Virus record (IMG/VR): IMGVR_UViG_3300029712_000001
Source of the DNA: a virus
DNA: 64,000 nucleotides
Reading direction: 5' to 3' (one strand)
Both the position numbers and the translations under genes were made by a program. Position 1 is the first letter of the stretch, and the number at the start of each line of letters is the position of its first letter. Shown here one piece after another: positions 1-64,000 of this stretch. The notes under the pieces were generated by a model. That model was given only the letters and a program-made list of their open reading frames with translations. It was not told the origin of the DNA and made no database searches.

Positions 1-23
1 CCTGGTATTGGGAAAAAATAGGT

Positions 24-206
24 TCAGATCTTGGGTAAAGATTCGAGCCAATTTTTAACATCTTTATATTTAGGGTCTTTGTCTATTCTATCTTTCAGTT
101 CATGCAATGCTGAGTCCATAACCGTATTCGGTACGCCAATCAACTCTCCTATTAAATACAATGGGGTTTTATTCGATTTAGATTCGTGTGCTATATTCAT
201 GTCCAA
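24..206 (-). CDS. hypothetical small protein (60 aa)
   Basis: Minus-strand ORF co-oriented with all neighbouring genes. No recognisable motif. Confidence 0.35.
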   Translation of the reverse strand: MDMNIAHESKSNKTPLYLIGELIGVPNTVMDSALHELKDRIDKDPKYKDVKNWLESLPKI

Positions 207-363
207 AAAAAGTTATGTGAAACAAACCGGCCACGGGTATTCTATTGCCCGCCGACCGGTATAATATTTTTATTCCTTTTTTTCCAAACGGGAAAAACGG
301 GAATGCGGGAATCATATTTTTTACTATGGCTCCCGCACCACCGGAAGGACCTGGGTCTGGATC

Positions 364-657
364 TCAGGTCAGATCCTTCCAGTTTATTTTTTCGCCGAGG
401 TAATCTTGCACGGCAAGCCATCTTATAAAGGCTACTCCTTCGGGAGCATCCGGATCATCCAAATACATTAACGTAGCTTTCACCAACTCGTTCTCACATT
501 TGAAGACCTTCGGAAAACCATCCGAATAGTACATTGCAAAGACATATTGGACATCGCCCCATGTCGCTTTATCCGGCTTCTTCGCTCCGCACTTTTCAAA
601 AATATCTTTTATTTCCGGCTGCTTCCAGATCCTCTTGGATCCATCGACGTTGACCAT
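364..657 (-). CDS. hypothetical protein (97 aa). The frame stays open for 31 more codons upstream, up to the TGA of the preceding gene.
   Basis: ORF track. It is in the same frame as 751..1128, separated by one TGA and 31 stop-free codons. Confidence 0.5.
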   Translation of the reverse strand: MVNVDGSKRIWKQPEIKDIFEKCGAKKPDKATWGDVQYVFAMYYSDGFPKVFKCENELVKATLMYLDDPDAPEGVAFIRWLAVQDYLGEKINWKDLT

Positions 658-750
658 CTTCTTTACCGCCTCATCAGCAAGAGCATTAGAAAAATGGTAG
701 CCGTAAGTATCTACATATTTCTGATAAGCTGGATCCTCTGCGTCTGCTCC

Positions 751-1128
751 TCAATAAGAACGACCTCTGCCACGTCCGCGACCTCTACGCATCTGAGGTC
801 CGTCACCGTAGTATCTGTCGTCTCCATAGTAATCGGTCGGGTAGGATTCGTAACCCATCCTCCGGTATTCCCGGTCCTCCATTTCATGACGACGTTCGCG
901 CTCTTCGAGCCTTCTTTCCCTTTCTTCCAGCTCGTTTTCGCGTTCTTCCATTTCCTTCATCTTCTCATGCATACCGTAATGATCATAAGGAGGAAGGAAC
1001 CCATGTCCGTACTCCATGTACGTCCCATCAGAACGACGGCTTCTGCCTCTGCCTCCACCTCGCCTGTCTTCTATCTCATCATATCCAGGATATTCTCTGT
1101 GTCCTGAATTTAAATCATATACTATCAT
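751..1128 (-). CDS. Arg/Gly/Glu/Tyr-rich low-complexity protein with RGG-type boxes
   Basis: The translation contains DRRGGGRGRSRR, an ERENELEERERRLEERERR helix and a C-terminal MRRGRGRGRGRSY. Confidence 0.6.
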   Translation of the reverse strand: MIVYDLNSGHREYPGYDEIEDRRGGGRGRSRRSDGTYMEYGHGFLPPYDHYGMHEKMKEMEERENELEERERRLEERERRHEMEDREYRRMGYESYPTDYYGDDRYYGDGPQMRRGRGRGRGRSY

Positions 1129-1135
1129 ATTATAC

Positions 1136-1630
1136 TTATTTCAAACGTTCTACAATTAACTTCTTTAAATCTTCGAATGAATCAGTAAGGTCATTCACCT
1201 TATTTTCTATACCAGCTATTTTACGATCCTGCTCTCTCGTTTGTTTGAATGCCGGATTGATGTCTTCTAATATAGATTCACAAGCCTCTATCTTGGCACG
1301 ATGGGTATCTACGCTGTCTATTATGTCTTGACTGGTGCTTTTTATAGCATTCAGTTCGTTCATAATCGGATCTATGCTGGTAGATAATGTTATACCCATA
1401 GCCTTAGCCACATTCTGGGATTCCAAGACCGTATAGGTCTTGGTTTCGCCAGTGAGCTCTACCGTCAGATCCACCACGCGGGTCTGCATCGCCTGATACT
1501 GACCCGGCTGAGGAGGAAGATACCTGGGTTCGGATACGGCTACTACCTTTCCCAATTCGTATTTAGGTACTGTATTAGTATCAAGGGTATGTACCTGAAA
1601 CCCCTTCTTCAAATCTGAAAACATGATCAA
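1136..1630 (-). CDS. hypothetical protein with a C-terminal coiled coil (164 aa)
   Basis: ORF track. The C-terminal half shows a heptad-like pattern (KIEACESILEDINPAFKQTREQDRKIAGIENKVNDLTDSFEDLKKLI). Confidence 0.55.
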   Translation of the reverse strand: MIMFSDLKKGFQVHTLDTNTVPKYELGKVVAVSEPRYLPPQPGQYQAMQTRVVDLTVELTGETKTYTVLESQNVAKAMGITLSTSIDPIMNELNAIKSTSQDIIDSVDTHRAKIEACESILEDINPAFKQTREQDRKIAGIENKVNDLTDSFEDLKKLIVERLK

Positions 1631-1680
1631 AATATTATTTAGGTGAAAATAGGGTGATGATCTCCATCACCCTACTGAAA

Positions 1681-2094
1681 TCATTTACCTGCTTTAACTT
1701 CAGACGCCTGGGCTGCCGCTACTGGAACACAGCAATCCATTAATCTTAACACGCCACGAACTTTATTGAAGTACAGAAGGCGTTCTGTGCCATTTACCAT
1801 AGCAGCACCCGTTACAGCTACGTTAATAGGGTTCACGACATTCACTCCCGTAACCGAGCAACAGGTGTCGGCTCCTACTGTTGAAACTGTGCTGTTTGCC
1901 GGGACCGCAATCTGTACCGGTAGAGCACTTCCGGCTGTGGGGACTACTTGCCTTATCTTAAGAAGGATAAGACCCTCACACGGAAGGGCGATCCAAGCCC
2001 GTGGGTTAATACCGAAGATTGTATTTGTCGTACTGACAATAACATTCTTCGTAACCATCTCATACAACGATCCTATTTTAGAAACACAAGCCAT
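1681..2094 (-). CDS. hypothetical small protein, apparently beta-rich, with two CC dipeptides (137 aa)
   Basis: ORF track. Val/Thr/Asn-rich sequence with DTCCSV and MDCCVP. No family recognised. Confidence 0.5.
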   Translation of the reverse strand: MACVSKIGSLYEMVTKNVIVSTTNTIFGINPRAWIALPCEGLILLKIRQVVPTAGSALPVQIAVPANSTVSTVGADTCCSVTGVNVVNPINVAVTGAAMVNGTERLLYFNKVRGVLRLMDCCVPVAAAQASEVKAGK

Positions 2095-2117
2095 ATTAGC
2101 CTCCTCTCTTAATAAAA

Positions 2118-3125
2118 TCAGACAGCAGCGTTGTTATTGCAACATCCGTTGTTACATCCACATCCGTTATTGCAGTAACCTCCTCCGAATACCTGTCCCC
2201 AAGAATAAGCCTGGTAAGGAGAACAAGAGGGGTAGGCTGGGACGGCCGTCGGGCGTAATTGACCAACGATATTCTGGGTTTGTTGCTGAGATAATGCCGA
2301 AGCTGTCAAAGCCGCTTTTTCTTCACGAAGTTGAGCAATAGTGTTCTGCATCTCCCTCATTTCCAACTGACAGAATTTGTCGTTGATCATAACGGTTTGA
2401 GCGTCAAGTTTCGCAGACAAGATATTGAATTGGCTTGTAGCTTGCTCACGATTGTTAGCCAGACCTTGGTTGAGACCGTTCTGCAAGATATTGGTTTGTT
2501 CCAACGTGCGAAGCTGGTTATCAAAACCTTGCTGAGTAATCATTCCCTGAGTCTGGCAAGTGCTTTGATTGATCAACGAACTCAGATTGCAGCAGCAAGA
2601 GCTGATTTGATTTCCGATTTCACAACCTTGTTGTTGAACTGCGTTGATAACAGCCTGAGAAGTCATACCTACCTGACCAGCTACTTTATCAATAGCACCC
2701 TGTACGTTGCAGATAGCGTTCTGAAGTTGAGTAGTAGAACAGTTCAAAGCAGAAGCGATCTGATCTATAGCGCTACGATTACCTTGAATTGCCTGCATCA
2801 GAAGCTCACGACCGTAATCGTTATTCAACTGAGCGGGTAAACCATTGGCGCAACAATCACCACCATTTCCAAAACCGTTACCGAAGCCGCGTCCACCCCA
2901 CAGCCAGAACAAAACAATTATCCAGAGCCACCAACCGTTAGCCCCACCGAAACCGTCCTGGTTGTTACGACCATTCATCAAAGCCGCCACCAGATTCGGA
3001 TCCATTTTATTACCACCTATTAAATTAGCAAACATGCCGGGAATCATTGAAAGAAGACCGTTAGTGGCTGCACCACCACCGTTAGCCCCGGCTCCATCTA
3101 AAAGGACGATTTTATCACCACCCAT
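2118..3125 (-). CDS. Gln/Asn/Gly/Cys-rich protein with one Trp-rich TM segment and a C-terminal CNNGCGCNNGCCNNN tail
   Basis: The ORF track gives 2118..3182. The more plausible start is MGGDKIVLLDG, with ATG at 3125. The TM segment is GWWLWIIVLFWLWGG. Confidence 0.6.
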   Translation of the reverse strand: MGGDKIVLLDGAGANGGGAATNGLLSMIPGMFANLIGGNKMDPNLVAALMNGRNNQDGFGGANGWWLWIIVLFWLWGGRGFGNGFGNGGDCCANGLPAQLNNDYGRELLMQAIQGNRSAIDQIASALNCSTTQLQNAICNVQGAIDKVAGQVGMTSQAVINAVQQQGCEIGNQISSCCCNLSSLINQSTCQTQGMITQQGFDNQLRTLEQTNILQNGLNQGLANNREQATSQFNILSAKLDAQTVMINDKFCQLEMREMQNTIAQLREEKAALTASALSQQQTQNIVGQLRPTAVPAYPSCSPYQAYSWGQVFGGGYCNNGCGCNNGCCNNNAAV

Positions 3126-3258
3126 AATTTTATAGTATTTAATTGTTAAACATACGTGCATGAAGCACGTAACAAAGATCATGATTGTAAGGTGGAATAT
3201 AGGTGTGTTTATTTCCTATAGAAGAGAAGTATTTTCAGAAAAGACAGAAACAAAAAAA

Positions 3259-3294
3259 AGGTAGTGTTTTTTTTATTCTTTTAAAACACTACCT
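3259..3294 (-). terminator. intrinsic terminator hairpin (12-bp stem) downstream of the Bro-N gene
   Basis: AGGTAGTGTTTT (3259-3270) pairs with AAAACACTACCT (3283-3294). On the minus strand it is followed by a T8 run. Confidence 0.7.
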
Positions 3295-3304
3295 ATAAAT
3301 AAAC

Positions 3305-4189
3305 TCAAGAAAATTTGCCATATTTTAAAAATACATTTTTAAGTTTTCCTTTTATGCCATTGAGGGTCACTTCATATCCGGAGCCTGTCATGTAGATAGT
3401 TTGTTGATTAACCCTTTCGCCGGAATACTTATCTACAAAATATGATCTATATACACCATATCCTTTAGCTACAACATTACTGTACAACTCCCATTTTCCA
3501 AGACCGTTTCTAAACATAAACTTAGCTTCTTCAAGAAATGAACGTAAATTCTTTTCAGCGATGATAACACCATTCTGTTCTAACTTTTTGGCAATATCAC
3601 GAATCAGCCACATATTGTTATGGTCTACTTTCCTAAAAGACTCGGCAAATTCTACATCGGGCTTATGTTCTTCTATTGTTTTCAAGGCTTGTTGCTTCTC
3701 TGCCTCTGCCTGCGACTTTTCGGCTATAGCTTTTTGAGCAGCTTCATATTGATCAGCCCAGGCTCTTGCTGCATCTGCCGGATTAGAAAAGTCAGGGACC
3801 AAAATTCCCTTTCCACCGGAACTTGTTTTATATTCTCCTGTTTTACGAATAGAAGGAAGAACCTCAGATGTTATCCATCGTTTAAATCTCTTAGCAGATT
3901 CTAATTTTGAAGATAATATAAGAGAATATAAACCAGATTCATTAATTATTCTTATACTATCTATATATCTGGTTTTCAATATGGATTGATTCACGCCCCA
4001 TTGATTATCAGATACTTGCAAAAGTATGGAATCATCATCATCTACATGTCTTTTTACCGCATCTTTAGCATTTATATATCCAAGAGATTTAGCCACATCT
4101 GACGCCACAAACCAAACATCTCCTTTTGGATCTACAATAATTCTAAGCTCTCCAAAATCCGAACTTTCAAAAACAGAAACTTTATCCAT
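3305..4189 (-). CDS. Bro-N domain / KilAC (ANT-type) antirepressor-like protein
   Basis: The N-terminus FESSDFGELRIIVDPKGDVWFVASDVAKSLGY...INESGLYSLILSSKLESAKRFKRWITSEVLPSIRKTG matches Bro-N. The C-terminal module is shared with 38962..39921. The ORF track starts at 4270, but the start at M28 (4189) fits Bro-N better. Confidence 0.85.
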   Translation of the reverse strand: MDKVSVFESSDFGELRIIVDPKGDVWFVASDVAKSLGYINAKDAVKRHVDDDDSILLQVSDNQWGVNQSILKTRYIDSIRIINESGLYSLILSSKLESAKRFKRWITSEVLPSIRKTGEYKTSSGGKGILVPDFSNPADAARAWADQYEAAQKAIAEKSQAEAEKQQALKTIEEHKPDVEFAESFRKVDHNNMWLIRDIAKKLEQNGVIIAEKNLRSFLEEAKFMFRNGLGKWELYSNVVAKGYGVYRSYFVDKYSGERVNQQTIYMTGSGYEVTLNGIKGKLKNVFLKYGKFS

Positions 4190-4363
4190 GATAAAAAAAT
4201 AGGCCCAAAAGAGAATGTCAGATCCCACTATGACAAACCCTAATGAGCCAAAAATATCTTTCAACATCAAACAACCAGAGGTGGGATCTCGTTGTTCATT
4301 GTTTCTGGAACAAAGATAGGAACAGGATTTTAAATAACAAATATTTTAATACTTTTTAAATCA

Positions 4364-4393
4364 AATCAGGGCCCGCATCACTGCGAACCCTGA
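4364..4393 (-). terminator. imperfect hairpin between the HTH gene and the Bro-N gene
   Basis: ATCAGGG (4364-4370) pairs with CCCTGAT (4387-4393), and there is an inner CGCA/TGCG pairing. The U-tract is weak. Confidence 0.4.
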
Positions 4394-4475
4394 TCTACAC
4401 TAATCTAAACTAATACCATGAAAAACTTAAATCTAAAAACTAAAGAACACACAAATGTATGAAAATGTATGCTTT

Positions 4476-4673
4476 TCACAAAGAATCTGTATCCTGTTCT
4501 TTTGTGTGATTCAAGACATGGGATATAGTTCTGATACTTAATCCGGTTTGATTTCGTATCAGATTATAAATATAGGATTTTGAAACTACAGTTCTTAATT
4601 GACCTAAATCATTCATAATGTTTTTATACATAAGATGAATGCTGTTATTACGTTTGATGGTACTGATTCTCAT
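4476..4673 (-). CDS. small helix-turn-helix DNA-binding protein (65 aa)
   Basis: TGLSIRTISHVLNH resembles the recognition helix of LacI/GntR-type HTH domains. The gene is bracketed by hairpins. Confidence 0.5.
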   Translation of the reverse strand: MRISTIKRNNSIHLMYKNIMNDLGQLRTVVSKSYIYNLIRNQTGLSIRTISHVLNHTKEQDTDSL

Positions 4674-4826
4674 TTCCTACCGTTATTAGTTACGTCCGGT
4701 TCTTACTTTTTCCTATTTCTATAATCCCTTCCTGAAACTAATATTGCAAACTTAATAAAAATAATTCATAAACAACGAAAATCTAACTTTTCTTGTATGT
4801 TATTGATATACGTGCATATATAAGAA

Positions 4827-4852
4827 AAGTGAGACTTTCACAAGCCTCACTT
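4827..4852 (-). terminator. hairpin terminator after the 752-aa gene
   Basis: AAGTGAG (4827-4833) pairs with CTCACTT (4846-4852). On the minus strand it is followed by TTTCTT. Confidence 0.45.
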
Positions 4853-4897
4853 CCCAAATTATAACTATGAAAAAACTATATATATGTATACAAAAAA

Positions 4898-7156
4898 TTA
4901 CCTGCATTCTAATTTGTTAAGATCATCCAATTCAGACTTGCTTATGGTCATATCTTGCGTCAAGCCAGATCTGTTTTGGTATGGAGCGTAATCGGTTTCT
5001 ACTGTCTTAGCCTTCTGGGTAGAATCGTATTTCACCTCCGATTCGGTCCCTGTCAGATTTTGGTAGATAGAGCCGGAACTACTTTCGCTTACTTTAGACC
5101 ATATCTTATTACCTACTCTTATAAAATTATCATAAATACCTTCGGCTGTTATAACACCATCTTGCTCTACGATATTAGGGCCCGATTTTTCTTTTAACAG
5201 ATACGGGTGCCTGGTGTAAAAATAGTGTTCAAAATCATTCTCGGCATACGAAGGGTCATACCTATCCAAATAAAACAATTTTGATAAAAAAGGGTCGGTG
5301 CTGGTCATGCTATAATCAAACAACATCAACCTGTCTTTTCCAGATAAAGATAATTCTATTGATTTCAAAATATCAGGATCATCAGAAATAAGACCCAAAG
5401 ATGGACCAGATTTGAAGTCAAGATACTTATAGGCATTATCATATAATTTTGTTTTATGGAGTTTATTGTCAAGGTAATATTGGTATAAATCGAATAAGGA
5501 TAATGGGTTTTCGCTATCTTGTTTTTTGTTCATGTACCGACTAAATTCCCGATCCACATCCGCGTAAGAAACATCAAGTACCGCCGGGTGCCCAAACGCC
5601 ATCCTGGTCATTATCATGTCCTCCGTGTTCTGAGAATCCATGAACGATCTGACGTATTTTTTAATGGAATCCATGAGCGTATTATTATCTACGTTCCGTA
5701 CTTTCTCTTTATCCAAAACGCCGTTCTTAAAACAAGATTCAGGATATATTTTAGCAGGAAAGTGAGTTAGGTTGTGCTTGGCTAACACTGTTGATATTTG
5801 ATACATCTCGTTAAGATCATCTTTGCTGATCCTTTGATATAGATTATCTCCTACCTTAAGCAATGAATGTTTCTCAAATGCTTCTACTGGGTCTATATTT
5901 GATTCAGAATAAACGATATTCAAATTATCCATATACTCCGGCAATAATCCAAAATAATAGTCTGTACTATCACCAAGAACATCATCAATAGAAGATGCCA
6001 ACGTAGGAGCATAATTTACATCATTGTGCCAGGCCACATAAATATCAAGATCCAGCATCAAATTATCTATCTTATTCAAAGATTCTTCTGTGCCATCATA
6101 AGTTTCCGATGTCCCTATTATATCTATGCCAAACCACGTACAAGCCTCTTCTATATCCCATATCATGCTTCTTAAATCGGATTCGGTGTCGGCATTAACC
6201 CTATGTAAATAAGCTGATATACGAGCTCTTAGGAACTCTATTTTGCCAGGATTGTAATAAGACAGATCTTGTAGCTTAGACAAGGATCTTCTCTTGCCTT
6301 CTACCATATCATCCCCTTCTATGTTTATTACCGGAATCTTATTCGTAGATGAAAACTCATCAAACATAGATTCGGCAAATTCTTTATCAGAAACGAATTT
6401 CTCAACCAGTTCAGGGTATGAGTTTCTCAACGATTCAAAAGCAGATGAAAATTCAGAAAATTTTTTTATGCCGGCTACTGTTTTACGCATAGCATAATAA
6501 AGCTCAGAAGGATTATATGGTACTTTTTTACCAAATTGGTTAAACACTTCCTCCTTGTAAACAATAGGACCATACTGATAGTCAACAGACATAAAATAAT
6601 TATCTTTTTCCCTATCATGTTCGTTATTGGAATAATCCAATAACTTCCTCATGGATGTCGAAACTTCATTAAGAACAGAAGGATCAGATAAGATTCTACT
6701 TATCTCTGTTTCATTATACAAGCCTGATCTTCTTAAATTCTGCTCATTCAGTATCAAACTACCATCTACATAAAAATAATGAAGAATGATGTTGGATAAT
6801 GATGGTGCCGTATAAACACCATAGGTAGATAAAAGAAAATCTCTTACATCCTTAACATCCTGATCCGTTAGAGGATCGGCAAAATAAGTTTGACGCTTCA
6901 TATACGACAGCACGTCTTCTAAAAGAGGTTCACCATTGGAATCGGTATTAAACATCTCCCCTGGAGCCGGGTTATTCCAATGACCGTAATACGACAAAAA
7001 ACCAGGAGTGTAAGCCTTAGCCCATACCTGAAGGGCCCGCTCGCTGTTTCCTAATAATTTTAAGGCACTTTCGTAAAGAACGGAAGGCTCCCCGTTAGGA
7101 GCCTTAACCCGTTTTATTTCATTTTCCTTTTTTTCTATCTGACATTTGACACCCAT
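4898..7156 (-). CDS. large virion-associated protein of unknown function (752 aa)
   Basis: Long uninterrupted ORF. The N-terminal KAPNGEPSVLYESAL motif resembles N-terminal modules seen in phage polyvalent or internal proteins. This is from memory and was not searched. Confidence 0.6.
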   Translation of the reverse strand: MGVKCQIEKKENEIKRVKAPNGEPSVLYESALKLLGNSERALQVWAKAYTPGFLSYYGHWNNPAPGEMFNTDSNGEPLLEDVLSYMKRQTYFADPLTDQDVKDVRDFLLSTYGVYTAPSLSNIILHYFYVDGSLILNEQNLRRSGLYNETEISRILSDPSVLNEVSTSMRKLLDYSNNEHDREKDNYFMSVDYQYGPIVYKEEVFNQFGKKVPYNPSELYYAMRKTVAGIKKFSEFSSAFESLRNSYPELVEKFVSDKEFAESMFDEFSSTNKIPVINIEGDDMVEGKRRSLSKLQDLSYYNPGKIEFLRARISAYLHRVNADTESDLRSMIWDIEEACTWFGIDIIGTSETYDGTEESLNKIDNLMLDLDIYVAWHNDVNYAPTLASSIDDVLGDSTDYYFGLLPEYMDNLNIVYSESNIDPVEAFEKHSLLKVGDNLYQRISKDDLNEMYQISTVLAKHNLTHFPAKIYPESCFKNGVLDKEKVRNVDNNTLMDSIKKYVRSFMDSQNTEDMIMTRMAFGHPAVLDVSYADVDREFSRYMNKKQDSENPLSLFDLYQYYLDNKLHKTKLYDNAYKYLDFKSGPSLGLISDDPDILKSIELSLSGKDRLMLFDYSMTSTDPFLSKLFYLDRYDPSYAENDFEHYFYTRHPYLLKEKSGPNIVEQDGVITAEGIYDNFIRVGNKIWSKVSESSSGSIYQNLTGTESEVKYDSTQKAKTVETDYAPYQNRSGLTQDMTISKSELDDLNKLECR

Positions 7157-7182
7157 TGTAATTAACTTTTTTGCAAAGTTAA

Positions 7183-7677
7183 TTACAAAACCGACTTATA
7201 CAATGACGGATCCCAAATTCCTTCTATATAAATCTCCGGAAAACTCAAACTGCCATCACGAAGAGTGGTGACTTCCAAGCTGGGAATGTTGAAAACAGTA
7301 CTGGTATCACCAAACTCACCATTCAACTTGATAGCATTTCCGCTGTTATTAGCCTCATAATAAAAATAACAATAATTTTCATTAATACTTGGATCATATT
7401 CGTACCAATATGTTAGATCTTGTATATGATCTTCTATGTTACCAATTTTGTTTTCACCTAATATAAAAATACCATTATTGCTATGATTATAAACCATAGA
7501 TTCATAACCACCATAATTCCAATTACTATTAAACATTATGTAACTAACATCAGAATCATGATCTTTTAATACAGGTCCTATATGTATATGAATTTTATTA
7601 AACTGACATACATAAGGTCTTTTTCCTCCAAGCCTTTTTATATCTTCATTGGATAACTTATTATAACATCCTCCCAC
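7183..7677 (-). CDS. hypothetical protein (164 aa)
   Basis: ORF track. Tightly packed in the operon. Confidence 0.55.
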   Translation of the reverse strand: MGGCYNKLSNEDIKRLGGKRPYVCQFNKIHIHIGPVLKDHDSDVSYIMFNSNWNYGGYESMVYNHSNNGIFILGENKIGNIEDHIQDLTYWYEYDPSINENYCYFYYEANNSGNAIKLNGEFGDTSTVFNIPSLEVTTLRDGSLSFPEIYIEGIWDPSLYKSVL

Positions 7678-7716
7678 GAAATTATCCGCAGCATTAAAAA
7701 AATCTCCTTCTCATAC

Positions 7717-10700
7717 TCAACACTCCTTATTTAACTCATTTATCGAATCCGAATTATCAGAACCTTCTACGAGATTCTTATTCCTATCTATCTCTTCCTG
7801 GCTCATATTACTCATCATATTTTGTATTTTTCTACCAGATTGAGATAAAGAGCGGATGAATGCACTGGAACTTATCTTAACTCCAAGATCCGGTTTTGCC
7901 CTAAACGCTTCACCGGTACTGATATTATACAAATCATACACACCTGAGTTCATATAGAATTTATATATCCAGTTTCCACCAGCTTTTTTGTACCCTAATT
8001 TGGTTAACTCGACTACACTCATACCAAATTTAATGCCATTACGACCCATTATCTTCTCCGGTATAGGTTCTACCTTAGCCGGAACAGATGTATATGCTTC
8101 ATCACCGCCGTACAGGAAATAAGGGGTTGTCACCCTTGATATGTGAGTAAGCGGTTCTTCGGATATACGAGGCTCGTCTTTCGCAGCCTTATATTCTTCC
8201 CTTGGATTGGATATCCTAATAAAAGGATCGTATGTCAAAAAGGTTAAGCCGTATTCTACTTTATAACCTGATACGCCGTTAAGATCCCTTATAGCCTTAG
8301 TCGTATGCGAGTGATTGATGGTGTCTATACCATACCTTGATTCCATATCGGTCATAATACTATTAACCTCATCTCCCTCTACATAAACCTCTTCTCCTTC
8401 CGGGATAGAGGTTATGCCGGCAGCCCTTCTAAGTAGCCATAAAGTGACTTCAGCAATGTCAGAGAACTTATCTCCGTTCTTCCTATAGTTATCTACTCTT
8501 CCTTCTTCATATCCAGGTAATTCGATATTTCCTTTAACTTCGACATTTGTTCTGGATTGTCCTTTGCCTTCTCCATCTCCCTTTTTATCGCCATCTTCCT
8601 CAGTGCGTACTGCACCGCCTTCTGCACTTCCTTCTTTTCCATCATTTAAAATATTATCTGATTCTGACTCTATAGACTCCACGACAGCATCATACTCTGG
8701 TATGCCGCTAAGGAAATCTGCTACGTTATTCAAAAACTCTATTTTTTCCTCGTTTGTCATATCAAGGCTTTCCACGGGCTCCCATATGGCAGGCAAGTTG
8801 TTTGATTTTATTGCAGTAGAAACATCTTCTATAGTTTGGTTGTCCACCGTAGGCAAAACTTTAGAAACCAAACTATTGATATCAGATTCCATTTTTTCTA
8901 CTTCCTCTTTTGTGCCATATTCTTTTAGGGTATCCATGCCATTGACTCTAAGAGAATAATTCAAAGCCTTGCTTGGAACAAAATTAATATATTTCAAAAA
9001 GTTTTTCAACTCTGATATAATTTGTTCGTCAGATCTTGGCCCAACATAATCAACCACCACCTGATCTGTTTGAGAACGAAGCCAAGAAACGTATTCTTCT
9101 AAGATCTTACCACCTTTACTGGAAGGAGTGGATATTTTATCACCTACTGTTCCTTTAGGTTCTAATCCCATTTCTTCCTTAAGGCTTTTAGGATTACCTC
9201 TCTCACGAAGAAACCTCAAATCACCTCCTACAATCTTCCTTGCTATAAAATCAAAAATATTAGCATAAGACGGCAATCCTTCTTTTTCTATATGAGATTC
9301 TATTTCGTTTAACATAAGAGAGAAGTTTTTCCTGGAGGTACGCTTCTTGCCAGGTAAAGACTGCGTAGCTTGTGCCGCAGGAGCCGGCTGAGCTAATGGC
9401 GCCGGCTGAGTCTCCCGGGCAGCCCCTTCCTCTGGCATTTCCTCTTCATAAACTTCCACATCTTCTACCTTAGAAGTAACGGTCTTACCCTCATCAGAGA
9501 AAGGAAGATCATCCTCTATAAGCGATTTAGGTCTGGAAGATGATTTGCCAAACTGAATCCTGATCTTAGGAGCGACAAACATCTCACCTTCGAAATCTAT
9601 TCCAGATTCTACTTCAGACGTCACAATGTCTTTCACATTCCTGCTTTCATCTTCTACCCACTTAACAACATCAGGAACCGTAGATAATTTTTCTATAGCC
9701 TCACGAGCTTTTCTAAGCCCTGAAATAGGATTCAAATACGATACTTGATACGAAGCCGGATCAAGACCTAACTTGGTTAGATACGCATTAAGATCTTGTA
9801 TGTCATCTTGACCCATCTGTAGCAATTCAGAATCACCAGATTCAAGCAGCATATCTATAAAAGACATCCATTTCTGCCCTTCCTCTGATTCTACAGAACG
9901 TAGGCTAACTGGGAAAAGATAATTAAGACCGTTTTTACCTTTGATGACGACTACCGGAACTCTTACATTTTTGTAATTATTCCCCTTGTCATTTAATATA
10001 GAATAAGCAAATGGGAAGCCTGTGTATTTAGATCCGTTCTTAAGCACGACTTTGCCATTTAATACATATCCAACATCAGATACTTTTTCAGCACCTTTTT
10101 CGGTAATAGGGAGATTTTCTATCTGGCCATATCCTTGACCGTTCACCTTCATGTTAAACACCGGTCTTCCGGGAAGGGTCTGGGCAACAACATGCGTGCC
10201 GACGCCGATGGTAGCCGACCGGCCGGCGTCCTTCTTCCACTTGTTAAAAGCCGTTCTTCTTATTTTACTTATACCATCTATGCCTCCTGTATCAGCTTTT
10301 ACAACAGAAACGAATCTGTTCCCACTCATGACCTTGATAACCATATTGGACACCAGTTTATTCTCAGCAGATTCTATTCTTTTTTTATCGCCGGACTGAA
10401 CAGCATCATTGTATTCGGCAAAAAGAGACTGATTATAAGTATCATTTACATCTATTTCGAGATTAACCTTATCTCCTTTTTTCAAAGAAGATAATGCTTC
10501 CTGATCTATTTTATCTACCTCATTCTCTCCGAATCCGACACCCGTTCTGTACGGAACCAATTCATCTGAATCAAGACGCTTATAAACCAAAGAATAGGAA
10601 TTACCCACGTCCTGAATAGACACGTCTGTGTAACGGTTAAGAACACGAGCCGATTCTTTGTCTATAGACCATCTCGCATGATAAGGCAGTTCAATTATAG

Positions 10701-13700
10701 TAGCCGTTTCTCCACCTATGTTAAGAGAATACCTTTTAGTACCATTAGCGTTCGTTTCAGAGCTTATTTGAATAGGAACCAATGATTTTATAGAAGATAT
10801 AAATTTATCGGCTCTAAGACCCGCAATTTCATACCTTTCGTTGCCATCGTTGGATATTCTTCTAACCATCAACGTCTCTGGATTTTGGGCACTATCTATG
10901 TTAGCTCCAGGCGTATTATCGGATTCATCTAACTCATTTACAAGAGAATCTATATTGATATCATCCTCCCCAAAATTACTTAACGTAGATTCGGAAATAC
11001 GACCTTTATCAATAATCCTGTTTTGTTCGATATAAGGAAGGAGATCTGTGATGTTTCCAACCTGGCCAAGATCTTCTATGGTAAATACAGAATCGGCAAG
11101 CTTATCTTCGTCAACCTTCTCCCCTTTATCCCGTCTGTTCATTATATCAACATACGAAGAAATAGCATCATCAAGTTCCTTCCTTTGATCTGGTTCCAAA
11201 TTGGATTTAGCCATATCAATAATAGCTTTATTATCCTCATACACAGATCGATGTTCAGTAAGTCTCCTAACTTTATCTGATAAATCTTTTATCATCTTAG
11301 CCGGACTATCACCAAGATTTGATATATAATCATCAATATCCTGTTTATACTTTTCATATATCTCCTTCTCCCTTGGAGATAAAAGATCTTGATTACCTGT
11401 ATATATCTTATCTACGATACGTTCTTTAACCTCTATAGGTGCAGACAAAAGATCTTCCATTGCCGACTCATAATCAAAATCAGACAATATATCTTCTTTC
11501 GGCTTCTGAGTTATACCATCGTTTAGATGACCAAATACTTTCATGGTAAATGCTTCATCTGAATTTATTTCTCCATTATTCAGAAGCTCATCTATTTTTT
11601 CATCCAAACTGATATTATTACCCTCTGTCTGGTAAAAACGATCACTTTCTATAGATTTAGTATTAGAAGATACCATATCATTTAAGAACTTAGAAAATAA
11701 AGAAAAATCATGTCTCATGAATTTCTTATCCTGTATGGAGTTCATAAATGACCGTAAAACCTTATATTGGGTAATGGCTTTCTGGTATTTCACCACCATA
11801 TTTCTTAAATCCTCTGCTTCTTTCTTCCCTTTATTATTCTCAATATAAGTACTTAAAGAAGCTACAGAGTCATAAGCTTTCAATATATCTTCAGCAGTTA
11901 TTGTTTCGGATTTAAACAACTCAAGAGCTAATACTTCAGGATTAAAAGAATAAAATACTTCTTTATAACTACTAAGAAGATCTTCTGACAACCTTCTATA
12001 TTCCTTATTAAGATTATCGTATTTAATAGTTTTTTGTTTTATAGCCTCTGCTTCGGTATCATTGCCATCCTCTACTCTTCTCGGAGTTGTAGCCAACCTC
12101 TCTATTTCAGCATTCAGATCATTGATCTCATTACGCAATTCCCTTAACTGATTAACTGTATCAAAAGCTTGACTTGATAATGAATAAAACGTATTTATAT
12201 CATCAAACAAATTATTGTCATTTACATAAACAGCAATATCATTTGATGCTTCCATTGCTATATCTTCTGCATCCAACCCCTTAAACACAGCATTAGCAAC
12301 ATTAGATCGATAAAGATCAGATGAAGTCTCAGCAGTAATAGCCTCAGCAAAAGAAGAAGCTTTTTTATAATTGGCTAACTTCTTATCAAAATCTTTTATA
12401 ATATCTTCCTTGTATTTTTTAACAGTTTCTTCATCTACTTTCATTTCAGAAGCCAACTCATTTTCGTCAAGGCTTTTAACCATTGACCTGAAATTGTTAG
12501 CCGTATCCTCTAACATTCCCATTCTGTCAGATAATTCAAATTTAGAATAATAATCTGATTCAGGATCATTCATTTGGGCATTAAATTCGGCTAAATTTCG
12601 CATAGAGTCTTTTACGGATTGAGAAGTAAAAGCATTATTACTATTAAATTCCTCAACATCAGTATTAATAGTACGCTCTTTATTTCTCCTTTCATATAAA
12701 CCAAAAGCACCATTTCTGGCTCCAAATAAACCACCAATCAGGGCTCCTATGCCAATCTCTTTCAATCCTTCTTTGGTTGTAAATTGTTCAGCTATGGCCT
12801 TAGAAAAAGAATCAACTATAGAAGACGTAGCATCAAGATACGTCTTATCATATCTTGATCTAATAAAATCTTCTCCCATGCGCTGAGCAACACCTTGCAT
12901 GCCTTCCTCCCATACACCTTCAGATATGGGTCTTTTAGATACATTCCAAATAGTAGCTAAGGATTTCTGAAATAAATTTGCTTTTACCGTCTGTAATCTT
13001 CCAGCATCACCCGCTACCTTCTTAGTCCCTAATCCAAACAAATAGCGATCTACAAAACTCTTTGATCCCCTATATGTGTTTGATACACCCTTTAATCCAG
13101 GTATGTATTTAGAAGCAAAACCAGTGTCTACTCCAAGATATTTTCCCAGAAGAAGATAATTGGATAATCCAACTATACCCATATTAGCTAAAAATATGCT
13201 GTTTGCCGTATCGGAAATAGAACTCTTAAATTCAGCCATCTCAGACTGATTAGGATTCCGACCATACATATTTTTAAAATATTCCTTGTATTTACTTTCA
13301 GAGTCTTTCATAAAGGACTGAGCCTCCACGGCAGACTCCCAGCCGGCGCCCACAAACGTATTTACTCCTACCTTGGCCATATTGCCTATGGCCCTGCCGT
13401 ACATCGCTCCTGCCCTATACGCTCCAAAAGCAGATTTTACAGCACTTGCCGCAATCTTAGACGCCGCCATCTTTCCGGCCACCCTCATCCCTACTTTAGC
13501 ACCAACAGCTCCAAGACTTGACACACCCATCCCACCTGTAAGGTAGGCAGACAAAATAGCTCCTGTCGTAAACGATAGACCATTTCCAATAACATCATTA
13601 AAAATAAAATTTGCAGTTCCAAGACTCTGCAAAAATCCCATATCACGTTCTTCTCTTGTATAATAATGAGGAAGAGAGTGGTTTATTCTTTCATCTATAT

Positions 13701-14436
13701 CATTTATGGTTCGTGTAAAATCATTGTCAAATGCAGAAGATAACGTACCAGTCTTTATAAGATTATACGCAGCCGGGATAATACCTACTACTCCTGATAC
13801 ACCATATAATGCTGTTTTTGTGACAAGCTTCCCTATGCCATTAACAGCCTTATTCCAAGTAGTTTGACTTCTTCCGTAATAATCTTCATTATCCCTTCCT
13901 GGCATATAACTTTTAAACTTTGCAAGACCGATGTTCCCATCGGATAAAAAGTCATATGCTTCATCTAACTTAATAGTTCTTCCTTTACCAAATACACCAA
14001 AATCAGCAGCAGATGACTGTTGATTACCAGCTATAACCTCACCATAAGACGTTTGTTTACCAGAATAAGTATTCCTTGATTTATCTTGAATAGATTTTAT
14101 CATGGAATTTAACTTATTATAAGACTCCTCTTTCTTCTTTCTTGGATCATCTCCACCATTCAGAGCCGATTTTAGTCCAGAAAAAGATGTGTCTACATCA
14201 AAAGAAGTATCTATTCCGCTAATATCATATCCTTTTTCTGAATCATCATCAGGATTTATGGCTGATACCGGGGGAGTATATGAACCTACTTTCATCCTCT
14301 CCATCTCTCTTTTTGCTCCCTCAATAAGAGAAGATTCTTCTTCATATCGCGTAGGAACTCCGGCATTATACCCTCTCAATCCAGTAGATGGTAAGAAACC
14401 TGATTTCTCTACCAATGTCTGTTCCTTATTTTCCAT
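7717..14436 (-). CDS. giant internal-virion / ejection-type protein (2239 aa) with an N-terminal Gly/Ala-zipper membrane region
   Basis: 6.7-kb uninterrupted ORF with ATG at 14436. Residues about 200-430 are rich in small-residue hydrophobic segments (GVSGVVGIIPAAY, GGMGVSSLGAVGAKVGMRVAG...). An acidic low-complexity tract and a PAPLAQPAPAAQ linker are also present. Confidence 0.7.
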   Translation of the reverse strand: MENKEQTLVEKSGFLPSTGLRGYNAGVPTRYEEESSLIEGAKREMERMKVGSYTPPVSAINPDDDSEKGYDISGIDTSFDVDTSFSGLKSALNGGDDPRKKKEESYNKLNSMIKSIQDKSRNTYSGKQTSYGEVIAGNQQSSAADFGVFGKGRTIKLDEAYDFLSDGNIGLAKFKSYMPGRDNEDYYGRSQTTWNKAVNGIGKLVTKTALYGVSGVVGIIPAAYNLIKTGTLSSAFDNDFTRTINDIDERINHSLPHYYTREERDMGFLQSLGTANFIFNDVIGNGLSFTTGAILSAYLTGGMGVSSLGAVGAKVGMRVAGKMAASKIAASAVKSAFGAYRAGAMYGRAIGNMAKVGVNTFVGAGWESAVEAQSFMKDSESKYKEYFKNMYGRNPNQSEMAEFKSSISDTANSIFLANMGIVGLSNYLLLGKYLGVDTGFASKYIPGLKGVSNTYRGSKSFVDRYLFGLGTKKVAGDAGRLQTVKANLFQKSLATIWNVSKRPISEGVWEEGMQGVAQRMGEDFIRSRYDKTYLDATSSIVDSFSKAIAEQFTTKEGLKEIGIGALIGGLFGARNGAFGLYERRNKERTINTDVEEFNSNNAFTSQSVKDSMRNLAEFNAQMNDPESDYYSKFELSDRMGMLEDTANNFRSMVKSLDENELASEMKVDEETVKKYKEDIIKDFDKKLANYKKASSFAEAITAETSSDLYRSNVANAVFKGLDAEDIAMEASNDIAVYVNDNNLFDDINTFYSLSSQAFDTVNQLRELRNEINDLNAEIERLATTPRRVEDGNDTEAEAIKQKTIKYDNLNKEYRRLSEDLLSSYKEVFYSFNPEVLALELFKSETITAEDILKAYDSVASLSTYIENNKGKKEAEDLRNMVVKYQKAITQYKVLRSFMNSIQDKKFMRHDFSLFSKFLNDMVSSNTKSIESDRFYQTEGNNISLDEKIDELLNNGEINSDEAFTMKVFGHLNDGITQKPKEDILSDFDYESAMEDLLSAPIEVKERIVDKIYTGNQDLLSPREKEIYEKYKQDIDDYISNLGDSPAKMIKDLSDKVRRLTEHRSVYEDNKAIIDMAKSNLEPDQRKELDDAISSYVDIMNRRDKGEKVDEDKLADSVFTIEDLGQVGNITDLLPYIEQNRIIDKGRISESTLSNFGEDDINIDSLVNELDESDNTPGANIDSAQNPETLMVRRISNDGNERYEIAGLRADKFISSIKSLVPIQISSETNANGTKRYSLNIGGETATIIELPYHARWSIDKESARVLNRYTDVSIQDVGNSYSLVYKRLDSDELVPYRTGVGFGENEVDKIDQEALSSLKKGDKVNLEIDVNDTYNQSLFAEYNDAVQSGDKKRIESAENKLVSNMVIKVMSGNRFVSVVKADTGGIDGISKIRRTAFNKWKKDAGRSATIGVGTHVVAQTLPGRPVFNMKVNGQGYGQIENLPITEKGAEKVSDVGYVLNGKVVLKNGSKYTGFPFAYSILNDKGNNYKNVRVPVVVIKGKNGLNYLFPVSLRSVESEEGQKWMSFIDMLLESGDSELLQMGQDDIQDLNAYLTKLGLDPASYQVSYLNPISGLRKAREAIEKLSTVPDVVKWVEDESRNVKDIVTSEVESGIDFEGEMFVAPKIRIQFGKSSSRPKSLIEDDLPFSDEGKTVTSKVEDVEVYEEEMPEEGAARETQPAPLAQPAPAAQATQSLPGKKRTSRKNFSLMLNEIESHIEKEGLPSYANIFDFIARKIVGGDLRFLRERGNPKSLKEEMGLEPKGTVGDKISTPSSKGGKILEEYVSWLRSQTDQVVVDYVGPRSDEQIISELKNFLKYINFVPSKALNYSLRVNGMDTLKEYGTKEEVEKMESDINSLVSKVLPTVDNQTIEDVSTAIKSNNLPAIWEPVESLDMTNEEKIEFLNNVADFLSGIPEYDAVVESIESESDNILNDGKEGSAEGGAVRTEEDGDKKGDGEGKGQSRTNVEVKGNIELPGYEEGRVDNYRKNGDKFSDIAEVTLWLLRRAAGITSIPEGEEVYVEGDEVNSIMTDMESRYGIDTINHSHTTKAIRDLNGVSGYKVEYGLTFLTYDPFIRISNPREEYKAAKDEPRISEEPLTHISRVTTPYFLYGGDEAYTSVPAKVEPIPEKIMGRNGIKFGMSVVELTKLGYKKAGGNWIYKFYMNSGVYDLYNISTGEAFRAKPDLGVKISSSAFIRSLSQSGRKIQNMMSNMSQEEIDRNKNLVEGSDNSDSINELNKEC

Positions 14437-14439
14437 ATA

Positions 14440-17400
14440 TTATTCCCTATTTACACTATTCAACAACTTCATCAACTTGCCGTTTTTATTCAAAGACGTA
14501 GGCAAATTACCTCCTTCTTTTGCTGCCACCATATCCTTAATCTCTTCTGTTATGGCTGCCACAACAAAATCAACTATTTTTTTCTGAGGCGCAACAGCAA
14601 GTTCTTTAGACACATTATCCGCAAACCATACATTAGGAGTATCAAACGAATCTATTAACTCAGGTTTACCATTCTCCATAAGATAAAGCCTTGTCTCATA
14701 TCCATAACCGTAACTTGTCTTAGGATCATAACCTTCAACCTTTACACCAAGCTTTCCACTGTTATCCAATATATCTTTAGCTGCATTAAGAAGCCAAACC
14801 TTTTGTTCTGGCATATCATCTAAATTATTACCAGATTCATTTATCATATCCGATAACACTTTCATCATTGAAGATACAGAAGCATAAGCGGGTGATATAT
14901 CTGAATTTTCAAGCATCTTCGGATACCACATATTGGTATCACTTCCAAATGTAGGTCTTATAATACCACTTTCATATCCACCTATATCGACGGAAGGAGT
15001 ATTAATACCAGGATCTATGCCATTATTTATCAACTCTGTTTCAGATACCTCAACAATATCTATTTCCTCTCTTTCACCAGTATGATTAGCAACCAAACTG
15101 TAAGTCTTCTCTCCATTGTCGGCTATTCCCGATTCTGTCAAAGAAAATGATTCAATAGTTGCCGATGATGATTTCGATTTACCAACAGGATACTCTGCCA
15201 TTTTCTTAGTAAATAGATCCCTGAGAACCCCCATCTCTCTATAACCAGCCTCCTTGGAGGTTAATTTGGTTGAATACGTTACTGTGTTAGGTGAATACAG
15301 TTCGAGATATTCTTTACGTATCTCATTTATACCATCATCTTGAACCTTAGTTATTTGATCAGCTATATTAATATCACTTACTGCATAGTTTCCAACGCCC
15401 TCCATTCCACTAATAGAATACAGTGCATTAAAAAACACCTTTTCTTCACCATCCGAGAAACTATTTTTTACATCATCGTATTTTTTTAAGAAATACCTGC
15501 CACTTTTGCTATCCCTCTCAAATACTTTAGATAAATCAATGCCATCATTTTTCACCCTCTTTCTTATAGTAGCTATATCAGCAGGCGAGAATCCTTTTTC
15601 ATAATATCTTACTCCAGATTCTACATCGCCGACTGTACCTCTATTTTTTCTTAAAATATCATTAAGGGATAACGCTGTAGCATAGGCTATATATTCTTCG
15701 GGTTTACCTCCTTCCTTCTGCGCGATCGCATTTGCTATTTCAGATACAATATTATCATAAATCTTATTCTCCTTCTTAATTCTATCATTCTCTATATCCA
15801 TCTTGTCTACAGCGCTATTAAGCTGCATATAAGCATCTGTGGCAGCTTTTCTCTCTGCCATAGGTAGCTTATCAAACATATCATTAGAAAGACCTCCATT
15901 GTCCTTTATATACTTAAGAAGTTTTTCTTCATCCATAAGATACTTGTATCCTGATGTTTCATCCGTCATATTTCTTGATATGGCAGCTTGAATATTTTTC
16001 ATGTTTTCAGCACCAAGGGCCGTAGATAGTCTACTTCCGGATGTTACAAGATCTGTATATGCCTTATTAAACTTCTTATGAGTTTCTTCTGATATGCTAA
16101 TATTTTTAGTTTCGATAGGATTAGCTGAAATAGTTCCACCAGAGTTTGTGCCAACGCCCACCTGCATGGCTCGGCTTCCAGCTCTGCCGCCTGCCGCTCC
16201 TGCACCAGAGGACATAAGTTTTGCTATTCTGGCTTCATTAAGCCTATTCTGCATCTTCAGACGTTCTTCGTCTAATCCAAATCTGGCTTCATCCTTATTC
16301 TTACCATATTCAAACTCTGCAATATCCCTATTTCTTTCATATTCAAATTCTATCTTCCATTTTTCGAAATTCAAATTAGCTAATCTTTCCCTCTGATTAT
16401 ATTCTTTGGTTTTCCAGTAAAGCTCGTCGGCTTTGATTATGAAAGACGAATTATCATAAGCATATGAAGCAGCAGCATTATTAATAAAATTATTTTCAAT
16501 AACCTTCATCGCTCCAAGATACGGATCGTAAGTCCTTTCATCCATTCTGCTAAATTCAGATTTCATGGAAGCTATTTCAGATTTGGCTCTCTTTATTTCA
16601 TTTTCAACCATTTCTTTCTTTGCAGGATCAGAACCCAAACCGGAAAGATCGGCAGTAAGAGCATCAACATACCTCTGCTTATCACTTATCTGCTTATTCA
16701 TAAAACCAAGAACAGAATCATACGAATATAAAGAGGGATTAGAGTCTACCATGTAAATAGCCTCCACCTGCATCTGCTGCCTTGCTTTATCTGATAACCC
16801 TGACAATGCGAAAGAAGCTATCTGTTCAGGAGTAAGCATATCCTTAGTTACTTCTTGTACTGCCCCGGTAGGATGACCATCCTTGTCAAGAATAGGAATC
16901 TGAACTTTAGCTCCTTTATGAAGCTTGCTTATAAAATCTATCCTATCTTTTAATTCCTTATTATAATCAGTATAAGGAGTATATTGAAGAGGAGCAAGAC
17001 GGGAACCAGCCTTTCCATCATTCACCCATTCATTATACGGCTTTAAAGCCGCATAAGCATTCGCAGCAGAATAAAGTTCTGGATTATTTATTTGTAAATC
17101 AGATAGCATTTTATGCATTCTCCTGCCTTCTTTTGTGCCGGCAATCGCGTTAATGACCGTATCATCCAACACTGAACTGATCTCTCCTTGTATAGCTCTC
17201 GTAACACCATCAGAAGAAAGATCCACGCCTTTGAATTTTTGATTGATGTTAGCAATCACACCTGACATCTTATCTTCCATATAAGCGCGGGCTTCAGGCT
17301 TATCTATCTCTTGACCCATAAGATAATCTACCTGGGTATAGATCTTTTCACGAGCAGCATCAACCTTCTGCTGTTTGTACATCATGACGTCCTTAACAAG

Positions 17401-17463
17401 ATCTATGTTGTAAGGACTAACATACGGGGCATATTGCCTTAAAATACTATACTGTGAAGCCAC
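14440..17463 (-). CDS. large internal-virion-type protein (1007 aa), GTG start
   Basis: Uninterrupted ORF. Its GTG start overlaps the TAG of the upstream gene by 1 nt (TAGTG). Confidence 0.7.
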   Translation of the reverse strand: MASQYSILRQYAPYVSPYNIDLVKDVMMYKQQKVDAAREKIYTQVDYLMGQEIDKPEARAYMEDKMSGVIANINQKFKGVDLSSDGVTRAIQGEISSVLDDTVINAIAGTKEGRRMHKMLSDLQINNPELYSAANAYAALKPYNEWVNDGKAGSRLAPLQYTPYTDYNKELKDRIDFISKLHKGAKVQIPILDKDGHPTGAVQEVTKDMLTPEQIASFALSGLSDKARQQMQVEAIYMVDSNPSLYSYDSVLGFMNKQISDKQRYVDALTADLSGLGSDPAKKEMVENEIKRAKSEIASMKSEFSRMDERTYDPYLGAMKVIENNFINNAAASYAYDNSSFIIKADELYWKTKEYNQRERLANLNFEKWKIEFEYERNRDIAEFEYGKNKDEARFGLDEERLKMQNRLNEARIAKLMSSGAGAAGGRAGSRAMQVGVGTNSGGTISANPIETKNISISEETHKKFNKAYTDLVTSGSRLSTALGAENMKNIQAAISRNMTDETSGYKYLMDEEKLLKYIKDNGGLSNDMFDKLPMAERKAATDAYMQLNSAVDKMDIENDRIKKENKIYDNIVSEIANAIAQKEGGKPEEYIAYATALSLNDILRKNRGTVGDVESGVRYYEKGFSPADIATIRKRVKNDGIDLSKVFERDSKSGRYFLKKYDDVKNSFSDGEEKVFFNALYSISGMEGVGNYAVSDINIADQITKVQDDGINEIRKEYLELYSPNTVTYSTKLTSKEAGYREMGVLRDLFTKKMAEYPVGKSKSSSATIESFSLTESGIADNGEKTYSLVANHTGEREEIDIVEVSETELINNGIDPGINTPSVDIGGYESGIIRPTFGSDTNMWYPKMLENSDISPAYASVSSMMKVLSDMINESGNNLDDMPEQKVWLLNAAKDILDNSGKLGVKVEGYDPKTSYGYGYETRLYLMENGKPELIDSFDTPNVWFADNVSKELAVAPQKKIVDFVVAAITEEIKDMVAAKEGGNLPTSLNKNGKLMKLLNSVNRE

Positions 17464-20375
17464 TATTTGGTCCTCCTTCTTCTTTTATTTTCGTCATCTT
17501 CTTCATTTAAACTTCTCAAGTAAGGTGTAGAATAATCACCCATATTCATCACATCCTGATTACCTTGAACGTAAATAATTTGGCCACTTGGAAGCATTCT
17601 CATATTCGGAGCTATGGAAGCTATGGTATTCAACGATGTACGAACATTGAACTTATTCTGTATTTCGCTGTTTATGCTATCATAATAACGAGCAAGATTT
17701 TCATCCCTTATAGCCATAGCCTTCAATAACCCAGATTCATAACGTTGCCTTTCCGCTATGTTCTTATCGTCTGTCTGAACATAAGCCATTTCATTGAATC
17801 TATCAGCTTCGTTTATTTGCCTTGCGTTATTGAAATTTACTTCGTTAATGTACTTGGCTATATTGCTTCCGGCTATGGCGTTCATATTAGCCAGAATAGC
17901 AGAGCGCTGGGAGTCGGGCACGTCACCTACTGCGTCCAACTGAGCCGATGTCGCGCGGTTGAGCTCGTTGATATACTGATCAGCAGATTGCAGAACCGGA
18001 TCTATTCTCGGAGCCTGATGCCTTTCCAATCCCTCTATCTCCAAGCCTGTATCGAGCGTTCTCAGCATCTCCGGGAAGATAGGACCGAACGCCGCCGGTC
18101 TGCCCTGTCCTTTAGGTCCGTTGTCTTCAACCACCTCCTCTGTATCGGTGTCGGTTGCAGTCGTAGGCGTACTCGCTTTCGGTTTTACCTCTATCCTTCC
18201 AGGAGATCCAATCTTAGGCGGTGTAAGGCCTGGTGCTATGGGACCGGCCTCAATAGGCTTCATTTCTGGTTTAACAGACTCAAGAACGAAGTCTATTTCC
18301 GGCATTAACCCACTATCTCTTAAAGCAACAAACTTATTATAATCGGAGCCCAGAATCTTCTTAGCGGCATCAGATTTATCACCAAATAAGTCAACATAAT
18401 TCTTTATTCCTTTTTCGTTTAACAATCTTTTTTGCTCTGCCGAAACAACGTCCAACCCATAATAAGAACGAGTAGCTGTTGTCTGACCAAACTTATCATC
18501 TACGGCAAATGAATTATAAGCCTGATTCCCTCCGTAGCTTCCGGCGTCCTGGCCCCAGAATCCGTATTCATCTCTGAATTTCTTGGCTGCATCAGCATTC
18601 GTAATAGCGCCTACATCAGCTAACGCCCACAATGCATTTAATTGCCTGTTGTATCCTTTCTGGAAACCTTCTGTATCAAAATCACCATCCGTATTGTACT
18701 TGTTAGCCCATCGGTTTACGTCGAGCAAATTAGATACCGCCTTATCATTTACCCTGCCGTATCCTAAATTGCTTCTATGTTGGAGATTCTGGTTGGCATT
18801 GACACTGGAATCAGGATTAAGAATCTGCTCACGACCACTAACATCAGATACAGTCATATTAAGAGTTCGTCCAAATAACTGATTGATAAGCTTATTGTAG
18901 CCGATAGCATTCTTTCTAAGCTCCTCCAGCTCCTTCTGAGTAGGTCCACCTTCAGCCATTTTTCTGGTTTGCTTAACATACTCGTCATATATCCAGTTCT
19001 TAGCATCTGATTCTGCAATATTAAAAGCCTTAGCTTGTTTCTTTACCTGATTCAGATCAACAACCCCGCCATCCCTGAAAAAAGCATCCATCTTCTCGTT
19101 ACGCTTAGATTCTTCCTGTTTGCCATAAACGATTTCAGCGAAAGAACGAAATTGTGCTTCAAGCTCGTCTATCTCTTTCTGGTTTTCATTGACGTACTTG
19201 GAAAGAATAGAAGCATTAAGATTAGATGTGTTTTTGTCTTTTACATCTTCATTTTTCTCTAATCTCTTATATACACGCTCCTGATCTTCGTACTTATCAG
19301 ACAAACCAATCTTCTTCTTATATCGATCAAGGAGTGTAGCGTATGTATCTTTTGACGTTGCCTTAATACCATAATTTTCTCTAACGTAAGAGGCAAACTC
19401 ATCATCTATCTTACGATAATCGGAAACAATATAAGCCTCTGGCAAATCAACCGGAGTGCCACCATTTTCATGTCTGTTCCCTTTGGCTTCCATAGGCCCT
19501 ACGGAGTCAGGAGTCAGCACGTACTCGCCTTTCTCTATCTCTACATTCGCAGCATCTTCCATAGACTTGGGAAGAGGATAAATATATTCGCCGGTCATAT
19601 CAGACGTATCTATCTTCTGACCGTTACCTAAATTCACGCCACCACCTTCACGTTCCCACTTGATGAATTGCTGCCGGCGCTCCTTGGCAAGTTTTTCCCT
19701 CGCTGCCTGCTCGTCTCTGCTGGCTGCATACGCAGCAGATGAAGCTCCCATGATATTACGGGTAAGACCTAATCCTAAACTAACACCAGACAAGGTAGCT
19801 TGAGCCACATTAGCACCGACCTTATTACCGGCTCTTATCCGGCCAAGACTTGTACCGAACATTTGAGCTCTGCCGGTTAGATCGGGTGAATAATATGGGG
19901 TAGTCATAGGATCAAGAGGATTACCATCTTGGGAACGTTTTTCTTTAGAGGAATCAGCATCAACACCACCTACATTCATTGCATTATCAACGACTGATTT
20001 CTCTACGTTTTTAACCATACCCCTATTATCAGCGAGATATCCTGCATATCCTGCATCATGATTTTCAAAAAACGGATCGGATGTAGGCATACTACTAAAT
20101 GGATTTATCTCCCCCTCCTCTGTTTCTAAAATCACATCAGAAGGCATATATATATTCTGAATATCAGATTCACCCCATTTATTAACAGGCGTTCCATAAT
20201 CAAGAATAGGCTGAGTAGAGGATACATTAATATCCTGTTTCTTATCCTGAACACTACCGCCAGGAGCGAATATCGGACGATTTTTTATGATTCGTAATTT
20301 CATACTATCTTTTTTCACAAAGATAAGAGAAACGAACGAGAAAATCCAACGGAATCGAATCCATTTAAAAATCAA
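17463..20375 (-). CDS. large internal-virion-type protein (970 aa by the ORF track; 946 aa from the likely start at 20303)
   Basis: Uninterrupted ORF. The ATG at 20303 (MKLRIIKNRPIF) is a more plausible start than 20375. Confidence 0.7.
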   Translation of the reverse strand: MIFKWIRFRWIFSFVSLIFVKKDSMKLRIIKNRPIFAPGGSVQDKKQDINVSSTQPILDYGTPVNKWGESDIQNIYMPSDVILETEEGEINPFSSMPTSDPFFENHDAGYAGYLADNRGMVKNVEKSVVDNAMNVGGVDADSSKEKRSQDGNPLDPMTTPYYSPDLTGRAQMFGTSLGRIRAGNKVGANVAQATLSGVSLGLGLTRNIMGASSAAYAASRDEQAAREKLAKERRQQFIKWEREGGGVNLGNGQKIDTSDMTGEYIYPLPKSMEDAANVEIEKGEYVLTPDSVGPMEAKGNRHENGGTPVDLPEAYIVSDYRKIDDEFASYVRENYGIKATSKDTYATLLDRYKKKIGLSDKYEDQERVYKRLEKNEDVKDKNTSNLNASILSKYVNENQKEIDELEAQFRSFAEIVYGKQEESKRNEKMDAFFRDGGVVDLNQVKKQAKAFNIAESDAKNWIYDEYVKQTRKMAEGGPTQKELEELRKNAIGYNKLINQLFGRTLNMTVSDVSGREQILNPDSSVNANQNLQHRSNLGYGRVNDKAVSNLLDVNRWANKYNTDGDFDTEGFQKGYNRQLNALWALADVGAITNADAAKKFRDEYGFWGQDAGSYGGNQAYNSFAVDDKFGQTTATRSYYGLDVVSAEQKRLLNEKGIKNYVDLFGDKSDAAKKILGSDYNKFVALRDSGLMPEIDFVLESVKPEMKPIEAGPIAPGLTPPKIGSPGRIEVKPKASTPTTATDTDTEEVVEDNGPKGQGRPAAFGPIFPEMLRTLDTGLEIEGLERHQAPRIDPVLQSADQYINELNRATSAQLDAVGDVPDSQRSAILANMNAIAGSNIAKYINEVNFNNARQINEADRFNEMAYVQTDDKNIAERQRYESGLLKAMAIRDENLARYYDSINSEIQNKFNVRTSLNTIASIAPNMRMLPSGQIIYVQGNQDVMNMGDYSTPYLRSLNEEDDENKRRRRTK

Positions 20376-21508
20376 GATGGTAGAGGTGGAGCCTCTTTGG
20401 TTATAGGAGCGTTGACAGCCTTTTCTTTCTTCTTGTACAACTTGAGAACTTTCCTGTATATAGATAACACAACCGGGCTCTGGATTTTCTTCATAGCCTT
20501 AGCAATAACATCTGATGATAAGACAGACATCACCACCGCATTGAGGAACGAACGAACAGAATTGTATTTCCCATCAAATCGCTTTAATAACCTAATCCTA
20601 AATGATCTATAGAGATAAGAATCAGACAATTCCTTGAGACCGTTATTCTTGAGCCTTCTATTTAAAAATGCAACAGCTTTCTCCGAGAAGCACATTCGAT
20701 TTTTACCTTGTTTATCTGTTACATGTGAAAACCAGGACCATGCCGTGCTTGGGTGTTTGGCAATCCTATCAGCAAAGCTATCCAATATGTTGGTTCTGAG
20801 ATCTCTTTTATGAGCATGGCAAGCGGCTATCTTCTCATTTCTACTAAGAGCTCCATTAAGACATCTAAATGTGGTACGTTCTTTTCCAATGAAATATTCA
20901 GGATGCTCTTCTGCGAATTGAGCCCTAAAAGACTGATATCCACCCTTTCTCATCAAGTCTATCTGAGACCTAACATAAAACCTAACACACTTTTCTTCAG
21001 CTTCTTGAACTTTCTTGCTACGAGGATTACAAAGACGACCAAAACGACGGTAGTCATAAACCATAGCCTCTACAAAATCATTGTACGGGAAATAACGACC
21101 AAATCCGTAGTTCCAGACCATGAAGCAACGCACACGATCCTTCCAGTAGTCGGTGATGACAAAGTATTTACCAACCCTTTGTTTCTCATCAACTTTGTAC
21201 CACCTATCAAATCTCCCGTTATAAAATAGATTAAAATACTTTAAATTGCCTAAACATTGACCGGCTGGTCTGCGTACTACATTATAGCCTAACTGATTGT
21301 GATTATTATAGATAACCTCAAGGGGTGAAACCGCCTCCTTTTTAAGGAGTGATTTGTGAAGCTTGTCGCAATATGTCATTTCTACTATCTTTGCCATTGT
21401 TTGTTTGTTTTGTGCAAATATACGAAAAGTATTCATACTGACGGTAAAGAAATTGCACGACCCTGTATCCGGTTTGAGAAAAATAGGATACAGGGATTTT
21501 TGTTTCAT
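20372..21508 (-). CDS. basic hypothetical protein (378 aa; possible internal start at 21397)
   Basis: ORF track. A TATATTTG box (21422..21415, minus strand) lies just upstream of the internal ATG at 21397 (MAKIVEMTYCDKL). Confidence 0.55.
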   Translation of the reverse strand: MKQKSLYPIFLKPDTGSCNFFTVSMNTFRIFAQNKQTMAKIVEMTYCDKLHKSLLKKEAVSPLEVIYNNHNQLGYNVVRRPAGQCLGNLKYFNLFYNGRFDRWYKVDEKQRVGKYFVITDYWKDRVRCFMVWNYGFGRYFPYNDFVEAMVYDYRRFGRLCNPRSKKVQEAEEKCVRFYVRSQIDLMRKGGYQSFRAQFAEEHPEYFIGKERTTFRCLNGALSRNEKIAACHAHKRDLRTNILDSFADRIAKHPSTAWSWFSHVTDKQGKNRMCFSEKAVAFLNRRLKNNGLKELSDSYLYRSFRIRLLKRFDGKYNSVRSFLNAVVMSVLSSDVIAKAMKKIQSPVVLSIYRKVLKLYKKKEKAVNAPITKEAPPLPS

Positions 21509-21729
21509 ATAGGCATGGTAAACGTAACCGATTCGTACCGTACCCGTAAGTCACTGAACATCAGTGGTGGGACAAGTTATCTAAAGGTATAATAGGATAA
21601 ATGAATTTCCCCTATTATATATTCCATTCATACTCCATTCAGTCGTATTAATTTTATATATTTATATGTTATTCATATTTTTTAAATATCAATACTGTTT
21701 TAAATATACTTTTATAGTTTCGGAATCGA

Positions 21730-21918
21730 ATCGAACGTAGTGAGTGAGATTTCGAAACAATTAATAATTTATCATTACGACTATTTACTTTTTAGCCTGA
21801 TTGATATTAAAAGTGATTGAGTATATCGACCGGAGGGAGATATACGAAAGAACGAAAATATATTTTTATATTTTCAATATCTATATAAAGCGATTGAAAC
21901 CGAATCGACCGAAGGGAG
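21730..21918. repeat. three imperfect direct repeats (ATCGAMCGNAGKGAG) in a 675-bp non-coding region
   Basis: atcgaacgtagtgag at 21730-21744, atcgaccggagggag at 21825-21839 and atcgaccgaagggag at 21904-21918. The second and third copies differ at 1 of 15 positions. Confidence 0.55.
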
Positions 21919-22085
21919 TGAGGTTGAGAGAAGCGATAACAGTTTCACGAGTAGCCACGAGATAAGCAGGCAGGCGGGTAGGAGAGGCCGTCGTGTGTTG
22001 TGAGGCAGGATAGCGTTAGCCCAAGCGTAGGTTCGGATCATTAGCTCGTATCATTGCAAATTGTAATCGTTACGAAGTATAAAAA

Positions 22086-22150
22086 AGCCGGATTATCTTG
22101 ATATCGTTCTTCAACCTTTGGTATCCGCATAACGAGTCTCAAATCCGGCT
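22086..22150 (-). terminator. long-loop hairpin plus T6 after the 817-aa gene
   Basis: AGCCGGATT (22086-22094) pairs with AATCCGGCT (22142-22150). The inner loop can extend the stem through TCGTT/AACGA. On the minus strand it is followed by TTTTTT. Confidence 0.55.
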
Positions 22151-22184
22151 TCGCTTTATTAATATGAGAAATAAAATAATTGTT

Positions 22185-24638
22185 CTAATTTTCAGTGACG
22201 CCTTTAATGCGAAGCTGTATATTGGGAAGCACGGCATTAATCAAAGCCATTTTCTTATCCTCTTCGCTTTCTTTTTCATGCTGTTTATACATCATGCTGT
22301 AATCACTGTCATCACCATCCTTTTCCCCATCTAACGTCAGTAAATGATTTATGATGTCCTTACCATACGTTTCAGTCCATGTACGGAATCTCTCTTCCTC
22401 GGACTGTTCCTCCTGGGACGGGGCTTCCGGGTTAGGGAGGGCGGCTGCCACTTCTACCTCTGGAAGTGTTACTGATGCTGCTATTTCACCATCATCTCCG
22501 AATCCCATTTGACCATACAAAGATACTGAATTTTCTTCAATTTCCAAACCAAGATTTTTAGCAACTTCCATAGCATAGTTATAACGGTCATCATTTCTTA
22601 TAACACTCTTATGAGGGCGCCCTGCTCCTTGGTTCCAAGCTATTACAGCATCTTTAAGGTTATCGGCGTTCATAAAGTCCTGCCGGCTGTAGTTGTAATA
22701 CCCTGGTCCTTCTTTTCCTTTTCTTGTGTATAAGAAATTAGAATATCCGGTTTTCCCTTCGTATTCGTCAGCCAAGAACTCAAGTTGGTCTTTGAATGTG
22801 GGTGTAGAATGACCTTTCTTTTTAGCGTGCTTGAATAGCTTATCCATGCGCTCATTATGCCATTGCTGTATGCCGTATGATGTTCTGTTGTCTCCGTATA
22901 TGTCATCTTTAAGGCCGGATTCAGCCATGAGGTTACCTATGATGGCGAGCGCCTGTATCTTGGACATGCCGCGCTTATTAGTAAAGTATTCATATGCTTC
23001 ACGCTGCTTGCCAACTACGCCACCTTCCTTCTTGATGTTGGTATTGTATCTCTTTCCATTCCATGTAAATTCCTTAAGACCTCTTTTCCTGGCTTCTTTA
23101 AAGGCTTCACCTCTTGTAGTGGAAATAGAGTCTTGTAGCTCAAGATCATTTTTTATTCCAAGAATAGCATCAACAATAGTATTATCATTTTTATCAACAT
23201 TATCCAAAACATAAGATTGACTTATCAAATTTGATACGCTCTTTCTGTTTTTATAAGTTCCTTCTTTATCTGATGGAGCTTCAAAAGCATATACAAGTGG
23301 ATACGAATAATCCGTATCTGGATCTTCTGACATAAATTCGTTTACTGCATGAATAGCTTTTTTGTATTTAGTATCTTTTATACTATACTTCCCAGCATCT
23401 TGAACATGATCATAAAATCTGTCTATCATATAGTTGATATATCCACGCTTATCGCTCTTAAATCTCTCTTTATCTCTTTCAAACTCTTTTGGCGGATATC
23501 TTTTGTAATATTCTTGAAAAAGTCCCCTAAATTTTCCATCCTCAGATACAGCGTAGGGGTTTCCACCAGATTCTTCAATAATATTTCCAAGTACGGCTTC
23601 TATCTGGCGTTGATTAAAACCTTTATCATATAAAGCATCATAGATCATATTCATCCCTTCTACGTCCATAGTACGATGCTTACCCTTACCCACACGCTTC
23701 ATATTTTCATATTTGGATTTGAATAAATCCCAATCTATTTCCGGCTTAGAAGAATCTCCTCCTTGTTTTTTGGATCTTATCTCCATCCTTTTATCCAAAT
23801 CATTCTTTGAATCAATAATGGATCTAAACAGGATCTTGTTTGGATCATTCTCTTCGTATGGGATTTTATCTTCTACATAATCCCTTATTTCAAAAGGATA
23901 TCCTATTGTATCAAGAGTCTTAGTAACAACCCCAACACCAAAAGGTTGATCGCTTCTATAAAAATCGTACTTATCTTTCACAACCATCCTACCTCTATCA
24001 TCACGGTACATGGTAAAACTTGATAAGCCTGATAAATCATTTAAATCTCCGTAAGCATCCGGTATAAAATTATATTCGTTAAATACCTGATGTTCCCCGG
24101 TTCTGGCTTTTTTTAAGAGATCTATACCCTCTTCTACCATTCCAAGTTTCCTACTTGTTACATCCCTTAACTCCTCCAAATCAGATACGTCCTTGCCTGC
24201 AACTTTTCCATCAATTATCTTATTATCTAAGGAATCAAGCTCCTTTCCATATTTTTTAGCCATTTTCTCCCACCCACCATTTATCCTGTCAGATATAATG
24301 GATTTGATATTGTCTGGTATTCTAACAATCCCGTTTTCCTCTTTCAGGTTATTTGGTTGGTTTAAAAATCTAAACCAAAGATTTTGACTAAAATCATCTA
24401 CATTGGCTTTCGGAACATCTTGACCAAAAAATTCCATTATTTTGGTTTTCAATCCTCTTTCATTGGCATACACGTCAGGTGTTATATTAGATGCCAGATA
24501 TTCTCTAAGTCTTACAAACGGACCAATTTTATTCCATAATGTTTTTGGTTGTTTGTCCTTTACATAATTTTTATTTTTCTTTGCCATCTTTTTCTTCCTC
24601 CTTCTTGAATTTGTGGTAGGCATCACAAACCTTATCAA
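22185..24638 (-). CDS. internal virion protein with two lysozyme / lytic-transglycosylase-like domains (817 aa)
   Basis: Two copies of the phage tail-lysozyme-type motif: LGNIIEESGGNPYAVSEDGKFRGLFQ and IGNLMAESGLKDDIYGDNRTSYGIQQWHNERMDKL. The alternative start MAKKNKNY is at 24587. Confidence 0.8.
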   Translation of the reverse strand: MIRFVMPTTNSRRRKKKMAKKNKNYVKDKQPKTLWNKIGPFVRLREYLASNITPDVYANERGLKTKIMEFFGQDVPKANVDDFSQNLWFRFLNQPNNLKEENGIVRIPDNIKSIISDRINGGWEKMAKKYGKELDSLDNKIIDGKVAGKDVSDLEELRDVTSRKLGMVEEGIDLLKKARTGEHQVFNEYNFIPDAYGDLNDLSGLSSFTMYRDDRGRMVVKDKYDFYRSDQPFGVGVVTKTLDTIGYPFEIRDYVEDKIPYEENDPNKILFRSIIDSKNDLDKRMEIRSKKQGGDSSKPEIDWDLFKSKYENMKRVGKGKHRTMDVEGMNMIYDALYDKGFNQRQIEAVLGNIIEESGGNPYAVSEDGKFRGLFQEYYKRYPPKEFERDKERFKSDKRGYINYMIDRFYDHVQDAGKYSIKDTKYKKAIHAVNEFMSEDPDTDYSYPLVYAFEAPSDKEGTYKNRKSVSNLISQSYVLDNVDKNDNTIVDAILGIKNDLELQDSISTTRGEAFKEARKRGLKEFTWNGKRYNTNIKKEGGVVGKQREAYEYFTNKRGMSKIQALAIIGNLMAESGLKDDIYGDNRTSYGIQQWHNERMDKLFKHAKKKGHSTPTFKDQLEFLADEYEGKTGYSNFLYTRKGKEGPGYYNYSRQDFMNADNLKDAVIAWNQGAGRPHKSVIRNDDRYNYAMEVAKNLGLEIEENSVSLYGQMGFGDDGEIAASVTLPEVEVAAALPNPEAPSQEEQSEEERFRTWTETYGKDIINHLLTLDGEKDGDDSDYSMMYKQHEKESEEDKKMALINAVLPNIQLRIKGVTEN

Positions 24639-24984
24639 CTAACCATCCCATCAGATAGGCGGCATGCTCATCTTCTCCGGCTTCAAAACTGTAGTTAATG
24701 TTAAGATACTTACAATAAAGGGAAAGACCATGTAGACATTCGTGTCCTATGGTTCTCACATCCATGTCAGACAGCGAATGAAATAAGAAACATATTTCTT
24801 TCCTGTGATTGGTTCGGTTTCCCACGAAAATAGTTCTGCCGCCATAATCGTCAGTCCATCCTTCCCAGCTCTGATCTTCTACTTCCAAGTTGGCGAACGT
24901 CTTTGCTATATACTCTTCATCTGCTCCAAGCAATACCCTTACATTATAGGGGTATATATCATTTTTATATAATACTTGTTTCAT
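24571..24984 (-). CDS. small putative zinc metalloprotease-like protein (HExxH)
   Basis: The translation contains TIGHECLHGLS (HExxH) in a 137-aa protein. Confidence 0.55.
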   Translation of the reverse strand: MKQVLYKNDIYPYNVRVLLGADEEYIAKTFANLEVEDQSWEGWTDDYGGRTIFVGNRTNHRKEICFLFHSLSDMDVRTIGHECLHGLSLYCKYLNINYSFEAGEDEHAAYLMGWLVDKVCDAYHKFKKEEEKDGKEK

Positions 24985-25018
24985 AACAAACTGTTTTTCA
25001 ACAAAGGTAAATAAAAAA

Positions 25019-25050
25019 AGCCGAAGATATACTCACGTACTTCTTCGGCT
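25019..25050 (-). terminator. intrinsic terminator downstream of the Ro60/TROVE gene
   Basis: AGCCGAAGA (25019-25027) pairs with TCTTCGGCT (25042-25050). On the minus strand it is followed by T8. Confidence 0.75.
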
Positions 25051-25109
25051 ATACCTTTAAAGCTAAAACTTGTTTACTATGGAAATTACAATTGAAGCAA
25101 AATCAATGA

Positions 25110-26744
25110 TTATATTTTTATTTTCTTAATTTCCTCAATCATATTCTTATATCCGCAGAACTTGCTGTTAATAACATCGAAAATAGATTCTGACCAGCCA
25201 GCTATGTTCAAGATATTAGATCCTCTGTAAAACATCTCACTTCCATATCCTTGAATAGAAATAGAAACGATCTTGCAATTTGGATTTACTTTCTTGAACT
25301 CTTTCAAAAGTTCGGCGAATTTACCATATTCATAATTGGAACTTTTCTCCCATACAATAGATTCACCATCTCCTATCTGCATATCTGAAATAACGTACAA
25401 GTTATCTACTTTGATCTTGTCTTTAACGCACTTATCCAAGAATGCAAAAAGACCGTTTTCGGTAGCACCACCGCATTCTCCTCCGGCAGTAAAAGATTTT
25501 TTGTTATTCCATAAAACACCTTTACTTCTATCATATTCGTAATTGATAAGTTTGTCACCAAACATACCGATAAATACGTCAGGAAGCACAGAAGCAATCA
25601 TACAGCCAAATAAGTTACCAATGACAGCCGTACTTGTTTTGCTAAAGGCAGACACCTCAGAAGATCCTCCCATATCTCCACGTACAGAGCCAGAGTGGTC
25701 AATCAGGATAGCCGACCGCCCCTCCAATACCGGCAGGTTCTTGCAGGAGATGGTTATGGCTTTCTCCAACGCATCTAAAATCTTATCTTTATTACGCGCT
25801 GTTAATTTAGCACGTTTTTTATCCGACTCAAATACAATATCATTATCGGAACCATCAGTGCCCATATTTTCAACCTCTTTGAAAGCTGAAGCAAAACGGA
25901 AAGGAAGCATCTTCGAATTAAGTACCTTCTCTTCTATTGTAAGCTGCCTACAAACTTCATCTATTTGATCAGGTGCGTATTTGATTATGTTTATAAGGTT
26001 ACGAACCATATTAAAAATAGGCATACCTTTTACATTAGAAACCACGTCTCGAATAGCGTCACCTAAAGCTTCTTTCTTTTCCTTATTGTCTTTCTTATCC
26101 TGTCCGGCTTTAGACATTTCTTTTTCAAGAATCTTACTTTCGTATAATCCAGACAAAGGCCGACCTTCTATAAGGTACTGGAAAGCCGTTTTATTAGCCT
26201 GATTGCCTTTAGGGTGAAATAAGTTTACGAGGTCAACCATAGTAATGACCCTACTGTCCATCTTGTACTTGTCAATCCGATACGGATCAAGACCCTCCAA
26301 AGCCGTCTTAAATCCTTTCTTAATAGCGCTGGATATACCTCTTAACTTCTTTGGATTTTTGTCGTTAAGAGCCGCATAGCAGCCAAGGATTTCGCTCATA
26401 TCATCAGGACGCATAACGATCTTATTATAGAACCTTGAAGCCCATTCCTTACCCGATGCTTTGCTGGCAAGGACAGAAGCCATAAGATGCGTTACTGACC
26501 TAAGCTTTCCTTCTTTCCTTACATACAATGCTGTTTGTGCTGCAAAATACGGATCCACCTGATCCATAAGGTTCTTAATTCTTCCTACTTTATCTTTTTC
26601 TTTCTCATAATAAGAATCAGATAACATGGTAGTCATTACCGTAGATACCAACTCTTCTTCTGCGTTAGGCTTATACGCCTTCTCTCCCATGTGATTCACG
26701 ATCGTAGGTTTAACACCTTCATTCTTTTTGTTAAACTTTCCCAT
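25110..26744 (-). CDS. rsr: Ro60-related (TROVE domain + vWA/MIDAS) RNA-binding protein
   Basis: 544 aa. A long helical-repeat N-terminal region (…KAYKPNAEEELVSTVMTTMLSDSYYEKE…FAAQTALYVRKEGKLRSVTHLMASVLA…) is followed by a vWA domain with a MIDAS DxSxS motif (ILIDHSGSV). It is adjacent to a Y-RNA-like tRNA mimic. Confidence 0.8.
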   Translation of the reverse strand: MGKFNKKNEGVKPTIVNHMGEKAYKPNAEEELVSTVMTTMLSDSYYEKEKDKVGRIKNLMDQVDPYFAAQTALYVRKEGKLRSVTHLMASVLASKASGKEWASRFYNKIVMRPDDMSEILGCYAALNDKNPKKLRGISSAIKKGFKTALEGLDPYRIDKYKMDSRVITMVDLVNLFHPKGNQANKTAFQYLIEGRPLSGLYESKILEKEMSKAGQDKKDNKEKKEALGDAIRDVVSNVKGMPIFNMVRNLINIIKYAPDQIDEVCRQLTIEEKVLNSKMLPFRFASAFKEVENMGTDGSDNDIVFESDKKRAKLTARNKDKILDALEKAITISCKNLPVLEGRSAILIDHSGSVRGDMGGSSEVSAFSKTSTAVIGNLFGCMIASVLPDVFIGMFGDKLINYEYDRSKGVLWNNKKSFTAGGECGGATENGLFAFLDKCVKDKIKVDNLYVISDMQIGDGESIVWEKSSNYEYGKFAELLKEFKKVNPNCKIVSISIQGYGSEMFYRGSNILNIAGWSESIFDVINSKFCGYKNMIEEIKKIKI

Positions 26745-26780
26745 TTGTTGTTGTTTTCTTTAAAGTGTTATACAAAAAAA

Positions 26781-26802
26781 GCAGTGATATTACTACCACT
26801 GC
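26781..26802 (-). terminator. intrinsic terminator closing the small-RNA cluster, upstream of the TROVE gene
   Basis: GCAGTG (26781-26786) pairs with CACTGC (26797-26802). On the minus strand it is followed by T7 (26780-26774). Confidence 0.65.
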
Positions 26803-26865
26803 TTGAAAAAAAAAATATATCAAAATGAATACTCAATGAGGGAAAAGCTGAAGTTAGTGTAAACA

Positions 26866-26938
26866 ATGAAATAATGGATTTGAACCATCGACCTATACTT
26901 TAAAAGAGTATCGCTCTATCCATCTGAGCTAAATTCGA
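26866..26938 (-). tRNA. tRNA-like gene, anticodon UUU (Lys), with a defective acceptor stem
   Basis: On the minus strand: TA-GCTC-AGATGGATA-GAGC D-arm, ATACT-CTTTTAA-AGTAT anticodon arm and GATGG-TTCAAAT-CCATT T-arm. The acceptor TCGAATT/ATTTCAT forms only 4 of 7 pairs. No CCA is encoded. Confidence 0.55.
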
Positions 26939-27008
26939 AGTAACTAACCCCATCACCACTCATTAGTTTTTATATATTTCAAACAGAGGAAAAACGGAGC
27001 CGGACAAA

Positions 27009-27081
27009 ATGAAAATATTGGATTCGAACCAATGAAAAGTATTATTACAGAATACCGCGTTATCCACTACGCTAATTTTCG
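27009..27081 (-). tRNA. tRNA-like gene, anticodon GUA (Tyr), class-I (short variable arm), with a C1·A72 mismatch
   Basis: On the minus strand: CGAAAAT-TA-GCGT-AGTGGATA-ACGC-G-GTATT-CTGTAAT-AATAC-TTTTC-ATTGG-TTCGAAT-CCAAT-ATTTTCA. Six of seven acceptor pairs form. No CCA is encoded. Confidence 0.7.
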
Positions 27082-27117
27082 AAGTAACCGAACTCCTCAC
27101 CATCTATATATTTTATT

Positions 27118-27278
27118 AAAACAGGGAGAACCTGGAATGTGTTTTAATATGAAAGGAGGTTTTGATCTACCAACTGATCTAATTTTTCTTACATGAAAAA
27201 TATAGGACTCAAACCTATGACACAAACCGAAGTATCACCTTCCATCACCACTGTCTTACATTATAATCTCTCTTGATT
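27118..27278 (-). ncRNA. YrlA / Y-RNA-like circularly permuted tRNA mimic with a closed acceptor stem
   Basis: Order on the minus strand:
- GGTTT (27228-27224), the 3' strand of the anticodon-like stem
- GTGTC variable region
- T-arm ATAGG-TTTGAGT-CCTAT (27218-27202)
- ATTTTTC (27201-27195)
- loop ATGTAA
- GAAAAAT (27188-27182), forming a perfect 7-bp acceptor stem
- TA
- D-arm GATC-AGTTGGTA-GATC (27179-27164)
- A
- AAACC (27162-27158)
The flanks can pair through ATGGAAGG/CCTTTCAT, AATGT/ACATT and GAGAG/TTCTC. The ends of the RNA are uncertain. Confidence 0.65.
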
Positions 27279-27284
27279 ACGATG

Positions 27285-27315
27285 CAAATATAGACACTAA
27301 AATATGATTTACAAA
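27285..27315 (-). promoter_or_regulatory. Bacteroidota-type promoter (TTTG-N19-TAtaTTTG) upstream of the RNA cluster
   Basis: On the minus strand, TTTG lies at 27315-27312, followed by a 19-nt spacer and TATATTTG at 27292-27285. This matches the published Bacteroides -33/-7 consensus. Confidence 0.55.
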
Positions 27316-27399
27316 TTAAAATGATTTAAAATGTATTAATTTGGATAAATAAATGTAGTGAATAATATAAAGTGGTTATACACAGCCTTGCACTTAAAA

Positions 27400-27437
27400 G
27401 TATTACCCTCTACTTGCTAATAGGCAGAGGGTAATAC
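27400..27437 (-). terminator. intrinsic terminator after the 2257-aa gene
   Basis: GTATTACCCTCT (27400-27411) pairs with AGAGGGTAATAC (27426-27437), a 12-bp stem. On the minus strand it is followed by TTTTAAG. Confidence 0.7.
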
Positions 27438-27441
27438 GATA

Positions 27442-30400
27442 TTATCTATTCTTAATCTTATCTTCGGAAATCAACCACTGGAATATAATTTTCCGGCTGC
27501 TAATTACTTTCTTTATCCTCATCAGCATCCAACTTCCTCTTAACCTATCCAGCCATGACCGTCTGAAATTAAGAGCATCAGGATTAACTGACTTATTTAT
27601 ATCGTTATCGTCCTTGATCCAAATAGGGGTATCTGACCGGTCATCGTCAACCCTGTTGAAGAAGTCATTTAACTTATGTCTTCTATATACCTCAGTATCC
27701 AGGACCTCAGTATAGTCGCCTACGATTTTCGGATACGATATACGTTGCGCTAAATTATTCTTTTCTTCTGGAACAAGATGAATTTCACCTGAGTTGTTTG
27801 TGTCGTTGTAGATAGTTATCGTATCTAAACCTACTTTCCTGTCAAGAGTGTAATTCACATCATCGACGTATTTCCTTGCATCAAGCTCGTATTCTACAGA
27901 AGCCAGCGTAGAGCCATTATATTTCTCTTTTATCGGCACTTCTAATATAAATGGATATGTTGCTCCGTAGAATGTCTGGAAGCTCTTATTCGTCAGCAAA
28001 TGACTCCATAAGCCGCCTTCTTCGTCTGATGTCGGGAAGTTTATTCCTGTCTGAAAATATTGTTGCTGTTCTATATAATAGTCAGGACAGAACGAATAAT
28101 AAGAAATCCATTCTTGCTTCAGACACGAATATCCGATAGTGAACGACACGTCTTTAAAATACTGTTCGTCTTTTAAAGATATTTCCTTATCGTTTGATAA
28201 CACCTCTGTTTCATTGTACAAGAACCTTCCACCATCATATTTGTAATATGCCGGGTTCTTAACAGGTATATAATCTTTTTTCGTGATAAGTACTCTCTTA
28301 TACCTGTTATCCCATCCAAGAGACAGACCAAGACCGATAAATTTATTGTCTGTATCTTCTTCTGTCATCTCTGTGCCGGTTAAGATATTAGTTATTCCGT
28401 ATCTAAGAATCTTAAACGGAAGATGACGCTTGAGCCAATGTCTGATACCTACACTAAGTTCCTTGAGATTACGTCCGTTCGGATCGGTCATAAATACCTG
28501 TGCTCTTTTAGTATCTACCCAGAAGTGACCAAATTCTGAACTAATTATTTCAGTACTCTGGGTTCCAGAATAACCGAGGTCGGTCGTGTTGTACTCCAGA
28601 GGTCTGGACGCGAACAGACCGCCGGTGCCCATCTCAGCCTGCCCAGGGGAGGTGCGCTCCTTGATTACATCTATGGCGTTATGGAGTGAAACCTGATCCT
28701 CGAACCTGACAAGAATCTGATTAGACTCGATACGCTTCATGTGAATAAGCTTCCCGTTGCTGGTTGGAAACTCATGATAGTCCATAGGCTTGTACGTTAG
28801 CCACGGATCTGTTTGACTGTTTTCAGATACGTCAGCCCTACTCCATATAACACCATTAGGTCGCTGGTAAGCACAATCATAAAAACGACGTTCGTATGTT
28901 GCCGGCAATACATTAGGAGTCAATGTCATCCTCGATGAATAGATAGGACTTATCTTGTAATCATTGTCCCTATGGATAGACACGTTCTTTTCTTGTGTCC
29001 ACCAAACAAAATCTCCTACTTTTGGATAGAATAATTCATGAGGCTGAGGACCCTCTAATCTGAAATTACAATTTATTTCAGATTCTACAAGGAACTGAGG
29101 AATGCCATAGAACCATGTATAAAATCTGCCATCTACATACTTACCGGAGGTGTCACCGTTCAATTCATACAAGCTCTTCCTATTTGGGTAAAAAGCATAT
29201 CTTCCTTTATTAGACGATGTCCAACTATTGAAACGTTCGTTATCCGTGGTTTCAAGCGCATCTTCCCCTGTATCATAATTAACAAAATATCTTGGATATC
29301 CTACATTTCTATAATCCATGTAAGGGAAAGGTATCATATCTCCAATACCAAAAGCACTATTATAAAAAACAGGAAATTTTCTCTTTAATGAAAATCTGGT
29401 TATCACCGTATCACCACCGAACATCAGTTTCTTTTCATTAGTGAAAAATCCACATCCACCTATGGAAATCCATTTTATATCTTCTATTTGACCATATTGA
29501 TCCGGCCTATATCTCATAAGCCTCATATACGGAGAACAGATGTATGAAACTGATTTGGATTGCTCGAATGTTCTTCCTGCTACAACATCTCTTCCAGCAA
29601 TAACCGAATCATCTATACGGCTACTGTCGTAGTTGTAGACATAGTTCGGATATTCCAATAAATATTTCGATTTACCATCTCCTTTTTCACCTGGATCACC
29701 AAATGATAAAAATAACGAAGATTCACGATCTATATTATTAACAAATAAGAATCGTCCCTCATTATCGTTTTTACCGGTTCCCCATTTAGATGACATGCTG
29801 GCATCCATCATAGGATATACACCAGACTTCATGTACTTAACAGAAGATAAACCACGAGCAAAATTTCGTTCATACTTATCCTGGTCTGTTATACCTATCA
29901 TTGAATTATATAATCCTACAGAAGTATAATACCATGCATGATTACGTCTCGGTCCATTGTTTATAAACGTATTAAGCCAATCATAACGGTACTTACCGTA
30001 CAATATCGGGCCCTTAGCAAGAGTTTGACTGATGGTTGACACCATTGAAGAAAACAGCATGGCTACACTTAAATTCGTTAGGAATCCTCCTCCGGTAAGA
30101 CCGGCCGACCCTCCTATGTATCCAGACTGAGCCCTTATCTGAAGCTCTTCTGCTATCATAGCGGCTATTGTGGCACTTGATTCAACTGCGGCAAGTGACG
30201 CAGCCATCGTATAAGCAGCAGGACCTAAGATAGTCCATTTTGGATGATCTTCTACAGGCACAAAACTGCCTACAGACATTCCTCTTTGGAACCCGTCTAT
30301 ACATACTTCATTTGGAAGTTCGGGCTTGTTAAAATAAATATCAGGCGAACAAAATGAATACCACACGTTTCCTCCTTTGTCGAAAGGATGGGATATAAAC

Positions 30401-33400
30401 TCGTCTCTTTTGCCAGACGTATAATTATATTGATCTTGTGATAGGTCGTTATATGGGTAATTAGGATAGATATTTACATTACCATCGTCTCCTATGTATC
30501 TAAGCATATCATAGGCTAATCCTGAAGCCACAACCGACCTATTTAGCCTCCTATCTCCACGATACAGTTCATATCCTACGATCGTATCTCTTTGTTGTTG
30601 CGTAATCAAACCAGAATCTACCGCAAAATCCAAAAACACTTGTATGGTGTTCTCATCCACCATAATACCTACCGGATATATTTCAGAAGCTATGTCATAT
30701 CCACGTTCATCACTGTTCATAAAAGGTATATGCTTGTTATCTGGGAACCGGTAATGACGTATAGGTTGTTGGCAAAATACGGTAGAAGTATCTACTCCTC
30801 CATAAGAATGACCCTTGAAATAAGATAATCCATTTTTGTCTGACAAAGGAGCACCATAATATTCCGTTAACTTATTCATAATATTAGAATAAGCTTCTGT
30901 TTTTTTTGGATCATCATAAGATCTTCCTGTATCTATTTTCATCCTACTACTATCATAAAGTTCAAAATTAGCAGGATATTTCTCAGATGATTCCCAATAT
31001 GCAAAATCCCCGTATTTATAAGGACGAGGCTTGCAATTGATGGGCCTATCTCCACATGTCTGACATTTAGATGCAAATAAGACAGTTGATCTAAGTGTTA
31101 TAGAATCCACAGACAAATCAATCTTATTTACCTCCTTTTCTCTTACACCAAAAATATACGGATATATAGTTTTACCTGTAGCAAAAGAAACGCCTAAAAT
31201 AGCACGAGACGGTTTCTTGCTTGGTTCCTCCTCCTCGTCTGGAGTATCCTTATTCTTATATTCACAAAATTGTATTTGTCTGAATGTCATTATCCAAGGA
31301 ACAGCTACAACCGGAGATTCTATTGTTACATAAAAATAATCTTGTTTTATCGTTTCTTTAAAGAATTTATCATCTATAGTTCCCCATGCGGGTCTTGCTA
31401 TATTGATAATAACCGAATGTCCTGAAGCATGTTCCGGCCTATCGAAATCTACTGGTATTATGCCAAGTGGATTCCATGTCTCTATATCCTTCCAAAAAGA
31501 AACACGAACGTAATTGGTAGACACAGCATCCATTATACCATCTATCTTCCCAAGGGCTTCAAGATAAAGGACCTTATTTTCTTCCTTATATCCTTCTATA
31601 TCCCATTCCTCCGGCCTATTGATTCTAATAAACCTGGCATTGGTCATTACATTCCTCACAAACTTGCGTACTACAAATTCAGAAGCAAATCCTATATTAA
31701 GTTTATCTCCAGTAGGATTTTCAAATGTTGCATTATTTACATACCCCTCAAATTCCCAGTCCGTTTCAGGTATGCCAGTGTCCGCATTTTTGTATATCAT
31801 ATCCTGGAGCTTCTTGGAAGCATCAGGCCAGAACTGTTCAATGCAATATTTCGGTCCGTTCTTTGATCGGTATTGATCATTTATTACCGTACTCGTTGAT
31901 CTTCCAGCCCTCCAATTACCTTTTCCATTTATCTCTTGACTCCACCCATCTATATGTAAAATATATCCTCCAAGGATGTAATTATTGTTTTGAAAGTTAT
32001 TATAATCAGACCTTGAAACAGTAGGATCCGAACAATAATTTTCAATATAACAACCACATGTACAAGGCATTGTATCAAGAATATATATTGCATCTGACAC
32101 TGTTTTTAATATACTCCCTGGTTGTAAATACGGATAGAACTCAGAACAAAGATGCCGTTCGCCATCGCCGGATACCTTACCTGCGTCGTCACCAAAAAAT
32201 GCTTCATCCATCCATTCAGACAAAGAATCCATTGTATCGTAATTGAATAGAACAGAATACTTATTCTGGTTCTCACCTCCGGTTGTATATAAATAGTCGG
32301 TAGACACGTGCTCCATGTCTTCTAATTCTTTATATATATAGTCCTCTACAATACCAGTTATTAAAGGAACTGGAGCTGACAATATAGATTCTTGACGATG
32401 AGGTACTTCGCAGTCTCCTTCCATTTCTGGTAACCTAATATGATCAATTGGCTCCATATAATCCTGTGTTCCATCTTCTCTGTATTTGGTAGCTATATCA
32501 CATATCTGTCTTTCATTGTTTCCATTCTCCTTATTATTACAAGCTACAAGACCTATATTTTCAGACAAATAATTTATAGGGGTTCCTACAATATCATCAT
32601 AATCGATAATAAATCTTGATTTCCCTTTAAAAGTAGCGAAATTGCTTTCCACTATAACAGTTTGACCTACAGTAGCCGGGTTGTTACACTCTTTCTGTTC
32701 TTCATCTATAACAACCACATCGTCGTCAATCAATACCCCATCTCCTGCCGTATTGCTATACTGCCATACATATTTCCTATTAACACCTGAGCAATCCGGA
32801 GCATATGCGTTTATAGACTGGTATGGGATACTGTCTTTGTTCATTTCCTCTCTTGCCTTATCAGAAGGTGGGGGAACAAGAACGAATGCTGGAGTTTTAT
32901 AACCAGTAGATGTCTTAAACGAGATAGAAAACGGATACACTTCATTCCTCATATATCCCACATACAACGAACAAGCATTACCATCCTTATATAAATCTTC
33001 GTGGGCTACAGACGCCTGCCATTTCAAGAAATGACCCATGAGGGAAACTACAGGCTGTAAATTCCATTCTTTTTCTGCCGTAAGACCATATTGAAGAAGA
33101 CGGTTACCGACCGACACTATGCCCCTTGATGTATTATATATGGCTCTTTTTAAAGAAATGTGTTCGAATGTCGTTCTTTTGTTGTTAAGATCAGAATAAT
33201 AGTATATGGTCTTCTCTGTAATAGGATGAATGCCTTCTATAAAATAATCAACTACAGGTTGCGTTTCACCATTGTATCCTACAGTGTTTTGGATAACAGC
33301 TACCTTGTAATGACTAACTTGCCTATCTAAGTTAGACACCTTAAGTCTTATACCAAGATTAGTTCTCTCTCCCCATTTACCGTCATTGATCCTAATATAT

Positions 33401-34215
33401 TGCTCGTCAAATACATGAACAGGGTTAGTCAATGAAGTATAGTTAGTTTTCTCGTTACCAAATTCATCGCACAAGGCCACAGCAAACTGATACACGCCCG
33501 CACGTAGGCTGCCCCCGTACTCTATCTGTACCGGCTCTACGCATGGCTGGTCCAGTAGTGGAAACACCCTAAGTTTCTCACATGCCAGAAAACAACCATT
33601 CTCCTGCATGAACTTTTTCCTATCGTATTCTTTATCGCATATCTTATACCCATGATAATGATACCATATATCACCTTCATCATCAGGAGTCAGAGCCTTG
33701 TCTACAATAACATACCTGGGAGGATTATAATCGTCAGTCCAGTAAATGCATCTCCCACATTTCTCTGTCTTTATTTCTATGGTTTTTATAGGATGGTAGA
33801 TAGAGAAATTAAGGCACGGATCTTGCTCGTTGTCTTCCAGCAAAGTTTTCATGCCAGAACACAACGACTCCGATCCTTCTACCATAGATTCTATATCGGA
33901 ATCGGATAAGATACTTGTATCGGATTCAGGCTTGAAATAAGTTATTTTAGATACGCCTGTTTCAGGATTTGTTATAAAAAAATAGATATTGCCTGAAGTA
34001 AGATCATTCTTGTAACCAATAACTTTAAACCCATCGAAATCAATGCATTTAAGATTACTATGCTCGTTAGATCTCATCCCAACATTACCATCCTCGGATT
34101 CGATGTTGGCATTCAAGGCAAACGTATAATGCTGATCCGTAAGACTCGACGGATGCAGATCGCGATTCATACCTGTTTGAGGAACCGCTATGTTTCTGTT
34201 ATCTTCTGATGCCAT
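27442..34215 (-). CDS. giant virion structural protein of unknown function (2257 aa)
   Basis: 6.8-kb uninterrupted ORF with ATG at 34215. No catalytic motif was recognised, and no DxDGD of crAss-type RNA polymerases was found. Confidence 0.7.
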   Translation of the reverse strand: MASEDNRNIAVPQTGMNRDLHPSSLTDQHYTFALNANIESEDGNVGMRSNEHSNLKCIDFDGFKVIGYKNDLTSGNIYFFITNPETGVSKITYFKPESDTSILSDSDIESMVEGSESLCSGMKTLLEDNEQDPCLNFSIYHPIKTIEIKTEKCGRCIYWTDDYNPPRYVIVDKALTPDDEGDIWYHYHGYKICDKEYDRKKFMQENGCFLACEKLRVFPLLDQPCVEPVQIEYGGSLRAGVYQFAVALCDEFGNEKTNYTSLTNPVHVFDEQYIRINDGKWGERTNLGIRLKVSNLDRQVSHYKVAVIQNTVGYNGETQPVVDYFIEGIHPITEKTIYYYSDLNNKRTTFEHISLKRAIYNTSRGIVSVGNRLLQYGLTAEKEWNLQPVVSLMGHFLKWQASVAHEDLYKDGNACSLYVGYMRNEVYPFSISFKTSTGYKTPAFVLVPPPSDKAREEMNKDSIPYQSINAYAPDCSGVNRKYVWQYSNTAGDGVLIDDDVVVIDEEQKECNNPATVGQTVIVESNFATFKGKSRFIIDYDDIVGTPINYLSENIGLVACNNKENGNNERQICDIATKYREDGTQDYMEPIDHIRLPEMEGDCEVPHRQESILSAPVPLITGIVEDYIYKELEDMEHVSTDYLYTTGGENQNKYSVLFNYDTMDSLSEWMDEAFFGDDAGKVSGDGERHLCSEFYPYLQPGSILKTVSDAIYILDTMPCTCGCYIENYCSDPTVSRSDYNNFQNNNYILGGYILHIDGWSQEINGKGNWRAGRSTSTVINDQYRSKNGPKYCIEQFWPDASKKLQDMIYKNADTGIPETDWEFEGYVNNATFENPTGDKLNIGFASEFVVRKFVRNVMTNARFIRINRPEEWDIEGYKEENKVLYLEALGKIDGIMDAVSTNYVRVSFWKDIETWNPLGIIPVDFDRPEHASGHSVIINIARPAWGTIDDKFFKETIKQDYFYVTIESPVVAVPWIMTFRQIQFCEYKNKDTPDEEEEPSKKPSRAILGVSFATGKTIYPYIFGVREKEVNKIDLSVDSITLRSTVLFASKCQTCGDRPINCKPRPYKYGDFAYWESSEKYPANFELYDSSRMKIDTGRSYDDPKKTEAYSNIMNKLTEYYGAPLSDKNGLSYFKGHSYGGVDTSTVFCQQPIRHYRFPDNKHIPFMNSDERGYDIASEIYPVGIMVDENTIQVFLDFAVDSGLITQQQRDTIVGYELYRGDRRLNRSVVASGLAYDMLRYIGDDGNVNIYPNYPYNDLSQDQYNYTSGKRDEFISHPFDKGGNVWYSFCSPDIYFNKPELPNEVCIDGFQRGMSVGSFVPVEDHPKWTILGPAAYTMAASLAAVESSATIAAMIAEELQIRAQSGYIGGSAGLTGGGFLTNLSVAMLFSSMVSTISQTLAKGPILYGKYRYDWLNTFINNGPRRNHAWYYTSVGLYNSMIGITDQDKYERNFARGLSSVKYMKSGVYPMMDASMSSKWGTGKNDNEGRFLFVNNIDRESSLFLSFGDPGEKGDGKSKYLLEYPNYVYNYDSSRIDDSVIAGRDVVAGRTFEQSKSVSYICSPYMRLMRYRPDQYGQIEDIKWISIGGCGFFTNEKKLMFGGDTVITRFSLKRKFPVFYNSAFGIGDMIPFPYMDYRNVGYPRYFVNYDTGEDALETTDNERFNSWTSSNKGRYAFYPNRKSLYELNGDTSGKYVDGRFYTWFYGIPQFLVESEINCNFRLEGPQPHELFYPKVGDFVWWTQEKNVSIHRDNDYKISPIYSSRMTLTPNVLPATYERRFYDCAYQRPNGVIWSRADVSENSQTDPWLTYKPMDYHEFPTSNGKLIHMKRIESNQILVRFEDQVSLHNAIDVIKERTSPGQAEMGTGGLFASRPLEYNTTDLGYSGTQSTEIISSEFGHFWVDTKRAQVFMTDPNGRNLKELSVGIRHWLKRHLPFKILRYGITNILTGTEMTEEDTDNKFIGLGLSLGWDNRYKRVLITKKDYIPVKNPAYYKYDGGRFLYNETEVLSNDKEISLKDEQYFKDVSFTIGYSCLKQEWISYYSFCPDYYIEQQQYFQTGINFPTSDEEGGLWSHLLTNKSFQTFYGATYPFILEVPIKEKYNGSTLASVEYELDARKYVDDVNYTLDRKVGLDTITIYNDTNNSGEIHLVPEEKNNLAQRISYPKIVGDYTEVLDTEVYRRHKLNDFFNRVDDDRSDTPIWIKDDNDINKSVNPDALNFRRSWLDRLRGSWMLMRIKKVISSRKIIFQWLISEDKIKNR

Positions 34216-34293
34216 CTTTGTAACTGTTTGTCACAAAGATAGCAAAAGAGATTTAATCATGGGCTTTCAAAGTGAGCGTAAAATGGCAGATAA

Positions 34294-35040
34294 TCACCCT
34301 GTCTTATATCTTTTACCCCTAATCAACACAGTGCCATCACCGCCGGCTCCGGCAAAAACCATAGAGTATCTGACGCCGCCTCCTCCGCCGCCATAACCTC
34401 CACCTCCTTTACCAGATCCGTTTGTTGATCCTCCTGTGCCAGATCCTTCACTATAATCGGATATTCCGCCTTGGAATACTACTCCGGTATTGGTTTCTCC
34501 GCTTCCACCACCGGCATTTCTTTTACCGCCGGATTCTCCAAAATCTCTGGTAGTATGACCTTGACCTTTGATTACTCCATACTCTTCTCCATTAGTGTTT
34601 CCACCATCCGAAGCAGCATCTTGCGTATATGTCGAACTGCCGGCACTACCACCATCTCCTCCCCTCCGCTTATTAGCTCCCTTTCCTCCATTTGCTCTAT
34701 AAGACGAGCTCATAAATTGAGAATAACCACCATCTTTACCAGGAGAATTTTGTTCGGCTTGATAAACTTGTGCTCCTCCTTTTCCTACTATTATAGAAAT
34801 AGATTGACCAGGTTTTACAGCAATAGCTTCTCCGTCTTTCCAGCCTTTGTTATCAGATTTGAAGGTCTTGGTATAACCACCTCCACCGCCGGCAGAGCTA
34901 CCGCTGCCTCCGCCTCCAACTAAAAAAACGTCTACGAGAAAACAGCCATCAGGAACTATCCATGTGTAATTGCCAGCCGGATAAAACCTTATAAGAAAGT
35001 CTTCAAGCTCCCTGTCTTTATATTCGAATCTCCTCCTCAT
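34294..35040 (-). CDS. glycine-rich domain protein (tail-fibre-associated type)
   Basis: Repeated GGGGSGSSAGGGGG, GGDGGSAGSS, GKGGGGYGGGGGG and AGAGGDGTV tracts after a short N-terminal beta region. Confidence 0.65.
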   Translation of the reverse strand: MRRRFEYKDRELEDFLIRFYPAGNYTWIVPDGCFLVDVFLVGGGGSGSSAGGGGGYTKTFKSDNKGWKDGEAIAVKPGQSISIIVGKGGAQVYQAEQNSPGKDGGYSQFMSSSYRANGGKGANKRRGGDGGSAGSSTYTQDAASDGGNTNGEEYGVIKGQGHTTRDFGESGGKRNAGGGSGETNTGVVFQGGISDYSEGSGTGGSTNGSGKGGGGYGGGGGGVRYSMVFAGAGGDGTVLIRGKRYKTG

Positions 35041-35043
35041 AAT

Positions 35044-35514
35044 TTACGCAAATATATAAAAAGAATCATTGTGATATATACTACTCTCTGTTGCAGAAGT
35101 AATACAATCAACATTTTCATCTGCATTATTAATAAGATCTCTCATTCCATCGTATCTATTAGAAAACATAAAAACGTACCTCTGGTCATTTATCTGAAAC
35201 TTGTATATAATACCCTGTTGTTCACTTGCAGGATACGGGTCAAATCTAATCCATATTGCCATTGGTTCGTAACCGGTAGAGGTGCTTGAAAACGAAAAAG
35301 AAACTGAACTATGAGTATGAATATTAAAGGCCGTTCCTTCTCTAAGTTGATTCAATACGCTATTTATCTTATCCTGGCTAATTGTATCGGATTTGATTTT
35401 ATTCATTAAATTAAATAACCTGATCCTATCTCCAGGCTCGATTTCTGTTTCTGCACAATGATAAATAGCTCCATTACCAGATCTCTGTTCTTCAAAATAT
35501 CTTCTCCTACTCAT
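35044..35514 (-). CDS. hypothetical protein (156 aa)
   Basis: ORF track. Overlaps the upstream gene by 8 nt. Confidence 0.55.
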   Translation of the reverse strand: MSRRRYFEEQRSGNGAIYHCAETEIEPGDRIRLFNLMNKIKSDTISQDKINSVLNQLREGTAFNIHTHSSVSFSFSSTSTGYEPMAIWIRFDPYPASEQQGIIYKFQINDQRYVFMFSNRYDGMRDLINNADENVDCITSATESSIYHNDSFYIFA

Positions 35515-35974
35515 AATGATACTCCTTCCTATAATAACCGAGGAAACTAAACCCTTCCGACTCCTTCCTCAAAACATCATGCCGATTCCAATACTTTTCT
35601 AAGTCGAAGGCTTCTCTTTCAAACACGATATTATGATATGCCTTATCATGATCGCGATATATGCACAACCTAATCAGGTACTCAATTAAATACCATGAAT
35701 AGTATAAAAATATCGGAATAAGAGACAACCACAGCATCCACCATCCTACATTACCGAATAAGAGACACAATCCTATTGTAAGCAAAGACACGAACATACC
35801 AAAACAAAACATTGTATGATACTGATTACAATGCGACTCTTCATGATATTCGGCCTTCAGTGATATAGCATCACGTTCGGTAAATACGGCTCCAAATAAC
35901 ATAATTGTTTTGTAGCCGTCAATGAACGTAAATAACTTGGCTATTTTTAATTTATAATATATTTTCATTGCCAA
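35507..35974 (-). CDS. small integral-membrane protein with an HExxH motif
   Basis: YHEESHCNQYH is followed by two or three hydrophobic helices (MFCFGMFVSLLTIGLCLLFGNVGWWMLWLSLIPIFLYYSWYLI). Confidence 0.5.
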   Translation of the reverse strand: MAMKIYYKLKIAKLFTFIDGYKTIMLFGAVFTERDAISLKAEYHEESHCNQYHTMFCFGMFVSLLTIGLCLLFGNVGWWMLWLSLIPIFLYYSWYLIEYLIRLCIYRDHDKAYHNIVFEREAFDLEKYWNRHDVLRKESEGFSFLGYYRKEYHYE

Positions 35975-37085
35975 AAATAATTTTAAACCAATTGCACAAA
36001 ATCAAAAACTCAATAGGAGAATTAACTCCATCCCATTCCCATTTTTCGAGATAAGATCTTAACTTGCTTTTATCAACGTCTTCACCCCCTCTAAGAAAAA
36101 CAAGATGCGGCATAAATAGCTCTCCCCCTTCCAGAGACTTGTTAAACTTGTTAACCAACCTCTTTCTAAACTTAGGACCGTACCATGATTTTTCATTTGT
36201 GGACCCAAGGCAATAGTAAGAATTGTTTTTAGCCTTAATACCGAACCATTTACATATGTATGGATGATATACCCTATCTGCTAAGAATATAAATGGTTTA
36301 TACCATAGGCAATGCCAGAATGTACTGCACTCGCCTCCAAACTTCTTAAAAGCCCATCTGAACCCTCCAGAGAAGTACCAATTGTTAGCCCCTCTCTTAA
36401 CCTTAACTTTGTATTTAAGATTCTTATTCCGGTTACTAACCCTATCCCACGGCTTAACCTTATCGGTATCCATATCAGGAAGGAATGTCCAATGATGAAG
36501 CAAGGCGCTATAATAAGGATTGTATATCTTGTGTCTGTTTCTAATAACGTACTCAAAAATATCGTATCCTACTTGCCCGGCTTCTTCAAATCCTTTTTCT
36601 GACAAGAAAGCTAATATAGGAGCCAGATTCCAGATCTGATCTTGTGAAGTGAATGGGGAGAAGCAAGGGTCTTCATCTTTTAACTCTATACCATTAGTAT
36701 ATCCGGAGCTTATCTTGGTAAGACCGAATTTGCTTGCGTCTTCGCTATGGATATCGTCTCTTAAGAAAAATCCTTTTTCGAATTTGAAATAAATACCTTT
36801 GTTGTTATTAAAAAATAGATCATAAGTAGTATCGGCAAGACGGGTAAGTACCAATATGGAATTACGCACATCATCTTCTGTCTTGCTGCCAAGAACCATT
36901 TCCGTGTATATAAACTGGAGATAATGAGCCAGGTTGATAGTTCCGTCGCCGACCCAGCCTGCCCCGTTCTTCACCGACGACAGGGGGATGCACGAGGCCT
37001 GCTCTGTGTAGCTGGAATCATAAACAAAATCCCGGTAAAACACCTCCTTAATCCTATTGTATTTATCCCAAAGACCTTCCATCAC
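35952..37085 (-). CDS. hypothetical protein (377 aa)
   Basis: ORF track. No confident motif. Confidence 0.55.
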   Translation of the reverse strand: MMEGLWDKYNRIKEVFYRDFVYDSSYTEQASCIPLSSVKNGAGWVGDGTINLAHYLQFIYTEMVLGSKTEDDVRNSILVLTRLADTTYDLFFNNNKGIYFKFEKGFFLRDDIHSEDASKFGLTKISSGYTNGIELKDEDPCFSPFTSQDQIWNLAPILAFLSEKGFEEAGQVGYDIFEYVIRNRHKIYNPYYSALLHHWTFLPDMDTDKVKPWDRVSNRNKNLKYKVKVKRGANNWYFSGGFRWAFKKFGGECSTFWHCLWYKPFIFLADRVYHPYICKWFGIKAKNNSYYCLGSTNEKSWYGPKFRKRLVNKFNKSLEGGELFMPHLVFLRGGEDVDKSKLRSYLEKWEWDGVNSPIEFLILCNWFKIIFGNENIL

Positions 37086-37086
37086 C

Positions 37087-37815
37087 TTAACCTATAACAA
37101 CAACACAATCACGCTTTTCCTTATTATAAACCATCGTACCCATCTTAGTGTACAAACCTTTTATATTTTGGTAATTGGTTTCACCATGAGCCGAAACGTT
37201 AGTAGTGATGCTGTCGGAGTAAACTTCCGTACCTCCTTCATTAATGAAATTAAATCCTTGTTTAACCATCTCTCCTCCAAGGTAGGCTGTAAAAGACACA
37301 ACAACATTTCCTCGCCCTCTATTTCCATACCAATTACCATAGATATCAGCATTGATATTAGGTTCCGACTCGTCCATTCCAGGCGCTGATAGCAAGGTCT
37401 TCATCTTAATAAGCGCACCTTCAAGACCGGACTGCATGTTATCACCACCATAAATAAGGTAATCACCTACCTGTTGTTGGGTAGTAGCCCACTGCTTACT
37501 CCATCCAACGTACTTGTTATCCACATTTGATATGCCTGTATTGGTAAAACCGGTTGCAGTATCAAAATCGGAACCGTCTTCTGATTCCCATCCGTATCTA
37601 AGAACAAGATAATCGAACTCAGGGATTACAACGACCTGCTCGCCGGCAGCTTGTGTGATTGTAACGTTCTTACTCTCTCCACCAGCCGTTACCTTAGCTA
37701 CGCCTCTACGATCTTCAGCTACCGGATTAGGGCCGGCTGTGAAAATGATGTTTGCCGGTCCTACGCCTCTCATTTTGTCGGCAGTTACTATTTCGCTTGC
37801 ACTAACTTCTAACAT
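37087..37815 (-). CDS. hypothetical structural protein with an N-terminal Ig/BACON-like segment (242 aa)
   Basis: KVTAGGESKNVTITQAAGEQVVV resembles the end of a BACON/Ig-like domain. Confidence 0.55.
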   Translation of the reverse strand: MLEVSASEIVTADKMRGVGPANIIFTAGPNPVAEDRRGVAKVTAGGESKNVTITQAAGEQVVVIPEFDYLVLRYGWESEDGSDFDTATGFTNTGISNVDNKYVGWSKQWATTQQQVGDYLIYGGDNMQSGLEGALIKMKTLLSAPGMDESEPNINADIYGNWYGNRGRGNVVVSFTAYLGGEMVKQGFNFINEGGTEVYSDSITTNVSAHGETNYQNIKGLYTKMGTMVYNKEKRDCVVVIG

Positions 37816-37816
37816 C

Positions 37817-37984
37817 TTATTTATTTTTTAATATTTCGAATACGTATATCCAACTCGACAAAAATACTATTGGGCAATACATTGTCTCTACCAAACTCGC
37901 ATCTCCTTTAAATTGCCTGATTGACCAAACAATCATAGATATAATAACACCAAGCAAGTATATAAATAGAACTACTTCCGTCAT
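37817..37984 (-). CDS. unlisted 55-aa two-TM membrane protein, translationally coupled (ATGA)
   Basis: Manual translation gives MTEVVLFIYLLGVIISMIVWSIRQFKGDASLVETMYCPIVFLSSWIYVFEILKNK. Its ATG overlaps the TGA of 37981..38877, and it fills an otherwise empty 165-bp gap. Confidence 0.5.
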   Translation of the reverse strand: MTEVVLFIYLLGVIISMIVWSIRQFKGDASLVETMYCPIVFLSSWIYVFEILKNK

Positions 37985-38877
37985 ACCAATTTAAGTATAT
38001 TGTCAATTACAGGATACGCCTTAGTATATATTTCAAACTCAGCACGGCGCCGCCTAAGAGGTTCGTACATGCCTTTTAATGTCATACCCATCATCTTAAG
38101 TTCGGTCTTAGCATTTTTCAGCTTAACCAAATCTTGCTGTGCATACAACTTGAACAAATCGGCAGCCCCTTGTGCTTCTCCATTATACATCAGTTCCTCA
38201 AAGAATCTCATCTTTACAAAATTATCTACATAATCCAATACCAGACCTTGAGGCGTGTCTGGTATAATTATATTAGATTCTCCGTCAAAGGGAAGAGACC
38301 GGTACTGCATGTAAATAGGACCATCGAAATTGGCATACAGGAATCCGTTTACGATATTTATCTCATACGGACTATCCTTGATTACCTTATTCCGGCATTT
38401 ACTTAAACAAGAATCACGAAGCATAGGCTTAGCAAGACCTAACATTACCGGCCGGTCATAATAGCAACGAACTTCATGATCGCGATCATGAACATTGATA
38501 TAAAATTTTTCAACTATCACTTTCTCGCATTCGTCTTTACAACATTCATCGCAAGAACACCACCTATAACTTCTTTCGGTACGTTCTTTCCAAGCTATTG
38601 TATTTTGAAGTTCTGATATCACCTTGTCACCTTCCGGCACCTCATATCCTTTAAAATCGCATTTAAAAGCCAGAATAAGATCAAAGTAATCACCAGGCAT
38701 ACGGGCCTGCCCTCGCTTGACATCCACTACCGCTTCTTTGCGCATAGTAATATCGCCTCCAAACTTCTTCAGGGCAATTTCTATCCATTTGTAGATGGAT
38801 ACCTCATCTATCAGATCACGCTTGTCAAATGATCTTAAAGACGATTTTAACTCTATGATATAATTTTCGACTGTCAT
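37981..38877 (-). CDS. hypothetical Cys-rich protein (298 aa)
   Basis: ORF track. Contains a WCSCDECCKDECEK cluster. Confidence 0.55.
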   Translation of the reverse strand: MTVENYIIELKSSLRSFDKRDLIDEVSIYKWIEIALKKFGGDITMRKEAVVDVKRGQARMPGDYFDLILAFKCDFKGYEVPEGDKVISELQNTIAWKERTERSYRWCSCDECCKDECEKVIVEKFYINVHDRDHEVRCYYDRPVMLGLAKPMLRDSCLSKCRNKVIKDSPYEINIVNGFLYANFDGPIYMQYRSLPFDGESNIIIPDTPQGLVLDYVDNFVKMRFFEELMYNGEAQGAADLFKLYAQQDLVKLKNAKTELKMMGMTLKGMYEPLRRRRAEFEIYTKAYPVIDNILKLV

Positions 38878-38961
38878 CTCTTAAAAAAAAATGGAGGACA
38901 AGAAACGAACCTGACCTCCACAAAGATATAAATAATATGTATAACGCCATATTTTGTGTTT

Positions 38962-39921
38962 TCAAAATTTAGGATCTTCAAACTTGCCGTACTTCAAGAA
39001 AAGGCTCCTACACTTTTCCTTTATCCCCTTAAGTGTGACTTCATATCCGGCACCAGTCATGTAGATGGTTTGCTGATTAACTCTTTCCCCAGAATATTTG
39101 TCAACAAAATATGATCTGTAAACACCAAACTTATTTTTGACAATATCACTGTATAGCTCCCATCTACCCTGCCCATTTCTGAACATAAACTTGACTTCCT
39201 CAAGAAACAAACGAAGATTCTTTTCTGCGATGATGATTCCATTCTGCTCAAGCTTCTTCGCCACATCTCTGATTAGCCACATGTTTTCATGATCCACCTT
39301 CTTAAATGACTCAGAAAACTCTATATCCCCCTTCTTTTCTTCTAACGTATTTACAGCTATTTCTTTTTCCATTCTTTCTTGCTCCGCCCTTTTATGTTCA
39401 GCCAAAGCAATAGCTTCCGCTTGCTGAGCTCTACGATACTGCTTAGCCCATTCTTCGGCTGCTTCTGCCGGATCAGTAAAATTTGGAATAGAAACCAAGT
39501 TTGATGTTAAAAATTCTTTTATCTTCGAGTTACACCATAATCTAAAATCAGTATCCAACCATCTCGCAAAATCTATGGCGAGATCTTCAAACATCCATGT
39601 ACCTCCTCCATTTTCAGGACTTCCAAGCATAGTTGTAACTATCTGATTCTCAGAAAGGTGGGAAAATCCCACCATTGACTTAATTAATTGATTTACAGAC
39701 GGCAACCTTAGATACTCGGCAGGTTTCTTATTGAATGCTTTTGCCATCTGTGTGGCATTTAATAATATACCATAAGAAGTTTTTATAAAAGAAACATTAT
39801 GGCCATTATAGCTAAAAATTTTAGATAATTTTACAGATAAATCCATTTCGTTGGATTCTGACGTCAAAATAATGTTACTATCCTTCGCATTGTTTTGAAA
39901 ATTGTTTACCTTTGCCTCCAT
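38962..39921 (-). CDS. KilA-N domain / KilAC (ANT-type) antirepressor-like protein
   Basis: The N-terminus FSYNGHNVSFIKTSYGILLNATQMAKAFNKKPAEYLRLPSVNQLI matches KilA-N. The C-terminal ~110 aa are about 85% identical to the C-terminus of 3305..4189. Confidence 0.85.
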   Translation of the reverse strand: MEAKVNNFQNNAKDSNIILTSESNEMDLSVKLSKIFSYNGHNVSFIKTSYGILLNATQMAKAFNKKPAEYLRLPSVNQLIKSMVGFSHLSENQIVTTMLGSPENGGGTWMFEDLAIDFARWLDTDFRLWCNSKIKEFLTSNLVSIPNFTDPAEAAEEWAKQYRRAQQAEAIALAEHKRAEQERMEKEIAVNTLEEKKGDIEFSESFKKVDHENMWLIRDVAKKLEQNGIIIAEKNLRLFLEEVKFMFRNGQGRWELYSDIVKNKFGVYRSYFVDKYSGERVNQQTIYMTGAGYEVTLKGIKEKCRSLFLKYGKFEDPKF

Positions 39922-40039
39922 AGAGCTTTATTTGTATAAAGATATTTTGTTAGCATTATATCCGTCCGCTTGCGAAAGTAGACGGATATGCAAAAATAGT
40001 GATTATCCTATATCTACAAAGGGTGATCGCTATTTTTTT

Positions 40040-40534
40040 CTACGACCTTCTATGTCCCAATTCTTTATCTTCGAAAACTCTCTTAATCTGGAAGTCTTTA
40101 AACACCCTTCTTTTAGCAAGTATTTCATTGTACATAAATCGATATCTTCGTCCTTTATTCATTTTAACCCTTAACTTCTTTTTCAAGCTATCTTGTATTA
40201 CAAAATGGTAATATCTTTTAGAGTCTGCGAAATCCATAGCCAGGTGGTTGTAGAGGTAGCCGTTGGTGCCGAGCCTGCTCACGATGTCCAGGTCCCGCCT
40301 GACGGTAAAGCGCTGGCCCGGTATAAGCACATGGCATAAGTAGCCCACGTTATCTACGTAAACACCAGCATCAGCTTCCACATAATGCTCTGATACGGTT
40401 TTCCATATAATAGACAACAGCCTTAAAACCTCTCCTCTATCTCTTATCATGCCTTTCTTAAAACCATTCTTTCTCTTCATAAGACGATGGTAGTAGGCTG
40501 CAAAATACGGTGATTGTATTGATGTTCTTTTCAT
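40040..40534 (-). CDS. basic hypothetical protein (164 aa)
   Basis: ORF track. Confidence 0.5.
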   Translation of the reverse strand: MKRTSIQSPYFAAYYHRLMKRKNGFKKGMIRDRGEVLRLLSIIWKTVSEHYVEADAGVYVDNVGYLCHVLIPGQRFTVRRDLDIVSRLGTNGYLYNHLAMDFADSKRYYHFVIQDSLKKKLRVKMNKGRRYRFMYNEILAKRRVFKDFQIKRVFEDKELGHRRS

Positions 40535-40604
40535 GTTACCAAGTTATATAAAAATGGGTCTTGGTTTCACAACTAAGACCCAAATAAAGATAAATAATAT
40601 TTTA

Positions 40605-41309
40605 TTATTGAACAATTTGACTTTTCTGATTGGAATCAAGATTCGGATTTTCATCAATAGGAATCTGTAGCCTGAATGCTACTTCCTTTATCGTCTCTGC
40701 CACTACATACTCAATCAGCTTAATAGGGCAAATAAATTCGTATTCCCATTCAGATTCGCACCCTTTAGGTGTAGGATCGCAAGCCATTAACTCCAGCGCC
40801 TTCTTTCTTCTTGTTGTAAAGAACTCTACGTTAATAAGCTCTATATGGAAATCCGGTATATAAATATAGTCGTTTTCTACATAATAAAAAGGACGACGTT
40901 CTTTAACATATTTAGCATACGGTCTTTTCTGTTCATTGCGATACGACTTTATTTCAGCGAACTTAAAAAATATAGTGTTATCTACGTTAGTCACCTTAGT
41001 AATAGCCGGTCTAAGGGCAGAATAAAGAAGTCCTGGAAGCTTATGCTTTGAACGCATAAGTGTATTACACAACGCAAATTCGGCATCGCAGCAAACTATT
41101 TTATCAACTTCAATCATCTCCAGACAAGTAACGTAAGTTAGGAGCCGGTGGTCGCCAAGTAACGTCCCATCATCCCACCTCTGGGCCGTATAAGATTCGG
41201 CTTTAGTTCTACCGATATTCAATATCCATCTCCGACTAACATGCGAATCTTTGTCAAGGGCATGAATACCGTTTACGACTCTTGATACAAATTCACCATT
41301 AGTGATCAT
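40605..41309 (-). CDS. hypothetical protein (234 aa)
   Basis: ORF track. Overlaps the upstream gene by 4 nt. Confidence 0.55.
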   Translation of the reverse strand: MITNGEFVSRVVNGIHALDKDSHVSRRWILNIGRTKAESYTAQRWDDGTLLGDHRLLTYVTCLEMIEVDKIVCCDAEFALCNTLMRSKHKLPGLLYSALRPAITKVTNVDNTIFFKFAEIKSYRNEQKRPYAKYVKERRPFYYVENDYIYIPDFHIELINVEFFTTRRKKALELMACDPTPKGCESEWEYEFICPIKLIEYVVAETIKEVAFRLQIPIDENPNLDSNQKSQIVQ

Positions 41310-41701
41310 GCTCCCCTCCTTTCTTTTGCTCTTGATTCTCTTGATTTAGCATTCAATATCCTCATATAAATATCTCTTTCACTCATACCGGATATGGTTT
41401 TTATAGCCTCATCCAACATGACTTTCGCATATAAAGGCTTAGGGAATCCCTTTATCTTAACCGGATCAGGAACTAACTTAGCCTTACGATATTCATAAAA
41501 TCTTTTAGAAGTTACATTAAGATAAGAAACAGCCTCTTCCCCGGTATAGTACTTAGCCGGATTAGCAAGCTGCGTCCATGTCTCAAGATCGTTGGCTGTA
41601 AGATGATCGCATTCCCCGCTTAAAAACATCTCCTTTATCTTATCGCATACCGCCGCACCGCTTTTACGCAGCGTCTCTGTCAGAATTTCTTTCATTTTCA
41701 A
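41306..41701 (-). CDS. putative HTH DNA-binding protein (131 aa)
   Basis: YTGEEAVSYLNVTSKRFYEYRKAKLVP resembles excisionase/MerR-type HTH domains. The C-terminus is basic. Confidence 0.45.
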   Translation of the reverse strand: MKMKEILTETLRKSGAAVCDKIKEMFLSGECDHLTANDLETWTQLANPAKYYTGEEAVSYLNVTSKRFYEYRKAKLVPDPVKIKGFPKPLYAKVMLDEAIKTISGMSERDIYMRILNAKSRESRAKERRGA

Positions 41702-42080
41702 AACATCCTGTTTTAAACCTTAAAACAATAGAGGCAATGATTATCAGAAGAGTAACAGCCATAACAGACCACACTACGATATTGTGCTCAATAGGCATCT
41801 CAATATTAACCGTAACCCATTCTACACAGATATTAAAAATCATGCTATAGATCAATAACCTATGCCATATACAAAACCTGAACATTCTTGAAAAAGCCAA
41901 GAGAAATAGATCCCATGATATAGAATGATCTAATATCGGATACAGCCAATTAGTGATACTAAAAGGATAAAACTCATCAAAAATGCTGGCTAACATAATA
42001 ACCTGCATCAACACAGGATAATACTTCACAAACGTCACACAGACGTTCCTCTGTCCTTTGCTAATAAACTTGTTGCTCAT
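41664..42080 (-). CDS. multi-TM membrane protein (138 aa)
   Basis: Four hydrophobic segments are visible in the translation. Confidence 0.5.
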   Translation of the reverse strand: MSNKFISKGQRNVCVTFVKYYPVLMQVIMLASIFDEFYPFSITNWLYPILDHSISWDLFLLAFSRMFRFCIWHRLLIYSMIFNICVEWVTVNIEMPIEHNIVVWSVMAVTLLIIIASIVLRFKTGCFENERNSDRDAA

Positions 42081-42107
42081 AATATGTTGTTGTTATGTTA
42101 TTAAAAT

Positions 42108-42132
42108 GGGGAAGGCGATCAGCACCTTCCCC
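42108..42132 (-). terminator. 8-bp GC-rich hairpin downstream of the 40-aa basic ORF
   Basis: GGGGAAGG (42108-42115) pairs with CCTTCCCC (42125-42132). On the minus strand it is followed by ATTTTAAT. Confidence 0.55.
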
Positions 42133-42142
42133 TGGTTTTCAA

Positions 42143-42265
42143 TCACTTTTTAGTGCTCGTCTTCTTTCTTTTCATCTTACCGCCAACACTACCGCCTTGA
42201 CGCATTTTGGGTTTGTCCTTTTTATCAACTTCCCCACCCTGACGAGCTTTCTTTTTACAAGCCAT
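42143..42265 (-). CDS. unlisted 40-aa highly basic peptide
   Basis: Manual translation gives MACKKKARQGGEVDKKDKPKMRQGGSVGGKMKRKKTSTKK. It is bracketed by hairpins at 42361-42389 and 42108-42132. Confidence 0.45.
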   Translation of the reverse strand: MACKKKARQGGEVDKKDKPKMRQGGSVGGKMKRKKTSTKK

Positions 42266-42360
42266 GATACTAAAAATTTAAAATTGAATGATGTGCAATA
42301 TTAATCATTTTTATTCTAATAGACAATACTTAAAACACAATATTATAATCTAAAATATTC

Positions 42361-42389
42361 AAGGGGAGAGAACTAAATTCCCTCCCCTT
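42361..42389 (-). terminator. hairpin downstream of the 1503-aa gene
   Basis: AAGGGGAG (42361-42368) pairs with CTCCCCTT (42382-42389). Confidence 0.5.
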
Positions 42390-42394
42390 GCTAA

Positions 42395-45300
42395 TTATGC
42401 TGGATTAAGATCCATTTGAGAATAAGCGTATTTCAAAGTACCATTTTCATCACCACACTCAGCTCCATCTACGATAAAGTTGTAAGAAGCAGGAGATTCA
42501 TTATATACATTGAAAATACCACCTTTCTTGGAGATATTTTGTTTTTCATACTGCCTAACAGTAGCGGTCTTATACACTTTGCCTTCGTAAGACACGTTTA
42601 TAGTTCGTATATACCATGTAGTATCTCCATTCTCATCTCCAGAATGAACATATCCTGCCAATATACCACCCATTACAGCCCCGAAATACGAACAAGAGCT
42701 TCCGGATTGTTTTCTCTGGGTTGTTGTTCCGATGCTTATAGTAGCTCCAGATATCTCACGATAATCAGCATCCACCACCTTAATATCACAGGTGTAGATT
42801 CGGATATTTCCATTTTCATCACTAGTCCATTCGAATCCGGCAATACACTTACCGGCGCCAGGATTATAAGAAACATTATTCTTCCTATATGTAGCCCAAG
42901 AGCCGTTTTTCAATGTAATATGCGCCGGAACAGGTTTAGCCTCTGCCTTTCCTTCTTGGTTGACTGTTATGTTAACAGTCTTCCCAGACTCATTTTGCTT
43001 CAATGTCACAGTGCCACTTCTGGAAGATGAAGAGCTGTTTGCGGATGAGATTATTACAAATGAATAATCATAGCCTGACAAAACAGGACAATTTACTCCT
43101 GACGGTTTTTCTGTAACTTCTGTAACCCAACTTGGCTTAGATGATACAGTGTATCCTATCTTACTTCCATTCTTTTTACTTTTTAATTGAATACATAAAT
43201 ATGAGTTATTTGTACCTCCATTTGCATCGGCATTCCAAGTGCTTTGGTTGGTACTAAATTCGTAAGTAACTGCAACATCTTGTGTGATGCTAAGAGTAAC
43301 AGTCTTTCCAGATTCATTTTGAACAAAAACAATGTCACCAGATCTGGAAGAAGATGTTGTATTGGCAGATAATGTCACCACAGCCTTCATGCTTTCAGAT
43401 GTCTGGTCTCTGTAATCAACAGAACACCAAGAAGGTTTCGATTTAACAGAATATCCTATATATGAATCATTCTTAGTACTTATGATAACTTCTTTAATAT
43501 CCTGAGATTCTCCAGTTACAGACCTTGACTTGCTCGTTCTTCCATCATGGAACTGAAATTCATATGGAGCATATCCGCAACTTCCAATAACATACTCTTC
43601 TTTAGTATCAGAATTTCCGCAATCATCGTAACGAATAAACTTAGTTTTGGTTCCATTACATCCATTTTCTTGCCAAGAACCGTAAGATCCGCAATTACAG
43701 CAATTTCTACAACTTACAGAATATTGACGATCTATGCTACCAGAGCAACTATCACGATAAGCATTGTACTGAGTATGACCTACGCAGTCTCCTGTTCCAT
43801 AGTAAGACCAGTCAGTACAAGACTCTCCACCTCCATTAACCCATCTTGTGTCGTTATAAGAAGAAGAGCATGGATTGGTGTCACGTTGTTGCTTCTGAGA
43901 CGTACACCCGTCACAACGGGTGCTTCCGGTATCCGACCAAGAAGGTGTTGTGCTATCAGGCAAGCAATCAGCATTCTTATTAGCTACTGCCTGACCTTGG
44001 GAATTTACAGCATCTTGAGCCTTCTTATTAGCATCAGCTTGACTGATATTGGACGTAAATGGACCACCCACCTGATCTTGGGTTACGGTAACAGACGAAC
44101 CATGCTGACAGCTTCCGCAATTGTTTCTGGTGAAGACCTTACTTGCCTTACCGGTCCAGGTACAAGTTCCCTGCGCGTCAGCAAGAGCCTGTCCCTGCTG
44201 TTCGACGGCAGCCTGAGCCTTGCTATTTGCGTCTTCCTGACTTACGGTAGACGTAAAAGGACCGCCGGTTACATCATCCTGATCTATGGTAACCTTAGAT
44301 CCGACACCTCCATCAGCACACTGTTTTGTAAATTGCTTGCTATATGTTCCGGTCCAGGTACATACCTTATCTCCACCTTCTACCCAGCGTTCATCTGCTC
44401 CACCATAACATTCGTTGGTATTGACTTGCTTCTTATAAGATTTGCCTCCTTCACATTTGGTTTCAAGTGGTTCAGAATCTACCCATACAGGATCGGTGTT
44501 GTCCATTTCGCATGTCCCGTTCTTGTTAACATAAGCCTGACCTTGGGCTTCTACGGCTTCCTGAGCCAGCCTATTTGCCTCTTCCTGACTTTCATTGGAA
44601 TAGAACGGTCCGCCTACCATATCTTGTGTTACACTCATCGGAACACCATGATGACATGATCCGCAATTGTCTTTTGTAAACTGCTTGCTATATACGCCTA
44701 CAAACCTACATTTACCTTTTTGGTTAGCAATAGCCTGTCCTTGAGCTTTAACAGCTTCCTTAGCCTTATTATCAGCATCCTCTTGACTTACGAAAGAAGT
44801 AAAAGGATTGCCTTCAACATCAGCTTCACTTACCTCTACTTCTGTTCCTGAATCCGGTATTTCACAGTCGTTCTTTTGGAACGTTTCTGAGTAATGACCG
44901 GTCCAGCTACAAACTTTGTTCCCACCATCTACCCAACGTTCTTGATTGTGGGTTTCAGAACATTCGTTGGTATCATGTTGCTTTTTCTGAGACTTACCTT
45001 CATTACATCTAAGTTCTTCCGGAACAACGTCTTCCCATACAGGATCGGTGCTAAGTGGCGTACAGTTGCCGTTTTTATTAACATAGGCCTGGCCTCCTTC
45101 TTCTACGATCCTACGAGCTTCTGCGTCTGCCGCATCCTGGCTTTCTGTAGACGTAACAGGACTACCATTAACCATTTCGGCCGTAACCTCCATTTCTACA
45201 CCCTTATGGCAAGCTTCACATTCAGGAACGAATCTCTTGCTGTAATGACCGGTATAGACCGTCATATTCTCACAATTACCCTTACTGTTAGCAATAGCCT

Positions 45301-46906
45301 GTCCTTGTTCTTTGACAGCAGCTTTAGCCTTGTTATTAGCATCATCTTGACTCACGGTAGATGTGAAAGGAGCACCAACAACATCTTGTTCGGTTACAGT
45401 AATCTTAGACCCTACCTGACCTTCATTACAATCGTTTTTGGTAAATTCTTCACTGTATTTACCAGTCCACGTACAATGGCCGTCCCGGTTGGCTATGGCC
45501 TGGCCCTGCTGCTCGACGGCAGCCTGAGCGAGCGCGTTAGCCGCCTCCTGGCTTTCGTATGAAGTAAAAGGACCACCGGTTACATCATCTTGGTCTACTG
45601 TTACCTGCGAACCTACGCCTTCTCCGTCGCAATTGTCTTTTGTGAATACCTTGCTATATACACCAACAAATTGGTTTTTATCTATGCAAGTGCCTTTCTT
45701 ATTTGCAAGATCCTGTTTCTGTTCTTCCATAGCAGCCTGAGCGAGCGCGTTAGCCGCCTCCTGGCTTTCCCTTGATACAAAAGCATCCGGGTATCCAGCA
45801 AGATCCTTTTCAGTTAAATCGACAAAGCTTCCGGTCTGAGATTCAGCATCGCAATCATTTTTCTGAACACGAGCCGAAGCCTTTCCGACGAAATAATTTG
45901 GATCAGTAACGCATTCTCCATTCAGGTTTGCCTGATCCTGACCATTTTTCTCTACATCATCAAGAGCTTTCTGATCAGCATCTTCTTGACTTACGTCTGA
46001 TGTGTATTTACCGGCTTCTACCGTGTAAGTGTAAGGTGCTCCGATAAACCCATCTTCGCAGTCATTCTTATAAAATACTTTCGACTTCTCTACGTTATAC
46101 CATAAATTAGTTTCACAGGTGCCATGCTCATTAGCATACCCTGGACCTTCAGCTTCCAAGGCTTCCAAAGCCTTCTGATTAGCATCCTCCTTAGAAACAG
46201 AAGAAGAGAAACGGCCGGCTTCTACAACGTACTCTACCATAGATCCAACTTCAGTCACCTCACAATCTGTCTTTTGGAACATTTTGGATTTCCTGTCGTT
46301 GTACCATTTTATGGTATTGCAAGTGCCATGAGAATTAGCATAGTCTTGACCTTTGGCATTCAACTCGGCTTCAGCCTTACGGTCAGCATCCTCTTGGCTT
46401 ATGGAAGAAGAGAACTGCCCGGCTTCGATCGTCATCGTAACCAAACTTCCTTCTTCGGTATCAGGATCGCAGTCGTTCTTTCTAAACGACTTTGATTTCT
46501 TGACATTGTACCATAATATGGTTATACAACGACCATGCTCATTAACCCAGTTCTGACCATTTTGCTCAATGTCTCTCATAGCCTTGTCATCAGCATCAGA
46601 CTGAGATATGATAGACGTGTATTTTCCGGCCTCAACAACATACTCAAGCTCTTCCCCTTTCTCTGTTTCAGGATTACATCCTTCTTTTGTGAAAAGAGCT
46701 GACTGTCTTTTATTTCTATAAACTACCTGTTCTTTTTTTTTATGAACTAACGTATATTCTTCAGATACGCTACCGTCCCTGGAAGACACCCTTATCTTGA
46801 CACTTCTGTTGGCACCAGTATCATTTTCATCAAAGTAAATATTAACCTTACTGTTAAGACCGCCTTCTTTCTTATCTATGTTCGCCCAACAATTATCTAC
46901 TTTCAT
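42395..46906 (-). CDS. giant repeat adhesin / fibre protein (1503 aa) with 12 tandem Cys-containing modules and two C-terminal BACON-like domains
   Basis: Twelve copies of a ~71-aa module end in ...SQEDAD.KA......GQ..AN..G.C. The C-terminus carries SRSGDIVFVQNESGKTVTLSITQD and SRSGTVTLKQNESGKTVNITVNQEG, which are BACON-like. Confidence 0.8.
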   Translation of the reverse strand: MKVDNCWANIDKKEGGLNSKVNIYFDENDTGANRSVKIRVSSRDGSVSEEYTLVHKKKEQVVYRNKRQSALFTKEGCNPETEKGEELEYVVEAGKYTSIISQSDADDKAMRDIEQNGQNWVNEHGRCITILWYNVKKSKSFRKNDCDPDTEEGSLVTMTIEAGQFSSSISQEDADRKAEAELNAKGQDYANSHGTCNTIKWYNDRKSKMFQKTDCEVTEVGSMVEYVVEAGRFSSSVSKEDANQKALEALEAEGPGYANEHGTCETNLWYNVEKSKVFYKNDCEDGFIGAPYTYTVEAGKYTSDVSQEDADQKALDDVEKNGQDQANLNGECVTDPNYFVGKASARVQKNDCDAESQTGSFVDLTEKDLAGYPDAFVSRESQEAANALAQAAMEEQKQDLANKKGTCIDKNQFVGVYSKVFTKDNCDGEGVGSQVTVDQDDVTGGPFTSYESQEAANALAQAAVEQQGQAIANRDGHCTWTGKYSEEFTKNDCNEGQVGSKITVTEQDVVGAPFTSTVSQDDANNKAKAAVKEQGQAIANSKGNCENMTVYTGHYSKRFVPECEACHKGVEMEVTAEMVNGSPVTSTESQDAADAEARRIVEEGGQAYVNKNGNCTPLSTDPVWEDVVPEELRCNEGKSQKKQHDTNECSETHNQERWVDGGNKVCSWTGHYSETFQKNDCEIPDSGTEVEVSEADVEGNPFTSFVSQEDADNKAKEAVKAQGQAIANQKGKCRFVGVYSKQFTKDNCGSCHHGVPMSVTQDMVGGPFYSNESQEEANRLAQEAVEAQGQAYVNKNGTCEMDNTDPVWVDSEPLETKCEGGKSYKKQVNTNECYGGADERWVEGGDKVCTWTGTYSKQFTKQCADGGVGSKVTIDQDDVTGGPFTSTVSQEDANSKAQAAVEQQGQALADAQGTCTWTGKASKVFTRNNCGSCQHGSSVTVTQDQVGGPFTSNISQADANKKAQDAVNSQGQAVANKNADCLPDSTTPSWSDTGSTRCDGCTSQKQQRDTNPCSSSYNDTRWVNGGGESCTDWSYYGTGDCVGHTQYNAYRDSCSGSIDRQYSVSCRNCCNCGSYGSWQENGCNGTKTKFIRYDDCGNSDTKEEYVIGSCGYAPYEFQFHDGRTSKSRSVTGESQDIKEVIISTKNDSYIGYSVKSKPSWCSVDYRDQTSESMKAVVTLSANTTSSSRSGDIVFVQNESGKTVTLSITQDVAVTYEFSTNQSTWNADANGGTNNSYLCIQLKSKKNGSKIGYTVSSKPSWVTEVTEKPSGVNCPVLSGYDYSFVIISSANSSSSSRSGTVTLKQNESGKTVNITVNQEGKAEAKPVPAHITLKNGSWATYRKNNVSYNPGAGKCIAGFEWTSDENGNIRIYTCDIKVVDADYREISGATISIGTTTQRKQSGSSCSYFGAVMGGILAGYVHSGDENGDTTWYIRTINVSYEGKVYKTATVRQYEKQNISKKGGIFNVYNESPASYNFIVDGAECGDENGTLKYAYSQMDLNPA
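43900..46730 (-). repeat. in-frame tandem coding repeats (about 213-nt period) inside the 1503-aa gene
   Basis: The protein periodicity is described above. A 36-nt exact DNA repeat agcctgagcgagcgcgttagccgcctcctggctttc occurs at 45521-45556 and 45734-45769, 213 nt apart. Confidence 0.8.
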
Positions 46907-47673
46907 TCACTAACCCTCCATCTTAAATTTTTGGGAGTTGTACTTACGTTGATTACCTCAGAAGATCCATCGGAATCAAGATCAACAACATCCTTGTCCA
47001 GGTGAATTTCCTCCTTATCCACAGACTCGCATTCAACTATTTCAATAACATAATCTTTTATATTACTTTCTATACTTAACTGCGTGCTTGTTTCATCACC
47101 CTCAACCTGTTCAAATTCCTTATCCAATTTGATGTAAGGAACAACCTTTCCGGGTTGATAGATAGGAATCAGTACACCATTTATAGTTATATTCTCATTA
47201 ACTTCATCCCCATCCTCATTATCAGGCATGGAAACAATCATCGAAACCTGGAACGTGTCTTCAAGACCCGGATCACCAGGGAAACCATAATCAAGCCTAA
47301 TATCATTGACGTCAATATTAAGACTGGAAGCGGTGGTAAATGCTTTTATGACACCCTTTATATCTTTCTCACCTGTAATAAGGGCATTGATAGAAGCGGC
47401 GTTGGTAGTAATAAGGATCTGCTTGTCTCCACCAGATATAGGGAACTCCAGCCTGCTAACCGAGACTTCTGTGATCTTAATGCCTTTTTGCCTGAAAGTA
47501 ATAGCTTTCATACTTTCAGTATCGGATTTCTTCACAATTCGGATAGTGATCCTGTCTTCCCTTCCTTTCCAAGATGGAGCATCGAAATTCATTTTATCAC
47601 GACCGACACCTTCCTTCTTGTCCGAGGTAAGCCAAGAACCATCATCCATCTTATATATTCTTTCTTTGCTCAT
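46903..47673 (-). CDS. Ig/BACON-like repeat protein (256 aa)
   Basis: ATGA overlap with the 1503-aa gene. Repeated beta-rich segments, including NFDAPSWKGREDRITIRIVKK...ITFRQKG. Confidence 0.6.
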   Translation of the reverse strand: MSKERIYKMDDGSWLTSDKKEGVGRDKMNFDAPSWKGREDRITIRIVKKSDTESMKAITFRQKGIKITEVSVSRLEFPISGGDKQILITTNAASINALITGEKDIKGVIKAFTTASSLNIDVNDIRLDYGFPGDPGLEDTFQVSMIVSMPDNEDGDEVNENITINGVLIPIYQPGKVVPYIKLDKEFEQVEGDETSTQLSIESNIKDYVIEIVECESVDKEEIHLDKDVVDLDSDGSSEVINVSTTPKNLRWRVSE

Positions 47674-47688
47674 AATAACCCTCCTTTA

Positions 47689-48075
47689 TTAAAGTGTCAG
47701 TTCCCATTCAACGCCATCATCTACCACAACCTGTACCGTAGCCGTACCACCTGTGGCTTCAAATGTTATGTCAGTAGGAATAACGTCAAATATCTCTTGT
47801 ACCCCTACACATCCTAAACCACAGATAATGTCCTTAAACCATTCCTCTTTAGCATATTTTTTAAGAACCTCTTTAAAGAACTCACGAAGCCAATCTGAAT
47901 CAATAGATTCCTTAAGTATGGTTTCTATTATCTCCTTAAGCCAAGATTCGTGCATTTCCTCTTTTAGAATCTCTTTAATAAGCTCGATAATAGTTTCTTT
48001 ATCTAACTTATCAGAAGGCACAGAGCCATCAACGAGATTACCCCCGCATATAAATCCTTTGCATTTTTCTGCCAT
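47689..48075 (-). CDS. hypothetical protein with internal helical repeats and a C-terminal Ig-like segment (128 aa)
   Basis: Helical repeats KEILKEEMHESWLKEIIETILKESIDSDWLREFFKEVLKKYAKEEWFKDI, then FEATGGTATVQVVVDDGVEWELTL. Confidence 0.55.
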   Translation of the reverse strand: MAEKCKGFICGGNLVDGSVPSDKLDKETIIELIKEILKEEMHESWLKEIIETILKESIDSDWLREFFKEVLKKYAKEEWFKDIICGLGCVGVQEIFDVIPTDITFEATGGTATVQVVVDDGVEWELTL

Positions 48076-48091
48076 TTCTTATCCTCCTAAA

Positions 48092-48517
48092 TTAACAATG
48101 GAACCCATAAGAACTATTTGCCTCTTCTCGGTACACGACCCTCACTTCAGCAAATTCATCTTGTTGACACATATCCCGGCAGAACCTAACAGTACGGCCC
48201 TGGACTTTATACATATCAGAAGGTACGACACCTCCGCAATAAGATACAAGCAAAATCTCTGCCGGATCCTTCTTTAGAACCACATGAGAAGTACCGTCAA
48301 ATACTTCCGTATTGACAGATCCACTTACGTTAATAGCCCTTGAAACGTATTTAGCTAAATTAGCCAAAGCCCTGTTTAAAGGCATACCATGATACAAACC
48401 AGCTTCTTCTATAGTTTCCCCATCATAGAATATTTTAGAAGAAGGAATATCGCAATGATGCGGGCGTTCGCACCCACCATGACTGCCAAAACAACCGTTG
48501 TTACCTGTTATTGCCAT
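48092..48517 (-). CDS. Cys/His-rich small protein (141 aa)
   Basis: ORF track. Contains GCFGSHGGCERPHHCDIPS. Confidence 0.5.
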   Translation of the reverse strand: MAITGNNGCFGSHGGCERPHHCDIPSSKIFYDGETIEEAGLYHGMPLNRALANLAKYVSRAINVSGSVNTEVFDGTSHVVLKKDPAEILLVSYCGGVVPSDMYKVQGRTVRFCRDMCQQDEFAEVRVVYREEANSSYGFHC

Positions 48518-48806
48518 TATTGCTTAAAATATTTATTTTTTGTTTTAAAAATTCTATTTCCCCATCCTGATATTCCATACGGCATATCATTGCATTGATT
48601 AAAGCCGTAAGATCAGATTTCTGAGCCAGACTGAAGTAGCCAGCGTTAATGCCGTCAGCGCAGTACACGCAGTTCGTGCAGGTGTATCCGTCCGGGCATG
48701 GCACCGGCGTTTCGTCCACATGTGGAACATATACGTGTTTACCACTTAAGTCCTTACCAATTTGTGCACTCTTTTCCATTTTGAAGTTGTTTTTCAAGTT
48801 GTTCAA
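48501..48806 (-). CDS. Cys-rich small protein with a C-terminal coiled coil (101 aa)
   Basis: PCPDGYTCTNCVYCADG, followed by EIEFLKQKINIL. Confidence 0.5.
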   Translation of the reverse strand: MNNLKNNFKMEKSAQIGKDLSGKHVYVPHVDETPVPCPDGYTCTNCVYCADGINAGYFSLAQKSDLTALINAMICRMEYQDGEIEFLKQKINILSNNGNNR

Positions 48807-49173
48807 CCCTTTGTTTTAGAAGCGTATTTTCTTCAACTATCCTATCCAAAAACTTATCTATGTTTTCAAAAACCAGTTCTATATTATGCATAACCTCATT
48901 ATAAGGCATACCTGGAGTTAATTTGGATATGAATGTCTTGCATCCTGTATAATGAATGCAATGATCGCTTAAATGACCATACGGGCAATCGCATTCTTTT
49001 GGAAGAATCTCGCAATTGTCCGTACAGTCATTACATGGATCAGACCCGATACAAATATTAGATCTCAGAATATCAGGTCTGTCATCTTTACAAGTGTTAC
49101 ATGAGTTCATGACTTTCTTTTTTTTTGGTGCAAGATAATAATTTTCATTCACACCATCACAATGAGAAGTCAA
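48754..49173 (-). CDS. Cys-rich small protein with a C-terminal coiled coil (139 aa)
   Basis: CNTCKDD...CNDCTDNCEILPKECDCPYGHLSDHCIHYTGC, followed by LLKQRVEQLEKQLQ. Confidence 0.5.
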   Translation of the reverse strand: MTSHCDGVNENYYLAPKKKKVMNSCNTCKDDRPDILRSNICIGSDPCNDCTDNCEILPKECDCPYGHLSDHCIHYTGCKTFISKLTPGMPYNEVMHNIELVFENIDKFLDRIVEENTLLKQRVEQLEKQLQNGKECTNW

Positions 49174-49859
49174 TCAATGTATTCTATGTTATTATTCGCA
49201 TTTTTTTTCTTTTTAAGCCTGTATTCTTTTCCGTACTTTTTTTGACACTCTTTGCACATATACTGATAGCCATGACCCTTTATGTAATAAAATTCAGATA
49301 CAGATTTCACCTCGTTGCATGCATTACATTTTTTTGCAGTCCTATCTCTCTTATAAGGCAATATCCCATTATCGTTCCAGTCCGATAAAGCTTTGTCGTA
49401 TGCATTTCTTGCATCTTCAACATCACAAAACACACCTAAATGATATTGTATCTTATTTATCTGAATGCAAGCACCATATTTATTTATCTTCTCAAAGTAA
49501 TGCACTCCCCTTCCGTATTTTGAAACCTTTGACCTACATATATTCTCTCTATTTGTGAGTTTTCTTAAATTACTAAGATTATTATTTAACTTATTATTGT
49601 CTATATGATCTATTACCAAATCATCTTTTACCTTACCATTAAAAGACTCATATACTATCCTATGCACCCTCATTTTGCTCTTTCCACTCTTAACACTTGA
49701 AAGCGTCACCTCCTCGTAACCATATATATTAATACGAGTCTTCATTACAGTTCCTTTTTTAATATTGAAAATAATACCAGTATCACTTACTGCATATATA
49801 CCTTCATACCCAACAACATTAATGACATTCATATAGCATTTATCGTATTTATACGGCAA
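49170..49859 (-). CDS. HNH homing endonuclease with NUMOD4-like, HNH_3, AP2 and zinc-ribbon modules
   Basis: GYEGIYAVSDTG is NUMOD4-like. VHRIVYESF...VIDHIDNNKLNNNLSNLRKLTNRENI is the HNH motif. GVHYFEKINKYGACIQINKIQYHLGVFCDVEDARNAYDKA is AP2. CNACNE...CKECQKK is a zinc ribbon. The ATG start is probably at 49832. Confidence 0.85.
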   Translation of the reverse strand: MPYKYDKCYMNVINVVGYEGIYAVSDTGIIFNIKKGTVMKTRINIYGYEEVTLSSVKSGKSKMRVHRIVYESFNGKVKDDLVIDHIDNNKLNNNLSNLRKLTNRENICRSKVSKYGRGVHYFEKINKYGACIQINKIQYHLGVFCDVEDARNAYDKALSDWNDNGILPYKRDRTAKKCNACNEVKSVSEFYYIKGHGYQYMCKECQKKYGKEYRLKKKKNANNNIEYID

Positions 49860-49913
49860 ATATAATAATTACTACGATTAAAATAATAAATTATTCGGAT
49901 TTGTTTTAATGTA

Positions 49914-49972
49914 ATTCAGATTACGAGGCGAACAATTGCCATTGTTCGCATTACCGCCGAAACGAGCAGCCA
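49914..49972 (-). repeat. DGR template-repeat-like (TR) non-coding copy of the 3' end of the 687-aa gene
   Basis: It aligns over 59 nt with 50378-50436. All 8 mismatches are adenines on the coding strand of this copy, and they fall within six AAY codons. Confidence 0.75.
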
Positions 49973-50126
49973 ATTCTTTTTAACCTTTTTCTCAACCGTT
50001 ATTTGCTATTTCAGAGGTCAGATCCCAATGTAAAACTTGTTAGCAGACTAACGGATTTCATTGAATAGATTTTTATTGTTTATAATGTTAACTATCTCTG
50101 TTGTCTAATGACATTGCAAATGTATG

Positions 50127-50201
50127 TATAATATTTTATAGCTACAAAACAATTTGTATTAAATATTTTAAATTTTTGTTTTGTGGCTATAAAATATTAT
50201 A
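50127..50201. repeat. 26-bp inverted repeat (large hairpin/cruciform) between VR and TR
   Basis: tataatattttatagctacaaaacaa (50127-50152) against the reverse complement of 50176-50201, with 25 of 26 positions matching. The spacer is 23 nt and AT-only. Confidence 0.8.
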
Positions 50202-50213
50202 TTAACAAGATAC

Positions 50214-50275
50214 GGCTGCGCCGTGATATAGTATATAAGGCTGCGCCTTAGCGCTGCGCTTATGATGGCTGCGCC
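50214..50275. repeat. four GC-rich 9-mers (GGCTGCGCC x3, GCGCTGCGC x1) immediately downstream of the VR-bearing gene
   Basis: Copies at 50214-50222, 50239-50247, 50251-50259 and 50267-50275. They sit within a local GC island in AT-rich DNA. Confidence 0.7.
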
Positions 50276-50293
50276 ATCAATGGGTTGCACCCA

Positions 50294-52357
50294 TCAAACC
50301 TGCGGTTGACTGACGTCTAATAACAACTGGGCAAGGCCGCAATTGCTGCGAGACGTATGAGAAGCGGCGTAATTCGCATACAGAAAACGAGGCGAACAAT
50401 AGCCATGGGGCGCATAACCGCCGAAACGAGCAGCCACTCTGGACTTTATACCAACAGATGAAGCCCAGTAGCAGTTGTCCCATGTATAAAAACATTCTCC
50501 TGAATTATAATTTCCTCCCTTTTTACCCTTCCATCCGGTATAAGGGATACGATGTAAAACATGACCATCTCCTAAATTTTGGGTAGTTGCTATCTTCTTA
50601 TATTTGGATTCAAAATCAAAAACCTCACCATTATTTATAGTAGACCTTTTCTCATATGTCCATTTCTTTTGATCTGGCTCTATATAAATATCAATAGTAT
50701 TACCTATTCGAGTGACATTAGGATCATTTAAACAAGTCCCTACCTGTTCGTATCCTCCTCCACAATACCTAAAGACATCTCCAGACAAATTCATGCCATC
50801 GTACAAAGACATCCTTAAGATAACTTCCAAATCAAATTCTGCCGGTTCGTCATTTTCGTTTAAGGCCGATATAGTGCCGGTCATTTCCTTAAACACAATA
50901 ACATTCATATGACCTTCAACCATACTCTTGGCTCCCTGGACGTTCTTATACCAATATTTTCCTCCATAAAAATCGAACTCCAATCCTTCCTCTATTCCTG
51001 CCTCAAATGCAAAAGAAGCCGCCATCTGGCTTTCCATGCACTGTTCTTTAGGATATTCTGAATTTATGAGGTAAGAAAAATGAGTTTTTTTAGTAGGTTC
51101 ATAATGTATAATAGAAGAATTTGTAGCCCATGATCCATACAACCATGTCTCTTCTCCTTTTTTACGATACTTTACACCTCCGTATTTGCGATAATTAACA
51201 TCATTACCTACTCCGGAGTTACTTGATATCCCTGATCCAAAAGTATCTGGATTAGCTAAGTGTTTAGTACCGTACAGCATTTCAAGGTATATGATATAAG
51301 CATTCAAGGTCAAAAAACCACCTTCAGAAAAAGGATAAGAAGATTCAGGATCTACGTTATTAACCCTCGAATACTTAGCTATATTGATTTGATTTACATC
51401 ATTGCTTCTCGGATAAGTTCTTCCATTTAAAAACATCGTGCAGGCGTTACCAACTCCGGCTCCGGATTTACAATTTGTTTCTCCTTCATACAAGAAAAAG
51501 AAAGATCTTGCCTTGGAGTCTACTGTACATACCGGTCCAGGAGATAAGGCTGTGGGCGGAAGCACAGGGCACGTCTGGCGCAGGTCAAGTCCGTCCAGCA
51601 TAGGAACCGTGTCTGCGTCGTACACACCAGACCATATTTTCCCGCTTTTACCAACTACCTTATCAGCTACATACAGACTCTTGCTACATCCTAAGAATAT
51701 GCTATAATTCTTTGAAGTAGTCTCCCAAGGTCTTAAAATCCTTACCTCTGATCCTGATACATTATAAAGTTTTTGACCAATACCATACTCTTCGTAAAAA
51801 GCCTTGGCGTCAAATGCTCCGGCATCACAATACTTATTTTTATGACCGTTATCCAAATACAGTTCCACATCGCATTCGGCTCTCATTTCCTCGGTTATAC
51901 CTACCGTAGGAGCAAAATCTCCGTTTTCAAATCTAAGGAGATTATTCTTACGAAGCTTCCCGACCGGACGCACTTTGTCTCCGGTATTTTGAGTCATGTC
52001 TATAAGGTAAAAATCCCAAGAAGGGAGAAGGCTTTTGTCGCCAACTGATTCCGTGGCTTCTGGAGGAAGTTGGTCCTCAGCCCAAGCGGATGCCGATCCT
52101 GAAGCACCTTCTTTAAGAACATTGAAAGTATTACCATCAGACAAAACAAAAGGCTCAGATTCCTCCCCTTTCTTCGATAAAAACTTTTCCCTTTTACCAA
52201 CTTGATTAACGACGATGTTCTTCTTAGCCTTATTCCCTTCATCGGAAATAGTGTAATTCAAAGTCGTATCAAGACCTTCATTTATTTCAGAAAACACCGA
52301 CACCAGTTTATCATTCTCACCTTCTGTCGGATTAAATTTTACGTTGCTCATTTTCAA
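50294..52357 (-). CDS. putative DGR target protein / receptor-binding protein (687 aa) with an N-terminal BACON-like domain and a C-terminal variable region
   Basis: The N-terminus KLVSVFSEINEGLDTTLNYTISDEGNKAKKNIVVNQVG is Ig/BACON-like. The C-terminus YWASSVGIKSRVAARFGGYAPHGYCSPRFLY resembles C-type-lectin-fold DGR variable regions. The VR lies at 50378-50436. Confidence 0.75.
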   Translation of the reverse strand: MKMSNVKFNPTEGENDKLVSVFSEINEGLDTTLNYTISDEGNKAKKNIVVNQVGKREKFLSKKGEESEPFVLSDGNTFNVLKEGASGSASAWAEDQLPPEATESVGDKSLLPSWDFYLIDMTQNTGDKVRPVGKLRKNNLLRFENGDFAPTVGITEEMRAECDVELYLDNGHKNKYCDAGAFDAKAFYEEYGIGQKLYNVSGSEVRILRPWETTSKNYSIFLGCSKSLYVADKVVGKSGKIWSGVYDADTVPMLDGLDLRQTCPVLPPTALSPGPVCTVDSKARSFFFLYEGETNCKSGAGVGNACTMFLNGRTYPRSNDVNQINIAKYSRVNNVDPESSYPFSEGGFLTLNAYIIYLEMLYGTKHLANPDTFGSGISSNSGVGNDVNYRKYGGVKYRKKGEETWLYGSWATNSSIIHYEPTKKTHFSYLINSEYPKEQCMESQMAASFAFEAGIEEGLEFDFYGGKYWYKNVQGAKSMVEGHMNVIVFKEMTGTISALNENDEPAEFDLEVILRMSLYDGMNLSGDVFRYCGGGYEQVGTCLNDPNVTRIGNTIDIYIEPDQKKWTYEKRSTINNGEVFDFESKYKKIATTQNLGDGHVLHRIPYTGWKGKKGGNYNSGECFYTWDNCYWASSVGIKSRVAARFGGYAPHGYCSPRFLYANYAASHTSRSNCGLAQLLLDVSQPQV
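50378..50436 (-). repeat. DGR variable-region-like (VR) segment
   Basis: Coding-strand codons TAT, CCC, CAT, TAT, TTT and TAT correspond to AAT, AAC, AAT, AAT, AAT and AAT in the TR-like copy. Confidence 0.75.
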
Positions 52358-52992
52358 AAATCAAATTTGCATTCATCAACAACAGGCTCGCATTTGGTAT
52401 TTTCATTAACCCATTTCATGCCCTCTTCTTCCAGTATCTTCTTAGCCTTTTCATTGGCATCATCAACGCTAATGAAAGACGTTACGGTACCGGCGTATAT
52501 CCTCCTATATTTCTCAGGAGCCTTCCATCCTTCCTTACAACGCTTACTAAACCAACCATGTTGATCTTCGTTGTAATAAACGGTTTTACATACTCCAGAT
52601 TCGTTAGCGGCAGCCTGCCCTTCTTGCTCAAGAATCTTCGCAGCTTCGTAGTTGGCTATTTCGGTACTGAACTTAGACCATACACGCCCGGCCTCTACCA
52701 CGTGATGTGTGGGTTGTTCTTGTTTTTGACCATCAGGACAATCATTTTTAAAGAAATCCCCTTCCTGTCTTGTGTTATAATATACCTCGCAACATCCACC
52801 TACTTTATTAGCATACAACGGACCTTCTTTATCCGCAAACTCTTCCGCTTTCCTATCTGCATCATCTTGGCTTATATCCGAACAAAATTCAGCCTCATGA
52901 ACGATAAACGTTTCTCCAGAACCAAGATCTTCCGGACAGTCCGATTTCTTGAAAGCTTTTCTGTATTCTTTGTTGTAATACATCTTTTTCAT
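52354..52992 (-). CDS. three-module paralog of the 1503-aa repeat protein (212 aa)
   Basis: Three copies of the same Cys-containing module: ...DISQDDADRKAEEFADKEGPLYANKVGGC, ...EQEGQAAANESGVC and ...VDDANEKAKKILEEEGMKWVNENTKC. ATGA overlap with the DGR target gene. Confidence 0.7.
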   Translation of the reverse strand: MKKMYYNKEYRKAFKKSDCPEDLGSGETFIVHEAEFCSDISQDDADRKAEEFADKEGPLYANKVGGCCEVYYNTRQEGDFFKNDCPDGQKQEQPTHHVVEAGRVWSKFSTEIANYEAAKILEQEGQAAANESGVCKTVYYNEDQHGWFSKRCKEGWKAPEKYRRIYAGTVTSFISVDDANEKAKKILEEEGMKWVNENTKCEPVVDECKFDF

Positions 52993-53240
52993 GACAAGAT
53001 CTTATTAAGTTCTTCTTTGAATTTCTGAATCTCGTCCGGGCACAACCCGCATTTCCCTTCACATACGATTCTTCTCATACGATCTATTTTAAGAACTGTA
53101 TCCATATCAGGCTTGATACCTACCTTATACTTATGATATTGTAGATACTGATCAGCCTTACATGCTATAAAACGATCAGCACACTCACATAAGTAAGATG
53201 AAGGGAAAAGAATTTGCTGTGTACTTCCGGTAGCTGACAT
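52989..53240 (-). CDS. Cys-rich small protein (83 aa)
   Basis: ORF track. Contains CECADRFIAC and CEGKCGLCPDE. Confidence 0.5.
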   Translation of the reverse strand: MSATGSTQQILFPSSYLCECADRFIACKADQYLQYHKYKVGIKPDMDTVLKIDRMRRIVCEGKCGLCPDEIQKFKEELNKILS

Positions 53241-53241
53241 A

Positions 53242-53568
53242 TTATTTCACGGTAAAATACCTGGCGTATTCTTTATTTATGTATTCAGAATAAGTAGCAA
53301 GATCATCCGGATCTGGGCACTCGTTCTTCAAATTAACAATCCAGCCTCTTACCAGCTTTTGAATATCAGCATACCTTTTACTTACACCTCCTACAAACCT
53401 GAACTTGCGATGAAGGTCTATGATTTTCTTGTCCAATACAGCAAGTTCATCGTATTTCTGAATACAAGCCGCATTAGAATCAGCTTTAGGTGTCGTATTC
53501 GACTGAGGCTTTATAGCCCTATTTCTATTAACAGAAGTAATATTACTTCTTCCACATCCACATCCCAT
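53242..53568 (-). CDS. hypothetical small protein (108 aa)
   Basis: ORF track. N-terminus MGCGCGRS. Confidence 0.5.
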   Translation of the reverse strand: MGCGCGRSNITSVNRNRAIKPQSNTTPKADSNAACIQKYDELAVLDKKIIDLHRKFRFVGGVSKRYADIQKLVRGWIVNLKNECPDPDDLATYSEYINKEYARYFTVK

Positions 53569-53589
53569 AACTTATTTATATTTAATTAA

Positions 53590-54468
53590 TTACATTTTGC
53601 AACCACAATTTTCACAATTATTGAGAACGTAAATCAATTTAGATGCTTTTTCGTATAATTGTTTTACGTTTTCAAAATTCCCTAATCTCATATTAGCTTC
53701 AGCCGCAGCCAGCAGAAACTCTATTTCTTTTATTTTGTCAATAACGTCATCATCCTCATGATCACATAACACAGTTGACCTGGCCCATATCTTATCTATG
53801 TTAAGACGGATCAGATCTGTTTTTAAATACTTTCTGTTAAATGAATAAGAGGAAGGACTGCCTTTTATGGTAATATCGTATATACCATCTTTTAGGTTTT
53901 CAAAATCATTTCCACGACCTGGATTTATGCCAAGGGTCTTACTGTTGAATACATTCAACTGATTCTTACCAAGATAATAAACATACTTATTCTCGTCTTC
54001 AGGTGGCACAATCTCTATAATAGCCGGTCTGTCTGCCAGTATCCCCCATTCCGACTGATCGGCTATGCGAAGCGTTTTAGGGTTGTTGGTGCTTATAACC
54101 TCAAAATCAAGATGGATGTTGTTCATACTCTCCTCCCATCCCATTCTGGCAAGGGAATCATCGTATCTGGCTGTTATATCAGCTCCCTCTACCTCAGTGC
54201 TATTAACACGTACCTCGGTACCATTTATCTTGACTCCTACTATTTGGGCTACCAACGACTTAGCCATACCAAACATAGGAACAATGATTTCCCCGTTATA
54301 ATCAGTTCCTTCATTTGGATACTGTACTACTTCCGTCTTGTACAGGCCATCATTTCTTCTGACTACTATTCTAATAACCATCTGATTTTCTACATCGTAG
54401 TCGGTCATTACTATCCTGACATAGAAAATGTTATTTCTTATCTGTGGTAAAATATCGATATAATTCAT
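53590..54468 (-). CDS. hypothetical structural protein (292 aa)
   Basis: ORF track. Confidence 0.55.
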   Translation of the reverse strand: MNYIDILPQIRNNIFYVRIVMTDYDVENQMVIRIVVRRNDGLYKTEVVQYPNEGTDYNGEIIVPMFGMAKSLVAQIVGVKINGTEVRVNSTEVEGADITARYDDSLARMGWEESMNNIHLDFEVISTNNPKTLRIADQSEWGILADRPAIIEIVPPEDENKYVYYLGKNQLNVFNSKTLGINPGRGNDFENLKDGIYDITIKGSPSSYSFNRKYLKTDLIRLNIDKIWARSTVLCDHEDDDVIDKIKEIEFLLAAAEANMRLGNFENVKQLYEKASKLIYVLNNCENCGCKM

Positions 54469-54551
54469 AACTTACCTTTTTCCACAAAGATAAGTAAATG
54501 GGGTGATAAAAGTTTAAAATGTTGTGTATTAAATAAAATAGGACGTGATTA

Positions 54552-55019
54552 TTACCATATCCGATAATAGATTCCAGCGCCTAAGTAGGGGGAGAAGCCC
54601 TCGCGCCCAACCCCATACCCTGCCGTCAGTCCTATGCCCCAGCGCCGGCTCTTTTCATATATTATTTCTTTTTTGTGGTAGATGATCATCGTGTCTAAAT
54701 TAGGTCTGTATCCGCTTATAACAGCCCGATAATCATCTGTTTTGTATGTTTTTCTTTGTATAGGAATATTGATATAAACAGTGTCTCTTATCGTATCTTT
54801 TTCAACTATAGCATCCATAGGGAAAGGTGTTTCTACCTCCCCTACGTCAACTATATACTGAGGAACAGGAACAGGTTGGATAATGGTATCTATTACAGTA
54901 TCTATTTTTATATCGTATATTATTTCTTGTTTCTTGCATGTTTTACCAAACAAGAAAGATATAAAACACAGTAGAAGAACTCCTAACACATGCCTGGCTC
55001 TCATTTTTTGCAAACACAT
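54552..55019 (-). CDS. signal-anchored / lipoprotein-like protein, a spanin candidate (155 aa)
   Basis: N-terminal RARHVLGVLLLCFISFLFGKTC. It sits directly downstream of the multi-TM protein and the endolysin. Confidence 0.45.
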   Translation of the reverse strand: MCLQKMRARHVLGVLLLCFISFLFGKTCKKQEIIYDIKIDTVIDTIIQPVPVPQYIVDVGEVETPFPMDAIVEKDTIRDTVYINIPIQRKTYKTDDYRAVISGYRPNLDTMIIYHKKEIIYEKSRRWGIGLTAGYGVGREGFSPYLGAGIYYRIW

Positions 55020-55588
55020 CTTTTACCCTCCTTATCTTCGTCTAAAAGTTCTTGTATATCACCGTTGTTAATACCTTCTTTAAGCTCTTCTCCGAATGGA
55101 ACTTTTTGCCACCAACTTACTTTGCTAAAGAAATACTTAACACCTTTTACTATCATCAAATCAGGTGCAAGGTCGCCGAGGCGTTTGAATGCCATTCCAC
55201 CGTATAATATTAAGGCGAATATCGTAATCCACTGAAGAAGCATGTCTATAAACTCTGGGGATTTATGCCCTCCCATAGACATAATAAGATCCATTCCGGA
55301 TATGGTAAACAGCCCGAAAGAGCAGGCCGCGAACTCAAGAAGGATTTTCAAAACTCCAATTTCGCTTATGCATGTCAATATCTTAAAAGGCCTCTTTCTC
55401 TTTCTTCGGATATAGCAGTGTTTGATACTTTTTATAGTAGCTAACAAAAGATTTATAGCTAATATAAACAATATAGAATATATAAGGTGGTGAATCTCCT
55501 GGAAATTCATCCACAATGCTGATAATCCGGAAATGAGAAAAGCCCAGAAACTTTCTAAATTCATCCTTCCTACAAATCTGTAAGCCAT
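55001..55588 (-). CDS. multi-TM membrane protein, a holin candidate (195 aa)
   Basis: Four or more hydrophobic helices. It is adjacent to the M15 peptidase gene. Confidence 0.5.
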   Translation of the reverse strand: MAYRFVGRMNLESFWAFLISGLSALWMNFQEIHHLIYSILFILAINLLLATIKSIKHCYIRRKRKRPFKILTCISEIGVLKILLEFAACSFGLFTISGMDLIMSMGGHKSPEFIDMLLQWITIFALILYGGMAFKRLGDLAPDLMIVKGVKYFFSKVSWWQKVPFGEELKEGINNGDIQELLDEDKEGKRCVCKK

Positions 55589-55589
55589 A

Positions 55590-56051
55590 TTAGAACATAG
55601 TTACTTTCTTGCTACTTCCAAGAGAGTCATATACGTCAATATGGACCCAATTGGTACCTGATTCTAATCTAATGGGACAAGGAAGTAAATCCTGTGACTG
55701 AATTATTTTATTCCTTGTCTCTTCTGCCGTCATACCCTTGGCATCAAAATCGATGGCTGCCCCAAGCATATGAGGACTGATATACAAAGACCCTGATACG
55801 GTCTTGGATTTTACTATGTCTGAGATATTGTTCCTAAACCCACGCTCATCAAACCTTCCGCCCGACTTCCAGGTATTAACCGTCATCGGAGTTTTCAAAA
55901 TGTCTTTCCTTAAAACCAGTATCGTGTGAAGCAACTCAGTTCTTAAATACCTCCAGCAAAGATCTTTGTCTCTACCGTACTCTTTAGGACCAACTAATTC
56001 AACAATACTAAAATACTGACTCAATTCTTTTATAATATCACTTCTTTCCAT
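55590..56051 (-). CDS. peptidase M15 family endolysin (L-Ala-D-Glu / D-Ala-D-Ala peptidase type)
   Basis: SPHMLGAAIDF and NWVHIDV match the zinc ligand motifs (H-x6-D ... H) of VanY/M15 peptidases. Confidence 0.75.
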   Translation of the reverse strand: MERSDIIKELSQYFSIVELVGPKEYGRDKDLCWRYLRTELLHTILVLRKDILKTPMTVNTWKSGGRFDERGFRNNISDIVKSKTVSGSLYISPHMLGAAIDFDAKGMTAEETRNKIIQSQDLLPCPIRLESGTNWVHIDVYDSLGSSKKVTMF

Positions 56052-56124
56052 AACTTAACCTTTTTCACAAAGATAATCAGAACCTTACCAAATATTAAAA
56101 TAAGTAGAGTCTGGATTAAAGAAA

Positions 56125-56154
56125 AACCCCTGCATAAATAAATATACAGGGGTT
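56125..56154 (-). terminator. intrinsic terminator after the 370-aa gene
   Basis: AACCCCTG (56125-56132) pairs with CAGGGGTT (56147-56154). On the minus strand it is followed by TTTTCTTT. Confidence 0.65.
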
Positions 56155-56182
56155 ATCCATAACATTAACAACAAATCACGAC

Positions 56183-57295
56183 CTAAACAACCCTTACATA
56201 TCCTGCTGATACAAGATCAGAAAGATTCTCGTAAGCCAAAGGGATGCCTGAATCTCTTATGCAAAGATACTTAATTTCTTTGTCAATGTAATACTTTCCA
56301 TTCTCTAAAATAGAATTATATACCCAAGGAATAGGATCGTCTATCGTACCTGAATGCTTTTCTTGAACAACCATATACAGGCTTTCAGTTCCACCTCCCT
56401 GACCAGGAACCCAGTCGGCTTGGAGATTGTGATTTTGCCTTACTTCAAACAGAGTCCAATCCAAATCCGAAGGTTTGTTTTTGCTACGGAAACGCTGCCC
56501 TTTTACAACAGCCGTGCCCATAGGAAGACCTTTGTCGCCGTAAACTCCATCCTTGTCCCAGATAGGGTACAATCCCTTTATCTTAAGAGCAAGATTCTGG
56601 TCGGTGTTTTCCAGCATAGCCGGCGTGTTGATCATCGCCCTCATGTACATAGCTGTAGCCTTCTCCGGATCATTGGCTTCAAGGATCTTATTTTTTTCTA
56701 TGATCTGATCCTTTGTCCTTACCAACTTCTCAGGATAACCTTCATCCACTTTCATAGACTCAACTTCACTCCTGTCGGTTTTAGAAGTTATTTCCTTTTC
56801 TATGGCAGCAGTACGATCGTTGCACTCAGATTCATATACATGCATTTCATTCATTGCCGTATTAGCAATATCAAGCTCGTATTCTGAATCTGCTACGGAT
56901 ACGGTGTATATCCCGCTTCCTTTTGCTACGTCAATATCGTTTTTAACCTTCTGTCTCATGCTGCTATTATACCATATCTGTTTACCATCCAAACTATAAG
57001 AACGAACGGCATCAGAATAAGCATATTCCCTGGCCTCAGAAACTTTCTTGTCCTTAGCCTTGGCAAGCAACTCCTCTTCAGTTGGTCCAGGAGGCTCCGG
57101 GTCAAGCTGCATAGCAATAACTTCTTTCACACTCGCATCAGGATTGTTTTGATGGAATTTTTCTTGATCGGAATCAAGTTGAACCCATTTCCCATCTAAG
57201 AAATCTTGGTAAGAATACCCTACTTCGTAAGAAGAGGAATCCAACTCGTATCCTTCCCAGTAAAAACCTTTTACGTTTTTATTTACATAAAGCAT
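56183..57295 (-). CDS. hypothetical tail/fibre-associated protein (370 aa)
   Basis: ORF track. Confidence 0.55.
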   Translation of the reverse strand: MLYVNKNVKGFYWEGYELDSSSYEVGYSYQDFLDGKWVQLDSDQEKFHQNNPDASVKEVIAMQLDPEPPGPTEEELLAKAKDKKVSEAREYAYSDAVRSYSLDGKQIWYNSSMRQKVKNDIDVAKGSGIYTVSVADSEYELDIANTAMNEMHVYESECNDRTAAIEKEITSKTDRSEVESMKVDEGYPEKLVRTKDQIIEKNKILEANDPEKATAMYMRAMINTPAMLENTDQNLALKIKGLYPIWDKDGVYGDKGLPMGTAVVKGQRFRSKNKPSDLDWTLFEVRQNHNLQADWVPGQGGGTESLYMVVQEKHSGTIDDPIPWVYNSILENGKYYIDKEIKYLCIRDSGIPLAYENLSDLVSAGYVRVV

Positions 57296-57310
57296 ACTCT
57301 ATCCTTTCTA

Positions 57311-58372
57311 TTAAGCTTGTTCACCCACTCTGATAACCAACTTATTATTGATATACCAGATACTTAATTCTATAAAACTGTTTTTAGGTACTACTACTCT
57401 ATCGCCTGACATGCTCTGGAACCGGCCAGAGGTAGGAAGCGGCTGCGTGATGTCTGTGCCGGTGGTGTTGTTGACCCGCACCTGCCATTCCCTCCCAACA
57501 TACTCAGAAGATACGGTCATATACAGATCCGTAGCAGAAGCGACGTTGGCTATGATATTATGAGCACCTTTTGGTAAATTTGCCAATGTTGTAACAACCT
57601 TAGGGGGCATAGCCATAAAATTCAAATAAGACAATATCGTATTAGACAACTGAACCATATTGTTCATAACCTCATATGTCTTATCTTGAATAACAACAAA
57701 AGTCCCCACCTGAATTTGTATATCATATTCAGATGCGCCTACCGCTGAGTCGGCATTAGCAAATGAGGCAAATACTATTTTTAATTTAAAATTATTTTCA
57801 AAATCATTACCTTCTAAAAAATAATTCAAATAATAATAATCACCAGCTAACTTACCTAATGTGATATTATTATTGTATGCATCCAAAACTTTTGCAAACG
57901 AACCTTCATCAAGTGTTCCTGAATTACCTGAAAACATAGATAGATCAAGATAATTCGAATCTACTCCGGTACTTACCATACCAAGAGATTCAAGCACCTT
58001 ACCACCACTTTCTTCAGTAACCAAAATATATTCGTTATACACGTTTTTGGTTTCTGTAGATGCCACATCATCTTTTACAAGATACATGACATTATCCTTC
58101 GCCTCCTCAACAGTAGGAAGTTTGCTAACAATCTGCTTCTTCCACCCTGCTGCCGATACAGCATCATCTACATACTTCTTGTTTACATAATCGCCCCATG
58201 TCATGTTACTAAGAAGAGTCTTGCTACCGTCTTGACTTCCGGCAGGGGGAGCCGGGATGAGGCCTCCCTTGCCCGACTCCGAACTTGTTCCAGGAGCGGC
58301 CTGCACCACATTCTCAAGTCTGGAATCAACCTCCAGACCTTCGAATTTACTGTTATAACCTACTTCTGCCAT
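57311..58372 (-). CDS. hypothetical tail/fibre-associated protein (353 aa)
   Basis: ORF track. Confidence 0.55.
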   Translation of the reverse strand: MAEVGYNSKFEGLEVDSRLENVVQAAPGTSSESGKGGLIPAPPAGSQDGSKTLLSNMTWGDYVNKKYVDDAVSAAGWKKQIVSKLPTVEEAKDNVMYLVKDDVASTETKNVYNEYILVTEESGGKVLESLGMVSTGVDSNYLDLSMFSGNSGTLDEGSFAKVLDAYNNNITLGKLAGDYYYLNYFLEGNDFENNFKLKIVFASFANADSAVGASEYDIQIQVGTFVVIQDKTYEVMNNMVQLSNTILSYLNFMAMPPKVVTTLANLPKGAHNIIANVASATDLYMTVSSEYVGREWQVRVNNTTGTDITQPLPTSGRFQSMSGDRVVVPKNSFIELSIWYINNKLVIRVGEQA

Positions 58373-58375
58373 TTT

Positions 58376-58594
58376 TTATTTCTTGTTAATTTTGTCCAAC
58401 AATTTCTTGATCTGGTCTACGATGTCCATCACCGCGCCAACCTTATTTTTTACGTCCTCAACCTTCTGATCGATCTTAGAATCCAAAGCCTTTAAACGGT
58501 CTTCGTTTTTACGATACACTAAATACAGGGCTAAACCGATGATTGCTATCGTAAGAATATTAGCCAAAACACATCCGATTATTATCTGAAACAT
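58376..58594 (-). CDS. small N-terminally TM-anchored coiled-coil protein (72 aa)
   Basis: FQIIIGCVLANILTIAIIGLALYLVY is followed by a charged helix. Confidence 0.5.
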   Translation of the reverse strand: MFQIIIGCVLANILTIAIIGLALYLVYRKNEDRLKALDSKIDQKVEDVKNKVGAVMDIVDQIKKLLDKINKK

Positions 58595-58680
58595 GATGAT
58601 TATATAGTAGATAACGCTACCACACGCTTTAATTATTCAACTTTTTTACAAATATAGCAATTGTCCCAACCATAACAAGA

Positions 58681-58953
58681 TCAAAAACGCTCGTCATTAA
58701 CATCAGACACCCATTCTTTAGATGAAAGAACAGATTCAAACTCAGAAGAAGGGCTGTCATATACCGGATACGGATATTGAGGTTCGTCATCAGCCTGCAT
58801 GTCTAAAGACTTAAATAGAAGGTCATAATGTTCTACATGTAAAATAACTTTAGAGCCATCTACGCTCGCTCTTGGGCTACCTATTCCTAATTCACGTCTC
58901 TTTTCTTCAGATACGGAATAATATACTTCTTTTGGTATGATAATAAATTTCAT
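58681..58953 (-). CDS. hypothetical small protein (90 aa)
   Basis: ORF track. Confidence 0.5.
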   Translation of the reverse strand: MKFIIIPKEVYYSVSEEKRRELGIGSPRASVDGSKVILHVEHYDLLFKSLDMQADDEPQYPYPVYDSPSSEFESVLSSKEWVSDVNDERF

Positions 58954-58954
58954 A

Positions 58955-61078
58955 TTACTTTGATTTTAGGGTTTGTAAATAGTTGTAGGCTTTGATACAG
59001 TCGTCTTTGGAGAGGATTCTTGGATAAATTGCAAGGTTCTTAAAAGCTATTCGATCAAACCTACCACCACTACTCGATACCTCCAATGTACCACCAGAAC
59101 CAACTACATTACCTGTATTTGCCAGTATTTCATTCCAATTACGATCATAGGCCCTACCATCTGAACATGCAGCATTAATACTTTTAATTCCGTCAAGACT
59201 ATTTTTTACTGATCCTGAATTAATATAAAGATCAAGTCCAATCATTGTGTTGTAGATATAAAAACTAGACCCTTTTACTAAACCAACACCACTCTTTTTA
59301 TTATTAATAAACTTCCAATCCCCAACAATCGTAAAATCCTTACCCATTCCAAAAACTGACGAAACTATCTTATCATCCACCCCATCAGTAACCAGGTATC
59401 CTTCGTATTCGGGGATTTGCTCTATGGTGATATCACAGGTTTCTTGTATTTTATCTAATGTAAATCCATACCAATCTCCATTTGCTTTAAATAAAAAAGA
59501 CGGTAATGTATAAATTCCATCTTCTGATATTTTGTATATCTGTTGTCCTTCAGAAGTTACTTGTTTATAGGATAGAGTTTGACCATCTTTCAGTCCATAA
59601 ACTTTTATCTTATAAGAAGGAACTGTAAAAGAAGGTTGTTCAGGATAGGATTGATAATATAACTGTGTAGACGCAACTTTAACTGAAGTTATATTTACAG
59701 AATAACTCGTCCAAGTTAAATCCGCTCTATCAGTAGATTGAACCCATCTACCACCAGCATAATTCTCAGCATACAACCCATACCCACTCCCTTCTGCAAA
59801 CCCAAAATTCGACAGTACAAGATCATTACCATTGCCCGTAATGTTGGCAATAGTAGCACGATCTTCGTCCTCGTTGGTTTTGCCTACCACTGTCCATGCT
59901 TGATCAAAGAATAACCAAGGATAGGTTTTGACGAAGTAGTCTTTGACCTTGGTTAGTTCTTCTTCGGTGGCATCGTGATCGAGAAATACAAGTTCCCAAA
60001 TAGCAGCATTAATACAAGTTCCTACATTAGTTGGAGCTAATTTCCCAACATGTAGCACATCTGTTCCTTCAAAATTACCAGTTGTAATCGAAACACCATT
60101 ATAACTTTTAGATGTCTGATAAGTGAGGATGTGTGGTAAATCATTTTCACTCCCTATTGCTCCAAAAGATATAGGCTTATTAAGATGCTCGGCTTGTATA
60201 TTTCTATATTCTAACAAGAAGGCACCATCCTTGAGCCAATTCTTTACATTAGATACTAATCCTTGGGCTATTTCACCCCTTGTAATCCACTGTCTCAACG
60301 CTACAACCGTATATCCCTTTTCCTTAGTCAGAATGGGGAAGTTATCACAGACACCGTAATCGTCTACTCCATCAAAGACAAGTGCACCAGGGTAGAGAGG
60401 TAGTTGTTCGATGGTAATATTGCAAGATTCCTGTAATTTTAAGAACTTGAATCCGTAATAAGCATTTTTAGCTCCAAAATCAAAACTTGGTAGATGATAT
60501 ATACCATCATTTTCAATTCTCATTATAACAAATTGTTGTGTTCCATTAGAAACATATTCAATTCCTTGTCCGTCTGTTAAACCAGAAACTTTGATAGTAC
60601 ATGATAAAACCCTAAATCCAGTATCACTTAGTGATGATTGATAAAATAATTGAGCTGATCTATTATCCTTTATTGATCTTGCATTAAAAGACTTATAAGT
60701 CCAAGTGGCATCAATTCTTGATTCTACCTTATACCATTTATTACTATTATAGTTCTCTGTATATCCACCTACCCCACTCATTCCACCCCAAGCGAAATTC
60801 TTGAAGGATAAGAACCGACCTTTATGGTCCGCATCCTCAATCCTCGGATCGTCCATCGCTGCCATCATCTCGTTCGTCAGGCCGCCGAAATACCAACGGG
60901 TGATATCGCCAGGAAGTTTAGGAAAATCATCTACCCTACAAGGTAAATCGGATATCATCTTCGCATACTCTTTAAAAGGTATGGAAGTAGGTACATCATA
61001 CCCTTTGGATATAAGGGCTTGCCTTATATCCTCCTTGGTATTTATGATCCTCATTAACTTATCTGATATGGTTCCCAT
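58955..61078 (-). CDS. tail fibre / receptor-binding protein with an internal tandem duplication and LamG-like segments (707 aa)
   Basis: Two homologous halves: ...IKVSGLTDGQGIEY...DGIYHLPSFDFGAKNAYYGFKFLKLQESCNITIEQLPLYPGALVFDGVDDYGV and ...IKVYGLKDGQTLSY...DGIYTLPSFLFKANGDWYGFTLDKIQETCDITIEQIPEYEGYLVTDGVDDKIV. Confidence 0.65.
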   Translation of the reverse strand: MGTISDKLMRIINTKEDIRQALISKGYDVPTSIPFKEYAKMISDLPCRVDDFPKLPGDITRWYFGGLTNEMMAAMDDPRIEDADHKGRFLSFKNFAWGGMSGVGGYTENYNSNKWYKVESRIDATWTYKSFNARSIKDNRSAQLFYQSSLSDTGFRVLSCTIKVSGLTDGQGIEYVSNGTQQFVIMRIENDGIYHLPSFDFGAKNAYYGFKFLKLQESCNITIEQLPLYPGALVFDGVDDYGVCDNFPILTKEKGYTVVALRQWITRGEIAQGLVSNVKNWLKDGAFLLEYRNIQAEHLNKPISFGAIGSENDLPHILTYQTSKSYNGVSITTGNFEGTDVLHVGKLAPTNVGTCINAAIWELVFLDHDATEEELTKVKDYFVKTYPWLFFDQAWTVVGKTNEDEDRATIANITGNGNDLVLSNFGFAEGSGYGLYAENYAGGRWVQSTDRADLTWTSYSVNITSVKVASTQLYYQSYPEQPSFTVPSYKIKVYGLKDGQTLSYKQVTSEGQQIYKISEDGIYTLPSFLFKANGDWYGFTLDKIQETCDITIEQIPEYEGYLVTDGVDDKIVSSVFGMGKDFTIVGDWKFINNKKSGVGLVKGSSFYIYNTMIGLDLYINSGSVKNSLDGIKSINAACSDGRAYDRNWNEILANTGNVVGSGGTLEVSSSGGRFDRIAFKNLAIYPRILSKDDCIKAYNYLQTLKSK

Positions 61079-61389
61079 TACACTTCCTCCCCATTTATAT
61101 AATCTAATACCGAACCTATGTCTCCGATGTCTGATTTTATTGACTCTCCTTGAGAATATATTTCAATAAGTTTCTGATATAAAGTGTTATCCCCTATACG
61201 ATTCTTATCTGTAGCTTGTTCTTCGATCTTAGTTATCGTATCAGGATTTTCGTACTTAACACCATCAGGACCATACCATTCGTCTGTTAAATTCGTGTAT
61301 TTATGACGAACTGGAGTCGATTTAGACTCCAGTGTTACTAAAAAATATTCATTACAGCTCATGACAATAAGATTTAGTGGTTGCAACAA
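61078..61389 (-). CDS. hypothetical small protein (103 aa)
   Basis: ORF track. Confidence 0.5.
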   Translation of the reverse strand: MLQPLNLIVMSCNEYFLVTLESKSTPVRHKYTNLTDEWYGPDGVKYENPDTITKIEEQATDKNRIGDNTLYQKLIEIYSQGESIKSDIGDIGSVLDYINGEEV

Positions 61390-63116
61390 TTACATCTACA
61401 AACTGTTCTCACGTAGCCAGAGGGAATGGCAGCCAGCTCCGTCCCTACGGCGATCGCCGGGTCAGTGCTTTCCATGACCGTCAGCGCCATCTTGTCCACG
61501 TCAAGGTCATTATCGTAAACGATTTCTCCCTCAACGTAAATGCTCCCTGCATCAGAAACGTAGCAGTTTTTGACCTGTCTTATATGGCGCTGTGTAGCAG
61601 ACGCAAAATCACACTCGATACTTAACCACCCTACCGGTATCTGATCAATATTAGATCCGATATTGTAATCAGGATCGGTTGTTTTAAGCACCATATGCCT
61701 CAATTCCCTTGTATTTCCGTATCCGTCCATTGTTATATATGTCCGGATCTGAACCTTGCCTTTTTCCGTCTTATAACAGTTTTCTACTATTTCAGTGTCG
61801 GATGTGGTAGCATCAGGGAAATCACAAACAATACGCTGCCATCCTTCTTGTATTTTGCTGAATGTGGCGCCTCTTTGTATATCAGGATCGGTCGTTTCTA
61901 AGACAATAAGATACTCGTCCCGGACACCTATTATGCTATCTACCGACCTGTATCCACCAAGATGTATTTTACCACCAGGAGTAGTATAACATTCATCTAC
62001 GGACATAATATGTCTTTCCGTAAGATCAGGAAAATCGCATTCGGTTTTCGTCCATTCGTTAGGTATCTTATCTATTCTCGTCCACTGAGGATAGGCGGCG
62101 TCCGTTGTCTTAACAATATAATAATACTGTTCCCTTACACCAAGAACGGCATCAATAGCTTGATAACCTTTTATATTGACCTTACCACCATCCGTCTTGT
62201 AGCATTCGTCTACTTCAACAATTTCCCGGTCCGTCATGTCAGGAAAATCACATACCATCCTCACCCAATCTTCGGGAATGGAATCCAGCACGGCCCCTAC
62301 CTTAATATCAGGATCAGTAGACTGAAGGACGGTATAAACCTCTTCCCTGGTCCCAAGAATATTATCTATGGCTACCAAACCTTCTACTTGCACTTTTCCT
62401 TTTTTAGTAGTGTAACATTCAAGAACGTAAGTTACGTCTCGTTCTGTCATGTCAGGAAAGTCACAAACCATTCGAACCCAATTCTCTGGAATTAGTTTAA
62501 AAACATGGCCGGCAGGGAAATTATCGTCCGTCGATTGAATAACGGTATAAATAGATTCCCTGATATTTATCTTATCATCTATGGCCTCCAATCCTTCTAT
62601 TTCAACCTTACCATCCGGAGTCTTATAACATCTGTTGACGAACGTAATGTCGCGTTCTGTCATATCAGGAAGATCGCAGTCGATCATAACCCACTCGTCC
62701 GGTATTTTAGTAAGAACTTTACCTACCGGATTATCCATGTCGGTACTGTCGGTAATTCTATGGGTTTCTTTAAGAACATCCATCTGATCGTTAAGAAGAT
62801 ACCAACTCCATACTTCGACCTTTCCACCAGGTGTACGGTAACAGGTTTTGAAATCTTTGATAACTTTCTCAGCTATGTTAATCCACTCCCATTCGGTTGT
62901 GGCCGGAATACCAGAAACAGGATGCTTCTTACCTTCTTCGTCAAGATACCAATAACAGCCATTTAAGGACACAACCACTTGGTAGATTTTGTCCCCTATT
63001 TTTATACCGGATTTGCTGTCATCTACCGGTTGGGAGGAACCCCATTTTCCAACTATGTTGGTTATTTTATCAATGCCCCTACCTAAGGCACCGACTAAAG
63101 AATCCACGCCGTTCAT
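61374..63116 (-). CDS. repeat protein with about seven tandem ~67-aa domains (580 aa), a decoration or fibre candidate
   Basis: Repeating CDFPDMTERD.T.V..CY.T..GKV...G..AID......E.YTV.QSTD.....G.V...IPE.WVRMV units. Confidence 0.65.
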   Translation of the reverse strand: MNGVDSLVGALGRGIDKITNIVGKWGSSQPVDDSKSGIKIGDKIYQVVVSLNGCYWYLDEEGKKHPVSGIPATTEWEWINIAEKVIKDFKTCYRTPGGKVEVWSWYLLNDQMDVLKETHRITDSTDMDNPVGKVLTKIPDEWVMIDCDLPDMTERDITFVNRCYKTPDGKVEIEGLEAIDDKINIRESIYTVIQSTDDNFPAGHVFKLIPENWVRMVCDFPDMTERDVTYVLECYTTKKGKVQVEGLVAIDNILGTREEVYTVLQSTDPDIKVGAVLDSIPEDWVRMVCDFPDMTDREIVEVDECYKTDGGKVNIKGYQAIDAVLGVREQYYYIVKTTDAAYPQWTRIDKIPNEWTKTECDFPDLTERHIMSVDECYTTPGGKIHLGGYRSVDSIIGVRDEYLIVLETTDPDIQRGATFSKIQEGWQRIVCDFPDATTSDTEIVENCYKTEKGKVQIRTYITMDGYGNTRELRHMVLKTTDPDYNIGSNIDQIPVGWLSIECDFASATQRHIRQVKNCYVSDAGSIYVEGEIVYDNDLDVDKMALTVMESTDPAIAVGTELAAIPSGYVRTVCRCNCCNH

Positions 63117-63152
63117 ATGAAACTAACTTATTTCAAATTATTTTATTACAAA

Positions 63153-63183
63153 AAGGGGGTGGAGGACCAGCCTCCTCCCCCTT
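63153..63183 (-). terminator. GC-rich hairpin terminator after the partial ORF
   Basis: AAGGGGGTGGAGG (63153-63165) pairs with CCTCCTCCCCCTT (63171-63183) with one mismatch. On the minus strand it is followed by TTTTG. Confidence 0.65.
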
Positions 63184-63206
63184 GGGATATATAGAAAAAA
63201 GGAAAA

Positions 63207-64000
63207 TCAAATCTTGCAGGGCTTGATATTTGCCGAAGCAGCTAACAAGTCCATAAGGTCTTGAATACCTTCGTGAGCGCCATACGGTACATGGAAGTGT
63301 ACTGTAATATGATCATCAATTACCCTACCGAAGCCGTTAGAGTAACGTGCCGGCTTCAACGTTACTGAATAATCAGCATACGGAGCCAACAGGTCTAAGC
63401 GGGTTTCTTCGTTGGTAAACATCCGTTCCATAAGTTCTTGGTGAGTCTTACGGAAGTCGAAGAACATACGTTGTTCGCGTTCCTTATCCAGCAATTCAGC
63501 GCCGAGGTGAGTACGCGGAGCCCAGTGCTGTTTGTATTCGGTATGGATCGGGTTGAAGTACGTGCTGATAGCCTCGCGCTGTTCATCCGGATAACCACCG
63601 TTTACGGCAATACGAACAGAACCTTCTTGGAATGTCAGACGGTCAATCAAACAATCAGACGGAGAAATCATGTAGTCAATACCACGGAACAAGATACCGC
63701 ATTTGCAGTTCTTAGGAAGCGGATCGGCGATAATGGACTGATCTCCTGCTACGGCACCCAAACGTTTCCAGTTACGTCCACGATAAGATTCGGGAGCTTT
63801 AGATACGAAGAAGTCTTTGAAAATTTTATCGCATTCGTCGCAAACCATGTTAGTAACGACCGTTGTTTTGAATTTGTGTTGACATCCACCAGGCGTACCG
63901 TAATCTTCGATTGTCAGATACGGGAATGCTGCCTGCAATTCTTCTTTAGCACTGTTACCACATTCATCATCCGGCAACGTGATTTCATAAGCTTCTTTCG
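63207..64000 (-). CDS. C-terminal part of a compositionally distinct protein of unknown function (ORF open to the window edge)
   Basis: The frame is open from 64000 to the stop at 63207. A hand count of 60 nt gave about 47% GC, against about 28-33% elsewhere. No motif was recognised. Confidence 0.6.
   Translation of the reverse strand, partial: KEAYEITLPDDECGNSAKEELQAAFPYLTIEDYGTPGGCQHKFKTTVVTNMVCDECDKIFKDFFVSKAPESYRGRNWKRLGAVAGDQSIIADPLPKNCKCGILFRGIDYMISPSDCLIDRLTFQEGSVRIAVNGGYPDEQREAISTYFNPIHTEYKQHWAPRTHLGAELLDKEREQRMFFDFRKTHQELMERMFTNEETRLDLLAPYADYSVTLKPARYSNGFGRVIDDHITVHFHVPYGAHEGIQDLMDLLAASANIKPCKI

Follow-up and report, generated by a model that had tools for sequence, protein, structure and literature searches.

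The window analysed here, the whole 64,000-nt stretch of the viral record IMGVR_UViG_3300029712_000001, very probably carries the relic of a diversity-generating retroelement (DGR) from a gut phage of the proposed genus Epsilonunovirus (epsilon crAss-like), in which an HNH gene now stands where the RT and the final third of the template used to be. Judged from its sequence, the repeat pair at this locus is a genuine DGR product. The window does not hold a working DGR, because the HNH gene sits in the RT slot, the TR is truncated and IMH* is gone. Orthology to an intact, RT-bearing cassette and the loss of part of the TR were shown by mapping breakpoints against phage crAssE-Sib (OR575929). The DGR and the loss of its RT have already been published for epsilon crAss-like phages; the exchange of the RT for an endonuclease seems to be undescribed.

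The VR and its truncated template

The 3′ end of a predicted receptor-binding protein (RBP) gene (50378-50436) is repeated directly in non-coding DNA (49914-49972), the two 59-nt copies being 86% identical with a start-to-start spacing of 464. Two exact copies of the 19-nt 5′ end of the repeat are present in the window, where chance predicts 0. The original prediction took the two copies for a DGR-type VR/TR pair that affects the C-terminal region of a receptor-binding protein, and the orthologous locus of crAssE-Sib is indeed annotated and published as a DGR. Recomputing the alignment reproduced the claim that all eight mismatches lie at template adenines: each is a T on the + strand of the non-coding copy, corresponding to A on the minus strand, at + strand positions 50380, 50385, 50386, 50401, 50407, 50409, 50410 and 50416 of the gene copy. 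With 12 adenines among the 59 template positions, the probability of this arising by chance is 2.2e-7 (hypergeometric). Likewise, all six AAY codons are diversified in frame, the template AAT, AAC, AAT, AAT, AAT and AAT reading TAT, CCC, CAT, TAT, TTT and TAT in the gene.

The extent of the repeat and the completeness of the template required revision. The 59-nt stretch of identity stands, but the VR is longer: by homology with the annotated crAssE-Sib locus it spans 96 nt (50342-50437, minus strand) and encodes ...ARFGGYAPHGYCSPRFLYANYAASHTSRSN, the coordinates having been transferred from the annotated VR of OR575929 via the alignment offset. The non-coding copy is a TR, as had been proposed, but it is a stump (49914-49973, minus strand) that retains nt 1-60 of the original 96. 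Its final 36 nt have been lost together with IMH* and the spacer beyond it, and homology to crAssE-Sib stops exactly at 49914. The IMH (initiation of mutagenic homing; TGCGGCCTTGCCCAGT) is intact at the 3′ end of the VR (50326-50341, minus strand), matches the one annotated in crAssE-Sib exactly and has a single copy in the window. Neither IMH* nor a second VR or second IMH was found anywhere in the 64 kb.

Comparing the window VR with the full ancestral TR yielded 13 substitutions, all 13 at TR adenines (P = 1.5e-9). Five of these, at 50371, 50359, 50353, 50352 and 50346, are additional to the eight in the 59-nt repeat and have no template left in the stump. Because these five A-type substitutions face the deleted segment of the TR, the VR predates the truncation.

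The crAssE-Sib DGR is annotated as a 96-nt VR with IMH in a tail-fibre/RBP gene, a 96-nt TR with IMH* and a 465-aa RT (Viruses 2024;16:513, PMC11054128). This phage is the closest in GenBank, with 96% DNA identity at the orthologous locus. It shares with the window the RBP, the position of the VR, the IMH and the VR-TR spacer, and the first 60 nt of its TR differ from those of the window by one C/T polymorphism (TTGCTCG in crAssE-Sib, TTGTTCG in the window). What it has and the window lacks are the RT, IMH*, the TR-side spacer and the last 36 nt of the TR, in place of which the window carries the HNH gene.

The HNH cassette in place of the RT

The window and the crAssE-Sib locus are collinear by blastn on both sides of the replacement: 46900-49184 of the window corresponds to 3001-5283 of the crAssE-Sib locus, and 49914-53000 to 6811-9897. 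Between these blocks the window holds a 729-bp cassette (49185-49913, minus strand) that has no counterpart in the intact allele. It stands in place of 1527 bp that, in the intact cassette, hold the final 36 nt of the TR, IMH*, the spacer and the complete RT gene. The junction in the window, designated type A, reads ...CTGAAT|TACATTAAAAC....

The cassette contains most of a predicted HNH homing-endonuclease gene (49170-49832, minus strand; 220 aa plus stop, ATG at 49832). The last five codons of this ORF, with the stop (49170-49184, GAATACATTGATTGA, EYID*), derive from the 3′ end of the RT gene, which has survived here. The product matched Pfam HNH_3 (1.2e-15) and NUMOD4 (2.1e-6) as well as HNH endonuclease families in PHROG (down to 2e-28), so that it combines an HNH catalytic domain with a NUMOD4 DNA-binding module, the domain make-up expected of a homing endonuclease.

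The RT of crAssE-Sib itself matches Pfam RVT_1 (2.2e-10) and is the single annotated RT of that 151-kb genome, located at the DGR locus. In the window, which covers 64 kb of a genome of ~135 kb, no YxDD ORF resembled an RT, and a tblastn search with the crAssE-Sib RT found no match (best E 1.9). Apart from its terminal 15 nt, no remnant of the RT gene is left there. Avd is not universal among DGRs. The small ORFs neighbouring the locus had no Pfam or PHROG match, and Avd is not reported for crAssE-Sib (PMC11054128).

Similarity to free-standing phage HNH homing endonucleases, such as the T4 Mob proteins and the I-HmuI family, extends to the size and architecture of the protein (~220 aa, HNH_3 plus NUMOD4), the possession of its own promoter-like element, and presence/absence polymorphism at one fixed locus of a recombining population, unlinked to flanking variation. 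Those genes insert between or within other genes, whereas the one in the window has displaced 1.5 kb of the resident sequence, namely the RT and the end of the template of a retroelement. Homing activity is predicted for it.

The crAssE-Sib paper notes RT loss in many relatives, describing the RT as "fragmented or deleted" in other Epsilonunovirus genomes, refers to extra ORFs as "hypothetical proteins" and makes 0 mentions of an HNH or homing endonuclease at this site (PMC11054128). According to the same paper, DGRs of this family go undetected by myDGR, intact ones included, owing to a GxxxSP motif in the RT in place of GxxxSQ (PMC11054128). Standard DGR finders would accordingly overlook the family even where the cassette is complete.

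Alleles among close relatives

Allele frequencies were evaluated in a set of 82 loci: the 80 closest in IMG/VR, crAssE-Sib and the window. An intact RT was present in 48 (the intact cassette occurring in ~60% of close relatives), the HNH gene in 17, a frameshifted or partly deleted RT in 12, and neither gene in five. Three of the last five are cut by contig ends; the other two, L040 and L081, are true losses and belong to a series of parallel decay alleles with L010, L017, L045 and L061. Decay alleles other than the HNH allele are numerous. Among the 80 IMG/VR loci, 16 carried the HNH allele. Close homologues of the HNH protein (at least 96% aa identity) were encoded on ~31 IMG/VR contigs, all at the same site behind a truncated TR, and the next homologues were at most 46% identical. 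The gene is therefore a presence/absence polymorphism at one conserved site among homologous genomes.

In the 54 related IMG/VR loci that retain their own full TR, 679 of 720 VR/TR mismatches were at TR adenines. The TR was near-invariant among relatives and the VR hypervariable at adenines, with 78 distinct VRs among 81. The number of adenine positions that vary in the population is ~25, not the eight visible in the window's repeat.

The relationship between HNH and RT alleles was investigated in their flanks. On the left, Fst was ~0 in every 200-nt bin, the nearest of which lies 92-292 nt from the junction; this fits homing or recombination. The alignment of the right-hand flank (pi ~0.2) was unreliable for Fst and for any co-conversion tract and was discarded.

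The VRs of the 17 HNH-bearing genomes all differ from each other. Over 2.5 kb, no two of these genomes differ by fewer than 44 substitutions, so the set contained no closely related HNH genomes with different VRs. Using the same reference-TR rule for all loci, non-A mismatches between VR and TR averaged 1.1 per HNH locus versus 0.8 per RT locus (p = 0.23). An apparent excess of non-A drift in the VRs of HNH genomes came from a class-dependent reference TR and disappeared under the single rule. HNH loci thus showed no positive signature of long-term VR freezing relative to RT loci. At a non-A polymorphic site, the VR shared the haplotype of its own TR in 45 of 48 RT loci and 15 of 17 HNH loci, with no difference between the two classes (p = 0.6).

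The exact 685-aa RBP, including the window's VR, was present on at least six contigs of ENA and JGI assemblies. The contig shown with this RBP, a 134.8-kb ENA scaffold (ERZ28636696, VISC19-1_SAMEA5814041 scaffold_28) recorded in four samples, matches the window at 100% identity across 22 kb. An exact search of IMG/VR for the window's VR "barcode" returned 0 matches. The recurrence of an identical VR is consistent with a stable VR; it could also arise if the assemblies come from a single donor or re-use the same reads.

Proposed history and alternative explanations

In the history that we favour, the ancestral cassette was ordered as the RBP gene with VR and IMH, a ~370-nt spacer, the TR with IMH*, and the RT. 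The RT copied TR RNA into cDNA, misincorporating at adenines, and the cDNA replaced the VR. Some 25 positions, made up of 12 AAY codons and a single isolated adenine, were thereby re-randomized in the C-terminus of the tail-fibre protein, where ligand is bound. The window's VR was written by such an intact DGR before the truncation. Later, the 729-bp HNH/NUMOD4 cassette took the place of the 1527 bp, and of the RT ORF just the terminal 15 nt survived. The endonuclease may spread by cutting the intact allele during co-infections and being copied in during repair. The opposite direction, in which an RT replaced the HNH gene, was rejected on two counts: some A-type changes of the VR face a part of the TR that the window no longer has, and the terminal 15 nt of the RT gene form the end of the HNH ORF.

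With the RT, the priming spacer and IMH* missing, cDNA would be neither made nor homed in cis. Given these losses, the VR of the window is probably now an ordinary coding sequence, frozen and no longer diversified. If reads were mapped to the window genome, a fixed VR would be more likely than hypervariability.

One alternative is that the VR is still diversified in trans, the RT and TR-derived cDNA of a co-infecting RT-positive relative rewriting it, so that the DGR is a resource shared at the level of the population. The intact IMH and hairpin cluster of the window would permit this, and the free recombination of RT and HNH alleles implies frequent co-infection. It would also account for the VRs of all 17 HNH genomes being different, in the same adenine-specific manner as those of RT-bearing genomes. 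That diversity is explained equally well, however, by an HNH cassette entering many backgrounds that were already diversified, given an Fst of ~0 and HNH flanks that are not closely related. Moreover, the exact VR of the window is unchanged on its six or more contigs, the contig shown being recorded in four samples, and the concordance of non-A haplotypes between VR and own TR stump in HNH loci (15/17, versus 45/48 in RT loci) fits writing in cis before the loss. We therefore consider diversification in trans unlikely. An extension of it, to which we give equally little weight, holds that the HNH gene is a selfish element specifically targeting the DGR cassette of Epsilonunovirus phages, either at the 3′ end of the TR or in the RT, and driving its own spread among these phages at a cost to the RT, while the VR is served in trans. 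The DGR would then persist as a "public good" in balance with the homing endonuclease as a cheater.

Far less probable is a DGR that functions in cis, with an RT encoded outside the 64 kb and the 60-nt copy serving as a complete template. About half of the genome does lie outside the window, and in some DGRs the RT gene lies far from the target. Against this, the copy is a truncation of a 96-nt TR that has lost IMH* and the spacer, five A-type changes of the VR lie beyond what the stump could template, and the fully sequenced relative has a single RT, at this very locus, and none is present in the 64 kb of the window. Finally, an ordinary segmental duplication or gene-conversion remnant with adenine mismatches by chance and no retroelement, although the repeat spans a mere 59 nt and has no RT beside it, is effectively refuted by the crAssE-Sib annotation, with RT and IMH/IMH* at the orthologous site of relatives, by the chance probability of eight out of eight mismatches at A (P = 2.2e-7), and by the population counts, with a near-invariant TR and 679/720 mismatches at adenines.

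With the relic as the preferred reading, a perfect adenine-specific VR/TR signature does not amount to a live DGR; here it has persisted after the loss of the RT and of one third of the TR. The recurrence of a homing-endonuclease gene in the RT slot of about one fifth of close relatives constitutes a natural RT-plus/RT-minus polymorphism in an abundant lineage of human-gut phages. This polymorphism might be exploited to gauge the benefit that a phage draws from its DGR, and to establish whether VRs can be served in trans.

The target protein and flanking elements

The target gene (50294-52351, minus strand) was identified from its ORF, homology and structure model as encoding a tail-fibre/receptor-binding protein. 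A gene of 687 codons had been described; the gene is there, but the protein is 685 aa from its ATG, the 687-aa ORF starting at an upstream TTG. At the DNA level it is 96% identical to the gene for WOZ57270.1 of crAssE-Sib, a "putative tail fiber protein". The product had no match in Pfam and none by phmmer against PDB sequences. The AF2 model of the full-length protein had a pLDDT of 80.7 and a pTM of 0.82; the C-terminal 235 aa modelled alone had a pLDDT of 53. Searching with the full model, Foldseek gave strong matches in BFVD to models of phage RBPs and tail fibres (E 3e-26). The best PDB match, a weak one (E 0.086, TM 0.45 on the target), was TaqVP, the DGR variable protein of Thermus aquaticus (5VF4), from which the RBP differs by a large extra N-terminal part and with which it shares ~10% sequence identity.

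The locus resembles the DGR of Bordetella phage BPP-1 (mtd VR, TR, avd, brt) in the adenine-specific transfer from TR to VR in the C-terminal ligand-binding region of a tail fibre, in the IMH at the 3′ end of the VR and in the GC-rich stem-loops downstream of it. It differs from BPP-1 in that Pfam and PHROGs revealed no Avd-like gene among the small neighbouring ORFs, the RT of its family has GxxxSP rather than GxxxSQ, the target weakly resembles TaqVP and not Mtd, and the system in the window is incomplete.

The stem-loops, five in number, short, GC-rich and mostly with GCA triloops, overlap and follow the stop codon of the RBP gene (50212-50294, minus strand; DNA fold z -2.6). They are kept in crAssE-Sib and in the related loci compared. 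A hairpin/cruciform is required by the BPP-1 DGR, and on that basis the cluster is a candidate target-recognition structure. Between VR and TR lies a 26-nt AT-rich inverted repeat, 96% complementary (50127-50201, minus strand; RNA fold z of the region -4.5), which is likely either to terminate transcription of the RBP gene or to give the TR transcript a structured leader. An Rfam scan of the window detected two tRNAs only. A motif scan, in which TANNTTTG occurred at 0.8 per kb on the same strand, located two Bacteroides-type -7 elements on the minus strand: TACATTTG (50117-50124), which follows the inverted repeat, and TATATTTG (49857-49864), which lies inside the 729-bp cassette.

A DGR repeat pair in a 64-kb window without a reverse transcriptase

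The RBP gene (50294-52351, minus strand) encodes a protein of 685 aa from ATG, or 687 aa if the ORF is extended to a TTG. Part of its 3′ end, 50378-50436, recurs 464 nt downstream in non-coding DNA at 49914-49972. Of the 59 aligned positions, 8 are mismatched, and at each of these the coding-strand base of the non-coding copy is A; the six AAY codons of this copy correspond to TAT, CCC, CAT, TAT, TTT, and TAT in the gene. Given 12 A in 59 nt, the probability of this distribution is 2.2 × 10−7. The 19-nt head of the repeat occurs exactly twice in the 64 kb, with no occurrence expected by chance. Recomputation reproduced the repeat coordinates and mismatch counts of the original prediction, and the VR/TR pattern is real and far beyond chance.

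A DGR requires an RT. A six-frame scan of the whole window revealed no RT-like YxDD ORF, and tblastn of the relatives' RT against the window yielded nothing (best E 1.9). Directly downstream of the non-coding copy is a minus-strand ORF (49170-49832; 220 aa from ATG) with HNH_3 and NUMOD4 domains, whose product is a typical free-standing phage homing endonuclease, not an RT. The predicted DGR stands as the origin of the repeats but not as a working element: the genome carries a DGR relic, not a DGR.

Comparison with an intact relative

Using megablast, window 46900-53000 matched a single record among GenBank phages: OR575929, the 151-kb human gut phage crAssE-Sib (96% identity over 88% of the query), whose DGR has been published (Viruses 2024;16:513). 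The orthologous site in this record is annotated with a putative tail-fibre gene containing a 96-nt VR and a 16-nt IMH, a 96-nt TR with IMH*, and a 465-aa 'retron-type reverse transcriptase'. The latter matches Pfam RVT_1 and contains the motifs YADD and GTPTSP, i.e. GxxxSP. The blastn alignment comprised two collinear blocks, with 46900-49184 and 49914-53000 of the window corresponding to locus positions 3001-5283 and 6811-9897, respectively. The 729 bp between them (49185-49913, the HNH cassette) have no counterpart in crAssE-Sib and stand in place of 1527 bp: the last 36 nt of the TR, IMH*, the spacer, and the RT gene except its last 15 nt. The window's sole IMH-like sequence is the one at the VR.

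The HNH ORF reads into the residual 15 nt and ends at the RT stop codon (…EYID*). This fusion is incidental because a poly-A tract just upstream, towards the 3′ end of the HNH gene (49195-49215), contains 7, 8, or 9 A depending on the copy and so alters the frame of the last ~10 codons, as in HNH loci L009 and L067. Imperfect direct repeats, AAAACAAATCCGAATAAT and AAAAAAAATGCGAATAAT, bound the cassette at 49191-49208 and 49890-49907. Bacteroides-type −7 elements occur in the cassette 25 nt upstream of the ATG (TATATTTG) and upstream of the TR (TACATTTG); the motif frequency on the minus strand is 0.8 per kb.

Within the TR stump, the first 60 nt of the TR, a perfect 9-bp palindrome, GCGAACAAT-GGCA-ATTGTTCGC, lies at 49928-49949; TRs of the TTGTTCG variant keep it perfect, and those of the TTGCTCG variant mismatch at one position. 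More generally, all large ORFs of the window are on the minus strand and its gene content is of the crAss-like phage type. The tRNA-Lys(TTT) and tRNA-Tyr(GTA) genes (26865-26938 and 27009-27081, minus strand) are likewise present in crAssE-Sib. The two TnpB (IS605 OrfB-type) genes annotated in crAssE-Sib (58986-60125 and 64190-65413) appear to be absent from the window, as the intergenic gaps at 37816-37980 and 34216-34293 are too small for them.

Order of events

By homology, the VR spans 50342-50437. Relative to the ancestral full TR, taken as the common TTGTTCG/GCCGCT variant, the window VR had 13 differences, all 13 at TR adenines (P = 1.5 × 10−9). Eight are opposite the surviving stump and five (50371, 50359, 50353, 50352, and 50346) are opposite the deleted part. 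The latter five cannot have been templated by the stump, so mutagenic homing from a full TR came before the loss and the swap ran from RT to HNH; the same changes rule out the HNH-to-RT direction.

Relatives and distribution of the HNH allele

An IMG/VR search with the RBP protein returned 244 relatives, of which the 80 closest (93-98% aa identity) were analysed. Together with crAssE-Sib and the window, these gave 82 sequences, in which the RT position held an intact RT (48), an HNH gene (17), a frameshifted or partly deleted RT (12), or neither (5). Within the last group, contig ends truncate three loci, and the other two, L040 and L081, represent genuine losses. Hypervariability at the population level, as originally predicted, was indeed found: in the 54 loci with their own full TR, 679 of 720 VR/TR mismatches fell on TR adenines (329 A>T, 277 A>C, and 73 A>G). 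The TR was almost invariant, and 78 of 81 VRs were distinct. As expected for a hypervariable tip, one 90%-identity RBP protein cluster had 21,205 member sequences.

Homologues at least 96% identical to the HNH protein were present in about 31 IMG/VR contigs, in every case at this one site and following a truncated TR; homologues beyond these were at most 46% identical and in unrelated contigs. Two junction haplotypes were observed: type A, that of the window, reads …CTGAAT|TACATTAAAAC, and type B reads …CTGAATGCGAATAA|AATAAATCC. The type B cassette is flanked by an exact 11-nt direct repeat, AATGCGAATAA, derived from the TR (loci L028, L046, and L040). The sequence of L040 suggests that a deletion joined these repeats and took the HNH gene with it. 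The endonuclease gene also decays, as a relative, L114, keeps only HNH residues 164-220.

Between HNH and RT alleles, Fst in the flanking DNA was about 0 in every 200-nt bin, the nearest lying 92-292 nt from the junction, and no two HNH loci were closely related. These data agree with transfer of the cassette from genome to genome through recombination during co-infection, the behaviour of homing endonuclease genes, and we infer homing of the cassette from this pattern. Both the DGR family and the frequency with which it loses the RT have been published; what is new, and modest, is that a homing-endonuclease gene recurrently sits where the RT was lost, next to a truncated TR.

A different insertion replaces the TR downstream of the RBP gene in L014 and L068, starting …ATTATAAACAA|GGTGACTATATACCAC…; only 3′ RT fragments remain, residues 424-465 and parts of residues 277-465, respectively.

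Present state of the VR

From the RBP stop codon onwards (50212-50294), five short GC-rich stem-loops follow one another in a run that is conserved in relatives. Most are capped by a GCA triloop; they include ATGGGT-GCA-ACCCAT, GATGGC-GCA-GCCATC, AAGGC-GCA-GCCTT, and ACGGC-GCA-GCCGT. This run may be the DGR target-recognition structure. Between VR and TR, a 26-nt AT-rich inverted repeat (50127-50201) forms a hairpin kept in the more distant L081 with a compensatory change (GCCAC…GTGGC vs GCTAC…GTAGC).

Under the same reference-TR rule for all loci, non-adenine mismatches were not significantly commoner in HNH genomes; an earlier apparent excess was an artefact of reference-TR choice. VR/own-TR haplotype concordance was equal in the HNH and RT classes. 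The exact 685-aa window RBP, including its VR, occurred on at least six contigs; the one returned, which has entries for four samples, is a 134.8-kb ENA scaffold that matches 22 kb of the window at 100% identity. This recurrence suits a fixed VR; it might also stem from a single donor or from the same data having been assembled again. In DGRs, cDNA is primed in spacer RNA just 3′ of the TR and homing proceeds via IMH/IMH*. By this mechanism, the stump would be non-functional even with RT supplied in trans. With the IMH and hairpins of the VR intact, cDNA from an RT-positive relative infecting the same cell could in principle still enter it; we consider this improbable and regard a fixed VR as the likelier state.

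The RBP protein

Sequence searches of Pfam and PDB returned nothing for the RBP. AF2 modelling of its last 235 aa alone gave a pLDDT of 53; the full-length protein with 37 homologues gave a good model (pLDDT 80.7, pTM 0.82). Among 350,542 PDB chains, the best neighbour was the DGR variable protein TaqVP (5vf4), a weak match (E 0.086, TM 0.45 on target). In BFVD, the model strongly matched phage receptor-binding and tail-fibre models (E 3 × 10−26 to 1 × 10−13), including several from crAss-like phages.

The RBP gene has a second peak of population diversity (51090-51250, minus strand; residues ~367-420): per-column gene diversity was 0.11-0.15 vs about 0.03 nearby, with no gaps. This peak is unrelated to the TR, and no repeat of the region was found. 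Selection on a surface loop, or the presence of divergent alleles, is its probable cause. Finally, RBP homologues of about 53% identity (P0092, P0127, P0150, and others), often 908-1013 aa, came from contigs (386-606 kb) that bear the names Bacteroides sp. ET336 and Candidatus Phocaeicola faecipullorum; given these sizes and names, they are probably inside bacterial chromosomes, in prophages or other elements.
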